64,000 nucleotides of DNA, from positions 32,001 through 96,000 of the IMG/VR virus record IMGVR_UViG_3300043185_000099. One strand, written 5' to 3'. The stretch's first letter is position 1, and each line of letters starts with the position of its first letter. Both the position numbers and the translations under genes were made by a program. The stretch comes from a virus. The notes beneath the pieces were generated by a model. The model was given only the letters and a program-made list of their open reading frames with translations. It searched no databases and had not been told where the DNA came from. Shown here piece by piece: positions 1 through 64,000 of this stretch.

Positions 1-30
1 CGGCTATCGAGGCGTAGCGCAGACCATCGA

Positions 31-1053
31 TCACGGTTTCCTCCCGACGACCACAGGCTCCCAGGCTGGCTTAAGCGCGGTCCCGTACCCCTGCCACGTC
101 TTCGCGAGATCGGAGGAGGGCGCGGTGATGCGACGTGTGCCGTTCCATCGCTCGCCCGTCTTCTGGTAGCCCCAGTCTCCATCCTCAGTAGCAACGAGAT
201 CGGCCTTCCCTCCGTCCGCGCGGGACCGCATCGCGCGCGACGGGATAGCCGAGGCAATGTAGTCGTCGTGGACGGAGTCGAGGTGCAGCACCTCCTTGAG
301 ACGGACCCATTCCTCGGGCGTCGGCAGATAGATCTCCTCAGCTCTCTTTCCTCCCCGGCCCTCCACCCACGAGTAACGAGTCGTCCCGCCGAACACCAGG
401 CGATCCACCTCGACCCTGGACAGCCCGAGAGCCTCTCTCCGCTCGCGGAGGTACGCCTGGATCTCGCGTTCCCTCGCACGGTCTGTTCCTCGCAGCTTGT
501 CGACAGCCTTTGCCACGTTCGTCGACTTGGGAAATCCCGTCGAGTACGTCCAGGCTCGGATATCCACGTCAACAAACCCCACGCCTCGCATCGCTTTCAC
601 GAGCCGATGATAGGTTCTGGTCCCCCCGAACGCTCGAAGCATGCCGTCCGGCTTCAGCAGACGGTAGCACTCCGCCAGCCATCGTCTGTGCCACTTATCC
701 ATCTCCCGGAGGTGGTTGTTCTTGATTTCGTCGGGATCAACGGCCCGACCCCGGACGTGCCACCGCGGGTTCTCGCAAATGCATTTCCGTCGGCCGCGGC
801 GACGCCCCCCACAGACGGAACACGACGGATTCGCCCCTCCGAATCCAGAGGCCATCCCAAAAGACACCCACTCGGTCTTGCGGGCCCCGATACCAGGCCG
901 ACTCATCCCGGCCCCGGTCACCCACAACGTGTCCCACTCCGCGCCCATGAATTCTAAGCCGTAGGGGGGATCGCACACGACGGCGTCGATGGACTCGGGA
1001 GCAAATTGTCCGAGCCGCTCGACACAGTCTCCGTGCCACAATTCGATCTTCAC
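31..1053 (-). CDS. Catalytic (N-terminal) module of a split beta-class N6A/N4C DNA methyltransferase, with Cys-cluster and HTH-like insertions; no SAM-binding motif
   Basis: LWHGDC...VVCDPPY (motif IV), RLLKPDG..RAFGGTRTYHR, WTYSTGFPKS; ends GYGTALKPAWEPVVVGRKP-stop. No DPFxGSGT motif in the ORF. Confidence 0.85.
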   Translation of the reverse strand: MKIELWHGDCVERLGQFAPESIDAVVCDPPYGLEFMGAEWDTLWVTGAGMSRPGIGARKTEWVSFGMASGFGGANPSCSVCGGRRRGRRKCICENPRWHVRGRAVDPDEIKNNHLREMDKWHRRWLAECYRLLKPDGMLRAFGGTRTYHRLVKAMRGVGFVDVDIRAWTYSTGFPKSTNVAKAVDKLRGTDRAREREIQAYLRERREALGLSRVEVDRLVFGGTTRYSWVEGRGGKRAEEIYLPTPEEWVRLKEVLHLDSVHDDYIASAIPSRAMRSRADGGKADLVATEDGDWGYQKTGERWNGTRRITAPSSDLAKTWQGYGTALKPAWEPVVVGRKP

Positions 1054-1661
1054 GACATTCCTTTCACGTCAAGGACCTTTTCGCGGAGACGGACGAGCGC
1101 TTGGACCCCCTTCAGCTCGCCCCACGACTCCTTGCTCACGCCGTAGTCCACGCGATCAAATGTCTCCCAGAATGCGAGGATCGTACGCGCGTCCGGCTCC
1201 CGATCATGGGTGAGCCCCCTGAGCAGTCGATCGGTCCGGCGACGTTCGTCCTCGTAGGAGACCGACCGCGCGACATCAATCTCATCGTGGACATCCGCTG
1301 GACGATCCTCGGCATCGACCCATGGAAGCGCCCCAAGCCCGAGGCGCTGTTCGAGGTGCTCGACTGCCTCCCGGAAACCGACGCCCTCCTTCTCCATGAC
1401 ATAGGCAATCGGATCCCGGCTCTTGCGGCAGACCCAGCACCATGTCGAGTTCGTCGAAGGGTAGTAGCGCGCAGATGGTTTCCGGTCGACGCCGTGGAGA
1501 TCGCACGAGAACTGCTGCTCACGGTGCGGGTCAGAGACGACAGCGTACCCGTACGAGCGAAGCAGGTCGCCAAGGTTGCACGTATGGTTGACTCGATCTG
1601 CACGCGCCCTCAGTCGCTTGATGGCCTTGAGCCGCGCTGCCTCGTCGTCCACCGTACTCAC
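1050..1661 (-). CDS. Stand-alone CHC2 zinc-finger (DNA primase zinc-binding domain) protein
   Basis: FSCDLHGVDRKPS...WCWVCRKSRDPIAYVMEKEGVGFREAVEHL matches the DnaG CHC2 zinc-binding pattern; no TOPRIM domain. GTG at 1661 chosen because it overlaps the upstream stop (GTGA); ORF track starts at 1721. Confidence 0.8.
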   Translation of the reverse strand: MSTVDDEAARLKAIKRLRARADRVNHTCNLGDLLRSYGYAVVSDPHREQQFSCDLHGVDRKPSARYYPSTNSTWCWVCRKSRDPIAYVMEKEGVGFREAVEHLEQRLGLGALPWVDAEDRPADVHDEIDVARSVSYEDERRRTDRLLRGLTHDREPDARTILAFWETFDRVDYGVSKESWGELKGVQALVRLREKVLDVKGMS

Positions 1662-2308
1662 CGGTCGAACGCCTTTCGCAACCGCAGATTCAGAATCAGC
1701 CGAGTCTCCTCGCGGTGCCAACCCGGATACGTCACCGGAGATACCGACGACGATCTACGGCAGGTGATCGGGCAGATGCTGCGCTCCATGAGGAGCGAGG
1801 CTCCCGCATCCGTGAGGCTTAGCACGCGATCGCCATCTCTGTCGCGCGCGTTCCACACGCCATCGTCATCGCGCTCAATGCTGCGGATGAGAGACCGAGG
1901 GGCCTCGACGTCTAGGAGCGCAGGATCGCAGAACACCGCCCACGAGTACCACGTGTATCCGTGGAGTTGGTCTTCCCTTCCTCCCGGAATCGCGAAGCGT
2001 ACCTGTCGCTTGAGCGAGGCGCGTGCGGTGCCCCCCAGGTCGTCGTCGATTCTCTCGAGGAGACGCATCAGGTACCTCGCTCGAGCCTGATCGTGCGTGG
2101 TGACGAGGAACGGAAACTTGTGGTTGTGTCCGCTGTGAGCTTGGTGGAAGTCCAGGCACAGCTCGGACATCAGCTGTACGTCCGGGTCACGTAGCCGTCG
2201 CGAGTCATCGGCGTCGGCGAGGCGGTCTTTGAACACGAGTGACGTGACGTGCAGGGCGAGACCCCCGCGCGCGCGGAAGCCACGGGTCCCCGTGTCTGAA
2301 CCGGACAT
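1658..2308 (-). CDS. Hypothetical protein
   Basis: 216-aa ORF with protein-like composition that tiles into the minus-strand operon. Confidence 0.6.
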   Translation of the reverse strand: MSGSDTGTRGFRARGGLALHVTSLVFKDRLADADDSRRLRDPDVQLMSELCLDFHQAHSGHNHKFPFLVTTHDQARARYLMRLLERIDDDLGGTARASLKRQVRFAIPGGREDQLHGYTWYSWAVFCDPALLDVEAPRSLIRSIERDDDGVWNARDRDGDRVLSLTDAGASLLMERSICPITCRRSSSVSPVTYPGWHREETRLILNLRLRKAFDR

Positions 2309-2340
2309 CCGACGTTGTACGCCTCAGGATAGACGGAGTC

Positions 2341-2802
2341 TCACCCGAGGATCCGGAGACGCACGCGGTCCGGGCCGACACCGCGTTCGGCGGCAATCTC
2401 TGCCCCGCGCTCCACGAACTCCTGCGGTCCCTCGATGCTCACGGTGCCGTCATGGTGCTTGACGTAGAGCCCTTGGCCGCTCCGTCGCAGATCGCGCATG
2501 AGGTGTGCTCCCTTGTCCTTCTGGAGAGCCCGGGGGGCAAGCTCCCTCACGACCACGGTCTCGCCGAGGTTCGTGTGCTGGACATCCAGCAGGACATCGC
2601 TGCGATCGGGACGATGGCGATCCACACCGAATCCGAGGAGCCATAGACAGGAGAATCCCCTGCACGCGGTCGGCCGCCCCTCGTAGATCGAGCACCCCTC
2701 GCGCGAGGCGTGTCGGCACCGTTCGCCAGCCGGCTTGTCGATCTCCTCCACACGCAGCACCGTGCAGCACACGGTGCAGCGTCCGCACGTCCTGGTGCTC
2801 AT
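2341..2802 (-). CDS. YkgJ-like cysteine-cluster (CxxCxxCC) Zn/Fe-chelating protein
   Basis: MSTRTCGRCTVCC...RCRH....CSIYEGRPTACRGFSCLWL; ATG at 2802 overlaps the upstream stop (ATGA). Confidence 0.8.
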   Translation of the reverse strand: MSTRTCGRCTVCCTVLRVEEIDKPAGERCRHASREGCSIYEGRPTACRGFSCLWLLGFGVDRHRPDRSDVLLDVQHTNLGETVVVRELAPRALQKDKGAHLMRDLRRSGQGLYVKHHDGTVSIEGPQEFVERGAEIAAERGVGPDRVRLRILG

Positions 2803-3065
2803 GACTCGGGCTCCAGGACGGCCACGATCCACTCCTGCCGAACGATGACCTCGACGCCGTCTTCCTGGCGCACGGAGAACTCCACGACCGTCGGGTGCGT
2901 CGGGTGATCGCCCCGCACGCGGATGACCACGCCCTCGACGACCCTCCTCGTCGCGGCCACCTTCATCTGCGCACCGGCCAGTGAGGCGCGAGGGATCGGC
3001 TCGAACCACTCGGCCCTGACACGCGTCCCCTTGGTCACGTAGACCTCGGTGCGATTCTCCGTCAC
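2799..3065 (-). CDS. Hypothetical protein (small, beta-rich)
   Basis: 88-aa ORF with 4-nt overlaps at both ends (ligA stop and YkgJ-like start). Confidence 0.65.
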   Translation of the reverse strand: MTENRTEVYVTKGTRVRAEWFEPIPRASLAGAQMKVAATRRVVEGVVIRVRGDHPTHPTVVEFSVRQEDGVEVIVRQEWIVAVLEPES

Positions 3066-5002
3066 AGCATGGCCTCCACGTCGGCGACGCCGATCACCTG
3101 GACGCCGTAGTCGCGCGCCTTCTTAGCCTTGCCGCTCGCCGATGTCGGGTCCTTCGCTACGAGATACGTGAGATCCTTGCCCACGCTCGTCTTGATAGCC
3201 CCTCCGGCGTCCTTGATCCGATCCTCCATTCCCTTGTCGCGGATCCCGGTGAAGCAGAACGACTTGCCCGACAGCTTCCCCTTCACGGGGCCCTTGACGG
3301 AGACGCCGGCCGCCAGCAGGTCCTCGACCAGCTTGCGGCAGCCGCGGAAACCGTCGACGAACGCTCCCGCCTTGGTCTCGCCCAGTCCGGGGATCGCGGC
3401 GAGGGCGGCGAGCGACGCCTTCCCCATCTTCTCCAGCGTGTCGAACCCGGCGTCGACGATCATCTGGCACACCGTCTGGCCGCAGAGGTCGATCCCGAGC
3501 GCGCCCACGAAGTCTGCGATGCGAAGCGTTTTCTTGGCGGAGAGGTTCTCCAGCATGCGCTCGGCCGTGCTGGTGCCGATCCTCTTCCCCGAGAGCTGGA
3601 AGTCTTCCAGATCGGTCACCGTGAGTCGGTAGATGTCGGCGAGGGAACGGACCTTGCCCGAGGCACAGAGCGCCTCGATCGCCGTGTCGCCCCACTCCTT
3701 CACGTCGAGTTTCTTGACCCACCGCTTGACGGCGCCGCTCTGCTGCGCCGGGCACCGCGCCCCGTCGTCGCAGACGAGGAACTCCCCCTTCTTGGACAGG
3801 GGCTTGCCGCACGACGGACAGTCGCGAGGGATCGCGAACCTCCCGTTCTGCGACGGCCGCAGCACCTGCTCCACGTATGGGATCACGTCGTTCCGACGCG
3901 AGACGAGCACGGTGTCGCTCATGCCGAGCAGGTTCTGCGGGCACTTCTCGGCGAGGCGGCGGATGTTGGACTCGTTGTGGAGGCTCGCCTGCGAGACGGA
4001 CGCACCCGCGAGGTTCACCGCGTCGAAGTACGCCACCGGAGTCACCCGGCCGCTCGCTCCTACCTGCCACACGATCTCGCGCAGCTTGGTGGGCTGCTTC
4101 TCGTGGGGGAACTTGAACGCCCGTGCGCCCTTGGGCCGCCCGTCGTGCTCGCCGAGGTGCTCCATGGCGGACAGGTCGTCGAGTTCGACGACGAGTCCGT
4201 CGATTTCGTAGTCCAGACCCTCCCGCGTCTTGGAGACATACTCCCTGTAGACGGAGAGGACATCGTCGACCGTAGACGCTGTGCTCCAATTGGGAGTTAT
4301 ACAGCCGAGCTTCTCCAGGAGCTTCAGCTCGACGGACTTGCGCACGATCCCGTGCGCGTCCGTGATCACTTGGTAGCAGATGACCGTGAGGTGCTTGCAC
4401 GGAGCCGGGTCCGACTCTCGCTTGGCGATGCCCGAAGCTGCGTTGCGTGGGTTCTTGTACTCGGGGACGTGCTTCCGATGATCGCTCCGCAGAAGAACGA
4501 TCTCACCGCGCACGAACCCGGTGAAGTCGCGCATCTTCCTCTGGACGCCCTTCATCAGCAGGACGTTGCGCGTGATGTCCTCGCCCATCTCTCCGTCTCC
4601 CCGCGTGAGAGCCTGGACGAGCTGCCCGTTCTCGTAACGGAGGCTGATGGAGATCCCATCGAGCTTCTCTGAGATCACGATGCCTGGATCAGCCGAGCCG
4701 ACATCCCCGGAAACGTGGGCCGCCCGAATCTTGGCGCTTACGTCGGTGTGCCACTCGGCGAGTTCCTGCTCGACCTGGACCTTGAGGAGACTGCCCATGG
4801 GCGCCCCGTGGCGTACCTTGGACCACCCGGACTTGGGCTTCGCGCCGACAGCCTTGAAGTAGGCGTTCTCGGGGTCCAGGTCTCGTAGTTGGTCCTCCAG
4901 CGCGTCAAACTCCGCATCCGACATGATGGGGGAGTCCCCGTAGTAGGCGTCCCTGGCCTGCTGGAGCTGCTCGACGAGGTCCTGGACTTCGCGTGTACTC
5001 AT
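3062..5002 (-). CDS. ligA: NAD-dependent DNA ligase
   Basis: YY..SPIMSDAEFD domain Ia, EKLDG adenylation motif, VRGE, NPRNAASG, YEIDGLVV, WQVGASGRVTPVA OB fold, CPSC..C..C zinc finger, HhH repeats, C-terminal BRCT (FCFTG...GKAKKA). GGGAGG SD upstream. Confidence 0.97.
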   Translation of the reverse strand: MSTREVQDLVEQLQQARDAYYGDSPIMSDAEFDALEDQLRDLDPENAYFKAVGAKPKSGWSKVRHGAPMGSLLKVQVEQELAEWHTDVSAKIRAAHVSGDVGSADPGIVISEKLDGISISLRYENGQLVQALTRGDGEMGEDITRNVLLMKGVQRKMRDFTGFVRGEIVLLRSDHRKHVPEYKNPRNAASGIAKRESDPAPCKHLTVICYQVITDAHGIVRKSVELKLLEKLGCITPNWSTASTVDDVLSVYREYVSKTREGLDYEIDGLVVELDDLSAMEHLGEHDGRPKGARAFKFPHEKQPTKLREIVWQVGASGRVTPVAYFDAVNLAGASVSQASLHNESNIRRLAEKCPQNLLGMSDTVLVSRRNDVIPYVEQVLRPSQNGRFAIPRDCPSCGKPLSKKGEFLVCDDGARCPAQQSGAVKRWVKKLDVKEWGDTAIEALCASGKVRSLADIYRLTVTDLEDFQLSGKRIGTSTAERMLENLSAKKTLRIADFVGALGIDLCGQTVCQMIVDAGFDTLEKMGKASLAALAAIPGLGETKAGAFVDGFRGCRKLVEDLLAAGVSVKGPVKGKLSGKSFCFTGIRDKGMEDRIKDAGGAIKTSVGKDLTYLVAKDPTSASGKAKKARDYGVQVIGVADVEAML

Positions 5003-5104
5003 CTGGCCTCCCGTACGGCCCGGTCCCCGCTTTTACACGCCGCGGCCGCCCAACGAGGCCCGCGCACTATGCGCGTCACCAGGACCTCGCGAAAACCAGT
5101 ATCT

Positions 5105-5113
5105 CCTCTATAG
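5105..5113 (+). promoter_or_regulatory. Candidate phage late-promoter motif CCTCTATAG
   Basis: Identical 9-mer on the minus strand at 48107-48115 and a near copy (GCTCTATAA) at 28805-28813. All three are intergenic and oriented toward structural-type genes. Confidence 0.4.
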
Positions 5114-5125
5114 CCCACCACCAGG

Positions 5126-5707
5126 GTGTCCCTGTCTCTCCGAGAAGGAGCGCTGTCGCAAGACGTCGAGGTGCTCCTCCACGGGGATCGGCTCGTGGTC
5201 GCGGCGGGCCCGGTGCTGCGCCAGACCCGATGGTCGGGTGGTCTCTGGGTCCTGTTCGTCACGCCGACGGGCGTGAGCGACTGGATCGTCGAGAGATCGA
5301 ACGGCGTACAGGCGACCGGATTCCTGCTGTTCGGCTCGGAGAACTACGCGAACTCGGCTGGCGACGCCGGCTACCGCAACTTCACGAGCATCCAGCCGGC
5401 CAACCCGCAGGCCACGACGTTCGCGATGGGCGCCAACACGCTCCCGATGGTCACGGGCGGAGGTCGGTTCCTCTTCCGCGTGTTCGAGACGGTGGCGCTG
5501 ACGCCGGCGGGCGTGCGCGCCGGCGGTCCCGCCGTCTACAACCTCAACGACATCCTCAAGGTCAGCGAGAACGGTCTCCTGTGCAACGATCCCGACGCCA
5601 ACCTGCTGGCCGCTACGGGTGGCACGGAGACTATCAAGGTGGGGACATGCTCGGCCATTCCCGATGACCGCAGTGGCAACAGGCTCGGCCTCGACTTCAA
5701 GTTCTGA
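5126..5707 (+). CDS. Hypothetical protein, probable virion (head decoration/cement-like) protein
   Basis: 193-aa Gly/Ala/Thr/Asn-rich ORF with strong GC3 codon bias, divergent from ligA and preceded by the CCTCTATAG motif. The structural role is inferred from composition only. Confidence 0.65.
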   Translation: MSLSLREGALSQDVEVLLHGDRLVVAAGPVLRQTRWSGGLWVLFVTPTGVSDWIVERSNGVQATGFLLFGSENYANSAGDAGYRNFTSIQPANPQATTFAMGANTLPMVTGGGRFLFRVFETVALTPAGVRAGGPAVYNLNDILKVSENGLLCNDPDANLLAATGGTETIKVGTCSAIPDDRSGNRLGLDFKF

Positions 5708-6332
5708 CCTGCTTGAAGAATCTCGATCCCCCTCCCTGATCGCCGTACCAGATCTGCGGCGTGTCGGCTGGACGGCTCTCTGCACCGAAGGTCGCGCTTC
5801 TGTTTCCGTCTCGCCCTCGCCCCGTCCGTCGCTTGATCGTGCCGCTTCCACTCGCGAGCAGACCACTCTGCGCGTCGATGTCATCGACGGGGCATCCGCG
5901 TTCGCACGTCCACGACGCAATAGTCTCGAGCCCGTCCGTTTCCGCGTACCCGTGGTCTGGCGTCCCTGGAGGCACCTTGCCCCAGCCGGTGACGCCCTCC
6001 GATCTCACGCCGTGGCGCTTGACGGCGACGCCTGTCTTGACTCTGCGAGTCCCGCTCTGTCGACATCCTGCAAGGTGCTGCAGGATCACGTTCGCCGGCC
6101 ACCGTCCTCCGGCCGTCTCGGGACCGTGAAATGTCTCTCCTGACGTCGATCTGCCTTCGTTTCGATGACCGAGACAGAGACCGTCTGGTCCTCGTCGCGT
6201 GCAGTGGGTCCCACCACCGTCGGATCCGATCCGGCTCCTGGTAATATCCAGCGCACCTGTGCCCCAGGTCGACACGTTGTCCGTGATGCTCTGTTGAGCC
6301 AGCGGCTTGCGCGAGATGGTGACGACTCTCAT
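5697..6332 (-). CDS. Stand-alone methyltransferase middle (target-recognition-region) module 3
   Basis: MRVVTISRKPL...NVSTWGTGALDITRSRIG...GRWPANVILQH...WTCERGCPV...YGDQGGGSRFFKQVRT-stop; ATG at 6332 overlaps the upstream stop (ATGA). Confidence 0.8.
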   Translation of the reverse strand: MRVVTISRKPLAQQSITDNVSTWGTGALDITRSRIGSDGGGTHCTRRGPDGLCLGHRNEGRSTSGETFHGPETAGGRWPANVILQHLAGCRQSGTRRVKTGVAVKRHGVRSEGVTGWGKVPPGTPDHGYAETDGLETIASWTCERGCPVDDIDAQSGLLASGSGTIKRRTGRGRDGNRSATFGAESRPADTPQIWYGDQGGGSRFFKQVRT

Positions 6333-6883
6333 GGACGTACCTGCTTGAAGAATCTCGCCGCCGCCGTGCCGCTGTCTCCGTAGTCCTCGGGTGGAACAAA
6401 CACTCGATGACGCGGGAGCACTGGCGCTTTCCCCCGGTCGACCTTGAACGGTTGCTGTCCAGGTCGTGCTCGACGGGACACTCCCGTTCCGGTACCGCCC
6501 GATTCGCTCTGTCGGTCCAGGATCCCGACGGGACACACCGGACCGCACTCGCCGTCGCACGCCTTGACATGCTGGAGGATCACGTTCGCCGGCCACCGAC
6601 CAAGCTGCTCGGACGGGCGCTCTGCCATGTAAACATCCGCGCTTCCACGACGCCCGAGTTTACCAAGAAGCTCGGTCTCGGACGCTCGGCTAGAGCCATA
6701 GATCCGCTCGGCCATGGGCGCCTTGTCAGACTTGCGAGCCGAGGCTCGCCGTGCAGCAGCGGGAGATCCTCCAGGAGACGATATCCGACAGGGATCCACG
6801 GCGAGGCCACCAGACCCCCAGCGCTGGATGTTCGCCGCGATGGGTCCCTCAGGTGGTTTACGCGCTACGGTGATCACCCTCAA
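6329..6883 (-). CDS. Stand-alone methyltransferase middle (target-recognition-region) module 2
   Basis: MRVITVARKPPEG..AANIQRWGSGGLAVDPCRI...GRWPANVILQH...CGPVCPV...YGDSGTAAARFFKQVRP-stop; TTG start overlaps the upstream stop, GGAGGAG SD. Confidence 0.8.
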   Translation of the reverse strand: MRVITVARKPPEGPIAANIQRWGSGGLAVDPCRISSPGGSPAAARRASARKSDKAPMAERIYGSSRASETELLGKLGRRGSADVYMAERPSEQLGRWPANVILQHVKACDGECGPVCPVGILDRQSESGGTGTGVSRRARPGQQPFKVDRGKAPVLPRHRVFVPPEDYGDSGTAAARFFKQVRP

Positions 6884-8418
6884 TCTTCGACTCCTCCGAT
6901 GTCGAGGCCGAAGATACCACCCTCCTGCTCAGCCTCGTTCTCCATGGGTGGAACTTCGCTCTCGATCCTGGGGGACAGGTCACCCGGGGTTTCTGCCGCC
7001 TTCCATCGCACGCGTTGTTCTGCAATCTGTGCGTACTCGACGTCCTGCTCGATGCCCACGAAGTTGAGTCCGTGCCCCTTCTTCCGACGTTTCGATTCGG
7101 CCATGCAAGCGAGCCCTGTCGTACCGGACCCCATGAATGGATCGCAGACCAGCGCACCATCCGAGACGTCTCTCAGAAGAGCTTCCATGACGGCAACCGG
7201 CTTCACTGTGGGGTGGTCCGACTGCACGATGCGCTTTTTCTCGACCGTACGCGTGTCGAACCGCTCGCGCATTTCATCAGGAACGTCGTCGACTGCCAGG
7301 CCGTCCTCGACCATCCTCTCCAAGATGTCTTTGTCCACATTCTCGGAGAGTTCTTCGCGCAGATCCTCGACACTCTCGTCCTCGCGCGGGAACAACCGCT
7401 CCGAGCGGATGACCTTTTCCCTCGGTACGACGCCAGCGTTGCGTTCCGTAGTGCTAGCCTTCGCGACGTAGTGGAACTCTCCAGGCGTGTCGAGGACGGC
7501 GATGGCGTCCCTGATCTCGTACCCGAAGTCCTCGACGGCACACGCCCCCGTCGTCCCGGTCGGGTCGTCCTCGTCCGAGATCAGGAGCAGGTGTGCTCCC
7601 GGACGCAGCACCCTGTCGATCTCCTTCATCCACGGGCTGGGATCGCCGACGGTCACGATGCCGTGCACGGACTTGTCGGCGAGGGCCGCGAAGTCGACGC
7701 TGGCCAAGTCGGCCTCGGCGATGATCACTGGCTCGCAGCTCGGGGGCGGGCTGATCATCGTGACGAGGTAGTCCCAGAGTTCCTGCGGGATGCCGTCCTT
7801 CATGTCTGCTCTCCTGGTCTGTTTGAAGAAGCGCGAGGCTCCGCCTCCATCGGCGTAGACGCGCGTGCCCGGATCGTTGAGGGCCACGTCGCCCTGTGGG
7901 TCTCCGTAGACGACACCCCTCTTCCGCGTCGCGGTCGCCGGATGCGGGTGAGGCCCGCGAGGATCGGCCCTCCCCGTGAGGGTCGAGGGTCGATCCCCGG
8001 ACTGGCGGTCGAGCGCCATCACGGCACATCCGTCCTGGCAGACCCACTTGACGACCCTCTCGTCCGGCAGTCGCTCGCTCTCGTACGCGACCCCCGCCGC
8101 GTCCCCGAACGGATGGGCCCCTCCCACGTGCCTGTTGATGACGTAGCCCGGCACCATGGTCGTGCCGTCGGGCCTGCAGCCCGTCTCGTGGACGAGCACG
8201 GTGTTGGCCGGCCAGCGACCCGACGCGCTCGACATCTGGCCGCTGCGGCGATGGGTCGCGCGACCTCCCACATGCCTGAAGTCCGGCTGCGGCACGGACG
8301 GAGGCACGCCCGCGATGCGGCACCCGTCCACGTCGATGGCGCCCGCGGCCCACCGCAGAGCGTTCGACGTCGCGCTGCCCTCCGAGCACACCTTGCGGGA
8401 GAGCGTCACCACTCTCAC
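6880..8418 (-). CDS. Methyltransferase middle module 1 fused to a SAM-binding C-terminal module (possible internal start at 7803)
   Basis: VRVVTLSRKV...GAIDVDGCRI...GRWPANTVLVH...ASRFFKQ, then a degenerate catalytic-like region, then FHYVAKASTTER...DHPTVKP (motif X), VCDPFMGSGTTG (motif I), FVGIEQDVEY (motif II). GTG at 8418 overlaps the upstream stop; AGGAG SD before ATG 7803. Confidence 0.85.
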   Translation of the reverse strand: MRVVTLSRKVCSEGSATSNALRWAAGAIDVDGCRIAGVPPSVPQPDFRHVGGRATHRRSGQMSSASGRWPANTVLVHETGCRPDGTTMVPGYVINRHVGGAHPFGDAAGVAYESERLPDERVVKWVCQDGCAVMALDRQSGDRPSTLTGRADPRGPHPHPATATRKRGVVYGDPQGDVALNDPGTRVYADGGGASRFFKQTRRADMKDGIPQELWDYLVTMISPPPSCEPVIIAEADLASVDFAALADKSVHGIVTVGDPSPWMKEIDRVLRPGAHLLLISDEDDPTGTTGACAVEDFGYEIRDAIAVLDTPGEFHYVAKASTTERNAGVVPREKVIRSERLFPREDESVEDLREELSENVDKDILERMVEDGLAVDDVPDEMRERFDTRTVEKKRIVQSDHPTVKPVAVMEALLRDVSDGALVCDPFMGSGTTGLACMAESKRRKKGHGLNFVGIEQDVEYAQIAEQRVRWKAAETPGDLSPRIESEVPPMENEAEQEGGIFGLDIGGVED

Positions 8419-10157
8419 TCCGGTCTTCTCGCGACGACGATGGGCTCCCAGGCCGGCTTCAGAGCGGTGCCGTACCCATCCCACAGCTTGGCCTCCTCGG
8501 TCGCCGGGACCGTCACCGGGACCTGGACCGGAATCTGACGGATGCCTGTCCCGTAGGCGCCGAGAGATCCGCCCGGACTCGTGTGGATGCGCGGGTCTTT
8601 GCCGGCAAGAACGTCGTTGAGATTTTCTCCGCCGACGCCGCGAGAGTAGCCGACTACTTGTCTCTCGGCCTTGGCTCTCCTGTCGATCTGCTTGGAGATG
8701 TTGGTCGATTTCGGGAAGCCACTGTTCCCGGTGACGAAGACGCGACCGTTGTGGCGAGCGAGGAAGGCTCCGGTCGGCACCCGGACACACCACACGTCGC
8801 CCGTGTAGTGTTCCCGAACGGGATCCTTGAGGTGTCGTCGTACGAGCTGTGTCTGCGGGTTCTCATGCAGAGAGACGGTCGCCTTGCGCGGATTGTCGCG
8901 CGCCTGCCACCCGATGACGTGTGCGAGCGTCTGGAACCACTCGCGATCCGCATCGTCCTTCTGATAGAAAGCCTTGGCGGCCGGGGTTCCGTCACCGCGG
9001 AGAGCCGCGTGGAGGAATGCCTCCTTCTCCTCCAGCGACATCCTCCAGAGCAGATCATACGTTGGGTGCTTGTCTGGCAGGTCCTCGCGCACTCGGGCGG
9101 CCATTTCCCCAGTGAAGAACCACATGTGCTCGTCGTACGGCAGCCCCCGGTAGAGGCGCGGACGAACGTAGTGCTTGCGATACGGCACCAGATCCCCCAC
9201 GAGAGCATGGATCTCCTCGACGAACTCGCGGCCCGATCCGTCGACCCTCGTACTCTGGCAGATCCTGACTCCGGTGCCGTGCTCGTCGAATCCACCCTCC
9301 GTCCATACCCAGGCCAGTAATTCGGCGTAGCGAAGGCCACCGTCCAGGCCTGAACCATCGTGGTAACCGGCGAGAGGGAGGTTGAGTGTGTTCCAGCGAT
9401 TGATCTCCCCGGCTTCCACCGCGTTCCAGTGATCCTCGCGAGTCGTGACGCGGACGCCGTCCCGCTGCTTCCTGATCCGCGCTCGCTTGTAGACCCGATG
9501 GTTCGGTGTGAGCATCTGGTCTGTGTTGTCGTTGACAAACCGGACCATCTCCCCGTCGTAGGGAGCGACGATCTTCTCCTGGACAGGCAAGAGCAGGACG
9601 GCCTCGGTCTCATGGTCCCAGCACGCCACCCGTTCCCTCTCGTCCACATCGATGCCGAGCTTCCAGCCGTGTTCGGTCAAGATCTCGGACGAGGCATCGA
9701 GACACCCGTAAATCCAGGAGTGCAGCTCGACGTCGACGAGACCCGCGCGCCGCATCGCCCTGACCATGCGATGGTAGGTCCGCGTGCCGCCGAACGCCTT
9801 GACGACGCCTCCCGGCCGCAGCTTGCGGAGTACGAGGTCCCAGAAGTCGGGATCGAACGCGATGCCCGTCGCGTCCCAGACCTTCCCCATGAAGCCCCCA
9901 CCTCTTCGCACTTGGTCGTGAGAGTCCAGCCGGGTCCGGCCGAAGGGTGTCCCGGGATCATTCATGCGAGGACTTCCCCCACGGCTGGCGGACGTCATGC
10001 GAGGACTTCCCCCACGGCTGGCGGACGTCAGATCGTACGGAGGATCGGTCACGACGACGTCGAGACTGTCATCTGGAAGTTCTGCCAAACGAAGCAGGCA
10101 GTCACCTTGCCAGAGTCTGATGTTGGCTGTAGATCTTGTCTTGGTGGCGGACATCAC
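8415..10157 (-). CDS. Catalytic (N-terminal) module of the split beta-class DNA methyltransferase, intein-containing
   Basis: LWQGDC...VVTDPPY, KLRPGG..KAFGGTRTYHR, SWIYG[intein]SGFPKS; ends GYGTALKPAWEPIVVARRPE-stop. No SAM-binding motif. Confidence 0.88.
   Translation of the reverse strand: MMSATKTRSTANIRLWQGDCLLRLAELPDDSLDVVVTDPPYDLTSASRGGSPRMTSASRGGSPRMNDPGTPFGRTRLDSHDQVRRGGGFMGKVWDATGIAFDPDFWDLVLRKLRPGGVVKAFGGTRTYHRMVRAMRRAGLVDVELHSWIYGCLDASSEILTEHGWKLGIDVDERERVACWDHETEAVLLLPVQEKIVAPYDGEMVRFVNDNTDQMLTPNHRVYKRARIRKQRDGVRVTTREDHWNAVEAGEINRWNTLNLPLAGYHDGSGLDGGLRYAELLAWVWTEGGFDEHGTGVRICQSTRVDGSGREFVEEIHALVGDLVPYRKHYVRPRLYRGLPYDEHMWFFTGEMAARVREDLPDKHPTYDLLWRMSLEEKEAFLHAALRGDGTPAAKAFYQKDDADREWFQTLAHVIGWQARDNPRKATVSLHENPQTQLVRRHLKDPVREHYTGDVWCVRVPTGAFLARHNGRVFVTGNSGFPKSTNISKQIDRRAKAERQVVGYSRGVGGENLNDVLAGKDPRIHTSPGGSLGAYGTGIRQIPVQVPVTVPATEEAKLWDGYGTALKPAWEPIVVARRPE
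8724..9704 (-). mobile_element. Intein (327 aa) with LAGLIDADG/DOD-type homing endonuclease domain
   Basis: Block A CLDASSEILTEHGWK, block B LTPNHRVY, endonuclease-like LLAWVWTEG and FLHAALRGDG, blocks F/G YTGDVWCVRVPTGAFLARHNGRVFVTGN followed by Ser+1. Removal restores WIYG-SGFPKS, matching WTYSTGFPKS in the paralogue at 31-1053. Confidence 0.92.
9962..10030. repeat. Perfect 33-bp tandem duplication (in frame; TSASRGGSPRM twice)
   Basis: tcatgcgaggacttcccccacggctggcggacg at 9962-9994 and 9995-10027, plus tca. Confidence 0.95.
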
Positions 10158-10938
10158 CTGCGCTCGTTGTGTGAAGTCATTCCACGTCCCTGACTATCGA
10201 GCCCGGACGGCTCAGTTCTGTTCGCGCGGCTGCATGACTCAGGCACCACTCTGCCGACTCCCCCCTCATCGTCCCCGAAAGAGGATCGTCCTGACGTGCA
10301 AGACTTGCCAGCAGACGTTTGAGAGACAGAGCGGACGCCCACGCCATGGGCGCGGCGTCTACTGCTCCCGTCGTTGTATGTATGAGGGACTCGCCGAACA
10401 CAGAGCCCCACGTCAGACGATGGTCTGTGTCGGCTGCGGAGCAATCTTCCAGATTCTTGCTTGCCAGCAACGAGACCGCAGAGGGGCAGGCACGTACTGC
10501 TCGCGAGCCTGCCGCGACGAAAATCGGCGCGGGCCGAAGCATCCTCAGTACCTCCACGGCGCAGGGGCCTACCATCGCGGACCGAATTGGCAGCGGCAGA
10601 AACGTCACGCGAAAGCGCGGGACGGCCATCGGTGCCTGCGCTGCGGAACCCGTGAACAAGATCTTCGGGCGCGTGGCAAGTTCCTCCACGTCCATCACGT
10701 CGTGCCCTATCGCCTCTGTTCCTCTTGGAAGAGTGCCAACCGCTTAGAGAACCTCCGATCCCTGTGCGAGAACTGCCATCGCGTCGAGGATGCAGAGTTC
10801 CAGGCGCTGGAACGCGATCTGATTGCTGATCTGGAGAAGATCTCGTCAAGCACATCTGTCCATGTGGCCCCTGAAGACGGCGAGACTCTCGGCACCCGTC
10901 AAGACGGTCAGCGAAGTTGTGGAGCAGGCACACCATGA
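10144..10938 (+). CDS. Free-standing HNH endonuclease with three CxxC...CSxxC zinc-ribbon repeats
   Basis: CARC..FCSRGC, CKTC..YCSRRC, CVGC..YCSRAC; ARDGHRCLRCG...LHVHHVVP...ANRLENLRSLCENCH. Start uncertain: GTG 10144 is in frame with the 9964 ORF. Confidence 0.85.
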   Translation: MADITCARCVKSFHVPDYRARTAQFCSRGCMTQAPLCRLPPHRPRKRIVLTCKTCQQTFERQSGRPRHGRGVYCSRRCMYEGLAEHRAPRQTMVCVGCGAIFQILACQQRDRRGAGTYCSRACRDENRRGPKHPQYLHGAGAYHRGPNWQRQKRHAKARDGHRCLRCGTREQDLRARGKFLHVHHVVPYRLCSSWKSANRLENLRSLCENCHRVEDAEFQALERDLIADLEKISSSTSVHVAPEDGETLGTRQDGQRSCGAGTP

Positions 10939-10973
10939 CCTGTCTACCCGCCCGAGTGCCATGTCGAAAACAT

Positions 10974-12536
10974 CTACTCGACCTCCAGGATGACGGGCCG
11001 CTGCTTCGACTCCTTGAATTTGGTCTCCTGGCCCTTCGCGTTCTTCACCTTCTCCTCGAGTGTCTCGATCGGCGTGTGATCAGTCAGGAATCGTCGGCAA
11101 GCGAATTCAATGCGAACCGGCACCCGTGCGAACGGTTTCTGGTCGCGAGATTTCAGGCACTGAAAGATTGCCTGCCCGAGCTTGGCCAGCTCCTCGTCGA
11201 TCCACGTGGCCGTCACGATGTCCGCAGATCGCTCGCATTCGTTCGCATACGACAGGGCCGTGAGGTTGTACCTTCCGCCGGCTTTCTCGGCCGCGCGCCA
11301 CCCCTCGCGGCTGATCTGGAACAGGGCGACGACGGCAATTCCCATGCCGCGGTTGAAGGACATGGCGAGCTTTTTGAGGTCGCGGATCACCTCGTTAAGC
11401 CTCTCTGTCGTGCTGCTGTAGCGACCCCTGGCGCTCATCAGCCCCGCGTGGTCCACGAAGATTGACCTGAACGGAGTCTTGCTGAAGAGCAGCTCGGCAC
11501 GGCTCCGCAGGTCCACGATCGTGAAATCGTTCTTGTCGGGGTCCGCCACCTCGATATGGATGTCCCCATACTCCGACGGATCGACCGGATACGGACCGCT
11601 CGGTGGCACGACACGGACCTTGTTGATTGATGGGACCACGAATTCACGGAGAAACTGCTCTTCATGCGGAAGCAACTTGCCATCCCTGATCTTCTCGTAG
11701 TCGAGACCAAGCGTAGGGATGCCCAGGCGTTTCCGCACATCGCGGAAGTCGTCGTGAGCACTGTGCATCGTGTAGAGCAGGTTCCGGACCTGGAGGTACG
11801 GCATCTCCAGGCTGAAGTAGACGGAGGAGCACCTGTGGTAAATGGCCTGCGTGTAGGCCCAGTGGAGGGCCCAGCTGGACTTGAGTGCGCCGGTGAATCC
11901 CGCGTGGACCCACAGCTCGTTCCGTTTGGCGCCGTTGAGCGTGACGTCGATCTGCTCGATCCCGCAGTGTTGGCCGACACCGAAGTTGGGATCGGCCTTG
12001 ACTTGGTCGTACCGCTTGAAGAAGTCCTCCGCGTCCTGCATCGCGTTGCCAGACAACTTGCCGCCCAATGTCGGGGCTACGATGTCGTGGCTCTTGTCCA
12101 AAACGTAGCGCACCGCGTCGACAGCCCCCATGAGCTTGGTGGACTTCCCCCTGGGATCCTTGATCTCGAGGCCCGAAGAGACGATCTGTGCCATCTCCTT
12201 GGCCAGGTCCATCACGATGCGGTTGCGCCGATCACGGGCCTTCTCCTCCAAGTAGGCTACGAAGTCGCCTCGCGTGCGCGCTTTGATAGCGGAGAGCCAC
12301 TCGATACGATCGACGACATCTACTTCCTGGACCCCTGAGAAGTGGCTCCGCATCGTCTGGATTGTCGGAGCGTGGCCGTGCTGCTTAAAAAAGTCCTGGA
12401 TGTATGTCCAAATGACGTTGTCCTCGACCGTGTCGAAGCCCAGACCCGAGTCCGCCATCGCGTGGTAGTTGAGCGCGATCTCGTTGCTGCTGTCGGTCGG
12501 ATCGGCGACGAAGCAGGAGCGCAGAAGATTTTTCAC
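10974..12536 (-). CDS. DnaB-like (SF4) replicative helicase
   Basis: H1 HAGFTGALKS (variant Walker A), H1a YFSLEM, H2 IFVDHAGLM, H3 VVALFQISRE, H4 ECERSADIV, Arg-finger region CLKSRD. Confidence 0.85.
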   Translation of the reverse strand: MKNLLRSCFVADPTDSSNEIALNYHAMADSGLGFDTVEDNVIWTYIQDFFKQHGHAPTIQTMRSHFSGVQEVDVVDRIEWLSAIKARTRGDFVAYLEEKARDRRNRIVMDLAKEMAQIVSSGLEIKDPRGKSTKLMGAVDAVRYVLDKSHDIVAPTLGGKLSGNAMQDAEDFFKRYDQVKADPNFGVGQHCGIEQIDVTLNGAKRNELWVHAGFTGALKSSWALHWAYTQAIYHRCSSVYFSLEMPYLQVRNLLYTMHSAHDDFRDVRKRLGIPTLGLDYEKIRDGKLLPHEEQFLREFVVPSINKVRVVPPSGPYPVDPSEYGDIHIEVADPDKNDFTIVDLRSRAELLFSKTPFRSIFVDHAGLMSARGRYSSTTERLNEVIRDLKKLAMSFNRGMGIAVVALFQISREGWRAAEKAGGRYNLTALSYANECERSADIVTATWIDEELAKLGQAIFQCLKSRDQKPFARVPVRIEFACRRFLTDHTPIETLEEKVKNAKGQETKFKESKQRPVILEVE

Positions 12537-13498
12537 CGACGTCCTCCGCGACCCCGGGGCTTCCTGGGTTTCGGGTCTTCGAGCGAGAGCGTATGCAGGA
12601 AGCTGGTGGTGTGATTGTTCGACTCATCTTCCTCGGCCAGCTCATCGATGATTCCCCCAGCGTCGTCGACGGCATCTTCTCCTTCGTCATCCGCATCGTC
12701 CGTGATGCCCTCTGCCGGTTCTTCGGCCGGCGCGGACTCACGAGGCGCGTCAAGGTCCTCCAGGGCAGCAGTGATAGCCCCGTCCTGTGCCACGACATCC
12801 ACGACAGTGGAGACACTCTTGAAGTTCTTCACCTTGTCGTTGATGATCCGTATGTGGGACCACGTGCTCAGCAGCGACTCCAGGCTCTCGCTGTAGAACC
12901 TATGGTGAACCTCGTTGATGCGGTGGTCTGGTTGATCGACGATCCACGTCGGCTTTCCCTCGTACCGCCGGAGCCCGAGAGCTTCGAGCAGTGCGTTGGG
13001 GGCCTCCTTGTTGGGAAGCTGCTTGACGCCGAGGAAGATCACGAGGAGGTCAGGTGGCGTCACGAGATCGGGCAAGTCGATGGCCTCCAAGGTGGCCCGC
13101 TCGATCTCCAGGTCGTAAATCTTGATGCCCTGAGCCTTCTGTGTGCCGAACCAGCTGTCCAGGAGCTGTGAGTCCGCGTAGACCCGACAGTCCCACATCG
13201 AGGACATGGCGTACGCGAGGGCCTTCATGTGTCGCCGGAATGTGATCTCGCTGGTTGTGATCCACAGGTTGCGGCGCAAGAACAGCTTGAGAGGCGGATC
13301 GTTGCGCAGGCCGGGGATGTCCTTGGCCTCGGACAGCGACTTCCAGATGCTCTCCATGTTCACGAGCTTCAGAGCATCCTTCGTGCAGTCGCAGTACTCG
13401 CCGCCCTTCTCGCCCGGTCGCGTGTAGATACAATCGGGGTAGATGAAGCCCGTGCCACCACACTTCGGGCATTTCGGGTCGGCGTAGTCGCGGCTCAC
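12533..13498 (-). CDS. Probable helicase loader (DnaC/DnaI-like) with N-terminal zinc finger, degenerate ATPase motifs and acidic tail
   Basis: CPKCGGTG...YCDC; PDLLVIFLGV and RRYEGKPTWIV recall the DnaC/IstB DLLxLDDLG and RYxxxKPTIIT motifs; directly upstream of and overlapping the DnaB-like gene. GTG 13498 has a GGAG SD. Confidence 0.55.
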   Translation of the reverse strand: MSRDYADPKCPKCGGTGFIYPDCIYTRPGEKGGEYCDCTKDALKLVNMESIWKSLSEAKDIPGLRNDPPLKLFLRRNLWITTSEITFRRHMKALAYAMSSMWDCRVYADSQLLDSWFGTQKAQGIKIYDLEIERATLEAIDLPDLVTPPDLLVIFLGVKQLPNKEAPNALLEALGLRRYEGKPTWIVDQPDHRINEVHHRFYSESLESLLSTWSHIRIINDKVKNFKSVSTVVDVVAQDGAITAALEDLDAPRESAPAEEPAEGITDDADDEGEDAVDDAGGIIDELAEEDESNNHTTSFLHTLSLEDPKPRKPRGRGGRR

Positions 13499-13505
13499 GG
13501 TCTGT

Positions 13506-15020
13506 CTACTCCAACGTCGGATCGGGCGGGGCGTCGTCACTAGGGTTTGCAACCGAAAGGAAGTCGAACAACCCTCCTCCGTCGTCTGCCACGTCGGCCA
13601 TCCCGAGCGGCTCCTGGTCCCTGATCCTGGCCGTAGCCAATCCGAGGTAGGTCGCGCTGGCGTCGATTCCGATGTAGTCCCGAGCCTCTCGAAGAGCCAC
13701 GAACCCTGTCGTGCCCGAGCCAGAGAACGGATCGAGCACCGTGCATGGTGTCATGTCGTGCGGAGAGCACGAGCACGTCGGTTCCCATCCGACCGTCTTG
13801 TCCGGGTGCCGCGCCTTCCATGCGTTGATCTCTTTGCCAGATAGCTTGGATGCTCTGAATCCCATGTTGCCCGCACCCACGTTGCCGGGCTGCCCGATCT
13901 CAAGACGCTTACCTGGATCGCGGTGTGCCGGCTCCGGCGCAGGCGGGCCCTTCTCCACGACCCTCCTCCACGGAGAGCCGCACGACGAGCAACACCCCAG
14001 GGATGTTCCAGCTTGGATGCAGAGGCGCGGGAGTTCGGGCGGGAACACGGCGAAGTGCGCTCCCGGGTACGGCTTGGTGTTGATGGGCCACACAGATCGC
14101 CGATTACGGCCCGGCTGGTTAGGGGCCTCCTGTGGTCTGCGTTTGCCCCCGATGGAGAGCCGCTCTGGCGTCTCCCAGTTGTTGCCCCCAGCCGCGCCCA
14201 TCCTCTCGTCGGCCCAGGGTTCCATGATCGCGACGTGGTCGTAGTAGTAGTCGTGTGGGTTCTTCGTCAGCAGGAAGATGTACTCGTGGGAGGTTGTCGG
14301 TCGATCCTTGACCGCCTCTGGCATTGGGTTTCCTTTGCTCCACACAATGTTGGACCGCACGTTCCACCCGTCCTCCTGCAGCGCGATGGCGACGCGATGC
14401 GGGATCATCACGAGATTCTTCGGGCGCAGACCCTCGGGAACACGCGACGACTGGCCCTGTGGCAGATTCTTCCACTTCGTCGGTGAGACTTGCTTCACAC
14501 GGTTGGCCGTGTAGCTATCTCCCAGGTTGAGCCACAGGGTCCCGTCGTCTCTGAGGACTCTCCACACCTCGCGGAACACCTCGATGATGTGCTCGACGTA
14601 CATCCATGGGGTTGGCTCAAGTCCGAGGTGCCCGCGCCACGCCCCGCACAGCGTACAAGACTCGGAGCGGTCGACCCTGTACTGCTCCGTCTCGCCGTGG
14701 TCATTCTCAAGACCAGGACCGAGAGTCTTCTCCGCACCCGCCGACACCAGGGTGGAGCCGAGATCTTCTCGGCCGTTGGTGCTGCCCTTGCGCACGACAG
14801 ACGCGTCCTCCCACCGGTGCGGGCACGCGGCATCGCCTCCCCACACGCTCGGCTCGGAATCGTAGGCGCGGAGGCCCCAGTACGGGGGCGACGTCACGAC
14901 GCAGTGGACCGAGGAAGACGGTAGCTCTCGCAGAGCCTCGCGACAGTCGTGGCCGTAGTAGAGATGCGCCTCGGGCGGGCGGTCTCCTGTCGGCCGACGG
15001 ACGACGACGGGCTCAGGCAC
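13506..15020 (-). CDS. Full-length beta-class DNA methyltransferase (SPPY; N4-cytosine/N6-adenine)
   Basis: VVTSPPYWGLR, RVLRDDGTLWLNLGDSY, IVWSKGNPMPE, HEYIFLLTK, HFAVFPPELP, VLDPFSGSGTTG, YIGID. AGGAGG SD before GTG 15020. Confidence 0.93.
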   Translation of the reverse strand: MPEPVVVRRPTGDRPPEAHLYYGHDCREALRELPSSSVHCVVTSPPYWGLRAYDSEPSVWGGDAACPHRWEDASVVRKGSTNGREDLGSTLVSAGAEKTLGPGLENDHGETEQYRVDRSESCTLCGAWRGHLGLEPTPWMYVEHIIEVFREVWRVLRDDGTLWLNLGDSYTANRVKQVSPTKWKNLPQGQSSRVPEGLRPKNLVMIPHRVAIALQEDGWNVRSNIVWSKGNPMPEAVKDRPTTSHEYIFLLTKNPHDYYYDHVAIMEPWADERMGAAGGNNWETPERLSIGGKRRPQEAPNQPGRNRRSVWPINTKPYPGAHFAVFPPELPRLCIQAGTSLGCCSSCGSPWRRVVEKGPPAPEPAHRDPGKRLEIGQPGNVGAGNMGFRASKLSGKEINAWKARHPDKTVGWEPTCSCSPHDMTPCTVLDPFSGSGTTGFVALREARDYIGIDASATYLGLATARIRDQEPLGMADVADDGGGLFDFLSVANPSDDAPPDPTLE

Positions 15021-16626
15021 GCTGCCTCCTGGCATCGGCTGCCAGCGCGTTGAAGATGTCGTCGACGCTGTTCGCGTCGGAGACCAGCACGTTCTTGTCG
15101 TCCTCCCCCTTGATGCGGCGCCCCATGACCTCCTCGATGAGCTGCATCTTCTTCCTGAGCACGGCCATGACCTGCACGTCGATGGTCCCGCGCGCCACCA
15201 GGTGGATCGCGTAGCAGCGGTCGTGCGTCGACCCGATGCGGATCATGCGGCCGAGAATCTGGATGTAGTCCCCCGCGCTCCAGGGGTTGTCGTAGAAGAT
15301 CAGCGCCTTCGCAGCCTGGAGATTGATGCCCTCCGCCCCCGCCGACGTGATCCAGCAGACGCGCACGTCCGACTTCGGGTCCTGGAAGATCCGCATCGCC
15401 TCCTCACGCTCGCCCTCATCCTCGTCTCCGGTGATGCGGACCGTCTTGAGTCCGTACTTCTTGGAAGATGCTTCTCGTTCCAGGATATTGACCATTTTCC
15501 GGAAGCGGCTGAAGACGATCACTTTCTCGTCGGCGAGATCCCCCTCCGTGAGGATTTCAAACAGCTCGTCCATCTTGTCACTCTCGCCATCGCACTCGAC
15601 CAGCTCCGGGTGGTCGACGATCTGCTGGCAGTAGATCAAGGCGGTGAGCTTGGTTGTCTCCTTTGTCTCGCCCGTCTGATCGATCTCCAGGAGCCCCGAC
15701 AGCGCCTCGTGGTACTTCACGGCCTGCTCTGGCGTCATGGCCATGCGGTGTTCTTTCACCGTGAGGATGGGCAGTTCCTTCGCCACGTCCATCTTGGCTC
15801 GGGCGAGGAAGTACGGATCGATCTTCTCGCGGAAACGCTTGATCTGGTCGCTACGATAGCCGATGATCACCGGGATTTGCCGTCGGCTTCCAGGGATGGG
15901 CTGGAGTCGGGTGAGACAGTACTCGGACATGAACCTGTTCTTGGACGTGGGAAACAGGCCCGGCACCAGCAACGAGTAGATCCCGAATCCCTCGATCAGG
16001 TTATTTTTGATGAGGGTGGCAGTGAGCGCCCACATCCTCCGAGCGCGCTCGGGATGGCCGAGGTGCCGCACGACTTGATACGTCTGCGTCGATGGGTTCT
16101 TGTAGGCCGTAGCCTCGTCGGTCACGAGGATGTAGTCCTTCAAGTTCTGCAGATGCTTGATGTCCCGGCGCGCGCTGGCGTAACCCAGGATCAGGACTGT
16201 GGGCCCGACAGAGTGCTGGAACTCCTTGTAGACCGCGTGCCTTTGTGCAGGGGCGCCACTGCACGGCAGCGCCTTGATTGACCCTGGCGTGCAGAACTTC
16301 GCAAACTCCGTGGCCCACTGCATCACCACGCTCTTATTCGTGAGGATGATGACCCTCGTGTTCGGCTCCTTCGCCCAGACGAAGCACAGCGCCGCGATGC
16401 TGACCAAGGTCTTTCCCGTGCCGGTGTCGTCGCCCAGCAGGAACCTGTTCATCATCACGAGATGCAGGACGGCCTGCACCTGGTAGTAACGAATGCGGAG
16501 CGGCTGCTCACTCCCGTCGAAATCCGTGAACGTCGGCTTCAAGAGCGGCGTAGCCCGGAGAGACAGGTCGGTGCGCGTCCTGATATCCCGGAGCTTGTCG
16601 TGGGCAGCCTTCAGGCGCTCGTCCAT
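15013..16626 (-). CDS. SNF2/SF2-family helicase
   Basis: IRYYQ (Q motif), LLGDDTGTGKT, TDEAT (motif II), ALTAT, KVIVFSRF, GAEGINLQAA, DNPWS...QILGRMIRIG. Confidence 0.92.
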   Translation of the reverse strand: MDERLKAAHDKLRDIRTRTDLSLRATPLLKPTFTDFDGSEQPLRIRYYQVQAVLHLVMMNRFLLGDDTGTGKTLVSIAALCFVWAKEPNTRVIILTNKSVVMQWATEFAKFCTPGSIKALPCSGAPAQRHAVYKEFQHSVGPTVLILGYASARRDIKHLQNLKDYILVTDEATAYKNPSTQTYQVVRHLGHPERARRMWALTATLIKNNLIEGFGIYSLLVPGLFPTSKNRFMSEYCLTRLQPIPGSRRQIPVIIGYRSDQIKRFREKIDPYFLARAKMDVAKELPILTVKEHRMAMTPEQAVKYHEALSGLLEIDQTGETKETTKLTALIYCQQIVDHPELVECDGESDKMDELFEILTEGDLADEKVIVFSRFRKMVNILEREASSKKYGLKTVRITGDEDEGEREEAMRIFQDPKSDVRVCWITSAGAEGINLQAAKALIFYDNPWSAGDYIQILGRMIRIGSTHDRCYAIHLVARGTIDVQVMAVLRKKMQLIEEVMGRRIKGEDDKNVLVSDANSVDDIFNALAADARRQRA

Positions 16627-16643
16627 CGCCCAGGCTATACCCC

Positions 16644-17276
16644 TTAGAACAGATCGACGATGCGGCCCACGGCCGGTTTCTCCTGGAATCTATCCCCGAC
16701 GAGACGTCGTTTGAAGTCGCGCAGAAGCAGCACACCCGCATCGGCGTCAGGAGCGGGACCCTTGAACACCTTCACCAAATCGCGCGCCTTCCGCCACACC
16801 GAAGCCAAGTACTCGCGGCGTGCAGGACCTACGACATTCGCGAGAAACCACTCGCCGATCTCCTTCATCGCCTCGTCGCGGGCGTCGCCGTGTTCGAGTT
16901 CGGGCACGATCATGTCGCTCCACGTCGCCGGAACGGCCCCAAACCAGATGTGGAGACTTTGCAGGGCTCGCAGGGCTTCTCTCGTCCTCGGCGAGAGGGG
17001 CGGCCAGTGCTTCCCATTCACGAGAAACCAGTTCACGAACAGCGGATCAAGGCCGTGTTTGGCCGCAATCCTTGCCTCCTCGCGCAAGATCTCCGGAATC
17101 GCCGCAACCAGATCTTTGAGCAGGGAGTCCTTTGTCGCCTCGTACGCCTGCTCGACCAGGCGTTCGCGCTCTGCTCGGGTCATCGCACGCGCTGGGGGTG
17201 GCTCCTCGCGCTGGTCTGGCTGCCCGAGCAGCTTGTCGAGCCACGCCCAGGCCACACGCTCGTGGGTCTCGATCAT
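16644..17276 (-). CDS. Hypothetical protein
   Basis: 210-aa ORF with a 4-nt overlap to the upstream gene; helical, protein-like composition. Confidence 0.6.
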   Translation of the reverse strand: MIETHERVAWAWLDKLLGQPDQREEPPPARAMTRAERERLVEQAYEATKDSLLKDLVAAIPEILREEARIAAKHGLDPLFVNWFLVNGKHWPPLSPRTREALRALQSLHIWFGAVPATWSDMIVPELEHGDARDEAMKEIGEWFLANVVGPARREYLASVWRKARDLVKVFKGPAPDADAGVLLLRDFKRRLVGDRFQEKPAVGRIVDLF

Positions 17277-18091
17277 CGAGGAGGCTCCATGAAATCAATG
17301 ACCACGCGCCCCGCCCCGGAGACGCTGATCTCGGCCCCTCGCACTGTCCTGGCGGTTCGCACCTGACCATAGGGGTGGATAGCAAAATCAACGCCAGGCA
17401 CATCGACGGTCCCGCGCACGGGAGGGTCAAGCGTCGCGACCGAACGGGGAACCATTGTTGAGAGCTTCTGCGCCACGTCGGCCGCGCGAGTCGAGTGGAG
17501 GCCTGCTGCCCGCAAGGCTCCCTGTGTCTTGTTCCCTAGGATCCCATCGATGGCCCCCACGTTGTAGCCGAGAAGGTGAAGCCGCGCCTGAATCATCCGC
17601 TCTGTCGCACGCGCTCCACCCCACGTCTCGACGTCAATCTGCGCGGCGCAACAGAATCCCGGCCATCCGGCTTCGCCGCGACCGGCACCGAGCAGGTTGT
17701 CCATGAGGATCGACCACTGACCGAACACGTGGAAGATATCGTCATGCGGTCCCGGCAAGGGGTACCTTGAGAAGGGGACGAACCCGAGGGGAATCGCAGC
17801 TCCCCAGAGCATGGCGATCTCTCGCTCCCGTCTTGACGCGGCTGGCTCGGCATCCTCGACCAAGTCGAGGCGCAGGTAGACCTCTCGACCCGTTGGAATG
17901 GCCGACCACTCGGGAGGCAGACCCGTCGGACCGGGGTCCTTCCGGACACTTTCCCATGTCATCTCGCTCGCTTCGCGACCGCTCACGTGCAGCCGTGCCT
18001 TGAGGGTGGTCACGCGGCTCTCGAGCTTGCGCAGCATGTCGACTGTGTCGGGTGTGAAGGTTCCGGTGCGGTACTGGATGAGACTGGTCAT
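17273..18091 (-). CDS. Peptidoglycan-binding-domain protein with a degenerate M15-peptidase-like N-terminus
   Basis: IQARLHLLGYNVGAIDGILGNKTQGALRA matches the PG_binding_1 pattern; ATG 18091 overlaps the groEL stop (ATGA). Confidence 0.7.
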   Translation of the reverse strand: MTSLIQYRTGTFTPDTVDMLRKLESRVTTLKARLHVSGREASEMTWESVRKDPGPTGLPPEWSAIPTGREVYLRLDLVEDAEPAASRREREIAMLWGAAIPLGFVPFSRYPLPGPHDDIFHVFGQWSILMDNLLGAGRGEAGWPGFCCAAQIDVETWGGARATERMIQARLHLLGYNVGAIDGILGNKTQGALRAAGLHSTRAADVAQKLSTMVPRSVATLDPPVRGTVDVPGVDFAIHPYGQVRTARTVRGAEISVSGAGRVVIDFMEPPR

Positions 18092-19716
18092 GGGGCCCTC
18101 TGCTTCTTCACAATCGCGACATCGGCCGTGAGCATAGTCGAGGCCGCCGAGATCGCGGAGATGACCGCGGCCTTCACGACTTCGTAGGGATCGCACAGAA
18201 CGGGAGGCTCCATCAGGTCCCGGAGCCGCTGGCGGATGGCGTCCCAGCCTACCCCCCAACCCATCCCCTCGGAGGCGTCCCTAGACGCCTCCAAGATGCT
18301 CCGCAGGACCACCGGAGGCTCTGCCCCGGCGTTCTTGGCGAGCACTTTCAGGGGCTCCCTGAGAGCCTCAGCGACGACCCTTGCCTCCACAGTGTCGTCC
18401 TCCGCGCGGAGCCGTTCAGAGAGGGCCAGGCAGGCTATGCCTCCTCCCGGGACGACGCCTCCCTCGACCGCCACCTTGACGGCGTTCAACGCGTCCTCGA
18501 CCTTGCCCTTTCGCTCGCGAATCTCGACCTGTGTCGCCCCACCGATACGGAGAACACAAAACCCGTCGGTCAGACGAGCGATCCGAGTGCGGATCTCCTC
18601 GATATCGTGGCTGTGGGTGGCCCGCTGCTCCTCAAGATGAAGCGCCGCCACACGAGCTTCGATCCGAGGGAACGCGTCCTCGAACGTGAACATGGTGGTT
18701 GTTGTCCGATTTGTGACGATACGTTGGGCCGAACCCAGATGTTCCGACCTGAAGCTGGCGATCGGGAGAGCGTGCGGATCGATGATGGTAGCGCCCGTCA
18801 AGGCCGCAATGTCCTCCAACTTGGTGCGAACTAGATCGGGGCGTCCCGGGAGGCGCACAGCCACGGCCTCAAACTTGACGCCGTCGGGGCGTTCCAACTT
18901 GCGGTCGTTGGCCACAATCGTCTGGAGAGCTTTCCCGTAACAGCCGCGAGACACGATCACGAGAGGGTGTGGAAACTGGATCGCCTCTTCCATGATTTGG
19001 CGAACGTCGTTGATCGTTTCCAGCGTGCCATCGACGATCGCTACGAGAGGGATTTCAAAGGCTCGTCGGCCCTCATCGTCGGCGAGATCGGAACTCTCGA
19101 GGCCGCCGGAGATTTCCATGCCGGTTTTGTGGACGATCTCGACTCCGCGACCCCGCCCGTCTTCAACGACGATCATGCCCTCGGTCCCGACAGCATCCAG
19201 CGCAGCGACGATGGCCTCAGCCACGTCTACATCACCGCCGCTCGCCTGGAGCGCTAGTTCTCGCAAGAGTGTGGGATCCTCTACGGGCAACCTCCACTCG
19301 GCGAGCATGTCGGAGACGCGGTTACTGATCCTGCGGAGGCCGTCAGCCAGTTCGACGACGTTGGTGCCGGCGGTCCATTTCACGGACTCACGAACGAGCG
19401 CGGCCAACAGCAGCGCCGTCGTTGTCGTCCCATCCCCGGTGGTCCGGGAGACGTGGCCGCACACGTTTTGCGCGATGCGGACCCCGAGACGATGCACAGG
19501 ATCAGCCGGCTCCAGTTCCCAGGCTACGGTTGCGCCGTCGCGAGTGGACAGGATTCCCCCCGCTCGATCCAGCATGACCGTCCTGCCCCGGGGCCCGAAG
19601 GTCACCGCGACTACCCGCTCAAAATCCCGGATTCCTGCTTGCAGGGCTTTGCGAGTAGGTGGTCCTTCAGAAACACAAACAGGGGTCTTAGTCCGTCGGG
19701 GCGAGCGCGAGACCAT
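18088..19716 (-). CDS. groEL: Phage-encoded group I chaperonin (GroEL-like)
   Basis: VAVTFGPRGRTV, TRDGATVA, TGDGTTTT, VGTEGMIVVEDG, LEDIAALTGA, RIARLTDG..VLRIGGAT..E..ERK.KVEDALNA, GVVPGGG, DPYEVVK. No GGM tail. Confidence 0.93.
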   Translation of the reverse strand: MVSRSPRRTKTPVCVSEGPPTRKALQAGIRDFERVVAVTFGPRGRTVMLDRAGGILSTRDGATVAWELEPADPVHRLGVRIAQNVCGHVSRTTGDGTTTTALLLAALVRESVKWTAGTNVVELADGLRRISNRVSDMLAEWRLPVEDPTLLRELALQASGGDVDVAEAIVAALDAVGTEGMIVVEDGRGRGVEIVHKTGMEISGGLESSDLADDEGRRAFEIPLVAIVDGTLETINDVRQIMEEAIQFPHPLVIVSRGCYGKALQTIVANDRKLERPDGVKFEAVAVRLPGRPDLVRTKLEDIAALTGATIIDPHALPIASFRSEHLGSAQRIVTNRTTTTMFTFEDAFPRIEARVAALHLEEQRATHSHDIEEIRTRIARLTDGFCVLRIGGATQVEIRERKGKVEDALNAVKVAVEGGVVPGGGIACLALSERLRAEDDTVEARVVAEALREPLKVLAKNAGAEPPVVLRSILEASRDASEGMGWGVGWDAIRQRLRDLMEPPVLCDPYEVVKAAVISAISAASTMLTADVAIVKKQRAP

Positions 19717-19745
19717 TTCGTCTCTACACTACACACTGCGCCGCT

Positions 19746-20063
19746 CTAGCACTCCCAGGACTCCTCGAGAGTGTCGTACCAGAGGATGTACTTGCGGATC
19801 GCCACCACGTCGGCTTTCCCGCTCGTCACGACAATCTCGATGTCCTTGACCGTGTCCACTTCGGCGAACGTCGCAATCACGTTAAATTCGGACTTGAGCG
19901 TGTAGGCCAAGTTCGGGTGGCAATCGCTGTAGCTGAGGTAGAGGGGACCGTGGCGCACGATGATCGTGGCCGCCACTCGTTTGTCGGCTTGCTCGCTGGG
20001 CACGGGCATCTCAACAATACCCTCGGAGGCGATGAGCGCGAGAATCAGGGTTTGAAGGATCAT
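19746..20063 (-). CDS. Hypothetical protein with a hydrophobic N-terminus
   Basis: MILQTLILALIA...; AGGAGA SD before ATG 20063. Confidence 0.55.
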   Translation of the reverse strand: MILQTLILALIASEGIVEMPVPSEQADKRVAATIIVRHGPLYLSYSDCHPNLAYTLKSEFNVIATFAEVDTVKDIEIVVTSGKADVVAIRKYILWYDTLEESWEC

Positions 20064-20120
20064 CTTGTCTCCTGTACGGACAATGCTTCGAGGATACACT
20101 GCGCTACTAGCGCAGCCCTC

Positions 20121-20732
20121 CTATGCTCCTTCGGGCTTCATTTCGGGCTCGGACGTGGCCTTGTTCTTCAGGAAGTGCTTGAAGACCATCTCCCAGAGCC
20201 CAACGGCGGACGCGCCGACCATGAAGCCTCCCGCGAGAGCATCGATGATACTTGCGCCTTCGACCATGAGAGCGGCGGCGATGTAGCCGAGGATGCTCGT
20301 ACCGGCCGCGAACCACGGCATTGCGGACTTGGGCAGCTTCTTGGCCAATCCCAGACGACCGGCGATGAACACGACGAGCATGATGGCCAGCGCGGCCACG
20401 AGGCTCCACTGTCCATTGCGCGCCGCATCGATCAAGGTTTTCACGGCCGCGGTGGCGGCGTCGTCGTCCTTGATTTCGGCGGGACTCTCGCTGTCGGCCT
20501 TCTCGAGAGTTCCTGGATTCTCCTTGGTTTCCTCGGCAGGATCAGCCGCTTTCGGCTCCTCGGCTTTGGCTTCCTCGGCCTTCGCCTCGGGTGTCCCGGG
20601 ATCCTCGGTTTTGGCTTCCTCGGCCTTCGCCTCGGGGGAAGCCTCTTCCGGAGGCGCCGCGATTGCGGGGATCGAAAACAGGAACGCAGCCACGAAGACT
20701 GCAGGGATAGGGATCATGAACGGGTTTCGCAT
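20121..20732 (-). CDS. Membrane protein (signal-peptide-like N-terminus, acidic linker, 3-4 TM helices), holin-like
   Basis: Hydrophobic N-terminus ending AIAA, EAKAEEAK repeats, then several hydrophobic helices and a basic-to-charged C-terminus; lies near the PG-binding gene. Confidence 0.6.
   Translation of the reverse strand: MRNPFMIPIPAVFVAAFLFSIPAIAAPPEEASPEAKAEEAKTEDPGTPEAKAEEAKAEEPKAADPAEETKENPGTLEKADSESPAEIKDDDAATAAVKTLIDAARNGQWSLVAALAIMLVVFIAGRLGLAKKLPKSAMPWFAAGTSILGYIAAALMVEGASIIDALAGGFMVGASAVGLWEMVFKHFLKNKATSEPEMKPEGA
20558..20636. repeat. 34-bp direct repeat (1 mismatch, 45-bp period) encoding PEAKAEEAKxE
   Basis: cctcggYtttggcttcctcggccttcgcctcggg at 20558-20591 and 20603-20636. 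Confidence 0.85.
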
Positions 20733-21106
20733 GGCTTCTTTCCTTTGGCGGCGAGGATCTTCTGTATGATCAGCGCCTTCGTGTCTCCGGGCTCCAGAAC
20801 CACCGCATGGCGGTCGGCCACTCTCCTCAATCTTTGATGCGGGAACGCGAGCAGGTCATCGGCAGTGACATGGTCGAGGTCGAGGGGCGCCTCTGGCATC
20901 GGACCTGAGTCGATGCCCCATGCGGGAGGTTCCTGCGCGGCGTACACCTTCGGACGACCAAGATCGCGCAGCTCTCGCCGGAGACGATTCATCTCCTCAA
21001 CCGAGAGATCGCTCCGTGACAGCGACGCTCGCAGAGACTTCCGATAGCTGTCCAAATGCGGACGCCGGACATCCATCGTCAACATCTGCTGAGAGATGTG
21101 TTTCAT
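20714..21106 (-). CDS. Hypothetical protein
   Basis: 130-aa ORF whose ATG overlaps the stop of the 1884-aa gene. Confidence 0.6.
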   Translation of the reverse strand: MKHISQQMLTMDVRRPHLDSYRKSLRASLSRSDLSVEEMNRLRRELRDLGRPKVYAAQEPPAWGIDSGPMPEAPLDLDHVTADDLLAFPHQRLRRVADRHAVVLEPGDTKALIIQKILAAKGKKPCETRS

Positions 21107-24100
21107 GTGATGTCGACCTGGTCACGGCCCGGGAACGGAGCCATCGAGATCGTCTCTGGATTGGGGGTTGTTCTGGTGCGACCGACGAACATAGGCTTGC
21201 CGTTGATGCGATAGCGATCAGCCGCAGCCGTGCCCTCCCCGAACCCTGTGGGGCCGATGATCCCGGCGAGCGTGACCCCTTTCGCTTGCGTGGACCCGTC
21301 TCCGAGCACTCCGTTGGTGAGGATGATCATCTGGATCTCGTCACCGTCGGTCGTCGTGTCATCGGTGGAGAACGCCTCCTCGAAGAAGTTGCGGACGAGC
21401 ACCGCCTTGCACGCAAGCAGGGCTCCCTTGAGGACCGGGGTGAGAGACGGCGGCAGTGCGTCGGAGAACCAGTCGAGAGGGCCGCCCGGATTGCGTCCCG
21501 AGAGCATGAGGGATGACCCGCCACCACGGTAGAGACGGAATCTTTTCGTTCCTCCAGGATTTGTGGTCGAGAAGGCCGTGTATTGCAAGATGGCCCCATC
21601 CGCCTCAGCCACCAGCTCGCCGGGTGCCCCTGAGAATCTCGTGAACTCCTCGCCGGCCGATCGCGTGAGAGGCAACAGAATCTGCACGGGGCGGATGCCA
21701 CCGTAGGTTGCCTGCACGGCGGAGGCGGCATCGTTGAGCGGGTTCTCGCCGATGAAGTCGCTGTCTTGCAGGAGGATGCCGAGCGGGAGACGGTCTGTCA
21801 TGCCCGTCAAGACGAGCTGTGTCGTCCCGTTGCCGGCATTGAGGACGAGATCCTGTCCCCCGAGCAGTGGGGTCGTGGTCAGCCGAGCGCTAAGACCCTG
21901 TTCTCCCGTCGTCGGGACCTTCAGCAGGAAGTTGACGAGATCGTTGACCTCAACCGTGACCGCGTTGCCCGCCGCTCCGACCGCGAACGCCACGATCTCG
22001 ATCTGAGGCGTGTCGATGTCGTTGAAGGCCACGATAGTGCTCTGGAGTTCTGTGCGTGCGTTGATCTTGTCGAACAATTCCCGGGCGATGACCGCCGGGT
22101 CCGGTGAGCTAGCGTCGAACTCACCGGGGTTCACCGTGGGGCCGTTGATTGCCACGAACGCAATGCGCTCTCCGGTGGGCTTGATCACCGTGAACGTCGA
22201 GACCAGGAAGTCGAAGGTCGCGTTGTTGCCGATGATCTCGAGAACAGCCTCTGCCCGGTCCGTGTTGGTCTTCGCCTGACCCTCCGTGAAGGCTCGTGTC
22301 AGAACACGCCACGGTGGGGTTGTGGCCTGTGCGGGGATCCTCGTGGATGCTGCGGGGGTGTTCTGAACGAACCCCACGTCTGTCACGGTGCCGGGGAAGA
22401 GCCTGCCTCCGATGTTGCCCGATCCCATCGTCGTGTAGAAGTCGAGAGATGCGAGCACTTGGAACGAGCGCGCGTTGGGACGCTCGGGGATCTGTTCACC
22501 ATCGACCTCGAATTGTTGGATGGCGAAGTTGAGCTGGTAAGCGTCCGACTGCGCGACTTGGCCGTAGCGGTCCTCGTAATCAGTCGTCATCCTCACTTCG
22601 CCCGCTCGCGTCATGTACGGGTCTCCTTGGTAGACGGTGCGCTCCTGCGCAACGTAGAGACGACTGGAATCCGGAGCTGCCGACGGGATCGCCATGAAAA
22701 ATCCCTGCAGTTCAGGGTTCAGTCCGTCCGTCCGCAGGGTCCCTTGTCCGTTGTGGCGCCGCGCCACCACGAAGTTGTTGTCGTTGACCCACCCTCTGGC
22801 GAACCCGAAGCAAGTGAACTCCAGGACATACTCCAAATCTGTGGGCAACTCCCCGTCCACGTAATTCGGAGACTTCGTGATGTCCAGGAGGTTGAACGGA
22901 ACTATGTACGTGTGGTCGCCCCGCTCGCCTGTGAGGTCGAACGCACCATCCTCACAGAGGAACAGAGTCTGCTTGGTGGCATCACGACGCATGAGGTTGA
23001 TCGCCCGATTAGCTTCGGGTGTCACTCGGTCGGCTTGGAATGTGGCGCCGCCCTTGGCGACGAAGTCTCGACGGTCGTAGACGCCGTAGAGCCGCGCAAT
23101 CCCAAGATACGGAGGCAACTGGATGCCGATGAGGCCCGACCCGAAATCCGAGCTGATGACGCTGTCGAGGTAGTTAGTGATCTCGGCTGCGTTGGTCGTC
23201 CCGGTGCCAATCTCCGTTGTGAGCCGTCCCTGGTAAGCGTTTCGCAGGGTGCCGATGATGTTGGCGAACTGGCCGTACTTGAGCCCCGATGTTGACCCCG
23301 TCTGCACACAGATGGGCGTGACCTGGACGCCGCCCGACAGGTTGTCCTCGCCGCCAATGATGTTGAACACCGGGTTGGTGAGGTCTGTCGTGTCGCAGAA
23401 CAGATGGTTGACGCCGTCCAGGAATATCCCTGCTCCGAACGCCGGTCCGTTGTCCTGGTAATAGGGGATGTCCATCCGCCCGAACCGCGGCATGTACTGT
23501 GGCGGCACCGGGTACCCCATCTGCAGCCCTGTGGTGAGGATCTGCGCGTCATCCTTGGGACCATCCCATCCGTTCAAGATGAGCGAGGGGTTGGGGTATT
23601 GGGTAGATGCGTTCGGGAAGTCTGGCGGGTTGTTGGCCCCCAACAACGTCGCGGTGACCGAAGGGATGATCGTGACCCCCTTCGTCGTCATGTTCTGGCG
23701 TTGGAACGGCCGGAACAACAACGTCTTCGATCCTGCGTCGAAGAAGCTCTCGTTCTCGCGGTCGGTCTCGGACGACAAAACGACATTACCTCCGTAGTTG
23801 GGAGCGTCCGGAGCCCACATGCCCAGACTCGGCAGGCGATTCCAGGTCTGGATGTGCGTCGGGTCGTAATTGACCTCGACCGGATTGCCCGGTGCTCCCG
23901 TCTGCGTGGGAAAATTCGGATCGAGGACGGCTCTGCTCTGCCGCATGATCCGGCTGTTCGGACTCTGAATGGCGATGCGGTGGATCAGATCGGGCACGCG
24001 GGCATTCGCCCCACGGCCAGGGTGGTAGAGGAGCGTCAGATTGAGGATTGCCTTGAAGTCGAACGGGGTCTGCAGCGTCTTCCCGTTGGCCGCCATGCTC

Positions 24101-26757
24101 GGGTTGATGTTGTTGATGTTCCAGGGATTGGCGGCACCTCCCTGCTGAGCCGTCAGATCCGTGAACGTGATGGTCAAAGTTGCGGGACCGATGGCGGACC
24201 CTCCGTTGTCCTCGGAGTTCGTGGTCTGCGACCGCAACTCGGCGGTGACCGTCTTCGTCGTCGTATTGTCGAAGTCGGTCACACCCTGGCTCAGGAACTG
24301 GACGCGGACGCGATTGGACGCCGAGGCCGGGTTCGTGGTGATCCCCGACACCGACGTGCCGGCTCCGATCACCTTGAAGGCGCCGTTGTTCGGCGTCTTG
24401 GAATCGTCCCCGAAGAGAATCAGGTACACCTCAGACGAGTTTCCCGTGATGTCCTTGCCGCCGTTGGTGAGCATGCTCCACAGGGTCCGCTCGCCGCGGA
24501 GGACGGGGAAGTTGAGCAGCGACGGGTCATTCTGAAAGTTGCCGTTGGCGTCCTTGGTCCACCAGTCGCCTGCGGTGTCGAAGTTAGTGCCGGGCAATAC
24601 GATCTCACCCTCACCGAGTGGGATCAGGGGATCGAGACTGTTCCCGATGAGCTGCGTGGCCCCGTCGATGCCGGTGACGACGGACGCGCTGTTGAGCACG
24701 CCACCACACACGAGGAACGGCCGCTCGAAATCGAGGAACTGCAGCGGGTACATCGGGCCCGGATGCTCCGTCGTCGACTCGCCGGGGCCCGCATTCGAGA
24801 GGGACTGAAGACCACCTCCAGATCCCGCCACCCCGGCGTTGGCCTGGTCACTGCTGACCCACTGGATCGAGACGGGGTGCTGCAGGCCCGTTGTCGAATC
24901 GGGGAACTGCTGCTTCCAGTATTCCTGCGGCGACACGAAGCGCACGGCTTTCGTACCCGCGGCTCGGAACGTCTTGCGTGCTCCGTTCGATCCATCGTCG
25001 CCTCCGATGTAGATGAAGATGGTCGTCCCGTTCGTGAACCCGGGCATCGCGTTGTTCTGGTTGTTCATGAACGCCGCCGGCTTGAAATCGGCGCCCACGT
25101 CCCACTCGACGAGGTCGTCGAGCGTCTGGATGAAGCCAGCGTTCATCGTAGCATCGGGGTTGAGGAGACAGGTGACATCTCCTTGAATCGTCGCAGCGTC
25201 AGACCAGATCTGGCGGATGCCGTCGGGACCATCGAGCGCCTCCGATCCAATGGGCACCGCTGTGGCACCATCCTGGAGCAGATAGTCGACTTCGGTGACG
25301 GACACGCCCTCCGTGTCCCCGCCCGGAGCGCCGGCCTGCTTCCAGGTCGAACGCAGATTATTGCGCATCAGGGCCGAGACATTGTGAAGGAGGAGCCTGT
25401 TGTAGTCCCAGTCCCCGATGATCGTGCCACGTCGCAAGTCCAGGATGTCGTCCTCGGACACCTCGTCGGCATAACGTCCGTCCGGGCGCGTGTTGAAGAA
25501 GTTGACGTTCGATCCACTGCCGAAGTCGTTGTTGTCGTTGCGGCCCACATGCGTCACGATGTCGGAGCCCCAACGGCCACGCCCGTTGGCGGGAACGGTG
25601 ACCGTTGGTGGGCTGGAAACCGTGTCGACGGCGGAGATCCCGATCACTTCCTCGTCGATGACCATGAACGCTTTGGTTAAATCGAGACTCGGATCGTCCC
25701 AGCCGGAGCCGATCAGGTTGTCTACCTGGATCAGCGTATCCACCGTGAATTGCTGCGGTGGCATGTCATTGATCAGCGTCATCTGGAGGAGCTGCTTGGC
25801 GCCGTCCCGCGGATCGGGGAGAGTCAACGCCGACGGGTTGCGATTGAAGGCGCCGTTCTGATTGGGAGCGCCCGCGAGATTGGCGGCGACGAACGGCTGG
25901 CTGTTGCGTCGGAACACGGCGCAAATCGGGATCGCGTAGGAGTAGCCGTCCGTCGTCCCAAGGTCGTTCTGGGAGTCGCCATCCCCGGCGCGCCAGAGCG
26001 AGGGATCGCCGAGCTGCGTGCGCATGTTCGCGAAGGTGAACGACGTAACAGCGCTGCTCGCCCCTTGAGCGAATACGTTGGGGTCGCCAAGGCCATCCGG
26101 GTAGACACTCAGGTCAGGGCTCGTGCCGGCCCCGGAACCTTCACCCACGACGCGGATGCGGTACTGGAGCTGCACGCGCTCCGTCGTCTCAAAGCCGATG
26201 GTGGGGTCCGTGATGTCATCAGAGATATTCGTGGCCCCGAACTCGACGTTGCCGTACTTCCAGACTGCGTTCGCGGCCGGCTTGTTGGCCGTGCTGGGAT
26301 TCGGCGCGACACTCACCATCCACGCCTCGAGGAAAACGAAGTCGATGCGGGAGTCGCTCTCGGGCGGAGGGAAGAGGCGAACCTCGTTGGACGTCGAGTT
26401 CTCCAACGTCAGGAACGTCCCGGTCACCGGGATGATCCACCCGTTGACGTTGGCGAAGAGGACGGGGCTAATCTCTTCCGGAGCCCCGTCTACGTCGTTC
26501 TTCTGTTGACCGAAGAGGAACCTGTTAGAGTCGAGCGGGTTGGTCACGAAGTCTGCCAGAGCCCGCGTCGGGTCCAGGAAGAACCCACTGTGCGCCTCGG
26601 CGCGCACGAGCTGCCGCAGCTGCTCGATCTGGTCCTGCTGCAGGAGGTTCAGCTCGCTGTCCAGCGGAGGCTTGCCCTGCTGGAAAACGACAACTTGGAA
26701 CTGCCGGGCAAGGGCAGAGAGGGTACGGCTGACTCCGTTTCCGAAATCTTCGGACAT
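21103..26757 (-). CDS. Very large virion structural protein (baseplate/tail-associated; DUF6519-like N-terminus)
   Basis: 1884 aa; VVFQQGKPPLDSELNLLQ N-terminal motif; Gly/Asn/Thr/Pro-rich; paralogous to 35380-38823. Confidence 0.75.
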   Translation of the reverse strand: MSEDFGNGVSRTLSALARQFQVVVFQQGKPPLDSELNLLQQDQIEQLRQLVRAEAHSGFFLDPTRALADFVTNPLDSNRFLFGQQKNDVDGAPEEISPVLFANVNGWIIPVTGTFLTLENSTSNEVRLFPPPESDSRIDFVFLEAWMVSVAPNPSTANKPAANAVWKYGNVEFGATNISDDITDPTIGFETTERVQLQYRIRVVGEGSGAGTSPDLSVYPDGLGDPNVFAQGASSAVTSFTFANMRTQLGDPSLWRAGDGDSQNDLGTTDGYSYAIPICAVFRRNSQPFVAANLAGAPNQNGAFNRNPSALTLPDPRDGAKQLLQMTLINDMPPQQFTVDTLIQVDNLIGSGWDDPSLDLTKAFMVIDEEVIGISAVDTVSSPPTVTVPANGRGRWGSDIVTHVGRNDNNDFGSGSNVNFFNTRPDGRYADEVSEDDILDLRRGTIIGDWDYNRLLLHNVSALMRNNLRSTWKQAGAPGGDTEGVSVTEVDYLLQDGATAVPIGSEALDGPDGIRQIWSDAATIQGDVTCLLNPDATMNAGFIQTLDDLVEWDVGADFKPAAFMNNQNNAMPGFTNGTTIFIYIGGDDGSNGARKTFRAAGTKAVRFVSPQEYWKQQFPDSTTGLQHPVSIQWVSSDQANAGVAGSGGGLQSLSNAGPGESTTEHPGPMYPLQFLDFERPFLVCGGVLNSASVVTGIDGATQLIGNSLDPLIPLGEGEIVLPGTNFDTAGDWWTKDANGNFQNDPSLLNFPVLRGERTLWSMLTNGGKDITGNSSEVYLILFGDDSKTPNNGAFKVIGAGTSVSGITTNPASASNRVRVQFLSQGVTDFDNTTTKTVTAELRSQTTNSEDNGGSAIGPATLTITFTDLTAQQGGAANPWNINNINPSMAANGKTLQTPFDFKAILNLTLLYHPGRGANARVPDLIHRIAIQSPNSRIMRQSRAVLDPNFPTQTGAPGNPVEVNYDPTHIQTWNRLPSLGMWAPDAPNYGGNVVLSSETDRENESFFDAGSKTLLFRPFQRQNMTTKGVTIIPSVTATLLGANNPPDFPNASTQYPNPSLILNGWDGPKDDAQILTTGLQMGYPVPPQYMPRFGRMDIPYYQDNGPAFGAGIFLDGVNHLFCDTTDLTNPVFNIIGGEDNLSGGVQVTPICVQTGSTSGLKYGQFANIIGTLRNAYQGRLTTEIGTGTTNAAEITNYLDSVISSDFGSGLIGIQLPPYLGIARLYGVYDRRDFVAKGGATFQADRVTPEANRAINLMRRDATKQTLFLCEDGAFDLTGERGDHTYIVPFNLLDITKSPNYVDGELPTDLEYVLEFTCFGFARGWVNDNNFVVARRHNGQGTLRTDGLNPELQGFFMAIPSAAPDSSRLYVAQERTVYQGDPYMTRAGEVRMTTDYEDRYGQVAQSDAYQLNFAIQQFEVDGEQIPERPNARSFQVLASLDFYTTMGSGNIGGRLFPGTVTDVGFVQNTPAASTRIPAQATTPPWRVLTRAFTEGQAKTNTDRAEAVLEIIGNNATFDFLVSTFTVIKPTGERIAFVAINGPTVNPGEFDASSPDPAVIARELFDKINARTELQSTIVAFNDIDTPQIEIVAFAVGAAGNAVTVEVNDLVNFLLKVPTTGEQGLSARLTTTPLLGGQDLVLNAGNGTTQLVLTGMTDRLPLGILLQDSDFIGENPLNDAASAVQATYGGIRPVQILLPLTRSAGEEFTRFSGAPGELVAEADGAILQYTAFSTTNPGGTKRFRLYRGGGSSLMLSGRNPGGPLDWFSDALPPSLTPVLKGALLACKAVLVRNFFEEAFSTDDTTTDGDEIQMIILTNGVLGDGSTQAKGVTLAGIIGPTGFGEGTAAADRYRINGKPMFVGRTRTTPNPETISMAPFPGRDQVDIT

Positions 26758-26760
26758 AGC

Positions 26761-27996
26761 TCAAAGGCTCCTTGCGGCCGGCAAATCATACCGACGACGA
26801 TGATTAGCGATGGTGTCCCGATGGACATTGACTTGCCTGGCGAGAGCAACGTCAGGCATCGTGCCAACCAGGGCATGCCAAGCCGGCATCTGAGTCTCGG
26901 TATACACCGGGATGGCGAGTTTGCGACGGTAATGCAGCACCGTCACTGGCGAGAGGTTGAACTTCGTCGCGATGTGGGAGTCAGGCATCGTGCCAACCAG
27001 GGCATGCCACGGTCGCGAAGACAGTTTTCGTGTGGGGGCGACAGCTTTGAACCCTGCCAACTTTCGTGAACGAGCGACATCCGAGATCCCGAGACCGACT
27101 CGTTCGCTGATCTCTTGATCCGTCAACTTGCCAAACCACTTGTGCCACGGTTGAGGTCGAAGGCCCCGCAACGGCTCGTACGGGTCTCGTTCGCTGATCA
27201 GGCCTCCAACTTTGGCACGCATCGCGCACCAGTCTTGCCAAATCTTGTACTTGCGAGCGAGCCGCATACCGGTCCCAGCATAGATGGCCTTACAGAACAG
27301 TTCCGCTTGCGAGCCGTCCATACGGACCGTTGTCGACGTCACGCTGTGTGGAACACCCAGGGTGTCCAGAAGTCGAGAGAGGAACACCAGGTCACGACGC
27401 GGGCCACACGCGATGCCGGCACGGAGGACACTGCCTCCAGGCATCTTGCGATTTTTGACGCTCATGATCCATCCATCTCCGTCGCAGACACCACGCAAGA
27501 AATCGGTGGCCCACAACTCAGGAATGAAGACCATCCTTGTTCCAGTCTTTGACTTGCGAGGCCGAATACCCAGCCGCAGGAGACGACCGACAAGCGTATC
27601 GCTGACCGTGACGGAGGCATGTTGGACCTTGGGTGTTTTCCTCAACTTGGTCCCGCACACCTCGCGCTGCTTCGGCGTCTTCCTGATGATCTTGTTCGGG
27701 TTCCCCACGAAGTTGTGGAACCAACGAGCTTGCTCCTCGTCCGTGCTGACGAACTGAATCCTCCACGAGCCCTTCGCCGGTTTCGTGATGTTCCCATCAC
27801 TGAAAATGAGCCCGAGCGCGTAAGCCATGTCCGGCGTCCACTCGTCGAAGGCATCCAGTCGCAACTGAGTCTCCGTCGCACGACGCTTGAACTGCCCTCG
27901 ACATTTTGCCGAACACATCCGAGCCATGCCATACCGGCTTGTCGAGAACTGCTGCTCGCAGATCTCGCACAGGGCCGTCTTCATGTGCGTTGACAT
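26761..27996 (-). CDS. Free-standing LAGLIDADG homing endonuclease with an N-terminal zinc ribbon and C-terminal HTH-like repeats
   Basis: CEIC...MCSAKC; AYALGLIFSDG and FLRGVCDGDG; three WHxxxGxxxD-HTH-like repeats; Lys/Arg-rich and lower GC than its neighbours. Confidence 0.85.
   Translation of the reverse strand: MSTHMKTALCEICEQQFSTSRYGMARMCSAKCRGQFKRRATETQLRLDAFDEWTPDMAYALGLIFSDGNITKPAKGSWRIQFVSTDEEQARWFHNFVGNPNKIIRKTPKQREVCGTKLRKTPKVQHASVTVSDTLVGRLLRLGIRPRKSKTGTRMVFIPELWATDFLRGVCDGDGWIMSVKNRKMPGGSVLRAGIACGPRRDLVFLSRLLDTLGVPHSVTSTTVRMDGSQAELFCKAIYAGTGMRLARKYKIWQDWCAMRAKVGGLISERDPYEPLRGLRPQPWHKWFGKLTDQEISERVGLGISDVARSRKLAGFKAVAPTRKLSSRPWHALVGTMPDSHIATKFNLSPVTVLHYRRKLAIPVYTETQMPAWHALVGTMPDVALARQVNVHRDTIANHRRRYDLPAARSL
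26851..27009. repeat. Exact 30-bp direct repeat encoding WHALVGTMPD (129-bp period)
   Basis: gtcaggcatcgtgccaaccagggcatgcca at 26851-26880 and 26980-27009. Confidence 0.93.
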
Positions 27997-28784
27997 CAGA
28001 AAAGTACCGCGTAGTGGGCCAAGTAATACTTGGCGTTGGGATTCGTGTTCTTGAAGGCCAGCCGGATCAGCAGACCCGGGGTGCAGAAGGCGATGGGGAT
28101 GAGACGCTGTACCGGGAAGAAGTTCGCGCCGTCATTGATGGAGAGGAACGCCTGGAAGTCACCAGGCTCCTGGTCGACTTCCAGCACCTGCCGGATGGCG
28201 GCGAGGTTCTGACCGGCGAAGAACCCGAAGCTCGAGCGCACGTCGATGGTCGTAGAGAAGCGATACAAATACCAGTAGACGGCGAACTCCGAGGCGCCCG
28301 CGCCACCTGTGAGAGCCCCGACGTCGATGGTGTCCGTGACGATCACGCCGGGACGCTCGAGTCCGAGTCCGGCGGTGTCGTTGCTTTCCAGCATCGCCAC
28401 TGAGCAAGCCGCGTTTCCAGACGGGAGCGGGCCCGCCGTCCCGCGCCCCATCTGGAGGCGCGACACATGCGAGGCCGTCACCGGCGCACCCTCATTGAGG
28501 ACGGCCGTCGGATCGAGGTCATCCATGTCCGTGTCCTCGATCAAAGGGTTGTAAAGGACGTTCTCGTACTGCGGAAACTGTGCGAGGAGCCCGGCGAAGT
28601 TCCTCGCGACCACCGAGTTCGGATTGAAGGACGGGAGGATGAAGCTGTCCGGCTCGACGGCGACCTTGACCCCCTCCGCGATGGGGACCATATACATCCC
28701 GTTTCGCGATACGGGGGTACCGTTCGGTGGATTTTTCTCCACTTGGACGATGCGGTTGTCCGCAAGTGTGGCAACGACGCGCAC
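27996..28784 (-). CDS. Probable virion structural protein
   Basis: 262 aa with strong codon bias, inside the structural block and preceded by the GCTCTATAA motif. Confidence 0.65.
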   Translation of the reverse strand: MRVVATLADNRIVQVEKNPPNGTPVSRNGMYMVPIAEGVKVAVEPDSFILPSFNPNSVVARNFAGLLAQFPQYENVLYNPLIEDTDMDDLDPTAVLNEGAPVTASHVSRLQMGRGTAGPLPSGNAACSVAMLESNDTAGLGLERPGVIVTDTIDVGALTGGAGASEFAVYWYLYRFSTTIDVRSSFGFFAGQNLAAIRQVLEVDQEPGDFQAFLSINDGANFFPVQRLIPIAFCTPGLLIRLAFKNTNPNAKYYLAHYAVLF

Positions 28785-28915
28785 GACGTTTCACGGAGGC
28801 GAGGTTATAGAGCCGTTAGGGGAGACTCGAGGGTCCTCGGAGATCCACATGCCAAGAACCATCGCGAGGAAGCTGTGCTCGACAGTGACGATGCGAGGTA
28901 GAGGATACGCGGACC

Positions 28916-31900
28916 TCATGGCGGCAGCAGCGGTGGTCCCGTGATGTCGAACCGCGTGACAGAGTGGGTGAACCATGTGTCCAAGTTCACCCTGGGCGCT
29001 CCAGCCGACGTCTTTTGGATGGCTGTGATGAGGTAGAGCCCGGTAGCGCCGGCCGGTAGGTTGGCTGCGGAGTTGATGACGCCGTTGGCGATCATGGTGA
29101 AGTTGGCATCGAATAGACCGTACCGAACTTCAGGCCCGGAGAACGTCTCCATCACGAAGTGGTAGACTCCCGTGCCGTCGGACACCACCCCCGTCGGGAG
29201 CCCCAGCGCGCCTCCCGACCCGAGGCCGAAAAAGCTGAACGTGTCGGTTGTGGGGCCATAGACCCTGAGTCCGGCCATGACGACGTCCGCGGGAGGGGCA
29301 AGGATGCTGATGGCCTCAGCCGATGTGATGGGCGATGTCACTCCCGTGTCTGTGCCAATGAGCCCCGTGAAAAAGATGTATTCCTCGCCCGACGCGTTGA
29401 TCTCGAATTTGGTCACATACCTCGTGAACGAGTTGACAGACACGACCCCGACACCGTTGTTGTCGGGGCTCGTCATCACTCCCTTGTAGTCGAACTGCGC
29501 GATGAGGCTAGCAAGGCGAAGCCTCGGGCCGTGAGACGTCACAGCGTAGACCCCACCCGGAGCGCCGTTCACCGGATTGGCGTTGTCTTGATACGCCAAA
29601 GGTTCGACGAAACCGTTCTCGCTGTAAAATTTGTTCCCGATGACGTTGGCTTCGGGGAAAGCCGACGCACAGAAGTACCCCCACTGATAGCTGGAGAAGG
29701 CAAACTGCGCGGCCTGAATCGGGAGAATGACCTTCACGGAGCCGTCTATCTGCGGCTCCACTGTCGCATCAGGGAAGCGCAGGGCCGTCGCTCGTTGGCT
29801 CGCTCCGTAGACGGTGTCGAACTTGGCGTCCTCGGTCAGCTTTGCGTTATTGCTCGACGTCTGGCTGAACACCACGTCACGTCGAAGGATGACGCACAGC
29901 GCGGCCGCCCCGCTCGGATCGTCGACGTCGGGATGGCTCGACACGAGTAGCAGTGAGCTTGAGAAGCCCACAGTGATGACTTCCGTGTACCCCCACAATC
30001 CGTAGCTCCTGGTTACGGGCGTCCCGTCCGGCGCGAGACTCCCCTCCAGGATCTCGATCACCCCGGTGGGAGGCCCCTCCCAAACTTGGGAAAGGACGAT
30101 GCCAGTGGCGCCGATGTATGGAGGCGTCGCGACGAAGCCGGTGGCAACCAAGTCCACGTTGGCGCCAATCCGTCCGCTGTAGGCATCGACACTCCCGTCT
30201 CGTCCTCCGGCCACTCGCATGCCCGGTCCCGTCTGCGAGGGCTCCATGCTGTAGGGCACGCAGGCGGCGAAGAGAACGATCTCGTTGCGGGGGTTGTCCG
30301 TGCCGGATCCGCCAATAATGCCGTTGGGAACAATCTGGCCGCCAGGAGCTGCGGGCGGCGCGTGACTCAGAGAGATGACCCCCGAGGAGTAGTCGATGTC
30401 GACGTACTGCTCCTCCGTGAGCGAGGGATCGATGATGATTTCGCGTGACGTGATGGGGCGATCAAAATCCGGTTCCGGATCCCCCGAAGATCCCTCGCGC
30501 GCTGGAAAGAGGACCATGCGGAATCCCAAGTCGAGCAGACTCCCCGGGTCGGACGCACTGGGCAAGCCGCCTCCGACGGGAGTTTGGGCCATGGTGTCAA
30601 AGATCGCCTTGTCGGCCCGTGCAGGACTCACACCTCCTGGAAGAGGCCACGACGCAGCATCGCTGACCTCCTTCAACGCCCGCTCGACCAAAACGGGATC
30701 GATCAGGTTTCGGAGTCGGAGGGCCTCGACTTTGTCCAGGTCGAAAGCGCCTTGCCACACGAGACTTGCTGGTTCATGGACCGTGAAAAAGGCCAAGTGT
30801 ACGGGGTCACCTCCAGCGATGAAATACGGACCCGGACCGAAAAAGGTAGCCCCATCGTTTGGGTCCACTTCAGCCACGCGAGCCAAGATATAGCGGTCGC
30901 CGAGCAGAACGGCGCCAGTACTAAGAACCTCAAACCATCCCAGAGCTTGGATTCGCGTTCCAAAGGTGAGATCTACACCATCATCTGAGTCAATCTGGTA
31001 GATCTTCAAGATACGCCCGAGGTCCGAGGACGACGGGTTCTGCACGTTTTGGATGATCATTTGACCCGCAAGAGCCGTGGTCGCGGCCGCTTGCTTTTCG
31101 ATCTCCGCGGTCCCTTCACGTAGCGGACGAGGATTCGGCAGAGTAGCCCGTCCTCCGTACTGTGCCGCTGCACCGACAGTGGGAACACCAGCGAATCCAC
31201 CCTGCAGCCACGAACCATCGCCTAGTGTGCCACCATCGTACGGAGGGTATAGATCGGACGCGGCGGCCTCTTCAGGGCTAAGGACCACAAAGCTTCGCTC
31301 GCGCCCGACACCTTCTCCGCTCCCGGGAACGGCCGCCAAGCGAGTCACATAGGGCTTGAGGATAGTGATGGAGCGGATGTGCCTGGGCAGTGGCACCGTG
31401 AGATCAAAGTGATCCGCGAGGCGCTTGTTAGGATGCAGCTCGATGACGTTGCCGCCAACAGAGGCGACGCGGAAAATCTCGTACTTCGCTGTGTCCAGAC
31501 GGCTCGGGAGAGCCCCCATCGGCGTCGTACCAGCAGGCGTCGATCCGGGATTCGCGCCGTCGTCGGTAATTACGACGTAGAGGCCCCCGAGAGGCTCGTT
31601 CAAATCTCCGATCGTGAAGTTCGGGATGTCGTACCCTTCGGCGACTGTGACGGCGACTGCCGGCCCCCCATCTGGACGCACGTCCATCGTAAGGGTGTCC
31701 CCTCCATTGGCACCCGCAGCAGGACTCGCAGCCCAAGTCCAGTCGCAAAACGGGCTCTTGAGCGTGGGGCCAATCACCTCAAAGCTGATCGGATGACCGA
31801 CAAGACTGGGCCCCTTTTGACCAAACCTGTTGGTTCGCCAATTGTAGGGTACGAAGTCGACATCAGGAAGCCCTCGCTGACCCAACTTGAGGGGCTTGGA

Positions 31901-32173
31901 GCGGATCGGAGATGGAACCTCGGGCGACGCCTCATTAATGTCGGTGCTCTCCGCGACGAACCCAACCGCGTACCCATATGCGTAAGAGCTGGCCCAGGAG
32001 CCAGCGAATCCCCGGACGATCTCCGCCGCGTAGAAGGAGCGAGTCGGAGCTGACGTTTCGCGCGCAATGAGTTCATGCCAAGGCTGGCGGTCCTGCGTTG
32101 TCGCGGCCTTGCTCTCGAACGCCTTACGCAAGCGTTCCAGTGTCTCCTTGTCCTTATCGGTGAAGTCAGCCAT
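28916..32173 (-). CDS. Large virion structural protein (tail/baseplate-associated)
   Basis: 1085-aa Gly/Pro-rich, beta-type composition in the structural operon. Confidence 0.7.
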   Translation of the reverse strand: MADFTDKDKETLERLRKAFESKAATTQDRQPWHELIARETSAPTRSFYAAEIVRGFAGSWASSYAYGYAVGFVAESTDINEASPEVPSPIRSKPLKLGQRGLPDVDFVPYNWRTNRFGQKGPSLVGHPISFEVIGPTLKSPFCDWTWAASPAAGANGGDTLTMDVRPDGGPAVAVTVAEGYDIPNFTIGDLNEPLGGLYVVITDDGANPGSTPAGTTPMGALPSRLDTAKYEIFRVASVGGNVIELHPNKRLADHFDLTVPLPRHIRSITILKPYVTRLAAVPGSGEGVGRERSFVVLSPEEAAASDLYPPYDGGTLGDGSWLQGGFAGVPTVGAAAQYGGRATLPNPRPLREGTAEIEKQAAATTALAGQMIIQNVQNPSSSDLGRILKIYQIDSDDGVDLTFGTRIQALGWFEVLSTGAVLLGDRYILARVAEVDPNDGATFFGPGPYFIAGGDPVHLAFFTVHEPASLVWQGAFDLDKVEALRLRNLIDPVLVERALKEVSDAASWPLPGGVSPARADKAIFDTMAQTPVGGGLPSASDPGSLLDLGFRMVLFPAREGSSGDPEPDFDRPITSREIIIDPSLTEEQYVDIDYSSGVISLSHAPPAAPGGQIVPNGIIGGSGTDNPRNEIVLFAACVPYSMEPSQTGPGMRVAGGRDGSVDAYSGRIGANVDLVATGFVATPPYIGATGIVLSQVWEGPPTGVIEILEGSLAPDGTPVTRSYGLWGYTEVITVGFSSSLLLVSSHPDVDDPSGAAALCVILRRDVVFSQTSSNNAKLTEDAKFDTVYGASQRATALRFPDATVEPQIDGSVKVILPIQAAQFAFSSYQWGYFCASAFPEANVIGNKFYSENGFVEPLAYQDNANPVNGAPGGVYAVTSHGPRLRLASLIAQFDYKGVMTSPDNNGVGVVSVNSFTRYVTKFEINASGEEYIFFTGLIGTDTGVTSPITSAEAISILAPPADVVMAGLRVYGPTTDTFSFFGLGSGGALGLPTGVVSDGTGVYHFVMETFSGPEVRYGLFDANFTMIANGVINSAANLPAGATGLYLITAIQKTSAGAPRVNLDTWFTHSVTRFDITGPPLLPP

Positions 32174-32182
32174 CGGACGATC

Positions 32183-35100
32183 TCAGGGGAACGGTGGGGG
32201 TCCGAATGTCGGCGGCCCCAATCCGTTGCTGTGGCGCAGTACCGTGATACCAGTCAGCGCGCGCGGGGTGTCGCTTGTTGCTCCGGGGCCGCCTTGCGTG
32301 AAGTTCAGGGCGGCCGCCTTGATTCGCACGCGCACAAGAACGGGGGCGACCCCAGGAGCAAGAGGCCCTGGGTTGGCGAACACGTTCGCGGCCGGCCCCA
32401 CGTTCACCCGGACTTGGCAGAACACCGTGCCGGTGACGGGATCGCGGCCATCGAAGGTGTCGGGCCCTGGCACTTGGCACCCGGCTCCGTCCATCAGCGC
32501 GTCCTGCTTAGACGGGCCCGCCCCGTCCAAGCGGCCGATGTCCATCCACGTGGTAAACCCGGGGATCTTGATCTCGATGGCGATGGACGCGGATCCCGGT
32601 CCCGGAGGGAAGTATGCGAAGCTGGCGAGCTGGAGGCCGTCGATCTTGAGGCGCAGGAATGGCTGCCCAACAACACCCGGCTCGGGCGACGCATCGTTGA
32701 CATAAGCGGCGTCGAGCACTCGCAGGTAAACGCGCTCGGGATCGACAATCACGGAGTAGTCAAACTGCGCGTTGGTGGTGTCGCCGTCGGCCACGGACGG
32801 CCTGAACCCCGTCGTGTAGTCGATCTGCGGGTAGATCAACATCCCGCTGAACGGGCAGGGATTCTCCACCCCGTCCGTGGCCGGAGGACTGCGGTCCGGG
32901 AGACCGGACACCTGGGCCTCGGTGATGACGTCAGCGGCGGAAGCCAGGTCGAGCAGGTGGAAGTCCTGGCGAAGATAGCTGGCATTGCCGAAGCCGATCA
33001 GAGGTTCAGACGCGAACCTGACGGGGAGAGGGATCTGCAGGGCGCCGAACGGCAGGCCGGGCCCGACGAGATTCCCCACGGCCCCGTTCCAGGTCGGGTC
33101 GATGTCGTCGAGCTTGCTGGCAGCAATCCTGTAGACCTCGTCGAGGAAGATCTCCTGGACATCCTTGCGCGCGTTCTCAAGGTTGGCGCGCGGCGGGAAG
33201 TCCCCAGGGTCAGTCGTTTTGAAGTTACCGTAGTCACCACCGCTGTCGAACGACGGCGAGTGAGACGTTGTGTGCAGCAGGATCTGGTCGAGACCCGGGT
33301 TGGGGAACAGGAAGGTCGTGAGAGCCGTGTCCGGCGTCTGGCCGCTGAGCGGATTCCTCGCGAACGCCCTGATCCTGGCGTCGAAGCTGAAGTGGCATCG
33401 GAGGTCGTCGCCAGCGAACCTAATGGGAGTGTCGGCGCCCGTGAGGACGATGTCCGCCGTGTCGGCGGCCTGCGGTCCCGCGGCGAGGTTCCACGGCCCG
33501 CTGACCGAGTCAAGATCCTCGTAGCCGAAGTCCACGCGCTGGTAGAAGGCCGTCCCCGTGTAGCCCGGTCCCAGCCCGTTGATGATGTTGGAGTCGGACG
33601 TGCCAGCTCCGAGGTAGAGGATGACGGGAGGCCGATGCCAGAGGCCGGGAGTAATCTCCGTCGAGATCCCGTCGTTCCCGAGCAGGTACGTGTTGTTCCA
33701 CAGGTTCGCCACGCTCAGCGAGATGTCGGAGATCTGCCAACTCGTTCCCACGCCGCTGCCGTTCGGCAGGAAGTACTGGACCCCGCTCACGAACATCACC
33801 TCGTCCACCTCGCGGTCGTAGGCGAAGGTCGAGGCGAGGTTGACCAGGGCGTCGACGGGTTCACCGAAGATCGCCGTCCTGTGAACGTGATACGCAGTCG
33901 AGGTCAGAGGCTCGAGGGGATCGGTCGTGTCGATCAGGTTATCCGTGCTCTCGGGGTTGGTGTAGTCGACCATCCCGGCGCTCCACAGCGGGTACCCGAA
34001 GAATGGATCGTCCGGCATGATCCCGTCGCGCGCAAACGCCTCGAAGTCGGCCTCTCGTCGGAAGTGCAACAGGATGTAGGAGCCGCCCTCTGGAGTGATC
34101 GCGAACTCGAACCTGTGCCGGAAGCGGGCGAGCTGGAACGTCCAGTAGTCGTCCGTGAAGTCGCCGTAGTCTCCGGCCTGCGTGAGGTCGACTCCGGGAT
34201 TCAGGGAAATGGCCGGCTTCGTGAAGTAACGGGGTCTCTCGACGGCGGGGGTGAACTCGATGCCGGTCGCAGAGGAGTAGTCGTCGAGGTAGGGCAGCCT
34301 GTAACGGAAAAAGTTGTTATCGTTGCCTCCGCCCGTGGCGATGGTCGTGCCGCCGAGGATCGGGATACCGCCCACGATGACGGGACCAGCGGCCGGGTCC
34401 GTGCCCAGTCGGACCTGCCCCGCCGACGGACTGGGGCCAGGAGGGATAGGGGCACCCGTCTGAGAGTTCACCCCGGCGTGGACCTCGACGAGATCGAACT
34501 GTCCGGTGGCTCTGCCCGGGAAGGCGAACACGTCCGGGTCTCCCTCGTCGAAGATCCCTCCAGGAGCACCGTCGCAGTCTCCTCCGATCCCCTGCCCGCA
34601 GAGGATAGCCGCGACGACCCTGGTCCCGAGCGGCTGTGCCAGGAAGGCGACGACATCACCGCCAGCCGGCCAGCGGAAGAGCGCGATGACGCCTCTGTCG
34701 GCGGGGAACACCGCGCCAGACACGACGACAGCCAGATCTCCGGGAGGGATGACCATCGACCGCGCCGTCTCGATGACGGGTGTCACCCGAGTGAAGCCGC
34801 CCTGATGCGTCGTCCCGTCTCCGCCTCCGCTGTAAACCACGTTGGCCACGTTGAATGTCGGGTCCGTGGCAGGGTCGTTGCCTGGCGGCTGGAAGACATT
34901 GCCAGGAGGATTGTCCGAGAGCAGCGTCGAGAACACGTTCTGCGCCTCAAAAGGCGGCCACCACCACTCGCGATACACGAAGAAGTCGTTCGTCGGCTGC
35001 GTCGGATCGGGAGGCGTGACCTGGCCCCGTTCTACGAACCCCGCATCGCGGAGCTTGAAGATCCCCCAGTCAGGGATGCCTGACAGAGGGAATGTCAGGA

Positions 35101-35377
35101 TCATCTTGAAGTTGCCCAGCGTCGCCGGACGCGGGGGAACAAGGGCTGACAGCTCGTCCAGGTTCTCCTGGACGTCGTCGCCGAAGTAGATGCCACCGGA
35201 TCCCGTCGTCGAGATCGCCGAGGCCGGGTGGGCTCCCTGCGGGTCGTTGAGATGCGCCTCAAGCCCGTGGTTCTGTCCCTCGATCACCTCGTCCATGAAC
35301 GCGTTCGCGTCCACGGAGTTCTGGTTGGCCATTCCAGAACCCTTCTTGATCAACGCGGGATCTACGATGCGAGGCAC
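32183..35377 (-). CDS. Large virion structural protein
   Basis: 1064 aa; N-terminal HLNDPQGAHPASAIS...DVQENLDEL motif typical of tail-fibre/appendage proteins. Confidence 0.7.
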   Translation of the reverse strand: MPRIVDPALIKKGSGMANQNSVDANAFMDEVIEGQNHGLEAHLNDPQGAHPASAISTTGSGGIYFGDDVQENLDELSALVPPRPATLGNFKMILTFPLSGIPDWGIFKLRDAGFVERGQVTPPDPTQPTNDFFVYREWWWPPFEAQNVFSTLLSDNPPGNVFQPPGNDPATDPTFNVANVVYSGGGDGTTHQGGFTRVTPVIETARSMVIPPGDLAVVVSGAVFPADRGVIALFRWPAGGDVVAFLAQPLGTRVVAAILCGQGIGGDCDGAPGGIFDEGDPDVFAFPGRATGQFDLVEVHAGVNSQTGAPIPPGPSPSAGQVRLGTDPAAGPVIVGGIPILGGTTIATGGGNDNNFFRYRLPYLDDYSSATGIEFTPAVERPRYFTKPAISLNPGVDLTQAGDYGDFTDDYWTFQLARFRHRFEFAITPEGGSYILLHFRREADFEAFARDGIMPDDPFFGYPLWSAGMVDYTNPESTDNLIDTTDPLEPLTSTAYHVHRTAIFGEPVDALVNLASTFAYDREVDEVMFVSGVQYFLPNGSGVGTSWQISDISLSVANLWNNTYLLGNDGISTEITPGLWHRPPVILYLGAGTSDSNIINGLGPGYTGTAFYQRVDFGYEDLDSVSGPWNLAAGPQAADTADIVLTGADTPIRFAGDDLRCHFSFDARIRAFARNPLSGQTPDTALTTFLFPNPGLDQILLHTTSHSPSFDSGGDYGNFKTTDPGDFPPRANLENARKDVQEIFLDEVYRIAASKLDDIDPTWNGAVGNLVGPGLPFGALQIPLPVRFASEPLIGFGNASYLRQDFHLLDLASAADVITEAQVSGLPDRSPPATDGVENPCPFSGMLIYPQIDYTTGFRPSVADGDTTNAQFDYSVIVDPERVYLRVLDAAYVNDASPEPGVVGQPFLRLKIDGLQLASFAYFPPGPGSASIAIEIKIPGFTTWMDIGRLDGAGPSKQDALMDGAGCQVPGPDTFDGRDPVTGTVFCQVRVNVGPAANVFANPGPLAPGVAPVLVRVRIKAAALNFTQGGPGATSDTPRALTGITVLRHSNGLGPPTFGPPPFP

Positions 35378-35379
35378 AG

Positions 35380-38300
35380 CTACTCCTGGTTCCCCGCCGT
35401 CATAAGGAGGTTCTTGGTGCGGTAGACGCCGACACCGGTCGTGCTGCCTGCATCAACGAACTCGACCGTATTGAAGGGGTCGAGACGCGCCCACCTGGTG
35501 ATCACGAGCAGGAGGACCTCGTCCTTGCGGAACAGGAGGCTGTCCTGCATCGACCTGGCGAGCACCGGGACAAACACCTTGTGGCGGACCACATTGGACA
35601 TCCCCTGCGCCATTGCCGTGGGACGATATTCCGACCTATTGATGATCGGGTAAACGGCGCGGAACTCGGAGTCCTTGAAGGGAGCGTCCGTGATCGGCGT
35701 GCCTCCAACCGTCCACTGGGTGCTGCCCTCGGCCGGAACAAGCTGGTGCAGGCACAGCGTGCCAACCTCCGCATCGAAGTCGTCGATCGAGATGTTGGCG
35801 GTAGCGGCGAAGTAGTGCTCTCCCGGGAACAGATCGCCAGGCGGAGGAGGAGGGATCTCTGTCTGGCCGTCGTTTACGGGAAGCTGGTCGAGGGGCACGA
35901 AGTGCGGGAACGCCAGCTCAACGCTCCCAGTGCCTCTCTGGCCGGTCCACACAACCTCGCCGATGTAGAGAGGCTCCACCACCAAGGTCGCTGGCATCGG
36001 CCCCAGGGCTCCCGGATACGGGAAGTCCTGGACCGTCGTGCTGATCGTCCCCTCCTTCACACCGGCCGTCTGCGGGGCGTTCGTGCGGAAGTAGATCGTC
36101 TGCTGGTAGCCTCCTCCAGCCGGCCCAAAGTTCGGGATCGCGTCCTGCGCGAAGTAGCGTACCTCGACGAGAGTCTGGCCCGCCCCAGAGAGTGGCACGG
36201 CTGGCGCGATGCCCGTGTTGTTGAGCACCACAAGCCGCGTGCTCGCGCCATAGTGGCTGTTCGGATCGTCTGTGTCACGAGGGTTGGTGTCGTTGAGGTC
36301 CGTGACGAGGACCGAGGTCATGGAGTCGCCCCAGAATCGACGCGGGAGCACGATGTTGAGGGGATCGCGGCTGACGAGAGTCTCGGGCGTCAGCGTGCCG
36401 ATTGGGATGCCCACGTTGCCTCCGCCGCCCGTAGGGTCGTTGGCGACGTACTCGACCATCACCTCTCGGTAACCCTGCCGGAACCCGGGAGTGAGTCGGT
36501 CCTGCATGTCGAACGGGCGCTGGTCCGGACCAGTCGGGATCCAGTTCTCCAGCATCGGACCGTACGGCCAGGGACTCGGATCGGGCACGACCTCGTGGTT
36601 CGGGGTGTCGGTAGTGCCGACGCCGATCGGATAGCTGATCTCCAGCTCCACGAAGATCCTGCGCTGCGATCCAACGTCTCCGCTCACCAAGGTCCCGACC
36701 ATGTCGTGGTCGGCGACGGGAAGACCCCCGTCCACCTGCGTGGGATTCTGGTCGAGGGTGATCTGTACGTGGGACGTCCCAAGCCCGAGGATCGTCGTGG
36801 GTTTGGCTGTCTGGTCCACGATCACGTCGAAGTTGCCGTCGTCGTGGAAGATCGACAACACGTCCGTCACGATCGTCCCTGGTGGGGCGAAGTCAAGCAC
36901 GGTGGCCAGCGGAGGCGCGGCTACGTAGGACGTCACATTCGTCGGATCGAAGTCGCCGAGAGTGCTCGCGTTGAGAGCCAGGAGATCGATGTTGATCTCG
37001 TCGCCCTCGGCCCACCCGAGGAACGCCGCGGCGTATCCTGGGCGGACAACATACTTGCCCGGGAACGTCCCCTGATCGTCCGTGGGACGGATCTCGAGCA
37101 CGACACGCTCGACGACCGGCTGATCTCCGAAGCGCCTGGCGAAGTGGTCGAAGTTGCGGATCAGGACGCCGCGGGTCGTCGTGTTTGACAGTGGGGGAAC
37201 GCCTCCCTTGGCGGCCTCGCGTCCCACCTCGTTGGCGATCATGTTCCGCGTGGACACATCTCCCGATCCATTGCCGAGCTGCTGCTTCGACGCGGTATCG
37301 ATGGCCCACGTGCGGTATTCCCCATCCTGGAGCGCCTGCATCTGGAACTGGAGTTCGGCGGCGAGATCCTGCCCCGTGAACTTCACGTGGCGACGCAGAT
37401 CGAGGACGTCGGTGTCGACGATCGCGTCAGCGAAGTACCCGTCGGGACGGTCCGACTCGCCGACGGCCACTGCGGAGTTGATGAGGAACGAGTTGACATG
37501 CGCGGCGTGGTTGTAGACGAGGGCACCGTTCGTGTTGTTGACCGGGTCGAACCCGACCCCGGCCGTGTTATCGTTTCGGCGAAAGACGAAGGCCAAGGGG
37601 ACGGCGTAGACGTAGCCATCGAGCGTGCCGAGCGCGGTGGCGCTCGCTGACGTGCCATTGCCCGCGATCCACAGGCCATTGTCGAGGATACCGTAGCCGA
37701 TGCCGGTCCCGGCCACGCCGTCGCGGGCGTCGGAGTTCATCACCACGGACTTGAGGTCCGCTGGCACGAACGGATAGGTGGCGACGGGGGCAATTTGAGA
37801 TCCCTGCGCGAGGATGTTGGGGTTGGAGAAGCCATCGCACTGGAGCTTAAAGTCGACGCCTTCAGGCTGGCCTGTGTGTCTGATCCTGTACTGGACCTGG
37901 ACGCGCTTGGTCGTCTCTGCACCCACTGCAGGGTCCTCGATATCATCAGGAAGGGCGACAGCGGCAGAAGACAACACGTTTCCATGTCGGTAGATCGAGT
38001 CCTGCGTCGGCTTGTTCGGAGTGTCGACTCCGCCAGTCAGGAACCCACCCGAGGCCAGGATACCTGCTGGATTGCTGCTGCCCAGCGTGATGACGTTCCC
38101 GATCACGCCGCCTGCATTCGCCCGGATCTGGACGATGTTGGCGTTAGCCGTCGCCGTGACCGTGAGCACGGAGGCGTTGACTTGCGTGGCGATGCTGGCC
38201 GCGGTGTTCACGGCAGATCCAGGGAAGATGCGGAACTGATTCGCCGCAGGGGCGACGAGCACGCCAGTGAACACGTTGCCGTCGACCGTGATCGTGTCTC

Positions 38301-38823
38301 CGACCACCGCCGTGACCGGATCGCTGACCTTGAGGGTGCCAGTGGCGTGTGGGCTCTCGCTCACGACCGCGAGCCAGACCTCCAAGAACACGAAGTCCGT
38401 GCGCTTGATGTCCAAAGGCGGCGCTGGAGGGGTGGGGGCGTCGAGAATGATGAGGTTGTCGCCCTTCGTGTCCGTGTTCGTGTACTCGATGTCCAGGAGC
38501 ATCCCTGCCACGAGCGCTTGCACCTTCTGCATGTGGAAGGCGTTCGCGACAAAGTCGGGGTTGAGCACCGGGCCAGGAAGCCAAGGGTCGTCGTAGGAGA
38601 ACTCCTGGTACGCGTCCCCGCGCGACTGACCCCTGACCCACCCAGATGGGACGGCTCTGGCGAGCTGTCGAGACCGGTCGAGGTCCTGGAGATCCTGGTG
38701 GAGGATCAGCTCGGCGTCGAGGACGAGCTTGCCCTTGCCCTCCACGACGAGGTTCCACGACCTCTCGTTCGGATCCAGGTACCTCGAGACCGAGGCGGGG
38801 AAGTAGTAGTTGCGGATCGGCAT
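35380..38823 (-). CDS. Large virion structural protein, paralogue of 21103-26757
   Basis: 1147 aa; shared blocks RTDFVFLEVW, DDIEDPAVGAETTKRVQVQYRIR, LGTLDGYVYAVPLAFVFRRN, RPDGYFAD..DVLDLRR. Confidence 0.75.
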   Translation of the reverse strand: MPIRNYYFPASVSRYLDPNERSWNLVVEGKGKLVLDAELILHQDLQDLDRSRQLARAVPSGWVRGQSRGDAYQEFSYDDPWLPGPVLNPDFVANAFHMQKVQALVAGMLLDIEYTNTDTKGDNLIILDAPTPPAPPLDIKRTDFVFLEVWLAVVSESPHATGTLKVSDPVTAVVGDTITVDGNVFTGVLVAPAANQFRIFPGSAVNTAASIATQVNASVLTVTATANANIVQIRANAGGVIGNVITLGSSNPAGILASGGFLTGGVDTPNKPTQDSIYRHGNVLSSAAVALPDDIEDPAVGAETTKRVQVQYRIRHTGQPEGVDFKLQCDGFSNPNILAQGSQIAPVATYPFVPADLKSVVMNSDARDGVAGTGIGYGILDNGLWIAGNGTSASATALGTLDGYVYAVPLAFVFRRNDNTAGVGFDPVNNTNGALVYNHAAHVNSFLINSAVAVGESDRPDGYFADAIVDTDVLDLRRHVKFTGQDLAAELQFQMQALQDGEYRTWAIDTASKQQLGNGSGDVSTRNMIANEVGREAAKGGVPPLSNTTTRGVLIRNFDHFARRFGDQPVVERVVLEIRPTDDQGTFPGKYVVRPGYAAAFLGWAEGDEINIDLLALNASTLGDFDPTNVTSYVAAPPLATVLDFAPPGTIVTDVLSIFHDDGNFDVIVDQTAKPTTILGLGTSHVQITLDQNPTQVDGGLPVADHDMVGTLVSGDVGSQRRIFVELEISYPIGVGTTDTPNHEVVPDPSPWPYGPMLENWIPTGPDQRPFDMQDRLTPGFRQGYREVMVEYVANDPTGGGGNVGIPIGTLTPETLVSRDPLNIVLPRRFWGDSMTSVLVTDLNDTNPRDTDDPNSHYGASTRLVVLNNTGIAPAVPLSGAGQTLVEVRYFAQDAIPNFGPAGGGYQQTIYFRTNAPQTAGVKEGTISTTVQDFPYPGALGPMPATLVVEPLYIGEVVWTGQRGTGSVELAFPHFVPLDQLPVNDGQTEIPPPPPGDLFPGEHYFAATANISIDDFDAEVGTLCLHQLVPAEGSTQWTVGGTPITDAPFKDSEFRAVYPIINRSEYRPTAMAQGMSNVVRHKVFVPVLARSMQDSLLFRKDEVLLLVITRWARLDPFNTVEFVDAGSTTGVGVYRTKNLLMTAGNQE

Positions 38824-39608
38824 CAGGCCGCCCTCCGCATGCTGAGAACCGAACGCTCGCGATGGCAGTTGGCGCAGACGATTTCACACTTGGCGATCTC
38901 GGCCAGAACCTTACCCCGACCCCAGGACCACATCTGTGTGATGCCAGAGATCTTGACGCCGCGGACATGGTCGAAGTCCATGGCCTCCGGCGCGAACTTG
39001 CGGTGACAGTCCAGACACGGCTTGTCCTTGATCCCATTGAGCCAGTCACGGAACGCGATGAGTTTTGGGGTCTGGGGCTGTGCCCGCCTGGCGTGGCTTC
39101 GGATCCGATGACAGACGCAGCAAACCAGCTCGCACTTGGCGATCTCCTCCAGCACACGTTCCCGGCTATGGTTCGCCATCTTGCCGATGCTGTGACGCTT
39201 CTTGCCGCGGACGTGGTCGAACTCCATGACGTAGGGCGCGAAGATGCGATGGCAGTCTAGGCAGGGCTTGCCGTGCTTGATTTCGTCGACGAAAGCCCGA
39301 TGCGCGGCGCCCTTGTCGGCGTAGTAGGTGAGCATCTTGTCGCGATTGTCTTCGGCCCATTTCTGTCGAGCGGGTTCGTACGCATCCCTCTTGGTGCGCC
39401 ATCGGTCTTTTGCCAGCGATGCGAAGTACTCCTTGTTCGCCTCGGCGTATGCTCTTCGTTTTTTCTGCTGTGCTGGCGTGCGGGCGAATTCCCGCGCTGT
39501 CCTTCGCGAGCAGTCGCGGCAGTAGAACGCAAGGCCGTCCTTCCGGCGCTTGTTCTTGCCGAACTCGGAGGCGTCTTTCTCGACGCCGCATGATGGACAG
39601 GTCTTCAT
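38823..39608 (-). CDS. Free-standing HNH endonuclease with tandem duplicated HNH domains
   Basis: N-terminal CPSC...CRDC zinc ribbon; two units KPCLDC...FDHVRG...EIAKCE.VCxxCHR. Confidence 0.88.
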   Translation of the reverse strand: MKTCPSCGVEKDASEFGKNKRRKDGLAFYCRDCSRRTAREFARTPAQQKKRRAYAEANKEYFASLAKDRWRTKRDAYEPARQKWAEDNRDKMLTYYADKGAAHRAFVDEIKHGKPCLDCHRIFAPYVMEFDHVRGKKRHSIGKMANHSRERVLEEIAKCELVCCVCHRIRSHARRAQPQTPKLIAFRDWLNGIKDKPCLDCHRKFAPEAMDFDHVRGVKISGITQMWSWGRGKVLAEIAKCEIVCANCHRERSVLSMRRAA

Positions 39609-39614
39609 CGGTCG

Positions 39615-40262
39615 TCAAAACGAAATCCGCCACGTCACCGTAAGGATCGAAGTGGCGGGCTTGGAAATTACGGAAAATGTCAAAAAATTGCACAACAAGT
39701 CATAGTTCGTGACGTCGACCGTCGGGTCGTACGGTTGCCCTCCCTGTCCCGCGAAGTTCGGGTTGTCGTTCTTGACTGCCGTGTTGTCGGAGATCGTGGA
39801 GAGGAGGCCCATCTCGTTGAGTGGACCAACAGCCTCTGACTCGCCGAAGATAGTCGTGTAGTCGACGACGTTCGTCGGGATGGCGACGGCGGCCCCATTG
39901 GCGTCACGGAATGTCGTCTCCGAGAATGGCTTGCGCGCGATCTCGTTGTTCAGCCGCCTCTGCTCGGCTGAGGGTGCGTCGGGGTTCAGGAGCGCTCCGA
40001 GAGCACCTGTCCCGACGGCGAGCATGTTGAGGCCGTGCTTGGGCTCCTGATTGTCCTTGCAGAGTCTCGCGACGAGGAGGCTGGCGTCGAGCGTGACGAC
40101 GTTGTCGATCTCGCGCTGGTCCTGGACCGCGCCTGTTCTCGCGTCGCGCAGCTCAAGGAGTACCCTGCCTTTCGGGTGCGTGAGCGGTTCGCCGAAGCGG
40201 AACCCCATCCCGAGCTTGAAGCCGGTCTTGGCCCGGCTCACGGTTTCACGGACGATGGGCAT
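39615..40262 (-). CDS. Tail-collar/tail-fibre-anchor-like baseplate protein
   Basis: MLAVGTG...LNNEIARK...GPLNEMGL...ISKPATSILTVTWRISF pattern, typical of tail-fibre N-terminal/baseplate anchor proteins. Confidence 0.7.
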   Translation of the reverse strand: MPIVRETVSRAKTGFKLGMGFRFGEPLTHPKGRVLLELRDARTGAVQDQREIDNVVTLDASLLVARLCKDNQEPKHGLNMLAVGTGALGALLNPDAPSAEQRRLNNEIARKPFSETTFRDANGAAVAIPTNVVDYTTIFGESEAVGPLNEMGLLSTISDNTAVKNDNPNFAGQGGQPYDPTVDVTNYDLLCNFLTFSVISKPATSILTVTWRISF

Positions 40263-40304
40263 GGGAACTCCCTGGTAGCTCTCTCGCGATAGGACGAAAA
40301 CCGC

Positions 40305-43300
40305 TCACGGCCCGAGCGACTCCGTCCCGAAGAAGAGGATGGTGGTGGTGTTCGACACTGTGTCGTAGAGCTGGCCGAAGACGCTCCATCCCACGCTACC
40401 GTCCGGGCTCTCGAACGAAGGTGTTTCTGGGCCCAACGGCGTGAACAAGATAGCGCCGCCCAAATTGCCTCCCGGAGGTGCGTCTCCTCCACTGGCCTTG
40501 AGGAAGACGCTAGGCAGGGCGTTGCCGAACCCGTCCTTGGGGCCGTCGCTGAACGTGATAGGCTGCGTCTCCGTGAACGCGAGGCCCGACAGCGCCATCC
40601 CGATGAGCCCGTTTCCAATGTCCCCAGGCTCATTGCCAGGATGACCAGCCTCTGCTGCGCCAGGAATGCCGTCGTCGCAGAATGGCGAGATCAAGCATGT
40701 CTCGCCTGCGGACACCTCGCAGAAGTCGATCTCCTCGTACTGAATTTTGGGGTCCGAGCTGAAGTCGATGAAGCGGAACGGGTCGTTGAGGATGAAGTCG
40801 GGGTCGGTGTTGAGGACGTCGTTCGGGTCGTTGATGCGGGAGCCCCAAGCCAAGAACTTCACGTCCTTGCCGACCTGCGCTGTCTCGTACGGTGGCGTGC
40901 CCTCGTTGAGCAGGGTGGTACCGTCCAAGAGCGGCTGCGAGCATAGATATGTCTTGGTGAGCGGCTTGCCTGGCCCATACTGCACCGTGACCGGTACCTC
41001 GGTGGCGAGAGGGTAGCCGAAAGCGTCCGGAACATAGAAATCCGTAACCGGAAACTCCGTTCCCACGCCGTACGGCAGGGGGAAGTTGGGATCGTTGAGA
41101 CTCGGGTTGATGACGTTCGGATCGGGCTCGTCTGGGCCATCTTGGGAGGGGAACCACCCGAGAGTCTGGGACGACGTGATCGTGATGACCTGCGTAGTTG
41201 GATCGAACGTGAAGCTACCAGGCATGTACACGACGGTGGCTCCCGCCGCATTTACGAACGAAAATCCAAACACCCTATCTGCAGTGATGTTGAGAGCCGT
41301 CAGAACAATGGTCTGAGAGTTGCTGGATACCACGACGCCGGACTCGACGGTCACATCATTGTTGAATTCGCCACTGGTGATGACGTTGTACTGGTTCAAC
41401 ACCATGTGCGGCGGCATGATGATGTTTTCCGTCGCGTACCTGTAGATCCGGTAGCGAACCTCGTCGATCCGCGTCTGCACGATGGACCGGGGATCCAGAG
41501 CGCCGAAGGACACGTAGCCCAGTGAGGTGTCGGCGGAAACCCTAGGCAGGTTTCGATATTCCACGTTGATCCATCCGGCGCTCGGCTCGGTGAACTGCGT
41601 GGCGAAGTCTCCGGTGAAGTACGGAGGAGGCGGGAGGTCTGGACGCAAGATGGTCACGCCCCAGCCGGGATCCCGATGGATGCGAACCTTGATTCGGCTT
41701 CGCCAGTCCATGTCGACGATCACCGCCGCGAGATCGGAGTTCGGCACGTCGAATGTGTCCGTGCGGGGCAGTTCCCAGTCGTTGATGTCGTTCGCGTCAC
41801 CCCCCAAGAACACGCCGAGCGTTCGTCTGGCGGTCGGCGGAGGTACCACGGTTACAGCCATGTCCTCGACTTCCGCTGTCATTGTCGTCGTCAGCCCAGC
41901 GAACCCAAGAGTCGCCTGTGTGTCCGTTGACGAAAGAGCAAAGAGATTCAAATCCGCTGTCCCACGAACAACGTCGTCCACGATGAGGGTGACAGTGCCT
42001 GTATCGACATCAGCGATCGCGCGGTAGTCGTGGACCTGACCGTCGTTCCAAGCCACATCGAAGGCGGTGACTTGCAGGCCAGTCTCCAGGGAGAACAACT
42101 GTACCTGCGACGGAATCACGCCGACGGCCACGCGAAGCTGGATACCTACTCCCCTCGCTGCGCCCACGGGACCGACATCTGAGCCAAAGAAAATGCCCGT
42201 GTCGCCCAGTAGATCGCTCGTCGACACCTGGAACACCTGGATTCGCGCCTCGATGATGCGTCCATCTCCTGGTAGAGGATCACCAACCAGATCAAGCGCG
42301 TAGACGACGGTTTGACCGAGATCCTGGGCGAACTGGAGGCGATGTCCCTGCACGCGCTCCGTGGTGAGCATCCCCGTCTTGATCCATCCCTGCTGGTCTG
42401 GGAGCAGGAGACCGGACAGAGACACGCTGGGCAAGAAAAGGAGCTTGTGCTCGGCAGCCGTATCCTCGAAGAGGATCGTCGCCAAGCGCACTTCCCGGAG
42501 ACCATCTCGCACAATGTAAAGGAGATCTCCCGCGCCGAGGATGCCACTGTCGACCTGGAATGTGGAGTCCACGTCAATCGCCATGTACCGCGTCAAGAAT
42601 GGCTCGATCCGGGCGTACCCGATGCTGAGGTCTTGGCCCTCCACTCCCAGCTCTTCGTTGGAACACGTGGCCTTGAGAAGAAGCCGATCCCCAGTAGAAT
42701 CGATCTGCCGTGTCCCGAAATCTTGTGTCAGGAACCACACATTGTTGGGATCATCCTCGGGCAACGAGTTCATCTCGGCCGCGACGACGATCTGGCGGAA
42801 ATTGAACATCGTCGCGCCGGGAGTGATTCCGTAGCGTACGAAATGCCAGTTACTCAGGTTGCTAGCGCGTCTGTCGAGCGAACCCCAGAACACCTCCCCA
42901 CTTTGGCCTGTCGGGTAGAGCAAGACACCGTCGGGAGGGACCGCAAAGGGAGGGGCACCATCCAAAGCGAGAGCTTTCCCGGCGAGATTTCCTCCAACAT
43001 AGAGTTCTGCGTAGCCGTTGGGGGTGGCCTTGACGTCGTGCTTGACGACCAGACGATATGTGAGTGGTCTTCCCGGAGTCTCATCCCCATCCCAACGCAC
43101 CTCGAAGTAGGCTGCGAAGTTCCGATTTCCGAACACAGATGGATTGGCCGGAAACGTCGCGTCGGACGTGATTGTGACGGTGCTCGTGCCGTCCGTCTGG
43201 TCGACAATCTCGATGACCTCGTAGATCCCTGCTTGGGTGCCGTCCAGGATCTGGATACGCACGATGTCGTCGGACATGACGCGCTCTCTCGCCAGTCGAG

Positions 43301-45803
43301 GTACTGAGTCGCTCGTCGTGGTGAACGTGGTGGCATTCAGGATCGCAATGTCGATGCGATAGGCGATTTGCCAGCTCTCGGCTTTCTCCGGGAAGGCCGG
43401 CTTGACAAGCATCCCCAAGTGCTGCACACCGTTGATCAAGAGCATGCCGGCCAAATAGAGGTGATTGTCTGTGTGGCAACCGAAACCGACGCCGGTGAAG
43501 ACTCCGTCGGGCGCAGGAAGTGCGGTACCGTCTGGCGCCACCGAAGGCAGCACCTGAACCCTAACCACGAGAATGACAGACTCCGGGAAACGGACATCGA
43601 TCGGCAACTCGTAGAAGGTGACGTTGCCAGTGCCGTACGGCCCGCTGGTCGTCTTGTAGATCTGGAAGAATCCAGCGTTGGTCGCGTTCGGATCGATGTT
43701 GAGGACCGGGGGCGACGGTGAAGGAGTTCGTTCACCGATCAACGTCCATGCGGGGGTCGATATTGTCGGATCCTCAGTCCCCTCGTAAAAGACAACGACA
43801 CCTTCTGCGTCCTCTTCCTCGTCACTCAGAGCCACTTGGTGAGGGTTCCGGTTAAGCAGCAGAGTCGTGGGGCTGTTGAGGGCAGCGGTGTAGGGCTTCT
43901 GGAACGCAACGAACCTCGGACTGCGCAGGAGAGGCAATCGGATCGGACGTGGGCCAAGGACGAGCCCCATCGGAAACCGGGAGAATTCAATGCCGTTCGT
44001 GCCTCCGCCAGGCAGACCGACCCCAGCGCTGTTGCCCCCGGTAGGACAGCGCGGTGTGCAATCGTACTTGTTGAGGACGAGGCCGAGCGTGTTGAGCCCA
44101 GCCATGTCCATGATCGGCGACGGAAACCAGATGTAGTCGACAAGGACCTCCATGATGCCCGGAGGCATGAGGGGAAGTGGGATGGTCAGGAAGATCTTCC
44201 CGTAGTACGGATTCACCTCGGCAACCTCGACCGGTATGCCGTTCACGTAAACCACGACATCTTGCTTGGTTGCCGGAGTTGCGTTCCCCCATCCTTTCAC
44301 CAGCGGTCCCTTGCTGGTCAGCAAGTAGTCCTTGGCGAGCGCGTTACTCCCCACGAATGGTCCCTGCTGGTTGTGGAGGAAGTTCCACGCCGCCGAGAAC
44401 ACGGTTTGTGTGGCGGTGAAGAGAACGTGACGCAGGGGAAAGTCCTGGATCTGGTGGACTCCAGCAGGGTCCAGATGGAACTGGATGCCCGGAGGCAGGC
44501 CTGGCGGACCCGTGAAGCTGGGCGTGAGTCCAGCGACGATAGGTTCTCCGTTGACGACGACCGCGTATGTGTCGGCCTTCTGGTTACGGACGAGAGAGAC
44601 TGTCGTCTCAACCGTGCTCCACGCGATGGAACTGGATGCCGTGAACGCCCCAGACTCGACATCGATGGTGTCAATACCCGCGACGCGGCGGAACGACAGC
44701 GCGACCTGGATTGCCCCGTCGCTGACGAGGATAAGGACCACGGGATCCGAGCCGGGTGCGGGTGAGATGAGCGTGGCCTCGGACGCATCGAACGTTACAT
44801 CCACGCGGTAACTAGAGTTGGGAAGTAGGCGTCCACTCGTATCCAAAAGTCTCCAACCGTATGAGAACCCGATCGCCTTAGACAGTAGGATCTCGTCCGT
44901 TCCCTGCGTGGTTGTGCCCGAGCCGAGTTCCTGCGCCGCGAAGTCGGCTTGCGGGGCGTTGGGCAGAAACGTCGCCGGATAGTCGAAAGCGGTCGCTGGA
45001 CTGACGACGCCCGTGTAACTGGCCGATGTCATGCCGATCACGTCGAGCTTGACCAGCTTGAGATCGCCAAGATAGGGATGCGTAACGGCCGTGGGGATGA
45101 TGGTTTGCGGGAACGTCGTCTGGAAACCATAGGCGTCGAGCTGCAGGATGCCAGGCGAGAACCCCGCCTCGTCCAGCATGTCGTACTCGAACTGGTACAG
45201 CAGCTCCGTTCCGGAAATGGGAAGGATGGTGAACGGCGGCGGCTCCCCCTTGCAGAGAACTTGTGCTTGGTTGAGCGGAGCGTACGCGGCGATCTCAGTA
45301 CCGCTGATGTCCCGGGGACCAGAGACGACAACGAGATAAAGTCCTCCAAGTGTCGTCCCCGTGTGATGTAGAATCACGGACGTAGGGCCCCACACGCCAG
45401 CCACGCCGATCTCAACGCTAAGGACCGTGGCCGGAGCCGCACCAGTAATGTCGACGAGAGTGTAGCTTGCGGGATCAAAGAGGTCGGCGTCTGGCGACAT
45501 CTCGTTGGAGAAGAAGACCTCGATGATGAACCCGGTGATCGAGATCGCCGCGATGACCTCAGGAGGGACAAGACCCCCGATGCACCCGTAGGGCCCGTAG
45601 CCGTAAGCGCAACCGCCGTAACCTCCGGTGATAGCTATCGTCGGGGCACCGAAACTGCCGAGCGATCCGTATGAGCTAGTGCCGTACGCGAAACCCCCGT
45701 ACCCTCCCATAGGCGTGCCGGTGGGCAGGAGAACCCCGCCAAGGCCTCCATAGGGCCCCAGCCCGAAGGGATCAAGTCCGTAGCCGAGAACTGGGTCGGG
45801 CAT
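40305..45803 (-). CDS. Very large virion structural protein (Ig-like/beta-sandwich-rich)
   Basis: 1832 aa; N-terminal GYG/PYG repeats, then IEVFFSNEMS..DPASYTL (Ig-like pattern); beta-rich. Confidence 0.72.
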   Translation of the reverse strand: MPDPVLGYGLDPFGLGPYGGLGGVLLPTGTPMGGYGGFAYGTSSYGSLGSFGAPTIAITGGYGGCAYGYGPYGCIGGLVPPEVIAAISITGFIIEVFFSNEMSPDADLFDPASYTLVDITGAAPATVLSVEIGVAGVWGPTSVILHHTGTTLGGLYLVVVSGPRDISGTEIAAYAPLNQAQVLCKGEPPPFTILPISGTELLYQFEYDMLDEAGFSPGILQLDAYGFQTTFPQTIIPTAVTHPYLGDLKLVKLDVIGMTSASYTGVVSPATAFDYPATFLPNAPQADFAAQELGSGTTTQGTDEILLSKAIGFSYGWRLLDTSGRLLPNSSYRVDVTFDASEATLISPAPGSDPVVLILVSDGAIQVALSFRRVAGIDTIDVESGAFTASSSIAWSTVETTVSLVRNQKADTYAVVVNGEPIVAGLTPSFTGPPGLPPGIQFHLDPAGVHQIQDFPLRHVLFTATQTVFSAAWNFLHNQQGPFVGSNALAKDYLLTSKGPLVKGWGNATPATKQDVVVYVNGIPVEVAEVNPYYGKIFLTIPLPLMPPGIMEVLVDYIWFPSPIMDMAGLNTLGLVLNKYDCTPRCPTGGNSAGVGLPGGGTNGIEFSRFPMGLVLGPRPIRLPLLRSPRFVAFQKPYTAALNSPTTLLLNRNPHQVALSDEEEDAEGVVVFYEGTEDPTISTPAWTLIGERTPSPSPPVLNIDPNATNAGFFQIYKTTSGPYGTGNVTFYELPIDVRFPESVILVVRVQVLPSVAPDGTALPAPDGVFTGVGFGCHTDNHLYLAGMLLINGVQHLGMLVKPAFPEKAESWQIAYRIDIAILNATTFTTTSDSVPRLARERVMSDDIVRIQILDGTQAGIYEVIEIVDQTDGTSTVTITSDATFPANPSVFGNRNFAAYFEVRWDGDETPGRPLTYRLVVKHDVKATPNGYAELYVGGNLAGKALALDGAPPFAVPPDGVLLYPTGQSGEVFWGSLDRRASNLSNWHFVRYGITPGATMFNFRQIVVAAEMNSLPEDDPNNVWFLTQDFGTRQIDSTGDRLLLKATCSNEELGVEGQDLSIGYARIEPFLTRYMAIDVDSTFQVDSGILGAGDLLYIVRDGLREVRLATILFEDTAAEHKLLFLPSVSLSGLLLPDQQGWIKTGMLTTERVQGHRLQFAQDLGQTVVYALDLVGDPLPGDGRIIEARIQVFQVSTSDLLGDTGIFFGSDVGPVGAARGVGIQLRVAVGVIPSQVQLFSLETGLQVTAFDVAWNDGQVHDYRAIADVDTGTVTLIVDDVVRGTADLNLFALSSTDTQATLGFAGLTTTMTAEVEDMAVTVVPPPTARRTLGVFLGGDANDINDWELPRTDTFDVPNSDLAAVIVDMDWRSRIKVRIHRDPGWGVTILRPDLPPPPYFTGDFATQFTEPSAGWINVEYRNLPRVSADTSLGYVSFGALDPRSIVQTRIDEVRYRIYRYATENIIMPPHMVLNQYNVITSGEFNNDVTVESGVVVSSNSQTIVLTALNITADRVFGFSFVNAAGATVVYMPGSFTFDPTTQVITITSSQTLGWFPSQDGPDEPDPNVINPSLNDPNFPLPYGVGTEFPVTDFYVPDAFGYPLATEVPVTVQYGPGKPLTKTYLCSQPLLDGTTLLNEGTPPYETAQVGKDVKFLAWGSRINDPNDVLNTDPDFILNDPFRFIDFSSDPKIQYEEIDFCEVSAGETCLISPFCDDGIPGAAEAGHPGNEPGDIGNGLIGMALSGLAFTETQPITFSDGPKDGFGNALPSVFLKASGGDAPPGGNLGGAILFTPLGPETPSFESPDGSVGWSVFGQLYDTVSNTTTILFFGTESLGP

Positions 45804-45832
45804 CTCTCACAGCGCAAAATGGGGAATGGGAA

Positions 45833-48067
45833 CTAGATGCTACCTGTCAGGGAGATCACAAGACCATCCGATCCGGGCGGAGCGAATCCGGGCCATGTAA
45901 TCATGATTTGGAGAATCGTAGCGGGCGGGAAAGCAAATGGACCGGGCCCGAGGGGGACGGGGAAAAGCACGGGCGGCGGAGGAAGTAAGCCAAGGTCGAA
46001 TGGTGCCGCGAGGATTGACACGGGCGCTCCTGGAGGCCCCATGAGAACGTCCAAGAACGTGCCCAGAGGCAACGGACCTCCGACGTCGAAGTACACGAAC
46101 AGCGGACCGACGCCACCGGGAAAACTGAAGCCTCCGGCGAAGTTATTGATGTCGAACTCGTTGACGATGATCGGCGGAACGAACGGTGTCGTCGGCACCA
46201 ACATCTGGCGCGAGTAGTTGAACTCGACGGAACCACTCGCAGCCGCGGAGAGACGTCCCTGCGCGTCGACCGTGAGGTTCGTCCTCGTGTAGGATCCGGG
46301 GATCACCCCAGTGGCCGTGAGGTTGACCGAGATTGGGCCATCGTCGACGCCACTGTTGACGATGGTGGTCCCCACGCCAGCAGCCAGGACGCGGTTGTCC
46401 GTGAGGGCCGCCGCGATGGCGTGCGTGATGAACGGCGCCGTGCTGGGGGCCGCGCCTCCACCGCCTCCTCCGGCGATCTCGTCGATGGCGTCCTGCACGT
46501 TCTCGCTGACGAGACCGGAGACGGTGTTGTCGTAGAAAATCGACGATGCCTTCGTCAGAGCAGTGAGCGTGACGATGCCCACCACGGTAATGACACCGTC
46601 CTCCGTCGATCCGCGCCGGAGGGCGGCGGATCCGGCCACGCCGGTCGAGTCCATGGAGATGCCAAGGAACGACGTAGGCACGTTGCTGGTGTCGCCCAGG
46701 AGCGTGCGGCGCAGCGTCACGATCAGGTTGCCCGCAGCCCCCGTAGCGTCCGGATTGCCCTCGACGGCGTCGGTGATCGTCGGGCTCTCGACGGTCACCT
46801 CGCAGTCGTCCATCACGAAATCCTCTGACCACGTCTGCAGGGCGTAGGACGAGAGGGCGATGCCCGTCTGGTGGAGCTTCGTGTAGGAGAGATAAGCGGT
46901 GTTCAGTCCGACCTTGTTCGGGTCCACTTGGCCGATGCTCGGTCCGATGAACATGCTGTCACGGGCGAACAGGCGCGCGGAGTTGCCGACGGAGGACTGG
47001 ACGATGAACGCCTGAGACGTGCCGCTGAACGCGTCCTCCTGCACGACTCGTACATCCTGCAGGAACGCGCGCCCCTTCTCGACGGAGAGTCCTGCTCCCT
47101 GGTTCGGTGCTCCTCCTCCCGCCTGGAGAAGCTCCACGTTGGTGAGGTACACGTCGCCGCTGCCGATCTTGCGAAGCAACGCGTTCGTGGTCGCGCCCAC
47201 GTTCTCGAGCACGACGTTTGCGATCATGCAGTACTCGCCGGAGTTCGGCAGGTTCGCCGTGTGCGTGCCCGTCGGAGGGCCGCCAGCGTTGGCGCAGCGG
47301 ATGGTGACGGAGCGGTCGAAGTCGGGGTGCTCGCCGGTCCCCCCGCCCGTGCTGGGCCATCCGATCACGTGGATGTACGGCTGGAACTGCACGTCCTCCA
47401 CGTAGAACCCGGGCCGCACGGCGATGATCATCGGCTGCGTCGCCGAGGGTGGGATCGTGCCGTTGAACGCAGCGTTCGTCTGCGCGGCGAGGATGGCCGC
47501 ACCGATGCTAGAGAAGTCCGCGTAGCCCTCCGCGACGGCCGGATCGTTCTGCGCGTGCAGGTTGTCCTTGCCACGGTTCGCGTCGACGTAGATGATCCGA
47601 CCCGACGCACTTACGTGGGAGATCAGGAACAGCAAATTGTTGATGTTGAAGTTCTGATCGTTGGCCCATCCCTCGGCGGAGACGTCGACGGGGATGATGC
47701 CTGATCCATCGCGACGCTCTCCGGCGGCCACGAGACTGAGGTCCGCGAAGAATGTCAGGTACCGGAGCCGGACGTACTGCTCGTTCTGCGTGGGGAGTCC
47801 CGCGTCGACCACAAGCCTGATGAGATAGGGACCCTCGTTGTCGACGACGAACGTGACAGGCCCCGGACCGAAGATGCCGCCCGCGAGGATGGCGGCCGAC
47901 GGGTTACGGTCCCTGTCCTCCGGCTTGAAGGCGATTGACCACGCGTAGGTCGTCGCTGGGGGCCCAACGTGGTTGAGCGTCACGACGTCGCCGGCACGGA
48001 GGTCGTTGCGGCTCGCCCCGACCACGGGGTTGATGCCGTTTACGAGGCTCTGGATGAGTGCTGGCAT
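45833..48067 (-). CDS. Tail fibre/tailspike with a pectin-lyase-like beta-helix
   Basis: IIYVDANRGKDN...FSSIGAAI...IAVRPGFYVE beta-helix cap; YDNTVSGLVSENVQDAIDEI and TGVIPGSYTRTNLTVDAQGRLSAA fibre motifs. Confidence 0.72.
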   Translation of the reverse strand: MPALIQSLVNGINPVVGASRNDLRAGDVVTLNHVGPPATTYAWSIAFKPEDRDRNPSAAILAGGIFGPGPVTFVVDNEGPYLIRLVVDAGLPTQNEQYVRLRYLTFFADLSLVAAGERRDGSGIIPVDVSAEGWANDQNFNINNLLFLISHVSASGRIIYVDANRGKDNLHAQNDPAVAEGYADFSSIGAAILAAQTNAAFNGTIPPSATQPMIIAVRPGFYVEDVQFQPYIHVIGWPSTGGGTGEHPDFDRSVTIRCANAGGPPTGTHTANLPNSGEYCMIANVVLENVGATTNALLRKIGSGDVYLTNVELLQAGGGAPNQGAGLSVEKGRAFLQDVRVVQEDAFSGTSQAFIVQSSVGNSARLFARDSMFIGPSIGQVDPNKVGLNTAYLSYTKLHQTGIALSSYALQTWSEDFVMDDCEVTVESPTITDAVEGNPDATGAAGNLIVTLRRTLLGDTSNVPTSFLGISMDSTGVAGSAALRRGSTEDGVITVVGIVTLTALTKASSIFYDNTVSGLVSENVQDAIDEIAGGGGGGAAPSTAPFITHAIAAALTDNRVLAAGVGTTIVNSGVDDGPISVNLTATGVIPGSYTRTNLTVDAQGRLSAAASGSVEFNYSRQMLVPTTPFVPPIIVNEFDINNFAGGFSFPGGVGPLFVYFDVGGPLPLGTFLDVLMGPPGAPVSILAAPFDLGLLPPPPVLFPVPLGPGPFAFPPATILQIMITWPGFAPPGSDGLVISLTGSI

Positions 48068-48106
48068 GACAATTCCCGGGACGAGCTGGTCCTATCGGTG
48101 CCGTCC

Positions 48107-48115
48107 CTATAGAGG
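48107..48115 (-). promoter_or_regulatory. Candidate phage late-promoter motif CCTCTATAG
   Basis: Intergenic, 39 nt upstream of the 48067 start; identical to 5105-5113. Confidence 0.4.
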
Positions 48116-48125
48116 GGCCACCGAA

Positions 48126-49532
48126 CTAGACGAAGAACTGCGCAGAGACATCCTCCCCGAGCACCGTGAAGGGTGTGCGCACTCCCAGACGCTCCAGGGA
48201 GACACGGTAAGACTGCCCTGTCGCCTCCTGGGGCATCCTCGTGCGGATCTGGACGATGCTGGGCGCGACCCGCACACGCGTCACGCCGGATCCCGGCGGT
48301 ACTTGGCCGACGGGTCCGCCCGCGTTGCCCAGTAGCGTCTCCAGTCGATACTGGCCCGCGTTCGGCCCGGCCGATATCGCGATGGTTTCGCCCTCGACGG
48401 CGTTGGAGAAGTCCTGGGAGTCGTCCTCGATCACGCCGTCGTCCTCGATGGTCGCGAGGCCAGACAACCCAGTCGGCGTCGTCGTGTACGCGCGCGGATT
48501 CGGGTCGGCCCCCGACGGCATCCTCATCACTCCCGTCACCCGGTAACGTCCGAGCGTGGCCGTGTCCGTGCCTCCGTTGGAGGGGCCGCTGTTCGGTCCG
48601 TCGAGCACCTCGAGCGTTGCGCCGGGAGGCACAGACCGGAAGTCGCGGGTCACGTCAGAGAACAGCATCCGGCCCGGGAGAGTCACCCCGGCATCCCCGG
48701 TCAGCTCCTTCATCCCGCAGCAGAACTTGCGGAAGTCCTCGTAGTACCAGGGATCCAACTGGAAGAACGGTTCCGCAGTGAACAAGTCGCCGAAGGCGTC
48801 GAGGAAGAGATGGCGGTACTCGAAGATCGCTTTGGCTGGCTTGAGGGCACGGAGGATGCGGAGGTTGTTGCGGAGCACTCTGAACGGGTCGGTCGGAAAC
48901 CCCGTGCCAAGCTCTCCCTTGATCAGCTCACCCGTCGTGGGGTCGGTGAAGACCGTCAGACACAGGACGTTGATCTCGAACTCGTGCTGCTCGGCAAAAC
49001 CCCACGCGGAGATAGCCCTATGGCTGTAGTCAACCTTGGCGAGAACCTCGACGACAGCCTCGGTGAGGAGCGTGAGACCTTCCTGGACTGTTTCCTCCGT
49101 CGCCCCCTGCAGGAGCAAGATGATCATGCGACGGAGGAACTCGCGATAGGTCAGGTCTCCGTCTACCTCGGGGATCCCCACGGGCGGCTTGGTGGGGTCC
49201 GGAAAGACCAACGTTCCGATCATCTGCCACAGGAATTCCGGACGAGCGAAATCCACGTCCGACTCCAGCCCGACATCTTCCAGCGCAAGCTGCACCTGCG
49301 CCATCTGCTCGGCGAGGGCTTGGTACTGGAGGGCGTAGTAAGCACCCGGGATCTCCGCCACGTAGTTGGAGGGGATAACCTGTTGGAACACGCGGAGAAT
49401 CTGATTCGTGATGTCCCTGAGAGTCCGCACTCCCTGCTGACCATTCACCGTGAGCGGGGCTGGGTTCTGCTCCCGGGTGAAGGGCAAGTAGGGAGACTTC
49501 GGGACAATCGGTGGCTTCTGTTCGTCAGCCAC
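48126..49532 (-). CDS. Baseplate wedge protein (P2 gpI-like position and motifs)
   Basis: ARPEFLWQMIG...YREFLRRMIILLLQGAT...LRALKPAKA; directly downstream of the baseplate-J-like gene. Confidence 0.6.
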   Translation of the reverse strand: MADEQKPPIVPKSPYLPFTREQNPAPLTVNGQQGVRTLRDITNQILRVFQQVIPSNYVAEIPGAYYALQYQALAEQMAQVQLALEDVGLESDVDFARPEFLWQMIGTLVFPDPTKPPVGIPEVDGDLTYREFLRRMIILLLQGATEETVQEGLTLLTEAVVEVLAKVDYSHRAISAWGFAEQHEFEINVLCLTVFTDPTTGELIKGELGTGFPTDPFRVLRNNLRILRALKPAKAIFEYRHLFLDAFGDLFTAEPFFQLDPWYYEDFRKFCCGMKELTGDAGVTLPGRMLFSDVTRDFRSVPPGATLEVLDGPNSGPSNGGTDTATLGRYRVTGVMRMPSGADPNPRAYTTTPTGLSGLATIEDDGVIEDDSQDFSNAVEGETIAISAGPNAGQYRLETLLGNAGGPVGQVPPGSGVTRVRVAPSIVQIRTRMPQEATGQSYRVSLERLGVRTPFTVLGEDVSAQFFV

Positions 49533-52500
49533 GCCTGTCCTCCACGTAGGTGAAGATGAAGTTGCCCACGTCGAAGAACTCCAACTCGCCAGCCTCCACG
49601 TCCTGCACTCGGTTTTCGGTAAACGCCACTTGGTAAGTCACCGTGTACGAGTGGAGGTCGGGTCTGTCAGCGGCTGCCAACGAGACCAGAATGCGATTCG
49701 CAGTGAGCTGCTGTCGGATGGCCTCAATTTCGACCTGGGTGTTGGCCGCCGGAAAATTGGCGACGATCGTTTGATCGTCGCTGTAGTTCGGGATCGACAA
49801 CCCCTCGTTACCGATAATGTAGGCTCGTCCCGCGCTATGGAACAACGTCTCGGGACTGGTCGTCTGAAGAGTCATTGGACGATCGTCTTGAAACACTCCA
49901 GCGAACTGCGTGCCGTCTCCACCCCCAGTGAGAGTCGGGTTGTTCAGGGCATCCTCCAGGATCCACGTCTTCGTTGTCGTATCCGAGTAGGGCACGGCGG
50001 AGCTACCGAGTAGGACTTCGACCGCCCCGGAATCCGAAGGAACGGACTCACGTACTACAAGAGACCCTGCTGACCGAGCCAGCTTGGTCGGAGGATTCTC
50101 GACATAAGAGACACCTTGGGTGTCGTCGATGACCGCGATGATGTCCGATTGCCGCACCGCACCGCCCAACGGTAGCGCGCGGAGGAACGCAGTGAGATTC
50201 GTACGGACCGACGTATCTACAGTCGAAGTCTGGAATCCAGTCCGCGTCACAATCGTAGTTGTAATGTCGATTGGGGCCGACACGGCCTCTTTGGCGAGAA
50301 CGTCCGCGGTGATGTGCTTTCGGGCATCGAGAGCGTCCTGCAATGTAGGAACAACGAAGTTTGTCGTGTACGTGACCGTGAAGTTCTCCGCGTGCTGGTA
50401 GCTGACCAGCACAGTCTCTCCGCTGGTGATCTGGCTGTTGGTCGTGCGGCGAAGTGCGGCTGCCGTAATCTGCGTTCCCGGGACGATCACGTAATCCGAT
50501 ACTCCGGAAGGATCGTCCGGGCCGCGATAAAGAACAGTGCCCGACGTGTTGGTGACTTGAATCGTGAGCGGGTTCGCTCCCAGGTTGCTCAGAAATTCGT
50601 TGAACTGCCCAAGCAGGAGATGCTGCTCATTGGTCACGACCACGGGGTCGCCGCTCGGGATCCCATCCGTCTGGATGATGTCGATGTAGGATTGCGCCTT
50701 CACCGAACGACCCTCGAGCAGCGGATCGTCTGGCTGGACGAATACGAAGTTGTCCGCCGGAAGGTCTCCTGAGATCTGTCCTGTGACACCATCGACGGAT
50801 TGGACTGGCTGCCTTGTGAAGACAAACTTCGTAGACGTCACATAGCGATAGTCCCCAAGAATGATGTTGCCGAGGGTCACAATCGGCTGGACAACAGCCG
50901 ACGAGAGCTGGATGGTCCTGTAGTCGAGAATCTTGACGTCAGTGAGATCGAAGAACACCCCAATCGTCGCATTGCGAAATCCAACGCCCAAATCTGGGGC
51001 ATCGAGCATCTCGGCGATCGGATTGCTGGGCGACAAATTCGTGTCGAGAGCCCTAAACACCAGATCGAGTGGGTTGCCAATGATGACGAACTGTACGTCA
51101 TCTGCAACCTCAAACGTGAAGGCGAACGTATCGGTGACCGTGCCTGTCGACGTACCACGTTCCCAGACGTCAACTTTCCCTCCGACATGTTTGTTGTAGT
51201 CGGTGTCAAAGTCGCGTTGCATCAGGGAGTCGGAAGGGGAAACCACACGCACGTCCTCCACACCGGGTACGCTTGCCGCCGTCTGGAGCGTGCCTCTTTC
51301 CGTTCCACTGTCCACGGCCGCCAAGGCTCCCCGGGCGCGGATCGACAAGGCCAGGTTCGTCTCCCTATTAGAGCCCCCGAACGTCGCGTTCCTGTTGGTG
51401 ACGGACAATCCAAACGGCCCGCTCACGAGGCTGCGGATCTGTCCGGCGCCAAGATTTCCGACCGACCCGGGTTGAACTGCCTGGACCGGCACATCAACCT
51501 GGAAGAACCCAGTGGTCGGGTTGAAAAACGCTGCGACGTTATTGATTGGAATCGACGCGTCGCTCGTGGTGGCGAACTGGACCGATCCGCTCGCGACAAT
51601 CGTACCCAATGGGATGAAGATTGTTGCCGTCGGCCGGGTCCGTGTGAAGAATGTGACAAACCCTCGTGCCCTCGACCCCACCCGACGAAACACGTTGTTG
51701 CGAGACGCGAGTTGTTCAAACGAGGTATCAATGATGGTCTGGATGTCATTGGGAGCCGAGAGATCAAAGACCCGAGCCAGAGCTTGCTTGTACGGTGAGC
51801 GCGAGACGGGAACGGAGGTTCCGTCGCTCTGAACCCCGTCAATTTGGAGCAGGGTGTCAAACGCCTGGGTTCGGTACAGAAAATCAACGAGCAGCCGCAA
51901 CCGCATGACCTCATCCGATGTGGGGTCTACCACGGTGTCGCGGATCACCGCCCCCGGCTGAACCGCGAGTGCGGGTGTCGTCCGCACAAGCGACGAGATT
52001 ATGTCCTGAACGACCTGCAAACGCGAGGGTGCGGGGAATGTGCCCACGTTCTCCAAAATCAGGACAGGTTGCGCCACCACTTCGGGGGAGAACGACGACT
52101 CCACTTCGACCTGCCGTGTCTCGTCGAAGAACACAGCCGAAGCCACATAGAACAGAGGCTCCGTAGTGGGCGTGCTGGCGAATTCCCCGATCGGCACGGT
52201 CGAAGGGGTGTTGGACGGCCCAAACTGCCGGTTGTGAACAAACGAGTAGAACGGGCGCGAGATAATCGACGCGACCGTGATGGACGTCCTGATCGCCAGA
52301 GCTGTCTCAGGAACCTCAAAACTCTGCACAAAGTCGGTCTTGATGAGGTTCGCCTGCTCTTGTTCGGTGATGGCCGCCGCCAGTTCGGGCGTCAGTACGA
52401 TATCCTCCAAGTCCTCGACGGCTTCGGACGTGCGTGTCTGCGTCTCTTTGATCTGGACGTACAGAGGATCGGCTGCGGGAGTTCCGTCCGGATTCGTGGC

Positions 52501-53067
52501 CACTGTGTTCTCGACGTCGATCGTCCCGATGGTCTGCGTTTCCTGAAGGACCGAGAAGTCCGTTACTGTGTTGAGGTTCACCCGGAGATAGCCGGTCGCA
52601 CCGCCTCCCTGAAACCGCGACGCGTAGAAGTTGACGCCCTGAAACCTGGGGTCATCGACCCCTTCAACCTGAATCTTCACCGCGTCATTGCGTTGTTCCA
52701 CACTGACGTTGGTCGGAGGGATCCCGATGAGTCCGATGTCCGCATCTTGCACGACCGTGACCTCGACCCGAGCCGAAGCCGATACTGCCCCCGAGAAAGA
52801 CACGGACCTGACCTCGATCACATTCAGCCCAGCGATCAGCTCCAGTCCGGCCGAAAACACGTTCGCATTGGGGAACGAAAACGTGGTCCCCTCGAAGACG
52901 ATGAGATCAGGATCAGAGGTGAACGCGGCACCGCGGATCGAGATCTGCATATCGACCGTGTCCGATGCCATCTCCCCAGTAAAAAATCTTGAGGACATCG
53001 TAGTCGAGAAGATGGTCGTCTCGCGGAGGATGCCGTCTGGACCGACGATTCGTGGGGTAGCGACCAT
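49525..53067 (-). CDS. Baseplate J-like wedge protein
   Basis: PGAVIRDTVVDP, RARGFVTF, IPLGTIV...FATTSD, VQAVQPGSVGNLGAGQI, TFGGSNRETN..L..R, SVPGVEDVRV, LPLGGAVRQSDIIAVI...GVSYV. Confidence 0.85.
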   Translation of the reverse strand: MVATPRIVGPDGILRETTIFSTTMSSRFFTGEMASDTVDMQISIRGAAFTSDPDLIVFEGTTFSFPNANVFSAGLELIAGLNVIEVRSVSFSGAVSASARVEVTVVQDADIGLIGIPPTNVSVEQRNDAVKIQVEGVDDPRFQGVNFYASRFQGGGATGYLRVNLNTVTDFSVLQETQTIGTIDVENTVATNPDGTPAADPLYVQIKETQTRTSEAVEDLEDIVLTPELAAAITEQEQANLIKTDFVQSFEVPETALAIRTSITVASIISRPFYSFVHNRQFGPSNTPSTVPIGEFASTPTTEPLFYVASAVFFDETRQVEVESSFSPEVVAQPVLILENVGTFPAPSRLQVVQDIISSLVRTTPALAVQPGAVIRDTVVDPTSDEVMRLRLLVDFLYRTQAFDTLLQIDGVQSDGTSVPVSRSPYKQALARVFDLSAPNDIQTIIDTSFEQLASRNNVFRRVGSRARGFVTFFTRTRPTATIFIPLGTIVASGSVQFATTSDASIPINNVAAFFNPTTGFFQVDVPVQAVQPGSVGNLGAGQIRSLVSGPFGLSVTNRNATFGGSNRETNLALSIRARGALAAVDSGTERGTLQTAASVPGVEDVRVVSPSDSLMQRDFDTDYNKHVGGKVDVWERGTSTGTVTDTFAFTFEVADDVQFVIIGNPLDLVFRALDTNLSPSNPIAEMLDAPDLGVGFRNATIGVFFDLTDVKILDYRTIQLSSAVVQPIVTLGNIILGDYRYVTSTKFVFTRQPVQSVDGVTGQISGDLPADNFVFVQPDDPLLEGRSVKAQSYIDIIQTDGIPSGDPVVVTNEQHLLLGQFNEFLSNLGANPLTIQVTNTSGTVLYRGPDDPSGVSDYVIVPGTQITAAALRRTTNSQITSGETVLVSYQHAENFTVTYTTNFVVPTLQDALDARKHITADVLAKEAVSAPIDITTTIVTRTGFQTSTVDTSVRTNLTAFLRALPLGGAVRQSDIIAVIDDTQGVSYVENPPTKLARSAGSLVVRESVPSDSGAVEVLLGSSAVPYSDTTTKTWILEDALNNPTLTGGGDGTQFAGVFQDDRPMTLQTTSPETLFHSAGRAYIIGNEGLSIPNYSDDQTIVANFPAANTQVEIEAIRQQLTANRILVSLAAADRPDLHSYTVTYQVAFTENRVQDVEAGELEFFDVGNFIFTYVEDRRG

Positions 53068-53072
53068 AGGAC

Positions 53073-54263
53073 TTACCTAGAAGTGTTTGTCGAACTCACA
53101 GCGACCCCAGGGAGGGCTCGCGTTCTCGGGTCCAAACCGAACCCCTGTAGCCCGAGAGAGAGTCCGTTGCTGCCGGCCAATGCTGCGGTACCGGGCGCTG
53201 CATACACCGTCGTGATGACCACGGGAATATTGGACGCGTTGGCCACGACGATGTCAACCTCAAAGACGGACGGGTCGAAGACGGACGGAGTCGTGTTGAC
53301 GGAGATGACGGTCGCCAAACGTTCACGAGGCGACACTTCCTGAAGACTCGCTTGGGCACCCTGAAGGTTCTTGAAGCGAGCCAGAGTCGTGATGACATCC
53401 TCGTTGATGACGGACACTCCAGCCCCGAGTGCTTTGGTCCCGATGCGAGTCAACAGCAAAGTTCCGTACTCAGGATGGAAAGGGTTTGACCCGCGAACGG
53501 TAGACAGGATCTTCAAAGCAGCCTGGTTGAGCAGATCTTCGTTGACCACCGTGAGAGGCTCTCCACTCGCAGCGATGCGGTAGTCATTCTCGATTCCGAA
53601 ACTCTGGCACCGCCGGCAGTGGTCCTGGTAAGTTGTGTAGGAGACCTTGAACACCGGGTTCCCCAACACTGGTGAGGTGAACTTGGGGTACCTGGCTGAA
53701 ATGTGGCGTACGCTGGCCAAGCCTGGCACAGGTTGGACGACGGAGTACTCAGCGAACCCCCATGATGGGTAGGTGGTCCGGCCTCTAGCTCTCACCTGCA
53801 TCGAGAATCCCAGGGCCCCCGCCGCCTCTCCGCCAATCCGCACCTGGGACCGCGGACCCTGGTCGAGGAAGTCGCTGATCTGAAGGACCCCGTCGTCATT
53901 GGCCACGACGATGCTCACCGAGGCATTCCGGAGAGCCGCATTGAGCGTGTCCACAACACGTCTCGTCTCGACACGGGAACCTACCGGGAGCAAGATGTCC
54001 AGGCTGGATTCCCTGTTCGAGAGGGTCACCGAATTCTCATTCTTGAGGATGTTGAAGGGGCCGCTGCTGGCTCCCGTGATCGATGCGCTAATCTGGAATC
54101 CTGTTGGAGGGATCACGATCTCGTCGTTCGCGGTGATCTTGACCTTGCTGGACGACGCAACCGGCTGCCTGGTCCTGAGTTCCATGCGGTCAGAACCGAG
54201 AGGGACCTCCTCCTCGATGGTGAGGTGCGGGCATGCGTGACCCAGCTGGAAGTCGAAGCTCAT
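53073..54263 (-). CDS. Baseplate wedge protein with a C-terminal gp25/GPW-like domain
   Basis: NEDLLNQAALKILSTVRGSNPFHPEYGTLL matches the gp25/gpW pattern; upstream of the baseplate-J-like gene. Confidence 0.78.
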   Translation of the reverse strand: MSFDFQLGHACPHLTIEEEVPLGSDRMELRTRQPVASSSKVKITANDEIVIPPTGFQISASITGASSGPFNILKNENSVTLSNRESSLDILLPVGSRVETRRVVDTLNAALRNASVSIVVANDDGVLQISDFLDQGPRSQVRIGGEAAGALGFSMQVRARGRTTYPSWGFAEYSVVQPVPGLASVRHISARYPKFTSPVLGNPVFKVSYTTYQDHCRRCQSFGIENDYRIAASGEPLTVVNEDLLNQAALKILSTVRGSNPFHPEYGTLLLTRIGTKALGAGVSVINEDVITTLARFKNLQGAQASLQEVSPRERLATVISVNTTPSVFDPSVFEVDIVVANASNIPVVITTVYAAPGTAALAGSNGLSLGLQGFGLDPRTRALPGVAVSSTNTSR

Positions 54264-54293
54264 GGAGCTGACTCGTGGGGATTCATAAAAGAA

Positions 54294-55238
54294 TCACCCA
54301 TGCGCGAAGGGATCCGAGCCCTCTGGATTTGGAAAGAGCGTATCGTAGTTCGCGATCCCGTCGGGTTGGTCGACCGTCCCGAGCCTGATGGCGGTGAAGT
54401 CCGGTTCCCCGGTGTCCGTCGTCTCGTAGAACACCGAGTCCATCTCGGTGACAATCCGCGACAAGCCCAGGTTCCTCGCGTACCGTGTCCCATCCGGCGG
54501 ATCCGGGAAATCGACCACCGATCCGCCAAGTGCCTGCTGGATGATGGTGTCGCGCTCCACCAAGAGCTGTTCACGCAAGTCCATCATCTTGATGATCTTC
54601 GACTCCAGCAGGGCGATCTCGGCGATGGTCTGGCCAACCCACCTACGTGCGTAGTCCATCCTGATTGCGATCTTCGAGCTGGCGTCCCCTTGATGGAAGT
54701 ACCGCCCGGCCTGGGTGTATGGGTCCCGAATGAACGTCGGGAGACCGCCGGGGTACACTCCGCCTGGGCCATACGCGTCCGCACTTCGAGGGGCGACCAC
54801 CCCTCCATACGGTTGGTCGTACGGATTTGTCTCCGAGCCCGCGTCGGTGAACTTCTCGTTCGGGTTGTCATCCGGGTCTTCCGGAGGGTCTCCCTCCGTG
54901 GTGAACTGGATCTGATCAGGCTGCAGCCAGAGAGATATGCTCATGGGGTTACCGCCCACAGCAATGTATGCCTGCACCAACTTCTCCAGCGACGAGCCCG
55001 GCGAAACCACAATTCCGATCCTCTGTTCGGTAACCGTCTCAATTTCTCGCTCGGCACCCTCGGCCGTTTGGACCACGGTATTCACGCGCTGGTAAAACAC
55101 GGTGATTCGTCCAATGCGTCGAAGTTCGGCATTGATAGTCCGCAATCTGGGAGAGATTGTGCGTCGCTCGTTCAGGACCCAGTTGCGGAACGCCTTCCAC
55201 TGCGCCTCCCGAATCGTGCCGAGGTAATTGAATGGCAT
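54294..55238 (-). CDS. Hypothetical protein (probable virion)
   Basis: MPFNYLGTIREAQW...; ATG 55238 overlaps the upstream stop (TGATG). The upstream extension in the ORF track overlaps the next gene. Confidence 0.65.
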   Translation of the reverse strand: MPFNYLGTIREAQWKAFRNWVLNERRTISPRLRTINAELRRIGRITVFYQRVNTVVQTAEGAEREIETVTEQRIGIVVSPGSSLEKLVQAYIAVGGNPMSISLWLQPDQIQFTTEGDPPEDPDDNPNEKFTDAGSETNPYDQPYGGVVAPRSADAYGPGGVYPGGLPTFIRDPYTQAGRYFHQGDASSKIAIRMDYARRWVGQTIAEIALLESKIIKMMDLREQLLVERDTIIQQALGGSVVDFPDPPDGTRYARNLGLSRIVTEMDSVFYETTDTGEPDFTAIRLGTVDQPDGIANYDTLFPNPEGSDPFAHG

Positions 55239-57889
55239 CAGGTGTCTCCCTTGAAGAGCGCCCTGAACACATCGAGGGCCAAGTTGGGGATACCGCCGGC
55301 AAAGAGAACGAGACCCCCGCCGTAGGAATCGGCCGCCGGATTCGCCGGAGAGATGGGCTTCTTCTGCGAAGCGAGGAGAGCTGTCGTCACTCCATTGGTC
55401 CCAGGAGCCACGACCACCAAACCTGCCGCAGGAACGATGCTGAGGAAAAACCTCAGCAGACGCTGGATCAGAGCATTGATCCTGTTGAGGAACGCCTGAA
55501 GCTCGCGGAGCCGCGACTGCAGATACTCGATGAAGCGTAAGATCGTCTCGGCGATGGATTCGATGGCCGCCTGGATGGAGCGTAGGAGAGCAAGGATCTG
55601 ATCGAAGAACCTGTCGATGGCGGGGAGGCCCTGAGGGAACATGCGGAAGGCGATCCATCCTTGCTCGCGTGAACGGACCTGGGGACCTGCCGCGACCTGG
55701 AGGACGAACTGGGCTCCGGCGTAGACCGTGTCGGGAACGAGGTTCCTAAAGAATGCGATCTGGTTGAGCCGTGCGCCCTGTCGAGAGTAGATGACCGGAG
55801 CCATGTCGAAGGAACCGCGTCCTCGATTGCTCTCGCCCTGTGCCGCAAAGAAGAAGTGAGGACTCCTCGGCAGGACGGTTTGATCAGCGACGGTCACGGC
55901 GATACGATCACCACCCCGACCATCAGGGATACCGAGGGCGAGAGGATTGGGGGCCACGCCATTGAGCAGGTCGGCGCTTCGCAGAAGCTCCAAGGTCGTG
56001 CCTCCCTCGAGCGTCGTATCGGTGAAGGCTGGATCGACGGTGGAGAAGAACTTGCCGTCATCGAACAGGACCCGGAAGTTGAGGAGATCCTCACCGATCT
56101 CCACAGCAAGTTGGCGGGCCGGCAGGGGTGGGAGATTCTGCGTGAGGAACCTGTTCGTCAGGTTGATGCAGTTGATAAAGAGTCGCCGTCTGAACTTGGC
56201 CACGGACGCATTGGCATCGCCGAAGAACTTCTTGACGTAACGCCGGCCGACAACCTGAATCATCAGGAACTTGGCCACCTCCTCCAGACCCGTGGTCAAG
56301 CGCGCGTGGTCCTCGTACGCCCCCCAGTACGGCTCGAGGAGGCCGTTCGCGAGCACGTCGACTCCAAAGACAGGCGGGAAATTCACGGGCGCGTCCTTGC
56401 CGATCAGGACGGGAAGGTCACTCCTGCTCAAGGCCATGATGGCCAACGCCTCGGCCACGGCGCGCAGATAGAGCTGTGTACTGGCGTCCGGGAAGATAAT
56501 CTTGGTCACGAAGGAAGGGGGGCCAGCGTCGTTGAGATCGACGTTTGGCGCACGGGTCATCGGAAGCACGGGCCCGTCTCGGTCCCTCAATGATGTCTGG
56601 TCCACGAGGAAGGAGTAGTCCGTCGGACTCTTGACCGACCTGTTGACTGCCCTGACGCGGACAAAGAACTCCTCTGGTTGCCGGTTGTCGTTTTTCCGCT
56701 GAAGGCGGTTGCCGAACACCAGGTCCCACTCCGCGGCGAAAGGCATGTCGTCGAACTGGAACGTCGCGCCGAATCCTCGACCGGGGAAGAAAATATTCTG
56801 TGCAAAGGGGACAAAGAACGTGCGCTGAAGATAGAACTTCCCGCCTTCCTGCATGTCCGAGAGCTGGATGGGTGCTCTATCCGAGAGGTTTTTGATCCCG
56901 TAGACGCGGACGGCATCGGGCTTGCGGTCCCCGAAAAGCGTGACGGCGTCGTTCCAGTCGATCGCTCCGCGGAGATCAAGCTGCTGAACGCCTCCATGGA
57001 GGAGGATTGGATTGCCGTCGTCATCCTTGCAGTTGACGATCTCCACCTTGGCCGGCTGGTTCGTCAACTCCAGAGTCTCCAAAACCCCCTCGATTGGGCG
57101 TTCACACACAACCTGGATTGGCTGCTCGAGGGTGCTGAACTCGACCAAAAAGCCCGCGGGAGGGAGAATCGGTCGGTCGGGCCAAGGCGCTCCCGGTATC
57201 GGCGCCATCTCCCACGTCAAGTTCACAGCGTTGTACGGGGAGCTGAGATTCTGGTCGACGGTCCTGTTGAGATCGAACCCCTTGAAGAACCCCTTGTTGA
57301 ACGAGAAGATCGTCGCTCCATCGTAGCCGTAAGTAGCCTGCACATTACTGACCTGGTTCATCATCCGGGGCAGCGGGTAGCGCCTGTTGAAGAGACGGAG
57401 GATGCTCCTGATCAGCTGGACGATGCGGTTGATTCCGCGGATGTCCGCTTGGACAAAAAGAAAGACGGCGATACACGACGACAGCTCGCTGATATCGGGC
57501 CGGTTAGCATCCCCGGTGTCGGTCAAGCGCGCGACCATTCTGCCCTCGTAGCCGAGGTAGCCACCGCGGAGTGACTGAAAGTCGGGCCCGACCAGCGAGT
57601 AGTAGTCGCCGTGGATGTAGATGCCGAGCTGACGCAGATCGTTAAGGATGGTCTCGATCAGGTCCCTGAGCGCCTCGATGACCGCTATGATCGGGTCGAG
57701 CAGACCCGTGGCGAAGACCTTGAGAACCTCCAGTAATCCGATCAGGATGTTGAGGATCTGGATGAGAAACGAGAAGAATGCGTCGACAGCCTGCCGGACC
57801 GGCTCAAGGAAATCGGGAATCTCCAGCGAAACCGTCTGCCAGGTGCCGAGTACGCCCTGTTCCTGAGGGCCCTGTTCAGGATTGGCCAC
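55238..57889 (-). CDS. Hypothetical protein (probable virion/baseplate hub), amphipathic helical N- and C-termini
   Basis: 883 aa; helical-bundle-like termini (LIQILNILIGLLEVLK..., LLRSIQAAIESIAETILRFIEYL). Confidence 0.65.
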   Translation of the reverse strand: MANPEQGPQEQGVLGTWQTVSLEIPDFLEPVRQAVDAFFSFLIQILNILIGLLEVLKVFATGLLDPIIAVIEALRDLIETILNDLRQLGIYIHGDYYSLVGPDFQSLRGGYLGYEGRMVARLTDTGDANRPDISELSSCIAVFLFVQADIRGINRIVQLIRSILRLFNRRYPLPRMMNQVSNVQATYGYDGATIFSFNKGFFKGFDLNRTVDQNLSSPYNAVNLTWEMAPIPGAPWPDRPILPPAGFLVEFSTLEQPIQVVCERPIEGVLETLELTNQPAKVEIVNCKDDDGNPILLHGGVQQLDLRGAIDWNDAVTLFGDRKPDAVRVYGIKNLSDRAPIQLSDMQEGGKFYLQRTFFVPFAQNIFFPGRGFGATFQFDDMPFAAEWDLVFGNRLQRKNDNRQPEEFFVRVRAVNRSVKSPTDYSFLVDQTSLRDRDGPVLPMTRAPNVDLNDAGPPSFVTKIIFPDASTQLYLRAVAEALAIMALSRSDLPVLIGKDAPVNFPPVFGVDVLANGLLEPYWGAYEDHARLTTGLEEVAKFLMIQVVGRRYVKKFFGDANASVAKFRRRLFINCINLTNRFLTQNLPPLPARQLAVEIGEDLLNFRVLFDDGKFFSTVDPAFTDTTLEGGTTLELLRSADLLNGVAPNPLALGIPDGRGGDRIAVTVADQTVLPRSPHFFFAAQGESNRGRGSFDMAPVIYSRQGARLNQIAFFRNLVPDTVYAGAQFVLQVAAGPQVRSREQGWIAFRMFPQGLPAIDRFFDQILALLRSIQAAIESIAETILRFIEYLQSRLRELQAFLNRINALIQRLLRFFLSIVPAAGLVVVAPGTNGVTTALLASQKKPISPANPAADSYGGGLVLFAGGIPNLALDVFRALFKGDT

Positions 57890-58168
57890 CTAGCGCCCTC
57901 CTCCGTGCTTCAACCGCCGCAGTTGGTAGCTGAGGTCATCAATCTGCTTCACGTCACGGTCAGCCTGTTGTTGCAGGAGATCGCGTAGCTGGCCGAGCAG
58001 CTCGGCGTACCGCTTGAACGTGGTGAGCTGCGCCTTGTCTCCCTCATTCACATGACCCTCGTTGCTGACCCACTCACCCACGGGGATTCCGTCGGCGCGG
58101 AGACGCTCCTTCACTTCCTCCACCGTCATCTTGGAGACGTCGAAGTCGAATGGGCTCTTATACTTCAT
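57890..58168 (-). CDS. Small coiled-coil hypothetical protein
   Basis: 92 aa, ATGA overlap with the upstream gene; GGAGG SD for the next gene lies in its 3' end. Confidence 0.65.
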   Translation of the reverse strand: MKYKSPFDFDVSKMTVEEVKERLRADGIPVGEWVSNEGHVNEGDKAQLTTFKRYAELLGQLRDLLQQQADRDVKQIDDLSYQLRRLKHGGGR

Positions 58169-61100
58169 GACCCAGCATCCTTCACGGACTGGGCGAGACG
58201 AAGCTGACGCAGCTCGTCGCGTCGCTTCTTCGGAAGCTCATCCTCGAACCGGGTGATCCTCACCAGTGTCCCGTCCTCCCGATTGGTCCTGAAATCGAGC
58301 CAGGCGAGCCGGAGTTCCCGGAACTGATCGTTATTGTTGAGCACGTCGTCGATCCTGTCGGGCAGGACGGGCCGGCCGTCTCCCTCCTCGGCCGCGGGGT
58401 TGTCAGCGTTGCTCTCCAGAGTCGAGTAGCTCGGCGTCCCTGGCGGCGATCCTGGCGGGAACTCGTGGTCCAAGCGGTCGTCGTTGACCCAGAACCGACG
58501 GTCTAGGACGGACAGCGCGTCGGACGTGTTGGCGAACGGACTGATTCCGATAAGCCCGCGGACGCCGTCAATCAGCTCATTGCTCATGACTCCCTTCCCT
58601 TCGTCGGGGATCAGAGGGTTACCGAGATCGGCCACGTGCTGATCTCGCTGGAAGACAAAGTAGTTCCCGTACTTGTCCTCCCGGAAGAACACGTCGAACT
58701 CCTCCAAGAAACTCAACGTCCGCTCACGCATCAAGAGAACGAGGTCGACGGCCTCCGAGCTGAACAGCGACGAGGGCCTGATCACGCGGTACGAGAACGG
58801 CGCGATCGAGAACAGGTTGCCCAGGAAACTGTTGGAGGGCGATCCGTTCTCGCCCGCGAAGGCGGTCGGGCGGAGGTCCATTTGGCCCTCCAAGCCAGGC
58901 CCTCCGGGCGGGTCAGCGAACGGTGCGGTCGAGGCGCTAACCGTCGGCAATACCGTGTACTCCGCCGTGGTGCCGAAGGTGACGAAGCCTCCTCCGGGAT
59001 CGGCCGAGTAGTCGGTCTCCGAGCTGACCGTGAGCGCATCCTTGGCAACGGTCGTGACTCTGTACCAGCCGCGGTTGTCATCGAGCTGTGAGGGCCCACC
59101 AGCGATGAACGGCACTTCCTGGCCCGCTGTAGCGAGGGTGCGGTTGGGCACGCTGCGATCGCCGAACGCTCTCGTGCCTCTCTCCAGCCCTGTCGTGGGA
59201 ACGGCACCGAGCGGCCCGGAGAGAACGCCGGCCGGATCGATGACGACGATGTCTCCCTCCTGGATGCCGAGGGCGTCGTAGTTGATCGTCTTGTCCGTGT
59301 CCTGCACGCGTCTCGGATCCGTGGGAGCCATCTCGACCTCCACGATCCCCCCCACCTGTGTGGACAAGTTCGCGCGACGTTCCAGCAGAACCTGATCGGT
59401 GATCATCGTGAGGAGCTGTTCGTTGCTCTGCTCGTGGGGCACGGGAGCCTGCCGCAGGTAGATCTCGAACGGCTTACCGGGCACGTCGGCGGCCGACACG
59501 GCCAGGATCCCCGGAGGCTTGAGCCAGATGTCATCCGGGCCCTCGATACCGCCGATCTCGATCTCGTCCAGCACGGTGATGCCGTCGTCATCGAGGAGGC
59601 GGAAGACGTCCCCGGGGTTGACGTTGACGAGATCATCGTCGAACCCCCCGAGCTGCGTGCCACCAGTCGAGGTCACGACGAACGGGTAGGGCGTGGCGCT
59701 GGGACCAATGACCTTAGTACCGAAAGCCGTGATCGTGCCGCGTCGGATCTGATAGACGTAGCGCAGTGGCCCGAGAAGTTCGCCCACGTTGGACAACACG
59801 TTGTGAAACCGTCGGATGCGGCGGATCTCCCAGGTGACGGGCTCGTCGGCTGCCTCGCCGAAGGCAGTTGGATCTCGGAACCCGATGGCCGCCAACGGGA
59901 CCGAGTTCCCGGCATCGACGACGCGCTCGTCGGCGCCGGAGAGATTGAGGGTGGGACGAGGCCATGACGGCTCGAGGAACACGCCCGCCTGGGCACGAAA
60001 TCCAGGCACAAGCGCCGGACCAAGGGTGACGAATTGGTCCCCGGGCATGATAGCAATCAGACCGGGGGTCGTGTGTACCGCATCCCACGTCGTGTTGCCC
60101 AGGGACTGATCGATCTGGATGTACTGTGTGACGTTGTCGTAAACGTAGGCGTTCTCGTTGTTGACGAATGACGTGTTGGCGATGGGCGTGGCAACAACAA
60201 TCCCCATCTCGTCAACCCCTGGAGGCCCCGCGACAAGGTTCGGGAGGGCGATCTCGTACTGGAACGGTCCACCGGGTCCGATGACCGTGATGCCCGAGAA
60301 TCCACCGATGGGAACGTCGACGCCAACCGGCACGAGCGAGCCCACAGCATTGCGCGGCAAGATGTCTTCGGGCGCCAAGTCCATGGTGACGTCGAACCGA
60401 AAGAACCCCGAGACAAGCGTGCCTTCGGGAAGAGCATCGATGGCGGCTCGAGCGGCTGCTCCCGCGATCGAACCGTCAAAGCTGATCTCCGTGCCGAAGA
60501 CCGTGGTGAACGTGCCAGAAGCCGTGTCGACCGCACTGTAGTTGACTTTGAAGTTCGCCGTCCCGTAGTCCAAGGCGGCGGAGTTGGGTTGTGCGATAAG
60601 GTAGATAGTGCCCGTCGCGTCCCAAGCCGAAGTCGTCGCGTCATTGAGAAGCGCATTGGAGATGATGACGGCCTGTGCACCGTCAGTGTCCGCGCTAACG
60701 AGGGTCGGGAACAGGATCGATGCCCACCCTGCGGTATTCGCCGGAAGCGTGTTGGTGGTCAGGGTGAGCTGGCGCTCGCGTGTGGTGACCTCGTTGGGCT
60801 CGATGACATGCTTCACGAGGTACGTCCCCGCACTGGTTGCAGCTCGAGGGGTCGCGTCCGCACTGCCCAGGATCATGCAAACGTCTCCAGCCTCAACGCT
60901 GGAAAACGCGCCTACCGCCACGGCCAACGGAGTCACGCCGTCGCTGGAGATACGGAAGTTCCTGTCCATCGCAACGCCCGTAACGCCTGTCCCCGAGGCG
61001 ATCTGGGTCGCCGATCCCTCCGGAAATGCCGAGGATGGGACGGCCGAGAACGTGATGTCCGACGTCGTGAGGATGGGCGTGTTGGCGTGTCCCTCAAATC

Positions 61101-64000
61101 CCATCACCCTCAGCGTCCCGCGTCCCGTGCCTGCTGGCAGCGGATCGAAGGTCCCGATGCGGGGAGCCGAGGCCCTGTCCAGGAAGGTGAATGCCAAGCC
61201 CCCGTTCACCTCCGCTGCCGCGTTGACTGTGCACGCATCCGTCGTGCTGCTGGCCACGAACGACACCTCCAACTCGCTTGCCACGGGCACCCCGGCCACG
61301 AGCGGCTCCGTCCGAGGGAGGACCGTGCGGAGGTCGAGTCCCTCGTCGAGCGTCAGCCTGTCGGTAGCGATAAACCCCGTCGTGCTAGCACCTCCGGCGC
61401 CGACGGCCGACGTGAGATCGAGATCGATGGTGAACCACAGCGGGATCGTGTCGCCCGGGTTGATTGGGTCCTCCGGCAACGTCGGCGGCACCAAGCCCGG
61501 GTTGGGCGCAATGGTCACAAACGGCGCGGGCGTATCCACGTAGATCTTCTCGTCGTCGGCCGAGATTGCCGTGATGGCCTGTGCTCCAGCGTCTCCCGTT
61601 ACCGTAGGTGCGCCGTTGTTGAACGCGATGACGACCGACTGGAAGAACACGGGCGCCGGGTTGACGAGGTCGGGGGCCGACCAGATGTTGATCGTGACGA
61701 CATTGTCCTGCACACCGCCAAAGAACGGGGGGCTGAAGATATCGTTGAGGCCACCAGTCAGCGCCGCGGGCGTCCCGTCGTTGAAGACCAGGATCGCATT
61801 GGAAATCTGCGTGATGTCGAACTCGGTGACGGTGCCGACGCGCCGTACGATCATGCCCGGCGGGAGTGCCAGAACGCTTTGGTTTACGAATGACATCGCC
61901 GTCTTGAGTCGATACCGGATTCGTTCCGCGGCGGCTGTGGGCAGCGCAGAGGGGGTCACGAAGCGCGGGGGCTCGATGACACTGCCCCCCGATCCTCCGT
62001 CGACGAACCCGACGGACAAGATGCCCTGGGAACCAGGCGGCAGACCTGCCGCGGCCTGCCCGGTTTCCACGAGCAGAATATCGAACGGAGCCACGTCCCC
62101 AATACCGCTGTTCGGGGCATAGACACCGGCAGTGGCCACCGGCGTCGCATCCAGGTCGGTGAGGATGGCGGCGGGAGGGCCGGCTCCGAGAGCCCCGAGA
62201 ATCTGCCCATCGATGCCCTGAATTTCATCCGGGTAGACCGCGTTCGGGACCAGCGAGTCTGCGAATATGGCCTGGAACGACTCCTGAACGATCCCCAGGA
62301 CCTCAATCTCCGTGTTCGGCGTGTAGAGGTACGGCAACGTGTAGTCGCCACTATCGTTGGTGAATCCGCCAGTCAGCGCTGGAATCGGGACGGGCTCCGT
62401 GCGACCGCTGCGGAAGCTGACATTCGCCTCGATCGTGCTCAGGGGCAGCGGCGGCCTCTGGTGCAGGACCTCCTTGAGACCGAAGATGCTCGGATCGCGG
62501 TAGCTCGGGAACGTGATGTCTCTGTATTCCCCGTCCGGCCGATCAACGCGGAGGTCGAAGTTCAGGCGGAACTCAGGCAGTCCTTGAATCTGCGCAGCCG
62601 TCTGCTCCTGCGTGGGCGGATCATCCACGTTGCCGCTCGTTACGTCGGCGTCAGGCGGCGTGACGAAAATAGTGTCACCTCGTGACAGCTCAATGGGCGG
62701 ATTCGTCGCGGCCGGATCCTCGGAAACCTCAAGGAGTCCGTTCGGTGGGATCGTCGCGCCATCCTGGTCGACGAACGTGATGATACAGCCGAGGATGATC
62801 TCCCCCACGAAAATCGACTTCGTGACGGTGAAGTTTTCGTCGAGAAACTCGAAGGAGAGCGACTGTCCCGCGGCCGCGTCAATAATCCTGCCGTCCGGTC
62901 TCCCGAACGCCACCTTCGGGAGTGTCAGCGGTTCGTCCGTCCAGACGAAGAACGCCGGGGTGAACAGGTCGGGATCACCTGTACTAAGGTCAATGATCTC
63001 TCCGCCCTGTGCTGCGAGCTGTGCAACATCAGGTACACCACCTTCTCCGATCGGGAAATCGCCCAGGGGAAGCGGCGTGGCGATGACGGCTGGTCGTGGT
63101 GACGCCGCGAAACCGGGGAACCCGACGATGAACTGGTCGAGTTCGGGGAAACCCACGTTGCTGTAGGCGTAGATACGAGCACGCGGCAATCGAGGACGAA
63201 CACTGATCGATCCAATGTTCTCGATCTGCCCAAGTACCGGGTTGCCGATCTCGCCGATGGACTTGAGGAACGTGCTGGCCCGCTTGGGAAACTCGACCTT
63301 GAAGTTGCCCCCGTCTCCCTTGATGGACAGCCGCTTGATCCGCTTGCGGAAAGCATACACCCCAGGATTGATCGGGACGGACTCCAGGTCCGCTCCGATA
63401 CCAGGGTCGGTGAGAGTGAATGCCTCGGCGCGTTCGGGGAAGATCCTGGAGAACGCACTGGGCGTCGCCATCCGGCGGTACCTGCCGAACGCCTCGAGCT
63501 TCAGTGGAAAGAGCTGCAGCCGCTTGCGTGTCCGAGAGACGAGAACGACATCGTCGACGTCGTTCATCACCAGCGCCCTCTGTTCCCCCTGGAGGTCCCC
63601 GAGGAAGTCCGGGTCGATGTACGGCCCCTCGATGTCGTCTCCCGTCACCGTGAGAGCGGTCGGGTCCACAAGCGGGTCGCGCTCCAGGAACACGGTGGCC
63701 GGGTTGTAGGCGAAGAACAGCTCGCTGAAGATGTTGCGTCGGTTCAGCTCGCCTGTGATCTCGTCCTCATATCCGGGGGGCGGGATGTCTTTTCCACGAC
63801 CGACAAAGAAACGGAACTTCCCATCACGGTCGCCGATCACGTTCCCGCTGATCGTTTCCTGGGCCTGCTCAAAGGGGATGATCGTCTCGTTGTAGAACTC
63901 CAGAAAGACTCGGGCCGCACGATCCGTGTCCTCCAGGTCCCGGAGCTGCGACTTGAGCCCCAAGCGACCTTGGGTGGCATTCTCCAGGGGGGGAACGACA
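58165..64000 (-). CDS. Very large virion structural protein (5'-truncated by the window edge)
   Basis: >1940 aa; the frame stays open from 63963 to the window end; Gly/Pro/Thr/Val-rich, structural-type composition. Confidence 0.75.
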   Translation of the reverse strand, partial: VVPPLENATQGRLGLKSQLRDLEDTDRAARVFLEFYNETIIPFEQAQETISGNVIGDRDGKFRFFVGRGKDIPPPGYEDEITGELNRRNIFSELFFAYNPATVFLERDPLVDPTALTVTGDDIEGPYIDPDFLGDLQGEQRALVMNDVDDVVLVSRTRKRLQLFPLKLEAFGRYRRMATPSAFSRIFPERAEAFTLTDPGIGADLESVPINPGVYAFRKRIKRLSIKGDGGNFKVEFPKRASTFLKSIGEIGNPVLGQIENIGSISVRPRLPRARIYAYSNVGFPELDQFIVGFPGFAASPRPAVIATPLPLGDFPIGEGGVPDVAQLAAQGGEIIDLSTGDPDLFTPAFFVWTDEPLTLPKVAFGRPDGRIIDAAAGQSLSFEFLDENFTVTKSIFVGEIILGCIITFVDQDGATIPPNGLLEVSEDPAATNPPIELSRGDTIFVTPPDADVTSGNVDDPPTQEQTAAQIQGLPEFRLNFDLRVDRPDGEYRDITFPSYRDPSIFGLKEVLHQRPPLPLSTIEANVSFRSGRTEPVPIPALTGGFTNDSGDYTLPYLYTPNTEIEVLGIVQESFQAIFADSLVPNAVYPDEIQGIDGQILGALGAGPPAAILTDLDATPVATAGVYAPNSGIGDVAPFDILLVETGQAAAGLPPGSQGILSVGFVDGGSGGSVIEPPRFVTPSALPTAAAERIRYRLKTAMSFVNQSVLALPPGMIVRRVGTVTEFDITQISNAILVFNDGTPAALTGGLNDIFSPPFFGGVQDNVVTINIWSAPDLVNPAPVFFQSVVIAFNNGAPTVTGDAGAQAITAISADDEKIYVDTPAPFVTIAPNPGLVPPTLPEDPINPGDTIPLWFTIDLDLTSAVGAGGASTTGFIATDRLTLDEGLDLRTVLPRTEPLVAGVPVASELEVSFVASSTTDACTVNAAAEVNGGLAFTFLDRASAPRIGTFDPLPAGTGRGTLRVMGFEGHANTPILTTSDITFSAVPSSAFPEGSATQIASGTGVTGVAMDRNFRISSDGVTPLAVAVGAFSSVEAGDVCMILGSADATPRAATSAGTYLVKHVIEPNEVTTRERQLTLTTNTLPANTAGWASILFPTLVSADTDGAQAVIISNALLNDATTSAWDATGTIYLIAQPNSAALDYGTANFKVNYSAVDTASGTFTTVFGTEISFDGSIAGAAARAAIDALPEGTLVSGFFRFDVTMDLAPEDILPRNAVGSLVPVGVDVPIGGFSGITVIGPGGPFQYEIALPNLVAGPPGVDEMGIVVATPIANTSFVNNENAYVYDNVTQYIQIDQSLGNTTWDAVHTTPGLIAIMPGDQFVTLGPALVPGFRAQAGVFLEPSWPRPTLNLSGADERVVDAGNSVPLAAIGFRDPTAFGEAADEPVTWEIRRIRRFHNVLSNVGELLGPLRYVYQIRRGTITAFGTKVIGPSATPYPFVVTSTGGTQLGGFDDDLVNVNPGDVFRLLDDDGITVLDEIEIGGIEGPDDIWLKPPGILAVSAADVPGKPFEIYLRQAPVPHEQSNEQLLTMITDQVLLERRANLSTQVGGIVEVEMAPTDPRRVQDTDKTINYDALGIQEGDIVVIDPAGVLSGPLGAVPTTGLERGTRAFGDRSVPNRTLATAGQEVPFIAGGPSQLDDNRGWYRVTTVAKDALTVSSETDYSADPGGGFVTFGTTAEYTVLPTVSASTAPFADPPGGPGLEGQMDLRPTAFAGENGSPSNSFLGNLFSIAPFSYRVIRPSSLFSSEAVDLVLLMRERTLSFLEEFDVFFREDKYGNYFVFQRDQHVADLGNPLIPDEGKGVMSNELIDGVRGLIGISPFANTSDALSVLDRRFWVNDDRLDHEFPPGSPPGTPSYSTLESNADNPAAEEGDGRPVLPDRIDDVLNNNDQFRELRLAWLDFRTNREDGTLVRITRFEDELPKKRRDELRQLRLAQSVKDAGS

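Follow-up and report, generated by a model that had tools for sequence, protein, structure and literature searches.

The 64,000-nucleotide window analysed here (IMG/VR record IMGVR_UViG_3300043185_000099, positions 32,001 to 96,000), from a very large uncultured freshwater phage, appears to encode a single amino-methyltransferase of the adenine type as separate proteins. Judging from their motifs, these parts are two catalytic halves (N1 and N2), one cofactor-binding body (M1-C) and several different DNA-reading pieces (M), a count that is incomplete because the contig represents ~29% of the genome. We think it reasonably likely that the locus specifies a naturally split, multi-subunit beta-class amino-methyltransferase with exchangeable TRD-like subunits. 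The anatomy, the homology, the fixed cut points and their wide conservation can be read directly from the sequences, as set out below. The original prediction that the pieces belong to one beta-class enzyme is borne out by their motifs and by Pfam, in which N1 matches PF01555 (N6_N4_Mtase) with 43.2 bits over profile positions 1-95 and M1-C with 62.2 bits over positions 34-220 (curated cut-off, 26.7 bits). Because motif IV is DPPY, N6-adenine is the likely target, and N4-cytosine is also possible.

All methyltransferase ORFs lie on the minus strand, with all catalytic and SAM motifs intact. The motif order IV ... TRD ... X-I is kept along the gene chain from N2 through M1 to C'' (the SAM-binding half within M1-C), yet is spread over separate proteins; the beta-class hallmark is a single chain that holds the complete fold, and in this the locus differs from its family. 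Four-nucleotide overlaps are present at the junctions N2/M1 (GTGA), M1-C/M2 (TTGA) and M2/M3 (ATGA), the start codons being GTG at 8418 for M1, TTG at 6883 for M2 and ATG at 6332 for M3, and N1 is likewise chained to its neighbours on both sides. The overlaps are as first described, but M1 and C, which had been counted as two links of a four-ORF chain, form one ORF. An independent assembly from Logan, which probably derives from the source run, spans 16 kb with all junctions and the frameshift of a fourth M copy described below, and shows 0 gaps and 1 substitution at ~35x depth. It agrees on the stop codons directly after ...RKP in N1 and ...RRPE in N2, so the concern that the stops might be assembly errors can be set aside.

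N1 (31..1053, minus strand) is a catalytic-half subunit of 340 aa with DPPY at aa 28-31 and GFPKS; it carries a CxxC...CxC insert and a weak HTH-like one, and ends in ...AWEPVVVGRKP. N2 (8415..10157, minus strand) is a second catalytic half of 580 aa with DPPY and the end ...EPIVVARRPE, so that both proteins stop at RKP-type ends as had been noticed; the C-terminal end of N2 reads ...AWEPIVVARRPE. N2 is 34% identical to N1 in the N-terminal part, and 66% identical in the final 32 aa. An N profile built in this analysis matches three extein stretches of N2, and BLASTP also links N2 to N1; a Pfam search with N2 gave no match at E <= 0.01. Between ...WIYG and SGFPKS, N2 contains an insert of 327 aa (8724..9704, minus strand) with the features of an intein: a Cys at position 1 (CLDASS...), block B (TPNH), a terminal Asn (...VTGN) followed by Ser, and a site within a conserved motif. 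The penultimate residue is Gly, not His. N1 has no insert at this site, nor do any of the six N genes of a relative with a long array (L007), and two other relatives have alleles at the identical site, full-size in L022 and a mini form of ~140 aa in L009, both ending in GN before S. The intein is retained at one conserved site in these three phages, with the same Gly in all three alleles; it gave no match in Pfam (E <= 1) or in a PDB sequence search. N2 appears to depend on the splicing of this putative intein with a Gly-Asn end. Directly after motif IV, N2 also bears an exact tandem duplication (9962..10027, minus strand) of 33 nt, encoding 11 aa twice with 100% identity.

The body subunit M1-C (6880..8418, minus strand) is one ORF of 512 aa comprising M1, a domain N' and C''. 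AF2 models it with a mean pLDDT of 77 and above 90 across most of aa 220-490. The M1 part (7819..8418, minus strand) starts at the GTG in the overlap with the N2 stop, has GRWPAN at aa 67-72 and ends in ...SRFFKQ; its end at 7819 is arbitrary, because no stop separates M1 from C. At this M/C boundary (7801..7815, minus strand), AGGAGA and a 6-nt spacer precede the ATG of Met206. The column of Met206 holds Met in 35 of 48 M-C fusions, and GGGAG-N6-ATG occurs at the equivalent boundary in L011, which makes Met206 a candidate internal start giving free C. C'' (6883..7473, minus strand) contains motifs X and I to III (FHYVAKAS...ERNAG, HPTVKP and DPFMGSGTT); its sequence relatives include DpnA, M.BceJIV, CcrM and M.RsrI, and its closest structures are M.RsrI (Z 6.1, rmsd 2.2, 88 aligned) and M.BceJIV (Z 6.0, rmsd 1.6, 77 aligned, 42% identity). 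The view that the C module is the SAM-binding part alone does not hold, as it is preceded by N' (7474..7803, minus strand), a conserved, degenerate Rossmann-like pseudo-methyltransferase domain without DPPY and without the glycine-rich SAM loop. N' family motifs include IPQEL.DYL.TLISPP, RVLRPGAHLLLIAP and GACA.ED.GFEIRDAI, among others, and aa 204-315 of M1-C align, weakly, over ~100 residues with small class-I methyltransferase cores in their entirety (Z 6-6.7). Because it is strongly conserved, N' is no relic.

The free-standing TRD-like subunits M2 (6329..6883, minus strand; 184 aa, with GGAGGAG upstream) and M3 (5697..6332, minus strand; 211 aa) begin, like M1, with (M)RV(V/I)T..RK and finish with RFFKQ, as originally reported. 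Neither matched a Pfam family at E <= 0.01. Single-chain relatives with the order N-M-C'' exist in an ORF of LR745208.1 and in Mycobacterium phage Bipolar gp76, and the position of M is therefore fixed: in the alignment it is that of the TRD, as had been proposed, an assignment that rests on position and not on fold, because AF2 models M3 alone with low confidence (mean pLDDT 65, first strand below 50). An HsdS-type specificity subunit was considered for M and rejected, since M2 and M3 show no match to Methylase_S, the family of two TRDs with conserved spacers, and M aligns to the middle part of single-chain beta-class enzymes. Within the window no module has an internal stop, as was claimed, but a fourth copy, M4 (genome positions 26312-26967, 5 kb beyond the window start), has a -1 frameshift. 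Broken M copies occur elsewhere in the clade too (the last M of L011-L013 and the first M of L022), and part of the array may be decaying because several copies are broken. These copies would also suit a simpler explanation, which we regard as unlikely though worth weighing, that one real enzyme of single specificity is formed by spliced N2 and M1-C, while N1, M2, M3 and M4 are outgoing duplicates or spares without a role. M1 is tethered to C, adjoins N2 and is translationally coupled to it, and the minimal relative (L021) has just one N and one M-C. However, M2 and M3 are intact, show 38-40% identity to M1 and to each other and keep all scaffold residues, N1 preserves all motifs, free M genes recur in many phages with many virus-only clusters in the Atlas, and a complete 436-kb relative genome retains five M copies for one N and one C.

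That the pieces might be pseudogene debris or an assembly artefact is already contradicted. It could have been argued from the frameshift in M4 and from the recent duplication and insertion in N2, but identical cut points are found in hundreds of proteins from independent samples, the motifs are complete and translation is coupled, and the independent assembly concurs. We identified 81 stand-alone M homologs of 101-300 aa, which begin with M(R/I/K)V(I/V)T.ARKP and finish with RFFKQ. Thirty-seven of the 150 best N representatives consist of N alone, and those listed stop, almost without exception, 0-3 residues past RKP; the best 120 C homologs are mostly M-N'-C'' fusions, the remainder being stand-alone N'C'', and proteins of these two kinds number in the hundreds. 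This abundance argues, as the original prediction did, against random decay. The two proposed cut points stay the same throughout a large family, but the cut is not cleanly three-part here, M1 being fused to C. Module counts vary among relatives with recurring breakpoints, as anticipated: L007 has one C, six N and six M, all chained, and L011 has an M-C fusion, three N and five further M. These gene counts fit several M subunits sharing one core. Most family members lie in a conserved replication module of phages of 257-618 kb. The methyltransferase pieces of the present phage also sit in its replication module, and the phage has two single-chain methyltransferases besides.

It is very improbable that the modules are joined into one chain, whether through recoding at the duplicated ...RKP strand, by frameshifting or by a ribosome hop, or through rearrangement of the DNA between shared boundary sequences. 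The boundary strand is indeed duplicated (N end ...VV.RKP, M start ..VT..RKP), a shift of -1 close to the stop of N2 would lead into M1, and hop-like gaps exist elsewhere in the N genes of relatives. There are also shared DNA blocks, with 19 nt identical at the ends of M2 and M3, 32 nt at 94%, and 72 nt at 79% between the N tails. Nevertheless, N2/M1 has no matching take-off and landing codon, because M1 has RKV and not RKP; no M follows N1, and N and M genes are often non-adjacent in relatives, as in L007, where the gene order includes N N N x M M M. No recombinase gene lies next to the array, the Logan contig has no well-supported alternative join, and recombination would delete modules, not shuffle them, because all repeats are direct. 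A bypass of the gene-60 type at N2/M1 was examined and rejected: N2 ends in ...CCG GAG TGA, and no matching codon restores a single strand.

The complex model of N1 with M1-C supports assembly of N in trans with M-C, as had been predicted. Its ipSAE was 0.87 as compared with 0.00 for the best of three controls. The mark it passed was attained by 58 out of 80 solved complexes, and by 2 out of 110 mismatched pairs. The model has no bearing on M2 or M3 and, since N and C'' together make up a single fold, the pass may reflect resemblance to beta-class enzymes solved as single chains. The runs shared at least 73% of contacts, with partner pLDDT of at least 68, and the least predicted error was between C'' 423-426 and N 23-27, N' 289-293 and N 149-152, and M 72 and N 327. 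In the model the N strand before DPPY pairs with the C'' strand before DPFxGSG, which corresponds to the canonical fold; aa 286-320 of M1-C (N') contact N, and the M frame (first strand, G.G.L.ID, GRWPAN, RFF) rests on the last strand of N. The mean frequency of the top residue in M is 0.79 at the interface and 0.34 elsewhere (p = 1e-10), with the same trend in N and C, a test confounded because the model is confident where sequences are conserved. The free M proteins might instead act without the methyltransferase core, as site-masking DNA binders, as regulators or competitive inhibitors of the enzyme, or as partners of other proteins, which seems to us improbable. This would accommodate M genes distant from N and C, namely M4, its positional counterpart in L016, a solitary M at 166 kb of the complete genome, and L014 with M only; moreover, M4 follows the polymerase module and is chained to an unrelated 316-aa ORF ending in ...TLRRRKP. 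But N/C arrays house most M genes, the N-touching parts of M in the model are exactly the conserved parts, and M alone models poorly with its first strand disordered, as expected for a piece that needs a partner.

For the split enzyme with exchangeable subunits we propose that the body protein M1-N'-C'' gives the SAM-binding half, a catalytically dead pseudo-methyltransferase (N') and a tethered DNA-reading M1, and that the catalytic half would be supplied by a separate N protein, either N1 or N2 once its intein is spliced. The N strand beside the C'' strand would rebuild the canonical active site, with N' packing on N and resembling the eroded second partner in METTL3-METTL14-type pairs. M2, M3 and, given read-through of its frameshift, possibly M4 would serve as alternative specificity subunits in which the docking frame is kept and the loops differ. 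An alternative M may occupy the M position on a free N'C'', possibly made from the internal RBS and ATG at Met206; exchange needs this putative start or displacement of M1, because the only C found in this genome is fused to M1, and the 2x3x1 combinations first envisaged would have the same requirement of free C or a displaced M1. A single core could then methylate several motifs, and the phage genome would be shielded from host restriction. More tentatively, the whole clade of huge phages may use a plug-in methyltransferase, with one SAM body carrying a pseudo-partner, one or a few detachable N and a library of detachable M on a common socket, the number of motifs equalling M (or N x M); in some relatives N would additionally require the ribosome to hop a short way across a stop that directly follows DPPYG. 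If M proteins do swap, many methylation specificities would be gained compactly, a reader of 150-210 aa being cheaper than a whole enzyme, and this would partly account for the ability of huge phages whose hosts are broad or changing to evade diverse restriction systems. Such a plug-in enzyme would also be the first case, Type I/IIB systems aside, of an amino-methyltransferase whose specificity subunits are free, and a natural instance in which two or three chains rebuild a Rossmann methyltransferase fold. It would offer a natural modular scaffold for retargeting adenine methylation, and the M family, which accounts for hundreds of 'hypothetical proteins' confined to viruses, would gain a function.

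Our search of the literature yielded no account of the split system, of M genes that stand free, of multi-copy arrays or of the N' domain. Single-chain phage beta-class enzymes (Bipolar gp76, the ORF of the 485-kb uncultured phage LR745208.1, and phrog_67) share the motifs and their order (DPPY, GFPKS, ...ALKP.(W/Y)EP..V.RKP, G.GALNID, GRWP.N, RFF, HPTVKP or HNTVKP, DPF.GSGTT), but each is one polypeptide that lacks N' and has a single middle segment, and there are no spare M genes; in Bipolar gp76 both boundary strands are present, with ~190 low-complexity residues between them. A two-piece split is seen in phrog_6025 (N-like) and phrog_3008 (M and C''-like), annotated merely as 'DNA methyltransferase' in phage databases, where the cut falls after the N half and M lies with the SAM half in the second protein. 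Type I HsdM/HsdS systems, including those with several hsdS genes, share the logic of a catalytic core with a separate, exchangeable specificity subunit; their core is of the gamma class, HsdS combines two TRDs with coiled-coil spacers, and variation arises by hsdS recombination. Among C5 methyltransferases, M.AquI and M.EcoHK31I are natural two-polypeptide enzymes, M.HhaI and M.SssI have been split by engineering, and multispecific Bacillus phage enzymes carry several TRDs in cis. These resemble the phage system in that a fold is rebuilt from fragments, as also in engineered heterodimers (PMC2836561), or one core serves several TRDs, but they are of the C5 class, consist of just two pieces or keep their TRDs on a single chain, and have no multi-copy free TRD genes. 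Pairs of an active unit with a unit lacking motif IV (METTL3-METTL14, MTA1-MTA9 type; reviewed in PMC7544214) and beta-class dimers with division of labour (EcoP15I Mod2, CcrM) are also similar, as N' lacks DPPY and, in the model, touches N, and the phage enzyme might be a bacterial-virus counterpart of such active/eroded pairs. In contrast to these dimers and pairs, the phage has its dead unit as a small domain attached to the SAM half of the active unit, which is itself divided between two proteins.

All the N and M genes of the original prediction were found as ORFs on the minus strand, with the motifs it had described. The two catalytic-half proteins, N1 (31-1053, 340 aa) and N2 (8415-10157, 580 aa), both start with ...GDC...D.VV.DPPY and end at ...AWEPVVVGRKP and ...AWEPIVVARRPE, respectively, followed directly by the stop codon. 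The TRD-like middle modules M1 (GTG start at 8418, M1 part 7819-8418), M2 (6883-6329, TTG start) and M3 (6332-5697, ATG start) all run from (M)RV(V/I)T..RK to RFFKQ on the minus strand. Their pairwise identity is only 38-40%, so they are old paralogues and not recent copies. The four ORFs expected to be chained are indeed joined by 4-nt overlaps, namely GTGA at N2/M1, TTGA at M1-C/M2 and ATGA at M2/M3, and N1 overlaps each of its two neighbours by 4 nt in the same manner. The proposed cut into three separate parts needs correction, because M1 and the C part form one 512-aa ORF without a stop between them (M1-C, 6880-8418, minus strand). Pfam recognised the first part of PF01555 in N1 and its remainder in the C part, whereas N2, M2 and M3 matched no Pfam family. 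PDB sequence searches matched N1 with CcrM and M.RsrI, and C with DpnA, M.BceJIV, CcrM, M.RsrI and M.MboIIA.

The window spans bases 32001-96000 of a linear IMG/VR virus record (151,955 bp, about 29% complete by CheckV); the G+C content is about 62%. The minus-strand order is SNF2-type helicase, single-chain SPPY methyltransferase, DnaB-like helicase, the array (N2, M1-C, M2 and M3), NAD-ligase, DnaG-type zinc-ribbon protein, N1 and, next after N1 and just beyond the window edge, PolA; the array region is a portion of the replication module. Phage contigs of 257, 436, 528, 531 and 619 kb share this module order and likewise carry a methyltransferase array of this kind after DnaB. The replication module (window 31-16626) is syntenic with four loci of relatives (L007, L011, L021 and L022, on phage contigs of 257-619 kb), and inteins are common in the DnaB, PolA and SNF2 proteins of the relatives. 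The sole close relative found, P0001, is 99% identical; the remaining relatives are far apart. A profile search of the whole 151,955-bp record revealed no further N, M or C beyond N1, N2, M1-C and M2 to M4. The last of these, M4, lies 5 kb before the window start (genome 26312-26967, minus strand) and carries a -1 frameshift.

The cut points, judged from the proteins recovered, are a family trait. The M2 search gave 81 proteins of 101-300 aa, most of which span the whole query; the homologues inspected start with M(R/I/K)V(I/V)T.ARKP and end with RFFKQ, and one consists of two M in tandem. The ESM Atlas also holds many virus-only 'hypothetical protein' clusters of the M kind. In a profile-free search, N1 had 13,956 relatives, and the best 150 N representatives include 37 N-only proteins and about 80 single-chain N-M-C'' proteins, C'' being the SAM-binding half of C; nearly all of the N-only proteins listed end 0-3 residues after RKP. 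The C search found 496 proteins at E <= 1e-8, and the best 120 are mostly M-N'-C'' fusions of the M1-C kind, the others being stand-alone N'C''. The representatives that appear as N-M fusions without C'' are mostly proteins cut at contig ends, and they were not used as Rosetta-stone evidence. In the single-chain LR745208.1 ORF and in Mycobacterium phage Bipolar gp76, M stands between the N half and FF..AKA...H.TVKP, the place of the target-recognition domain in beta-class enzymes, in agreement with the position predicted for the middle module. PHROGs contains an N-like family and an M + C''-like family, both annotated only as 'DNA methyltransferase'.

The sole sequencing run containing the stretch is a freshwater DNA metagenome, which may be the source sample; no RNA run was listed. 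A Logan contig, probably from the same run and hence not an independent sample, covers 16 kb with 1 substitution, 0 gaps and about 35x depth, which indicates that the stops and the frameshift are present in the reads. Together with the family-wide cut points and the intact motifs, this agreement excludes the possibility that the pieces are products of decay or assembly artefacts. The argument that no module has an internal stop holds inside the window, but M4 outside it is frameshifted. DNA shuffling among the modules is unlikely, as the shared blocks are all direct repeats and the Logan data contain no supported alternative join; the low-depth joints there, whose short sides measure about 20 nt, were taken for other organisms.

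The C module had been described as the SAM-binding part, which is true of C'' but overlooks a conserved domain, N', in front of it. Among 120 homologues the stretch preceding FHYVAKAS is conserved as much as the SAM half, with the motifs IPQEL.DYL.TLISPP, SVHG, RVLRPGAHLLLIAP and PTGHTGACA.ED.GFEIRDAI, and N' has neither DPPY nor a glycine-rich loop in these homologues. The AlphaFold2 model of M1-C has a mean pLDDT of 77, exceeding 90 over most of aa 220-490. In a fold search with middling scores throughout (all Z <=8) and the M part barely covered, residues 204-315 resemble whole small class-I methyltransferase cores such as TrmI and PrmA (Z 6-6.7, about 100 aligned, rmsd 3.1-3.8), and residues 315-490 resemble beta-class DNA methyltransferases in the C-terminal half: M.RsrI (Z 6.1, rmsd 2.2, 88 aligned), M.BceJIV (Z 6.0, rmsd 1.6, 77 aligned, 42% identity), EcoP15I Mod (Z 6.6) and CcrM (Z 5.8). 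The model is consistent with N' being a degenerate pseudo-methyltransferase domain and C'' carrying motifs X and I to III. Viral contigs searched for loci related to M1-C yielded one weak locus only. At the M/C boundary (7801-7815), AGGAGA and six bases precede an ATG (Met206). A Met occupies this column in 35 of the 48 M-C fusions, the L011 boundary reads GGGAG-N6-ATG, and C is encoded on its own in L007 and in another relative's locus, L009; these features make an internal start at Met206, giving free N'C'', plausible. The stand-alone C of the 528-kb phage (L007:1665-3014) bears a 140-aa acidic, proline-rich repeat extension of the TPVE and PPEE type before N'.

One complex prediction was made, pairing N1 (alignment of 34 N-only proteins) with M1-C (alignment of 48 fusions). 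The median ipSAE was 0.87, compared with 0.00 for the best of three controls; among solved complexes 58 of 80 reach this ipSAE mark, as do 2 of 110 mismatched pairs, counts that apply only roughly here, the alignments being our own. Contacts overlap by at least 73% between runs, and the partner pLDDT is at least 68. The least-error contacts pair C'' 423-426 (LVCD, the strand before DPFMGSG) with N1 23-27 (DAVVC, the strand before DPPY); this beta1/beta4 pairing, common to all class-I methyltransferases, would place DPPY beside the SAM site. In addition, N' 286-320 contacts the N1 helix 144-153 and strands 163-172 and 319-335, and M1 1-6, 26-32 and 68-73 (GRWPAN) contact N1 316-331. The model supports binding of N1 to M1-C, as the original prediction anticipated, although, with N and C'' together making up one known fold, resemblance to solved single-chain enzymes may account for the pass. 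The M1 positions touching N form the scaffold conserved among 58 M modules (mean top-residue frequency at the interface 0.79, elsewhere 0.34, Mann-Whitney p = 1e-10), and the N and C interface positions show the same trend. The comparison is confounded, since conserved sequence is also where the model is confident. M3 alone was modelled with a mean pLDDT of 65 and a disordered first strand, as expected of a piece needing a partner; it was too uncertain for a fold search, and no TRD fold match is claimed. A functional split enzyme is likely, in which the DPPY strand of N would lie on the C'' strand and set the catalytic motif at the SAM site.

The relatives' arrays, counted with N, M and C profiles made in this analysis, vary in their module counts. 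L007 (528 kb) reads C, N, N, M, N, M, M, a zinc-ribbon ORF, N, N, N, x, M, M, M (1 C, 6 N and 6 M, nearly all chained); L011 has an M-C fusion, 3 N and 5 further M, one M with a -1 frameshift in three assemblies; L009 has 1 C, 1 N and 3 M; and L021 (619 kb) has 1 N and 1 M-C. The complete genome behind L022 and L023 (435,804 bp, terminal repeats, CheckV 100%) encodes a single N, a single C fused to an M, and exactly 5 M copies, of which one is frameshifted, one is short and one lies 135 kb away, so that some M copies are damaged. C is single wherever countable and the multi-copy part is M; several M beside a single N and a single C in the complete genome are more in keeping with a shared core than with fixed one-to-one pairing. 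Recoding across the N/M junction is unlikely to explain the split: N2/M1 lacks a take-off/landing match, no M follows N1, and the relatives often have N and M apart from each other. Exchange of M subunits giving several specificities, the original interpretation, is plausible, though we would put it somewhat below even chances; M2 and M3 would reach the core via free N'C'' from the internal start, as the only C in the record is tethered to M1. It is rather unlikely that only N2 with M1-C works and that the other copies are spare or dying, and a separate role for free M proteins is less probable still. Overall, the original observation stands with corrections and its interpretation is partly supported.

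The M4 frameshift is near CTGGGGC in the variable part, and a second assembly agrees. In L011-L013 the last M is frameshifted near a similar GACTGGGGC, and in L022 it is the first M that is frameshifted; these could be decay or programmed shifts. A 316-aa ORF (L019:6964-7914, minus strand; L019 is the own-genome stretch upstream of the window, with M4 at 6312-6967) overlaps M4 by 4 nt, has a CxC...CxH (SWIM-like) motif and ends with ...TVTLRRRKP, resembling the N-module tail. It is unrelated to the 341-aa ORF that precedes the M of L016 in the corresponding position, so the tail may be chance; neither ORF matched anything in Pfam. The M modules also share a near-invariant His and three Cys (H77, C81, C127 and C131 in M1), possibly a zinc site framing the most variable loop.

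The split system belongs to the beta-class amino-methyltransferases by its motifs, Pfam match and fold, but differs in not being one polypeptide. It recalls the split methyltransferases M.AquI and M.EcoHK31I, and the multispecific C5 enzymes of Bacillus phages, which serve several TRDs. The proposed separable specificity subunits have a parallel in Type I systems, although the M modules are no HsdS (no Pfam family). The pairing of an active with an eroded unit in METTL3-METTL14 and MTA1-MTA9 (PMC7544214) is also reminiscent of it. The word 'split' is absent from that beta-class review, and no published description of the system was found in the full-text literature, a search that excluded REBASE and subscription journals.

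The intein-like insert of N2 (8724-9704, minus strand, 327 aa) lies between WIYG and SGFPKS and has intein hallmarks; Pfam and PDB sequence searches recognised nothing in it. It ends with Gly-Asn instead of His-Asn, as do the full-size allele in L022 and the mini-intein (about 140 aa) in L009 at the same site. Three different relatives have an N gene that is interrupted immediately behind motif IV, at L009:7050-7100 (= L024), L022:13540-13600 (= L023) and L025:2995-3035, the second being the only N gene of the complete 436-kb genome. In these genes DPPYG, its Gly encoded by GGN, is followed at once by TAG and, after a gap of 9-12 nt that includes the TAG, by a further GGN Gly codon, from which reading continues as (L/I)EFMGK. 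The gaps differ, and one alters the frame, yet each of the three genes would again give DPPYG(L/I)EFMG if the gap were skipped and a single Gly decoded; a DNA pattern with a variable gap finds three contigs and its fixed-spacing form none. With its Gly take-off codon, immediate TAG and Gly landing codon, the arrangement is like a short-range version of T4 gene 60 bypassing; alternatively, a 43-aa peptide would be followed by a second ORF from the conserved Met. At the same hot spot, directly after DPPY, N2 has an exact 33-nt tandem duplication (9962-10027, minus strand; 11 residues twice) and the usual GLEFMG is absent; N1 and several L007 N modules have a CxxC...CxC insert after DPPY. Two ordinary single-chain PF01555 methyltransferases are also encoded on the minus strand, one at window 13506-15035 (509 aa, SPPY and DPFSGSGTT, possibly of the N4-cytosine type) and one at genome 23310-23969 inside a 379-aa open frame, so the phage has at least three methyltransferase systems.

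Follow-up and report, generated by a model that had tools for sequence, protein, structure and literature searches.

A probable shared hub subunit of a modular, split class-β DNA amino-methyltransferase in a huge phage

The product encoded at positions 7803..6880 on the (-) strand of the window, i.e. the whole stretch of 64,000 nt that was analyzed, is probably the single shared hub of a modular class-β DNA amino-methyltransferase in a huge phage. The sequences of two catalytic modules in the window, N1 and N2, contain the DPPY motif and strands β4-β7 and no FxGSG, while the hub contains FxGSG and no DPPY. Its sequence includes motif X and motifs I-III, which correspond to the SAM-binding strands β1-β3, but no catalytic motif IV. 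The SAM-binding and the catalytic motifs are encoded side by side on different polypeptides, and this is also true for the loci of the 12 relatives for which DNA was available. A preliminary description of this DNA had proposed a catalytically dead, SAM-binding subunit, and the motif content of the product, which lacks the catalytic motif and has kept the SAM-binding motifs, is consistent with that proposal. The hub gene and its parts are as follows:

7803..6880, (-) strand: hub subunit C' (307 aa), the 3' part of the ORF 8418..6880, also readable from its own ATG
7815-7811, (-) strand: AGGAG Shine-Dalgarno-like (SD) site, 7 nt upstream of the in-frame ATG 7803-7801
7453..7791, (-) strand: pseudo-N lobe (PSN), residues 5-117, homologous to the catalytic half, without the catalytic motif
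7630..7647, (-) strand: GDPSPW loop at the motif-IV position after β4', placed by the AF2 model and the alignment
7228..7452, (-) strand: variable insert, residues 118-192, with the lowest conservation (majority fraction 0.32)
6994..7227, (-) strand: SAM-binding half (CH), with motif X HPTVKP, β1 and motif I DPFMGSGTTG, and β2 FVGIE
6892..6921, (-) strand: C-terminal tail motif GGIFGLDIGG; family consensus L-x-D-L-F-G

Direct reading of the ORF 8418..6880 on the (-) strand revealed, in this order, the recognition domain TRD1 ending with SRFFKQ, TRRAD, a methionine (ATG 7803-7801), FHYVAKAS, HPTVKP, and DPFMGSGTTG. The stretch from the methionine to FHYVAKAS comprises about 114 residues, and the hub stop codon is located at 6882-6880. 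This reading bore out the layout that had been described, namely a block of about 120 aa between RFFKQ and FHYVAKAS. The hub is thus ordered as pseudo-catalytic half, hairpin/helical insert, SAM-binding half, and C-terminal tail. Within the PSN, a helix, a short strand, β4', a helix, β5', a helix (PTGxxGAC..ED), and β6' (EIRDAIAV) follow one another up to FHYVAKAS. The variable insert, which is missing from some homologs, was modelled by AF2 as a long β-hairpin (residues 128-139 and 182-193) bearing an acidic helical excursion. The C-terminal tail motif is possibly a docking peptide.

In the PDB, the sequence of the SAM-binding half matched M1.HpyAVI (deposited as DpnA), M.BceJIV, and CcrM with E values of 2e-9 to 3e-7, and the VIA comparison with M.BceJIV yielded an rmsd of 1.9 Å at 39% identity. 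HPTVKP and DPFMGSGTTG are invariant across 104 homologs. The Pfam profile PF01555 (N6_N4_Mtase) matched residues 57-262 of the 307-aa product with profile positions 34-220 of 221 (E 2e-17; 64.2 bits, curated cut-off 26.7).

It had also been claimed that the block preceding FHYVAKAS parallels a catalytic half without DPPY, and about 113 residues indeed turned out to be homologous to the catalytic half of class-β amino-methyltransferases. An HMM generated from the PSN block of 23 homologs matched the DPPY-bearing N-halves of intact methyltransferases of 450-580 aa with E values of 1e-8 to 1e-14, far better than the free-standing N modules encoded at these loci, for which the matches were weak (E 0.07-1). 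The hhalign comparison of the PSN block with stand-alone N modules gave an E value of 1.7e-5 and a probability of 78%. In a BLASTP alignment of the hub with the intact enzyme of Synechococcus phage S-CAM4 (E 4e-21 for the whole alignment), residues 47-106 aligned with the part of the catalytic half that follows DPPY. A Pfam search with the PSN block alone returned just Methyltransf_11 at E 0.05, under the threshold; the evidence for homology comes from the family HMM, from the hhalign and BLASTP results, and from the Pfam alignment of the full-length product. The AF2 model of the hub contains a strand (46-52), the loop GDPSPW, and a helix, which together correspond to the motif-IV position. 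At this position, (D/N/S)PP(Y/F/W) was absent from the hub itself and from all 56 aligned homologs, in which the loop reads G(D/N/E/T)P(S/T/E/G/A)... and never (D/N/S)PP(Y/F/W).

Homologs of the hub are numerous, as 1301 were retrieved, with over 1000 in metagenomes; the PSN was present in 120/120 of the best of the 1301, and the catalytic motif in none of these 120. No close relative of the hub family was found among 50,697 deposited phage genomes, and megablast of positions 5000-11000 against deposited phages gave no match. The PSN has 25 columns that are at least 90% conserved, and its majority fraction is 0.63, compared to 0.48 for the TRD. This pattern of sequence conservation indicates that the PSN is under strong purifying selection. 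The initial view of a decayed copy of the catalytic half had to be revised: the PSN is a strongly conserved domain with more than 1000 homologs that is more conserved than the recognition domain, and because of this conservation the term "decayed" is misleading.

The hub gene is accompanied in the window by the following modules:

7819..8418, (-) strand: TRD module 1 (TRD1), an in-frame fusion with the hub that extends from MRVVTLSRK to SRFFKQ
8415..10157, (-) strand: catalytic module N1, with DPPY and without motif I, ending PAWEPIVVARRPE; intein-interrupted
6329..6883, (-) strand: TRD module 2 (TRD2), free-standing; its TTG start overlaps the hub stop (TTGA), with GGAGGAG 7 nt upstream
5697..6332, (-) strand: TRD module 3 (TRD3), free-standing; its ATG overlaps the TRD2 stop (ATGA)
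31..1053, (-) strand: catalytic module N2, with DPPY and without motif I, containing a Cys cluster and an HTH insert, ending PAWEPVVVGRKP

The GTG start codon of TRD1 at 8418 overlaps the stop codon of N1 (GTGA). A programmed -1 frameshift at the N1/TRD1 junction was considered and rejected, because the downstream modules also overlap in the same way with start codons of their own; the junction contains no slippery heptamer, but a stop/start overlap. For TRD2 and TRD3, no Pfam family was found at E 0.01 or better and no match of the Methylase_S type (HsdS-like), and both matched weakly to a PHROG named DNA methyltransferase. TRD3 has about 30 stand-alone homologs of 196-222 aa, which belong to no Pfam family. 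Gene callers mis-start the module genes and label them "hypothetical" or "DNA methylase", and annotation would therefore gain from recognition of the modules.

The AGGAG motif 7 nt before the in-frame ATG at 7803, which had been reported initially, was seen again on direct reading. An SD-like 4-mer is located 4-10 nt before the junction ATG or GTG in 10/11 loci (the window and ten relatives), while the background rate for an SD-like 4-mer plus start is 0.146 per codon. The linker contains a methionine in 50/56 fused homologs. In two relatives without the junction methionine, L094 and L095, sites of the GGAGG type precede a GTG: AAGGAGG is followed by GTG 7 nt later in L094, and GGAGG plus GTG are present in L095. 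The idea that fused genes without the junction methionine have no free TRD modules was ruled out by L094, which lacks the methionine and has four free TRDs. These sequence comparisons indicate that the internal start is conserved at the DNA level. Production of the hub on its own, as had been suggested, appears plausible from the sequences, the internal SD motif and the start codon being kept even where the encoded residue is valine (GTG).

One hub was present in the genome of the window and in each of 13/13 loci of relatives, read as DNA or as gene calls. ORFs with DPPY and without FxGSG that fit the N-module model adjoin the hub in 12/12 loci with DNA, a count that includes the weakly matching ORF of L095, and in the 13th locus, represented by gene calls alone, a 473-aa PF01555 gene is the immediate upstream neighbour of the hub. 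In 10/12 loci with DNA, TRDs are also encoded beside the hub as ORFs of their own or as fragments. One locus (L013) encodes one hub, six N modules, and six TRD modules, and another one (L094) encodes one hub, four N modules, and four TRD modules. By Pfam, the N module of one relative is an MT-A70 protein. Among 136 representatives, natural fusions had the orders N-TRD-PSN-CH, PSN-CH-N, TRD-PSN-CH-N, and TRDx3-PSN-CH, the last with three TRDs on one hub in one relative (P0297). A direct check confirmed the single-ORF form at L012:9101-10795. No account of the split hub/N/TRD architecture was found in the literature searched, which lay mostly outside subscription journals and REBASE.

It seems unlikely that only the co-translated pair of N1 and the TRD1-hub fusion works, with the hub never being made alone and the other modules being redundant, decaying, or partners of other hubs. 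TRD4 is frameshifted, which implies that some modules may be dead, and the record is only about 29% complete, so that further hubs may exist elsewhere in the genome; both points would fit this explanation. However, the free TRDs form a conserved family with about 30 full-length stand-alone proteins, and overlapping stop and start codons couple their translation to that of the hub gene. In addition, arrays with a single hub and up to six N and six TRD modules recur in relatives, and the internal SD motif and start are conserved at the DNA level, GTG cases included.

Next, structure models were used for the hub alone, for a naturally fused relative, and for a complex. The AF2 model of the hub alone had a pLDDT of 91.7. 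In this model, residues 1-105 (Z 6-7) and residues 100-285 matched methyltransferase folds separately in VIA, with Z of 6-8. The former aligned to Rossmann methyltransferase folds. The top Foldseek matches of the hub alone were class-β methyltransferases, with a TM of about 0.2 and an rmsd of about 22 Å, the low TM being read as a sign of two lobes and not of a failed model. The seven-stranded catalytic fold was not formed by the hub chain alone in the models. The AF2 model of the naturally fused relative (pTM 0.84) aligned to M.RsrI with Z 24.0 and an rmsd of 3.2 Å over 216 residues, spanning model residues 1-543, and to CcrM likewise with Z 24.0. In this model, the canonical fold was composed of the catalytic module and the SAM half, and the dead half formed a separate lobe.

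The complex model of the TRD1-hub fusion with N2 scored 0.87 (best of 3 controls, 0.00), a pass that is evidence of likeness to the intact fold and not of binding between these chains, because the halves of split genes tend to pass in this manner owing to their likeness to solved single-chain methyltransferases. The 0.87 mark was reached by 58/80 solved complexes and by 2/110 mismatched pairs, a calibration that is rough here as own alignments were used. The runs agreed in at least 64% of the contacts, and the partner pLDDT was at least 66. The top contacts were those of hub residues 423-426 (β1) with N2 residues 23-27 (β4) and of hub residues 453-456 (β2) with N2 residues 3-6, and a third pair connected PSN residues 289-293 with N2 residues 149-152, which are located on equivalent helices. 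In both models, the SAM half was completed by a DPPY module, in trans in the complex and in cis in the fused relative. The dead half, a half-fold with strands β4'-β7', did not pair with the SAM half in either model, but was a third lobe, and hence the models did not support the comparison with a METTL14-like dead methyltransferase that had been drawn initially. Because the SAM half is completed by a DPPY module, the models argue for an enzyme that is split, with an active site assembled from two parts and an additional pseudo-half, and not for a pair of active and inactive complete folds. Complementation of the DPPY modules by the hub, another part of the original proposal, is predicted from comparative genomics together with modelling. 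The hub may require the N module in order to bind SAM.

The models also bear on the explanation that the PSN is a placeholder that caps the exposed β1 edge of the SAM half until it is displaced by a DPPY module, and so has a chaperone or exchange role. The PSN is homologous to the very half that must adjoin β1, and a lone half-Rossmann SAM domain would leave a hydrophobic edge exposed. Nevertheless, this role is rather improbable: the AF2 monomer lacked a canonical packing of the PSN on the SAM half, with lobes that align to methyltransferase folds separately; the PSN coexists with an N module in the canonical site of single-chain N-TRD-PSN-CH proteins; and in the complex model the PSN was not displaced, but contacted N2 via equivalent helices.

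Two further explanations are highly unlikely. The hub might be an autonomous methyltransferase with GDPSPW as a non-canonical catalytic loop, since the Pfam match spans nearly the whole domain and D-P...P-W is retained in the loop of the window. Yet this loop differs freely from homolog to homolog (GNPE.H, GEPTEEQ, GTPT..Q), and neither an aromatic residue nor Asp/Asn-Pro-Pro is conserved in it; the lone hub was not modelled as one canonical fold, and the hub is constantly accompanied by DPPY modules without a SAM motif. Alternatively, the hub might not support catalysis, but have a regulatory function as a decoy, either by sequestering N modules or by competition for SAM or DNA, which would suit the missing catalytic motif and the frequent regulatory function of pseudo-enzymes. 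However, the N modules themselves lack a SAM-binding half, and no partner apart from the hub is located close by; in the predicted interface, motif I is adjacent to DPPY in the manner of active enzymes, and PSN-CH-N fusions occur. It is extremely improbable that the PSN reflects recent decay, or that an ordinary single-chain gene only looks split owing to an assembly error or an artefactual frameshift, although the DNA comes from a metagenome assembly and TRD4 elsewhere in the genome is frameshifted. Many independent assemblies with 35-56% identity share the split points, the overlaps of start and stop codons, and the PSN block, and the PSN is under strong purifying selection.

The modular enzyme with a shared hub can be compared to several characterized systems. 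Single-chain class-β enzymes (that of S-CAM4, NC_031900 46.3-47.2 kb, M.RsrI, CcrM, and M.BceJIV) have the same motifs as the modules described here, i.e. DPPY...RVLKPGG...FEIRD, KPAxEPIVVAxKP, GRWPAN/GRYPSN, YFY.AKA..ER, HPTVKP, and DPFxGSGTTG, and, as in the fused relative, the fold is that of M.RsrI and CcrM once the N module and the SAM half are combined. In contrast to these enzymes, separate genes encode the N, TRD, and hub parts of the chain, the boundary strand is duplicated, and several N and TRD paralogs are found with one hub, which contains a second version of the catalytic half that has no DPPY and is missing from single-chain enzymes. Class-β enzymes need a dimer because the TRD and the catalytic site of one chain face apart, and in M.EcoP15I Mod2 and CcrM one protomer recognizes the DNA while the other catalyzes (PMC7544214). 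The modelled contact of the PSN with the equivalent helix of the N module would fit a pseudo-dimer of this kind. However, M.EcoP15I Mod2 and CcrM are homodimers of complete chains, whereas the "second protomer" would here be a half-fold fused to a SAM half. In METTL3-METTL14 and ciliate MTA1-MTA9, an active DPPY/DPPW element has a conserved paralog, in which motif IV is eroded, as its obligate structural partner, an arrangement that the PSN and the N modules may resemble. Yet the fold is complete in METTL14 and MTA9, and SAM is bound by the active subunit on its own, whereas here the dead element is a half-fold and the SAM site and the catalytic motif are on different polypeptides; the structural similarity to METTL3 reached just a Z of about 12.

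Naturally split methyltransferases are known for cytosine-C5, i.e. M.AquI (alpha + beta) and M.EcoHK31I. Fragments of M.SssI have been complemented in the laboratory (PMC3404938). In these cases, too, the motifs of the catalytic domain are distributed over two polypeptides that must assemble, but the enzymes are C5 and not amino-methyltransferases and consist of two fixed pieces, without exchangeable modules or a pseudo-half. Type I restriction-modification methyltransferases have the composition M2S1, and multispecific C5 methyltransferases of Bacillus phages contain tandem TRDs. As proposed here, specificity resides in separable or exchangeable TRDs, several of which allow phages to cover several host systems. 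The TRDs described here differ from those of Type I enzymes in that they have no HsdS-like Pfam match, that the catalytic chain is also split, and that they are predicted to dock by a duplicated β-strand and not by a coiled coil.

Together, these results suggest the following mechanism. According to the two independent models and the natural fusions, the N module would dock on the hub such that β4/DPPY lies beside β1/FxGSG of the hub, and this would restore a single canonical catalytic domain of seven strands, with an active site composed of parts of both chains. The PSN would remain outside of the rebuilt fold as a separate conserved lobe that touches the equivalent helix of the N module. There, it may act as a built-in pseudo-protomer and docking platform that holds a TRD module opposite the catalytic site, and the conserved first strand of the TRD (M-R-V-V-T-x-x-R-K) would complete it, both roles being read from contact lists and secondary structure only. 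The pseudo-protomer would then stand in for the homodimer that class-β enzymes otherwise require. Initiation at GTG 8418 would generate the TRD1-hub fusion, and initiation at ATG 7803 would generate a TRD-free hub to which TRD2, TRD3, or TRD4 could be added in trans. The combination of a single hub with several N modules and TRDs would result in several methylation specificities, which presumably shield the phage DNA from host restriction. We propose this complete version, a combinatorial methyltransferase with a hub, TRDs that donate a strand to the pseudo-protomer, exchangeable N modules, and an internal start that releases the hub, only tentatively, and it is somewhat more likely to be wrong than right.

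If it is true, n x m specificities would be possible, up to 2 x 4 in this phage and 6 x 6 in one of its relatives. The enzyme would then represent a new quaternary answer to the dimer requirement of class-β methyltransferases and a compact anti-restriction strategy. A half-fold pseudo-protomer and an active site split between chains would show the limits to which the fold can be dismantled, and the system might be a natural scaffold for programmable or split methyltransferases. It would also account for how large phages could methylate numerous restriction motifs of their hosts at a small cost in coding capacity.

The record that contains the window as bases 32001-96000 (151,955 bp, IMG/VR virus) was rated only ~29% complete by CheckV, which points to a very large phage as its source. 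Translationally coupled ORFs follow one another on the minus strand between 10157 and 5697. Three kinds of methyltransferase modules were found in the 152-kb record, i.e. two DPPY-containing catalytic modules (N), four recognition modules (TRD), and one hub, a 307-aa product in which an inserted block without DPPY (PSN) precedes the SAM-binding half (CH).

Modules of the methyltransferase system (window positions, except TRD4)
10157..8415, minus strand: N1, DPPY present, interrupted by an intein, C-terminal end PAWEPIVVARRPE
8418, minus strand: GTG start of TRD1, overlapping the N1 stop codon (GTGA); first residues MRVVTLSRK, last residues SRFFKQ
7803, minus strand: ATG at the TRD1-hub junction; no stop codon, the frame runs via TRRAD-M into the 307-aa part ending at 6880
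6883..6329, minus strand: TRD2, TTG start overlapping the hub stop codon
6332..5697, minus strand: TRD3, ATG overlapping the TRD2 stop codon
1053..31, minus strand: N2, second catalytic module, with DPPY
L006:10312-10967 (genome 26312-26967; L006 is a stretch of the same genome), upstream of the window: TRD4, frameshifted

GTG 8418 was assigned as the start of TRD1-hub because of the homology with TRD2, TRD3, and about 50 relatives. The public gene call (P0001, 451 aa) uses an ATG within the TRD (window 8235, minus strand; GQ-M-SSASGRWPAN) and removes the conserved first strand of TRD1. For N1 (8415-10157, minus strand), no Pfam match was obtained at E <= 0.01, neither to PF01555 nor to an intein family; the insert that separates SWIYG from SGFPKS, about 327 aa long, is clear. 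The intein site is empty in some relatives, and others have inteins in the hub itself (L010, 853 aa; representatives with the SAM half split by 350-450 aa). In N2 (31-1053, minus strand), DPPY is followed by a Cys-x2-Cys...Cys-x-Cys cluster, and there is an HTH_31-like insert (E 0.001). Several N modules of the related locus L013 have this cluster too; it thus marks a catalytic-module subtype. TRD4, the ATG of which overlaps the stop codon of a 316-aa SWIM-like protein ending in ...TLRRRKP, spans two frames (profile positions 1-43 in one and 64-194 in the other), with the shift near L006:10755-10838. This break could reflect a pseudogene, an assembly error, or recoding.

A preliminary description had proposed that a block of about 120 aa between RFFKQ and FHYVAKAS parallels the catalytic half without DPPY. 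HMM searches, hhalign, BLASTP, and AF2 concurred on this point. About 114 residues separate SRFFKQ from FHYVAKAS, followed by HPTVKP and DPFMGSGTTG. Pfam PF01555 matched the 307-aa hub with profile positions 34-220 of 221 (E 2e-17), of which the SAM half by itself accounts for 149-220. An HMM of the inserted block alone, built from 23 homologs, matched genuine DPPY-containing N-halves of intact 450-580-aa enzymes (E 1e-8 to 1e-14). In BLASTP, the hub and the intact single-chain enzyme of Synechococcus phage S-CAM4 formed one alignment (E 4e-21), in which hub residues 47-106 correspond to the stretch directly after DPPY, followed by the SAM halves. Methyltransferase-fold similarity of the block was thus found by profile comparison (hhalign of PSN versus stand-alone N modules, E 1.7e-5) as well as by structure prediction, with strand 46-52, the loop GDPSPW, and a helix at the motif-IV position of the AF2 hub model (pLDDT 91.7).

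Homologs of the hub numbered 1301 at E <= 0.001, and PSN was present in all of the best 120 of these. In 56 aligned homologs, the motif-IV loop reads G(D/N/E/T)P(S/T/E...), and the catalytic (D/N/S)PP(Y/F/W) occurred at this loop in 0 of the 56. Twenty-five PSN columns were conserved at >=90%, and the majority fraction was 0.63 for PSN versus 0.48 for TRD and 0.71 for the SAM-half core. Judged by this conservation, PSN is a non-catalytic domain under purifying selection, and the term "decayed copy" had to be abandoned.

The ribosome-binding site that had been proposed for the hub, AGGAG at 7815-7811 (minus strand), lies 7 nt before the in-frame ATG 7803, and this start is conserved in the DNA of relatives. 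Of 56 fused TRD-hub homologs, 50 have a Met in the 8-12-residue linker, 3-4 residues before the conserved IP-x-EL (background Met frequency 1.9%). Of 11 loci (ten relatives plus the window), 10 have a GGAG, GAGG, or AGGA 4-mer that precedes the junction ATG or GTG by 4-10 nt, compared with a background of 0.146 per codon; the 11 loci are related and do not represent independent trials. The frequent linker residues Q-E (CAG GAG) encode the SD site itself. Two Met-less relatives have AAGGAGG, 7 nt, GTG and GGAGG, 4 nt, GTG, respectively. Protein-level constraint would not keep an SD motif and GTG where the Met is absent. The conservation of the start in the DNA fits the production of both TRD1-hub and a TRD-free hub.

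Profiles of the four module kinds (N, TRD, PSN, CH) were scanned over six frames of relatives' loci, 12 of which had DNA (L007, L009-L013, L090-L095), while a 13th was represented by gene calls alone. Each of the 12 loci contained exactly one PSN-CH hub, and in each the hub was adjoined by N-profile-matching ORFs with DPPY and without FxGSG (the match in L095 was weak). Separate TRD ORFs or fragments adjoined the hub in 10 of the 12 loci; the six-frame scan detected no free TRD in L093 and L095. L013 contained one hub, six N, and six TRD modules in a single array, and L094 one hub and four of each. Synteny extends to the surroundings, with a DnaB helicase gene upstream and an NAD-dependent ligase gene downstream. 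About 30 full-length stand-alone proteins without a Pfam model make up the family of free TRDs, and stand-alone N modules are abundant. In L093, the gene called immediately upstream of TRD-hub (L093:9411-10004) has a precomputed Pfam match to MT-A70 (PF05063, METTL3 family); it was unmatched by the N profile, whereas L093 ORFs downstream of the hub were matched. In relatives (L091, L095, and the P0058 contig), the methyltransferase cluster lies near an Apyc1-like anti-Pycsar metallo-beta-lactamase gene; in L091, PARP-domain genes and a gene for an EcoO109I-like nuclease are also nearby.

TRD-PSN-CH was the commonest architecture in a set of 136 representatives related to a fused form; PSN-CH and the classical N-TRD-CH without PSN were also present, as were N-TRD-PSN-CH, PSN-CH-N, TRD-PSN-CH-N, and TRDx3-PSN-CH. 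In PSN-CH-N, motif I again precedes motif IV, as in the unpermuted order. The occurrence of fusions in several orders provides Rosetta-stone evidence that N, TRD, and hub act together. Unusual fusions (three full tandem TRDs with one hub, hub then N, and TRD-PSN-CH-N) are represented by P0297 (899 aa), P0296/P0314/P0315, and P0371.

The complex of TRD1-hub (512 aa) and N2 (340 aa) was modelled and scored 0.87 in 3 of 3 runs, against 0.00 for the best of three controls. Of 80 solved complexes, 58 reached this mark, as did 2 of 110 mismatched pairs; these counts are approximate here because our own alignments were supplied. Split-gene halves tend to pass via their likeness to solved single chains; a pass therefore means that the fold can be rebuilt, not that the partners bind. 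Contact agreement between runs was at least 64%, and partner pLDDT at least 66. In the model, hub 423-426 (LVCD, beta1 before DPFMGSG) pairs with N2 23-27 (DAVVC, beta4 before DPPY), and hub 453-456 (beta2) with the N-terminal strand of N2. PSN 302-307 (IRDAIA), the first TRD strand, and WPAN contact the C-terminal LKPAWEP strand of N2. The PSN helix 286-299 (PTGTTGAC..ED) contacts N2 helix 144-156 (TRTYHRL), and, as these elements are homologous in the hhalign alignment, the modelled contact suggests a pseudo-two-fold.

AF2, applied independently to a natural single-chain relative (L012:9101-10795, N-TRD-PSN-CH), yielded pLDDT 81.8 and pTM 0.84, and the model matched M.RsrI (Z 24.0, rmsd 3.2 A, 216 residues) and CcrM (Z 24.0). 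The structural alignment spans model residues 1 to ~540; the canonical domain is therefore made up of N plus CH, without PSN. The hub model alone gave Z 6-8 and a Foldseek TM of ~0.2, with separate matches of residues 1-105 and of residues 100-285 to methyltransferase folds. The PSN strand EIRD... is unassigned in the lone hub and a long strand in the fused model.

In the 152-kb record, the six-frame ORFs of >=60 aa contain the motif G-[GS]-[ILVM]-F-[DGES]-[LFIM]-x at only three places, which lie 11-23 residues from the C-termini of the three proteins with a SAM motif.

Occurrences of the C-terminal motif
Window 6892-6921, minus strand: hub, family consensus L-x-D-L-F-G
Window 13506-15035, minus strand: C-terminus of a 509-aa methyltransferase
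L006:7217-8344, minus strand: C-terminus of a 375-aa methyltransferase

It looks like a shared docking peptide, which we presume to resemble sliding-clamp-binding motifs.

The hub chain lacks two defining features of class-beta methyltransferases, as motif IV is missing and the model of the chain is not a self-contained fold. It differs from METTL3-METTL14, to which it had been likened, and from MTA1-MTA9, which have complete folds and an active subunit that binds SAM. The hub system also differs from split C5 enzymes, which consist of two fixed pieces, and from Type I M2S1 enzymes with HsdS-type specificity subunits. The preliminary interpretation was partly supported: the hub, its complementation of the DPPY modules as predicted by the complex model and the natural fusions, and its own start hold up, but the METTL14-like analogy and the term "decayed" need correction. 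Deposited phage genomes contained no close homolog covering >=80% of the hub, its PHROGs label is "DNA methyltransferase" and nothing more specific, and no description of the hub/N/TRD architecture was found in the literature searched. The hub appears to be the SAM-half and PSN piece of a modular class-beta methyltransferase.

The sequence places the SAM motifs and the catalytic motif on separate polypeptides. As models and fusions indicate, an N module would complete the SAM half of the hub to a single catalytic domain with a composite active site, and hub, N, and TRD together are predicted to work like a class-beta methyltransferase. Class-beta enzymes need a dimer, in which the TRD of one protomer serves the catalytic site of the other, because the TRD and the active site of one chain face apart (PMC7544214). 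PSN would accordingly represent a built-in pseudo-protomer, a DPPY-less half bearing the TRD opposite the N-plus-CH active site. PSN would hold the TRD in cis, or in trans via the duplicated first TRD strand, and the TRD-free hub from ATG 7803 would take TRD2-4.
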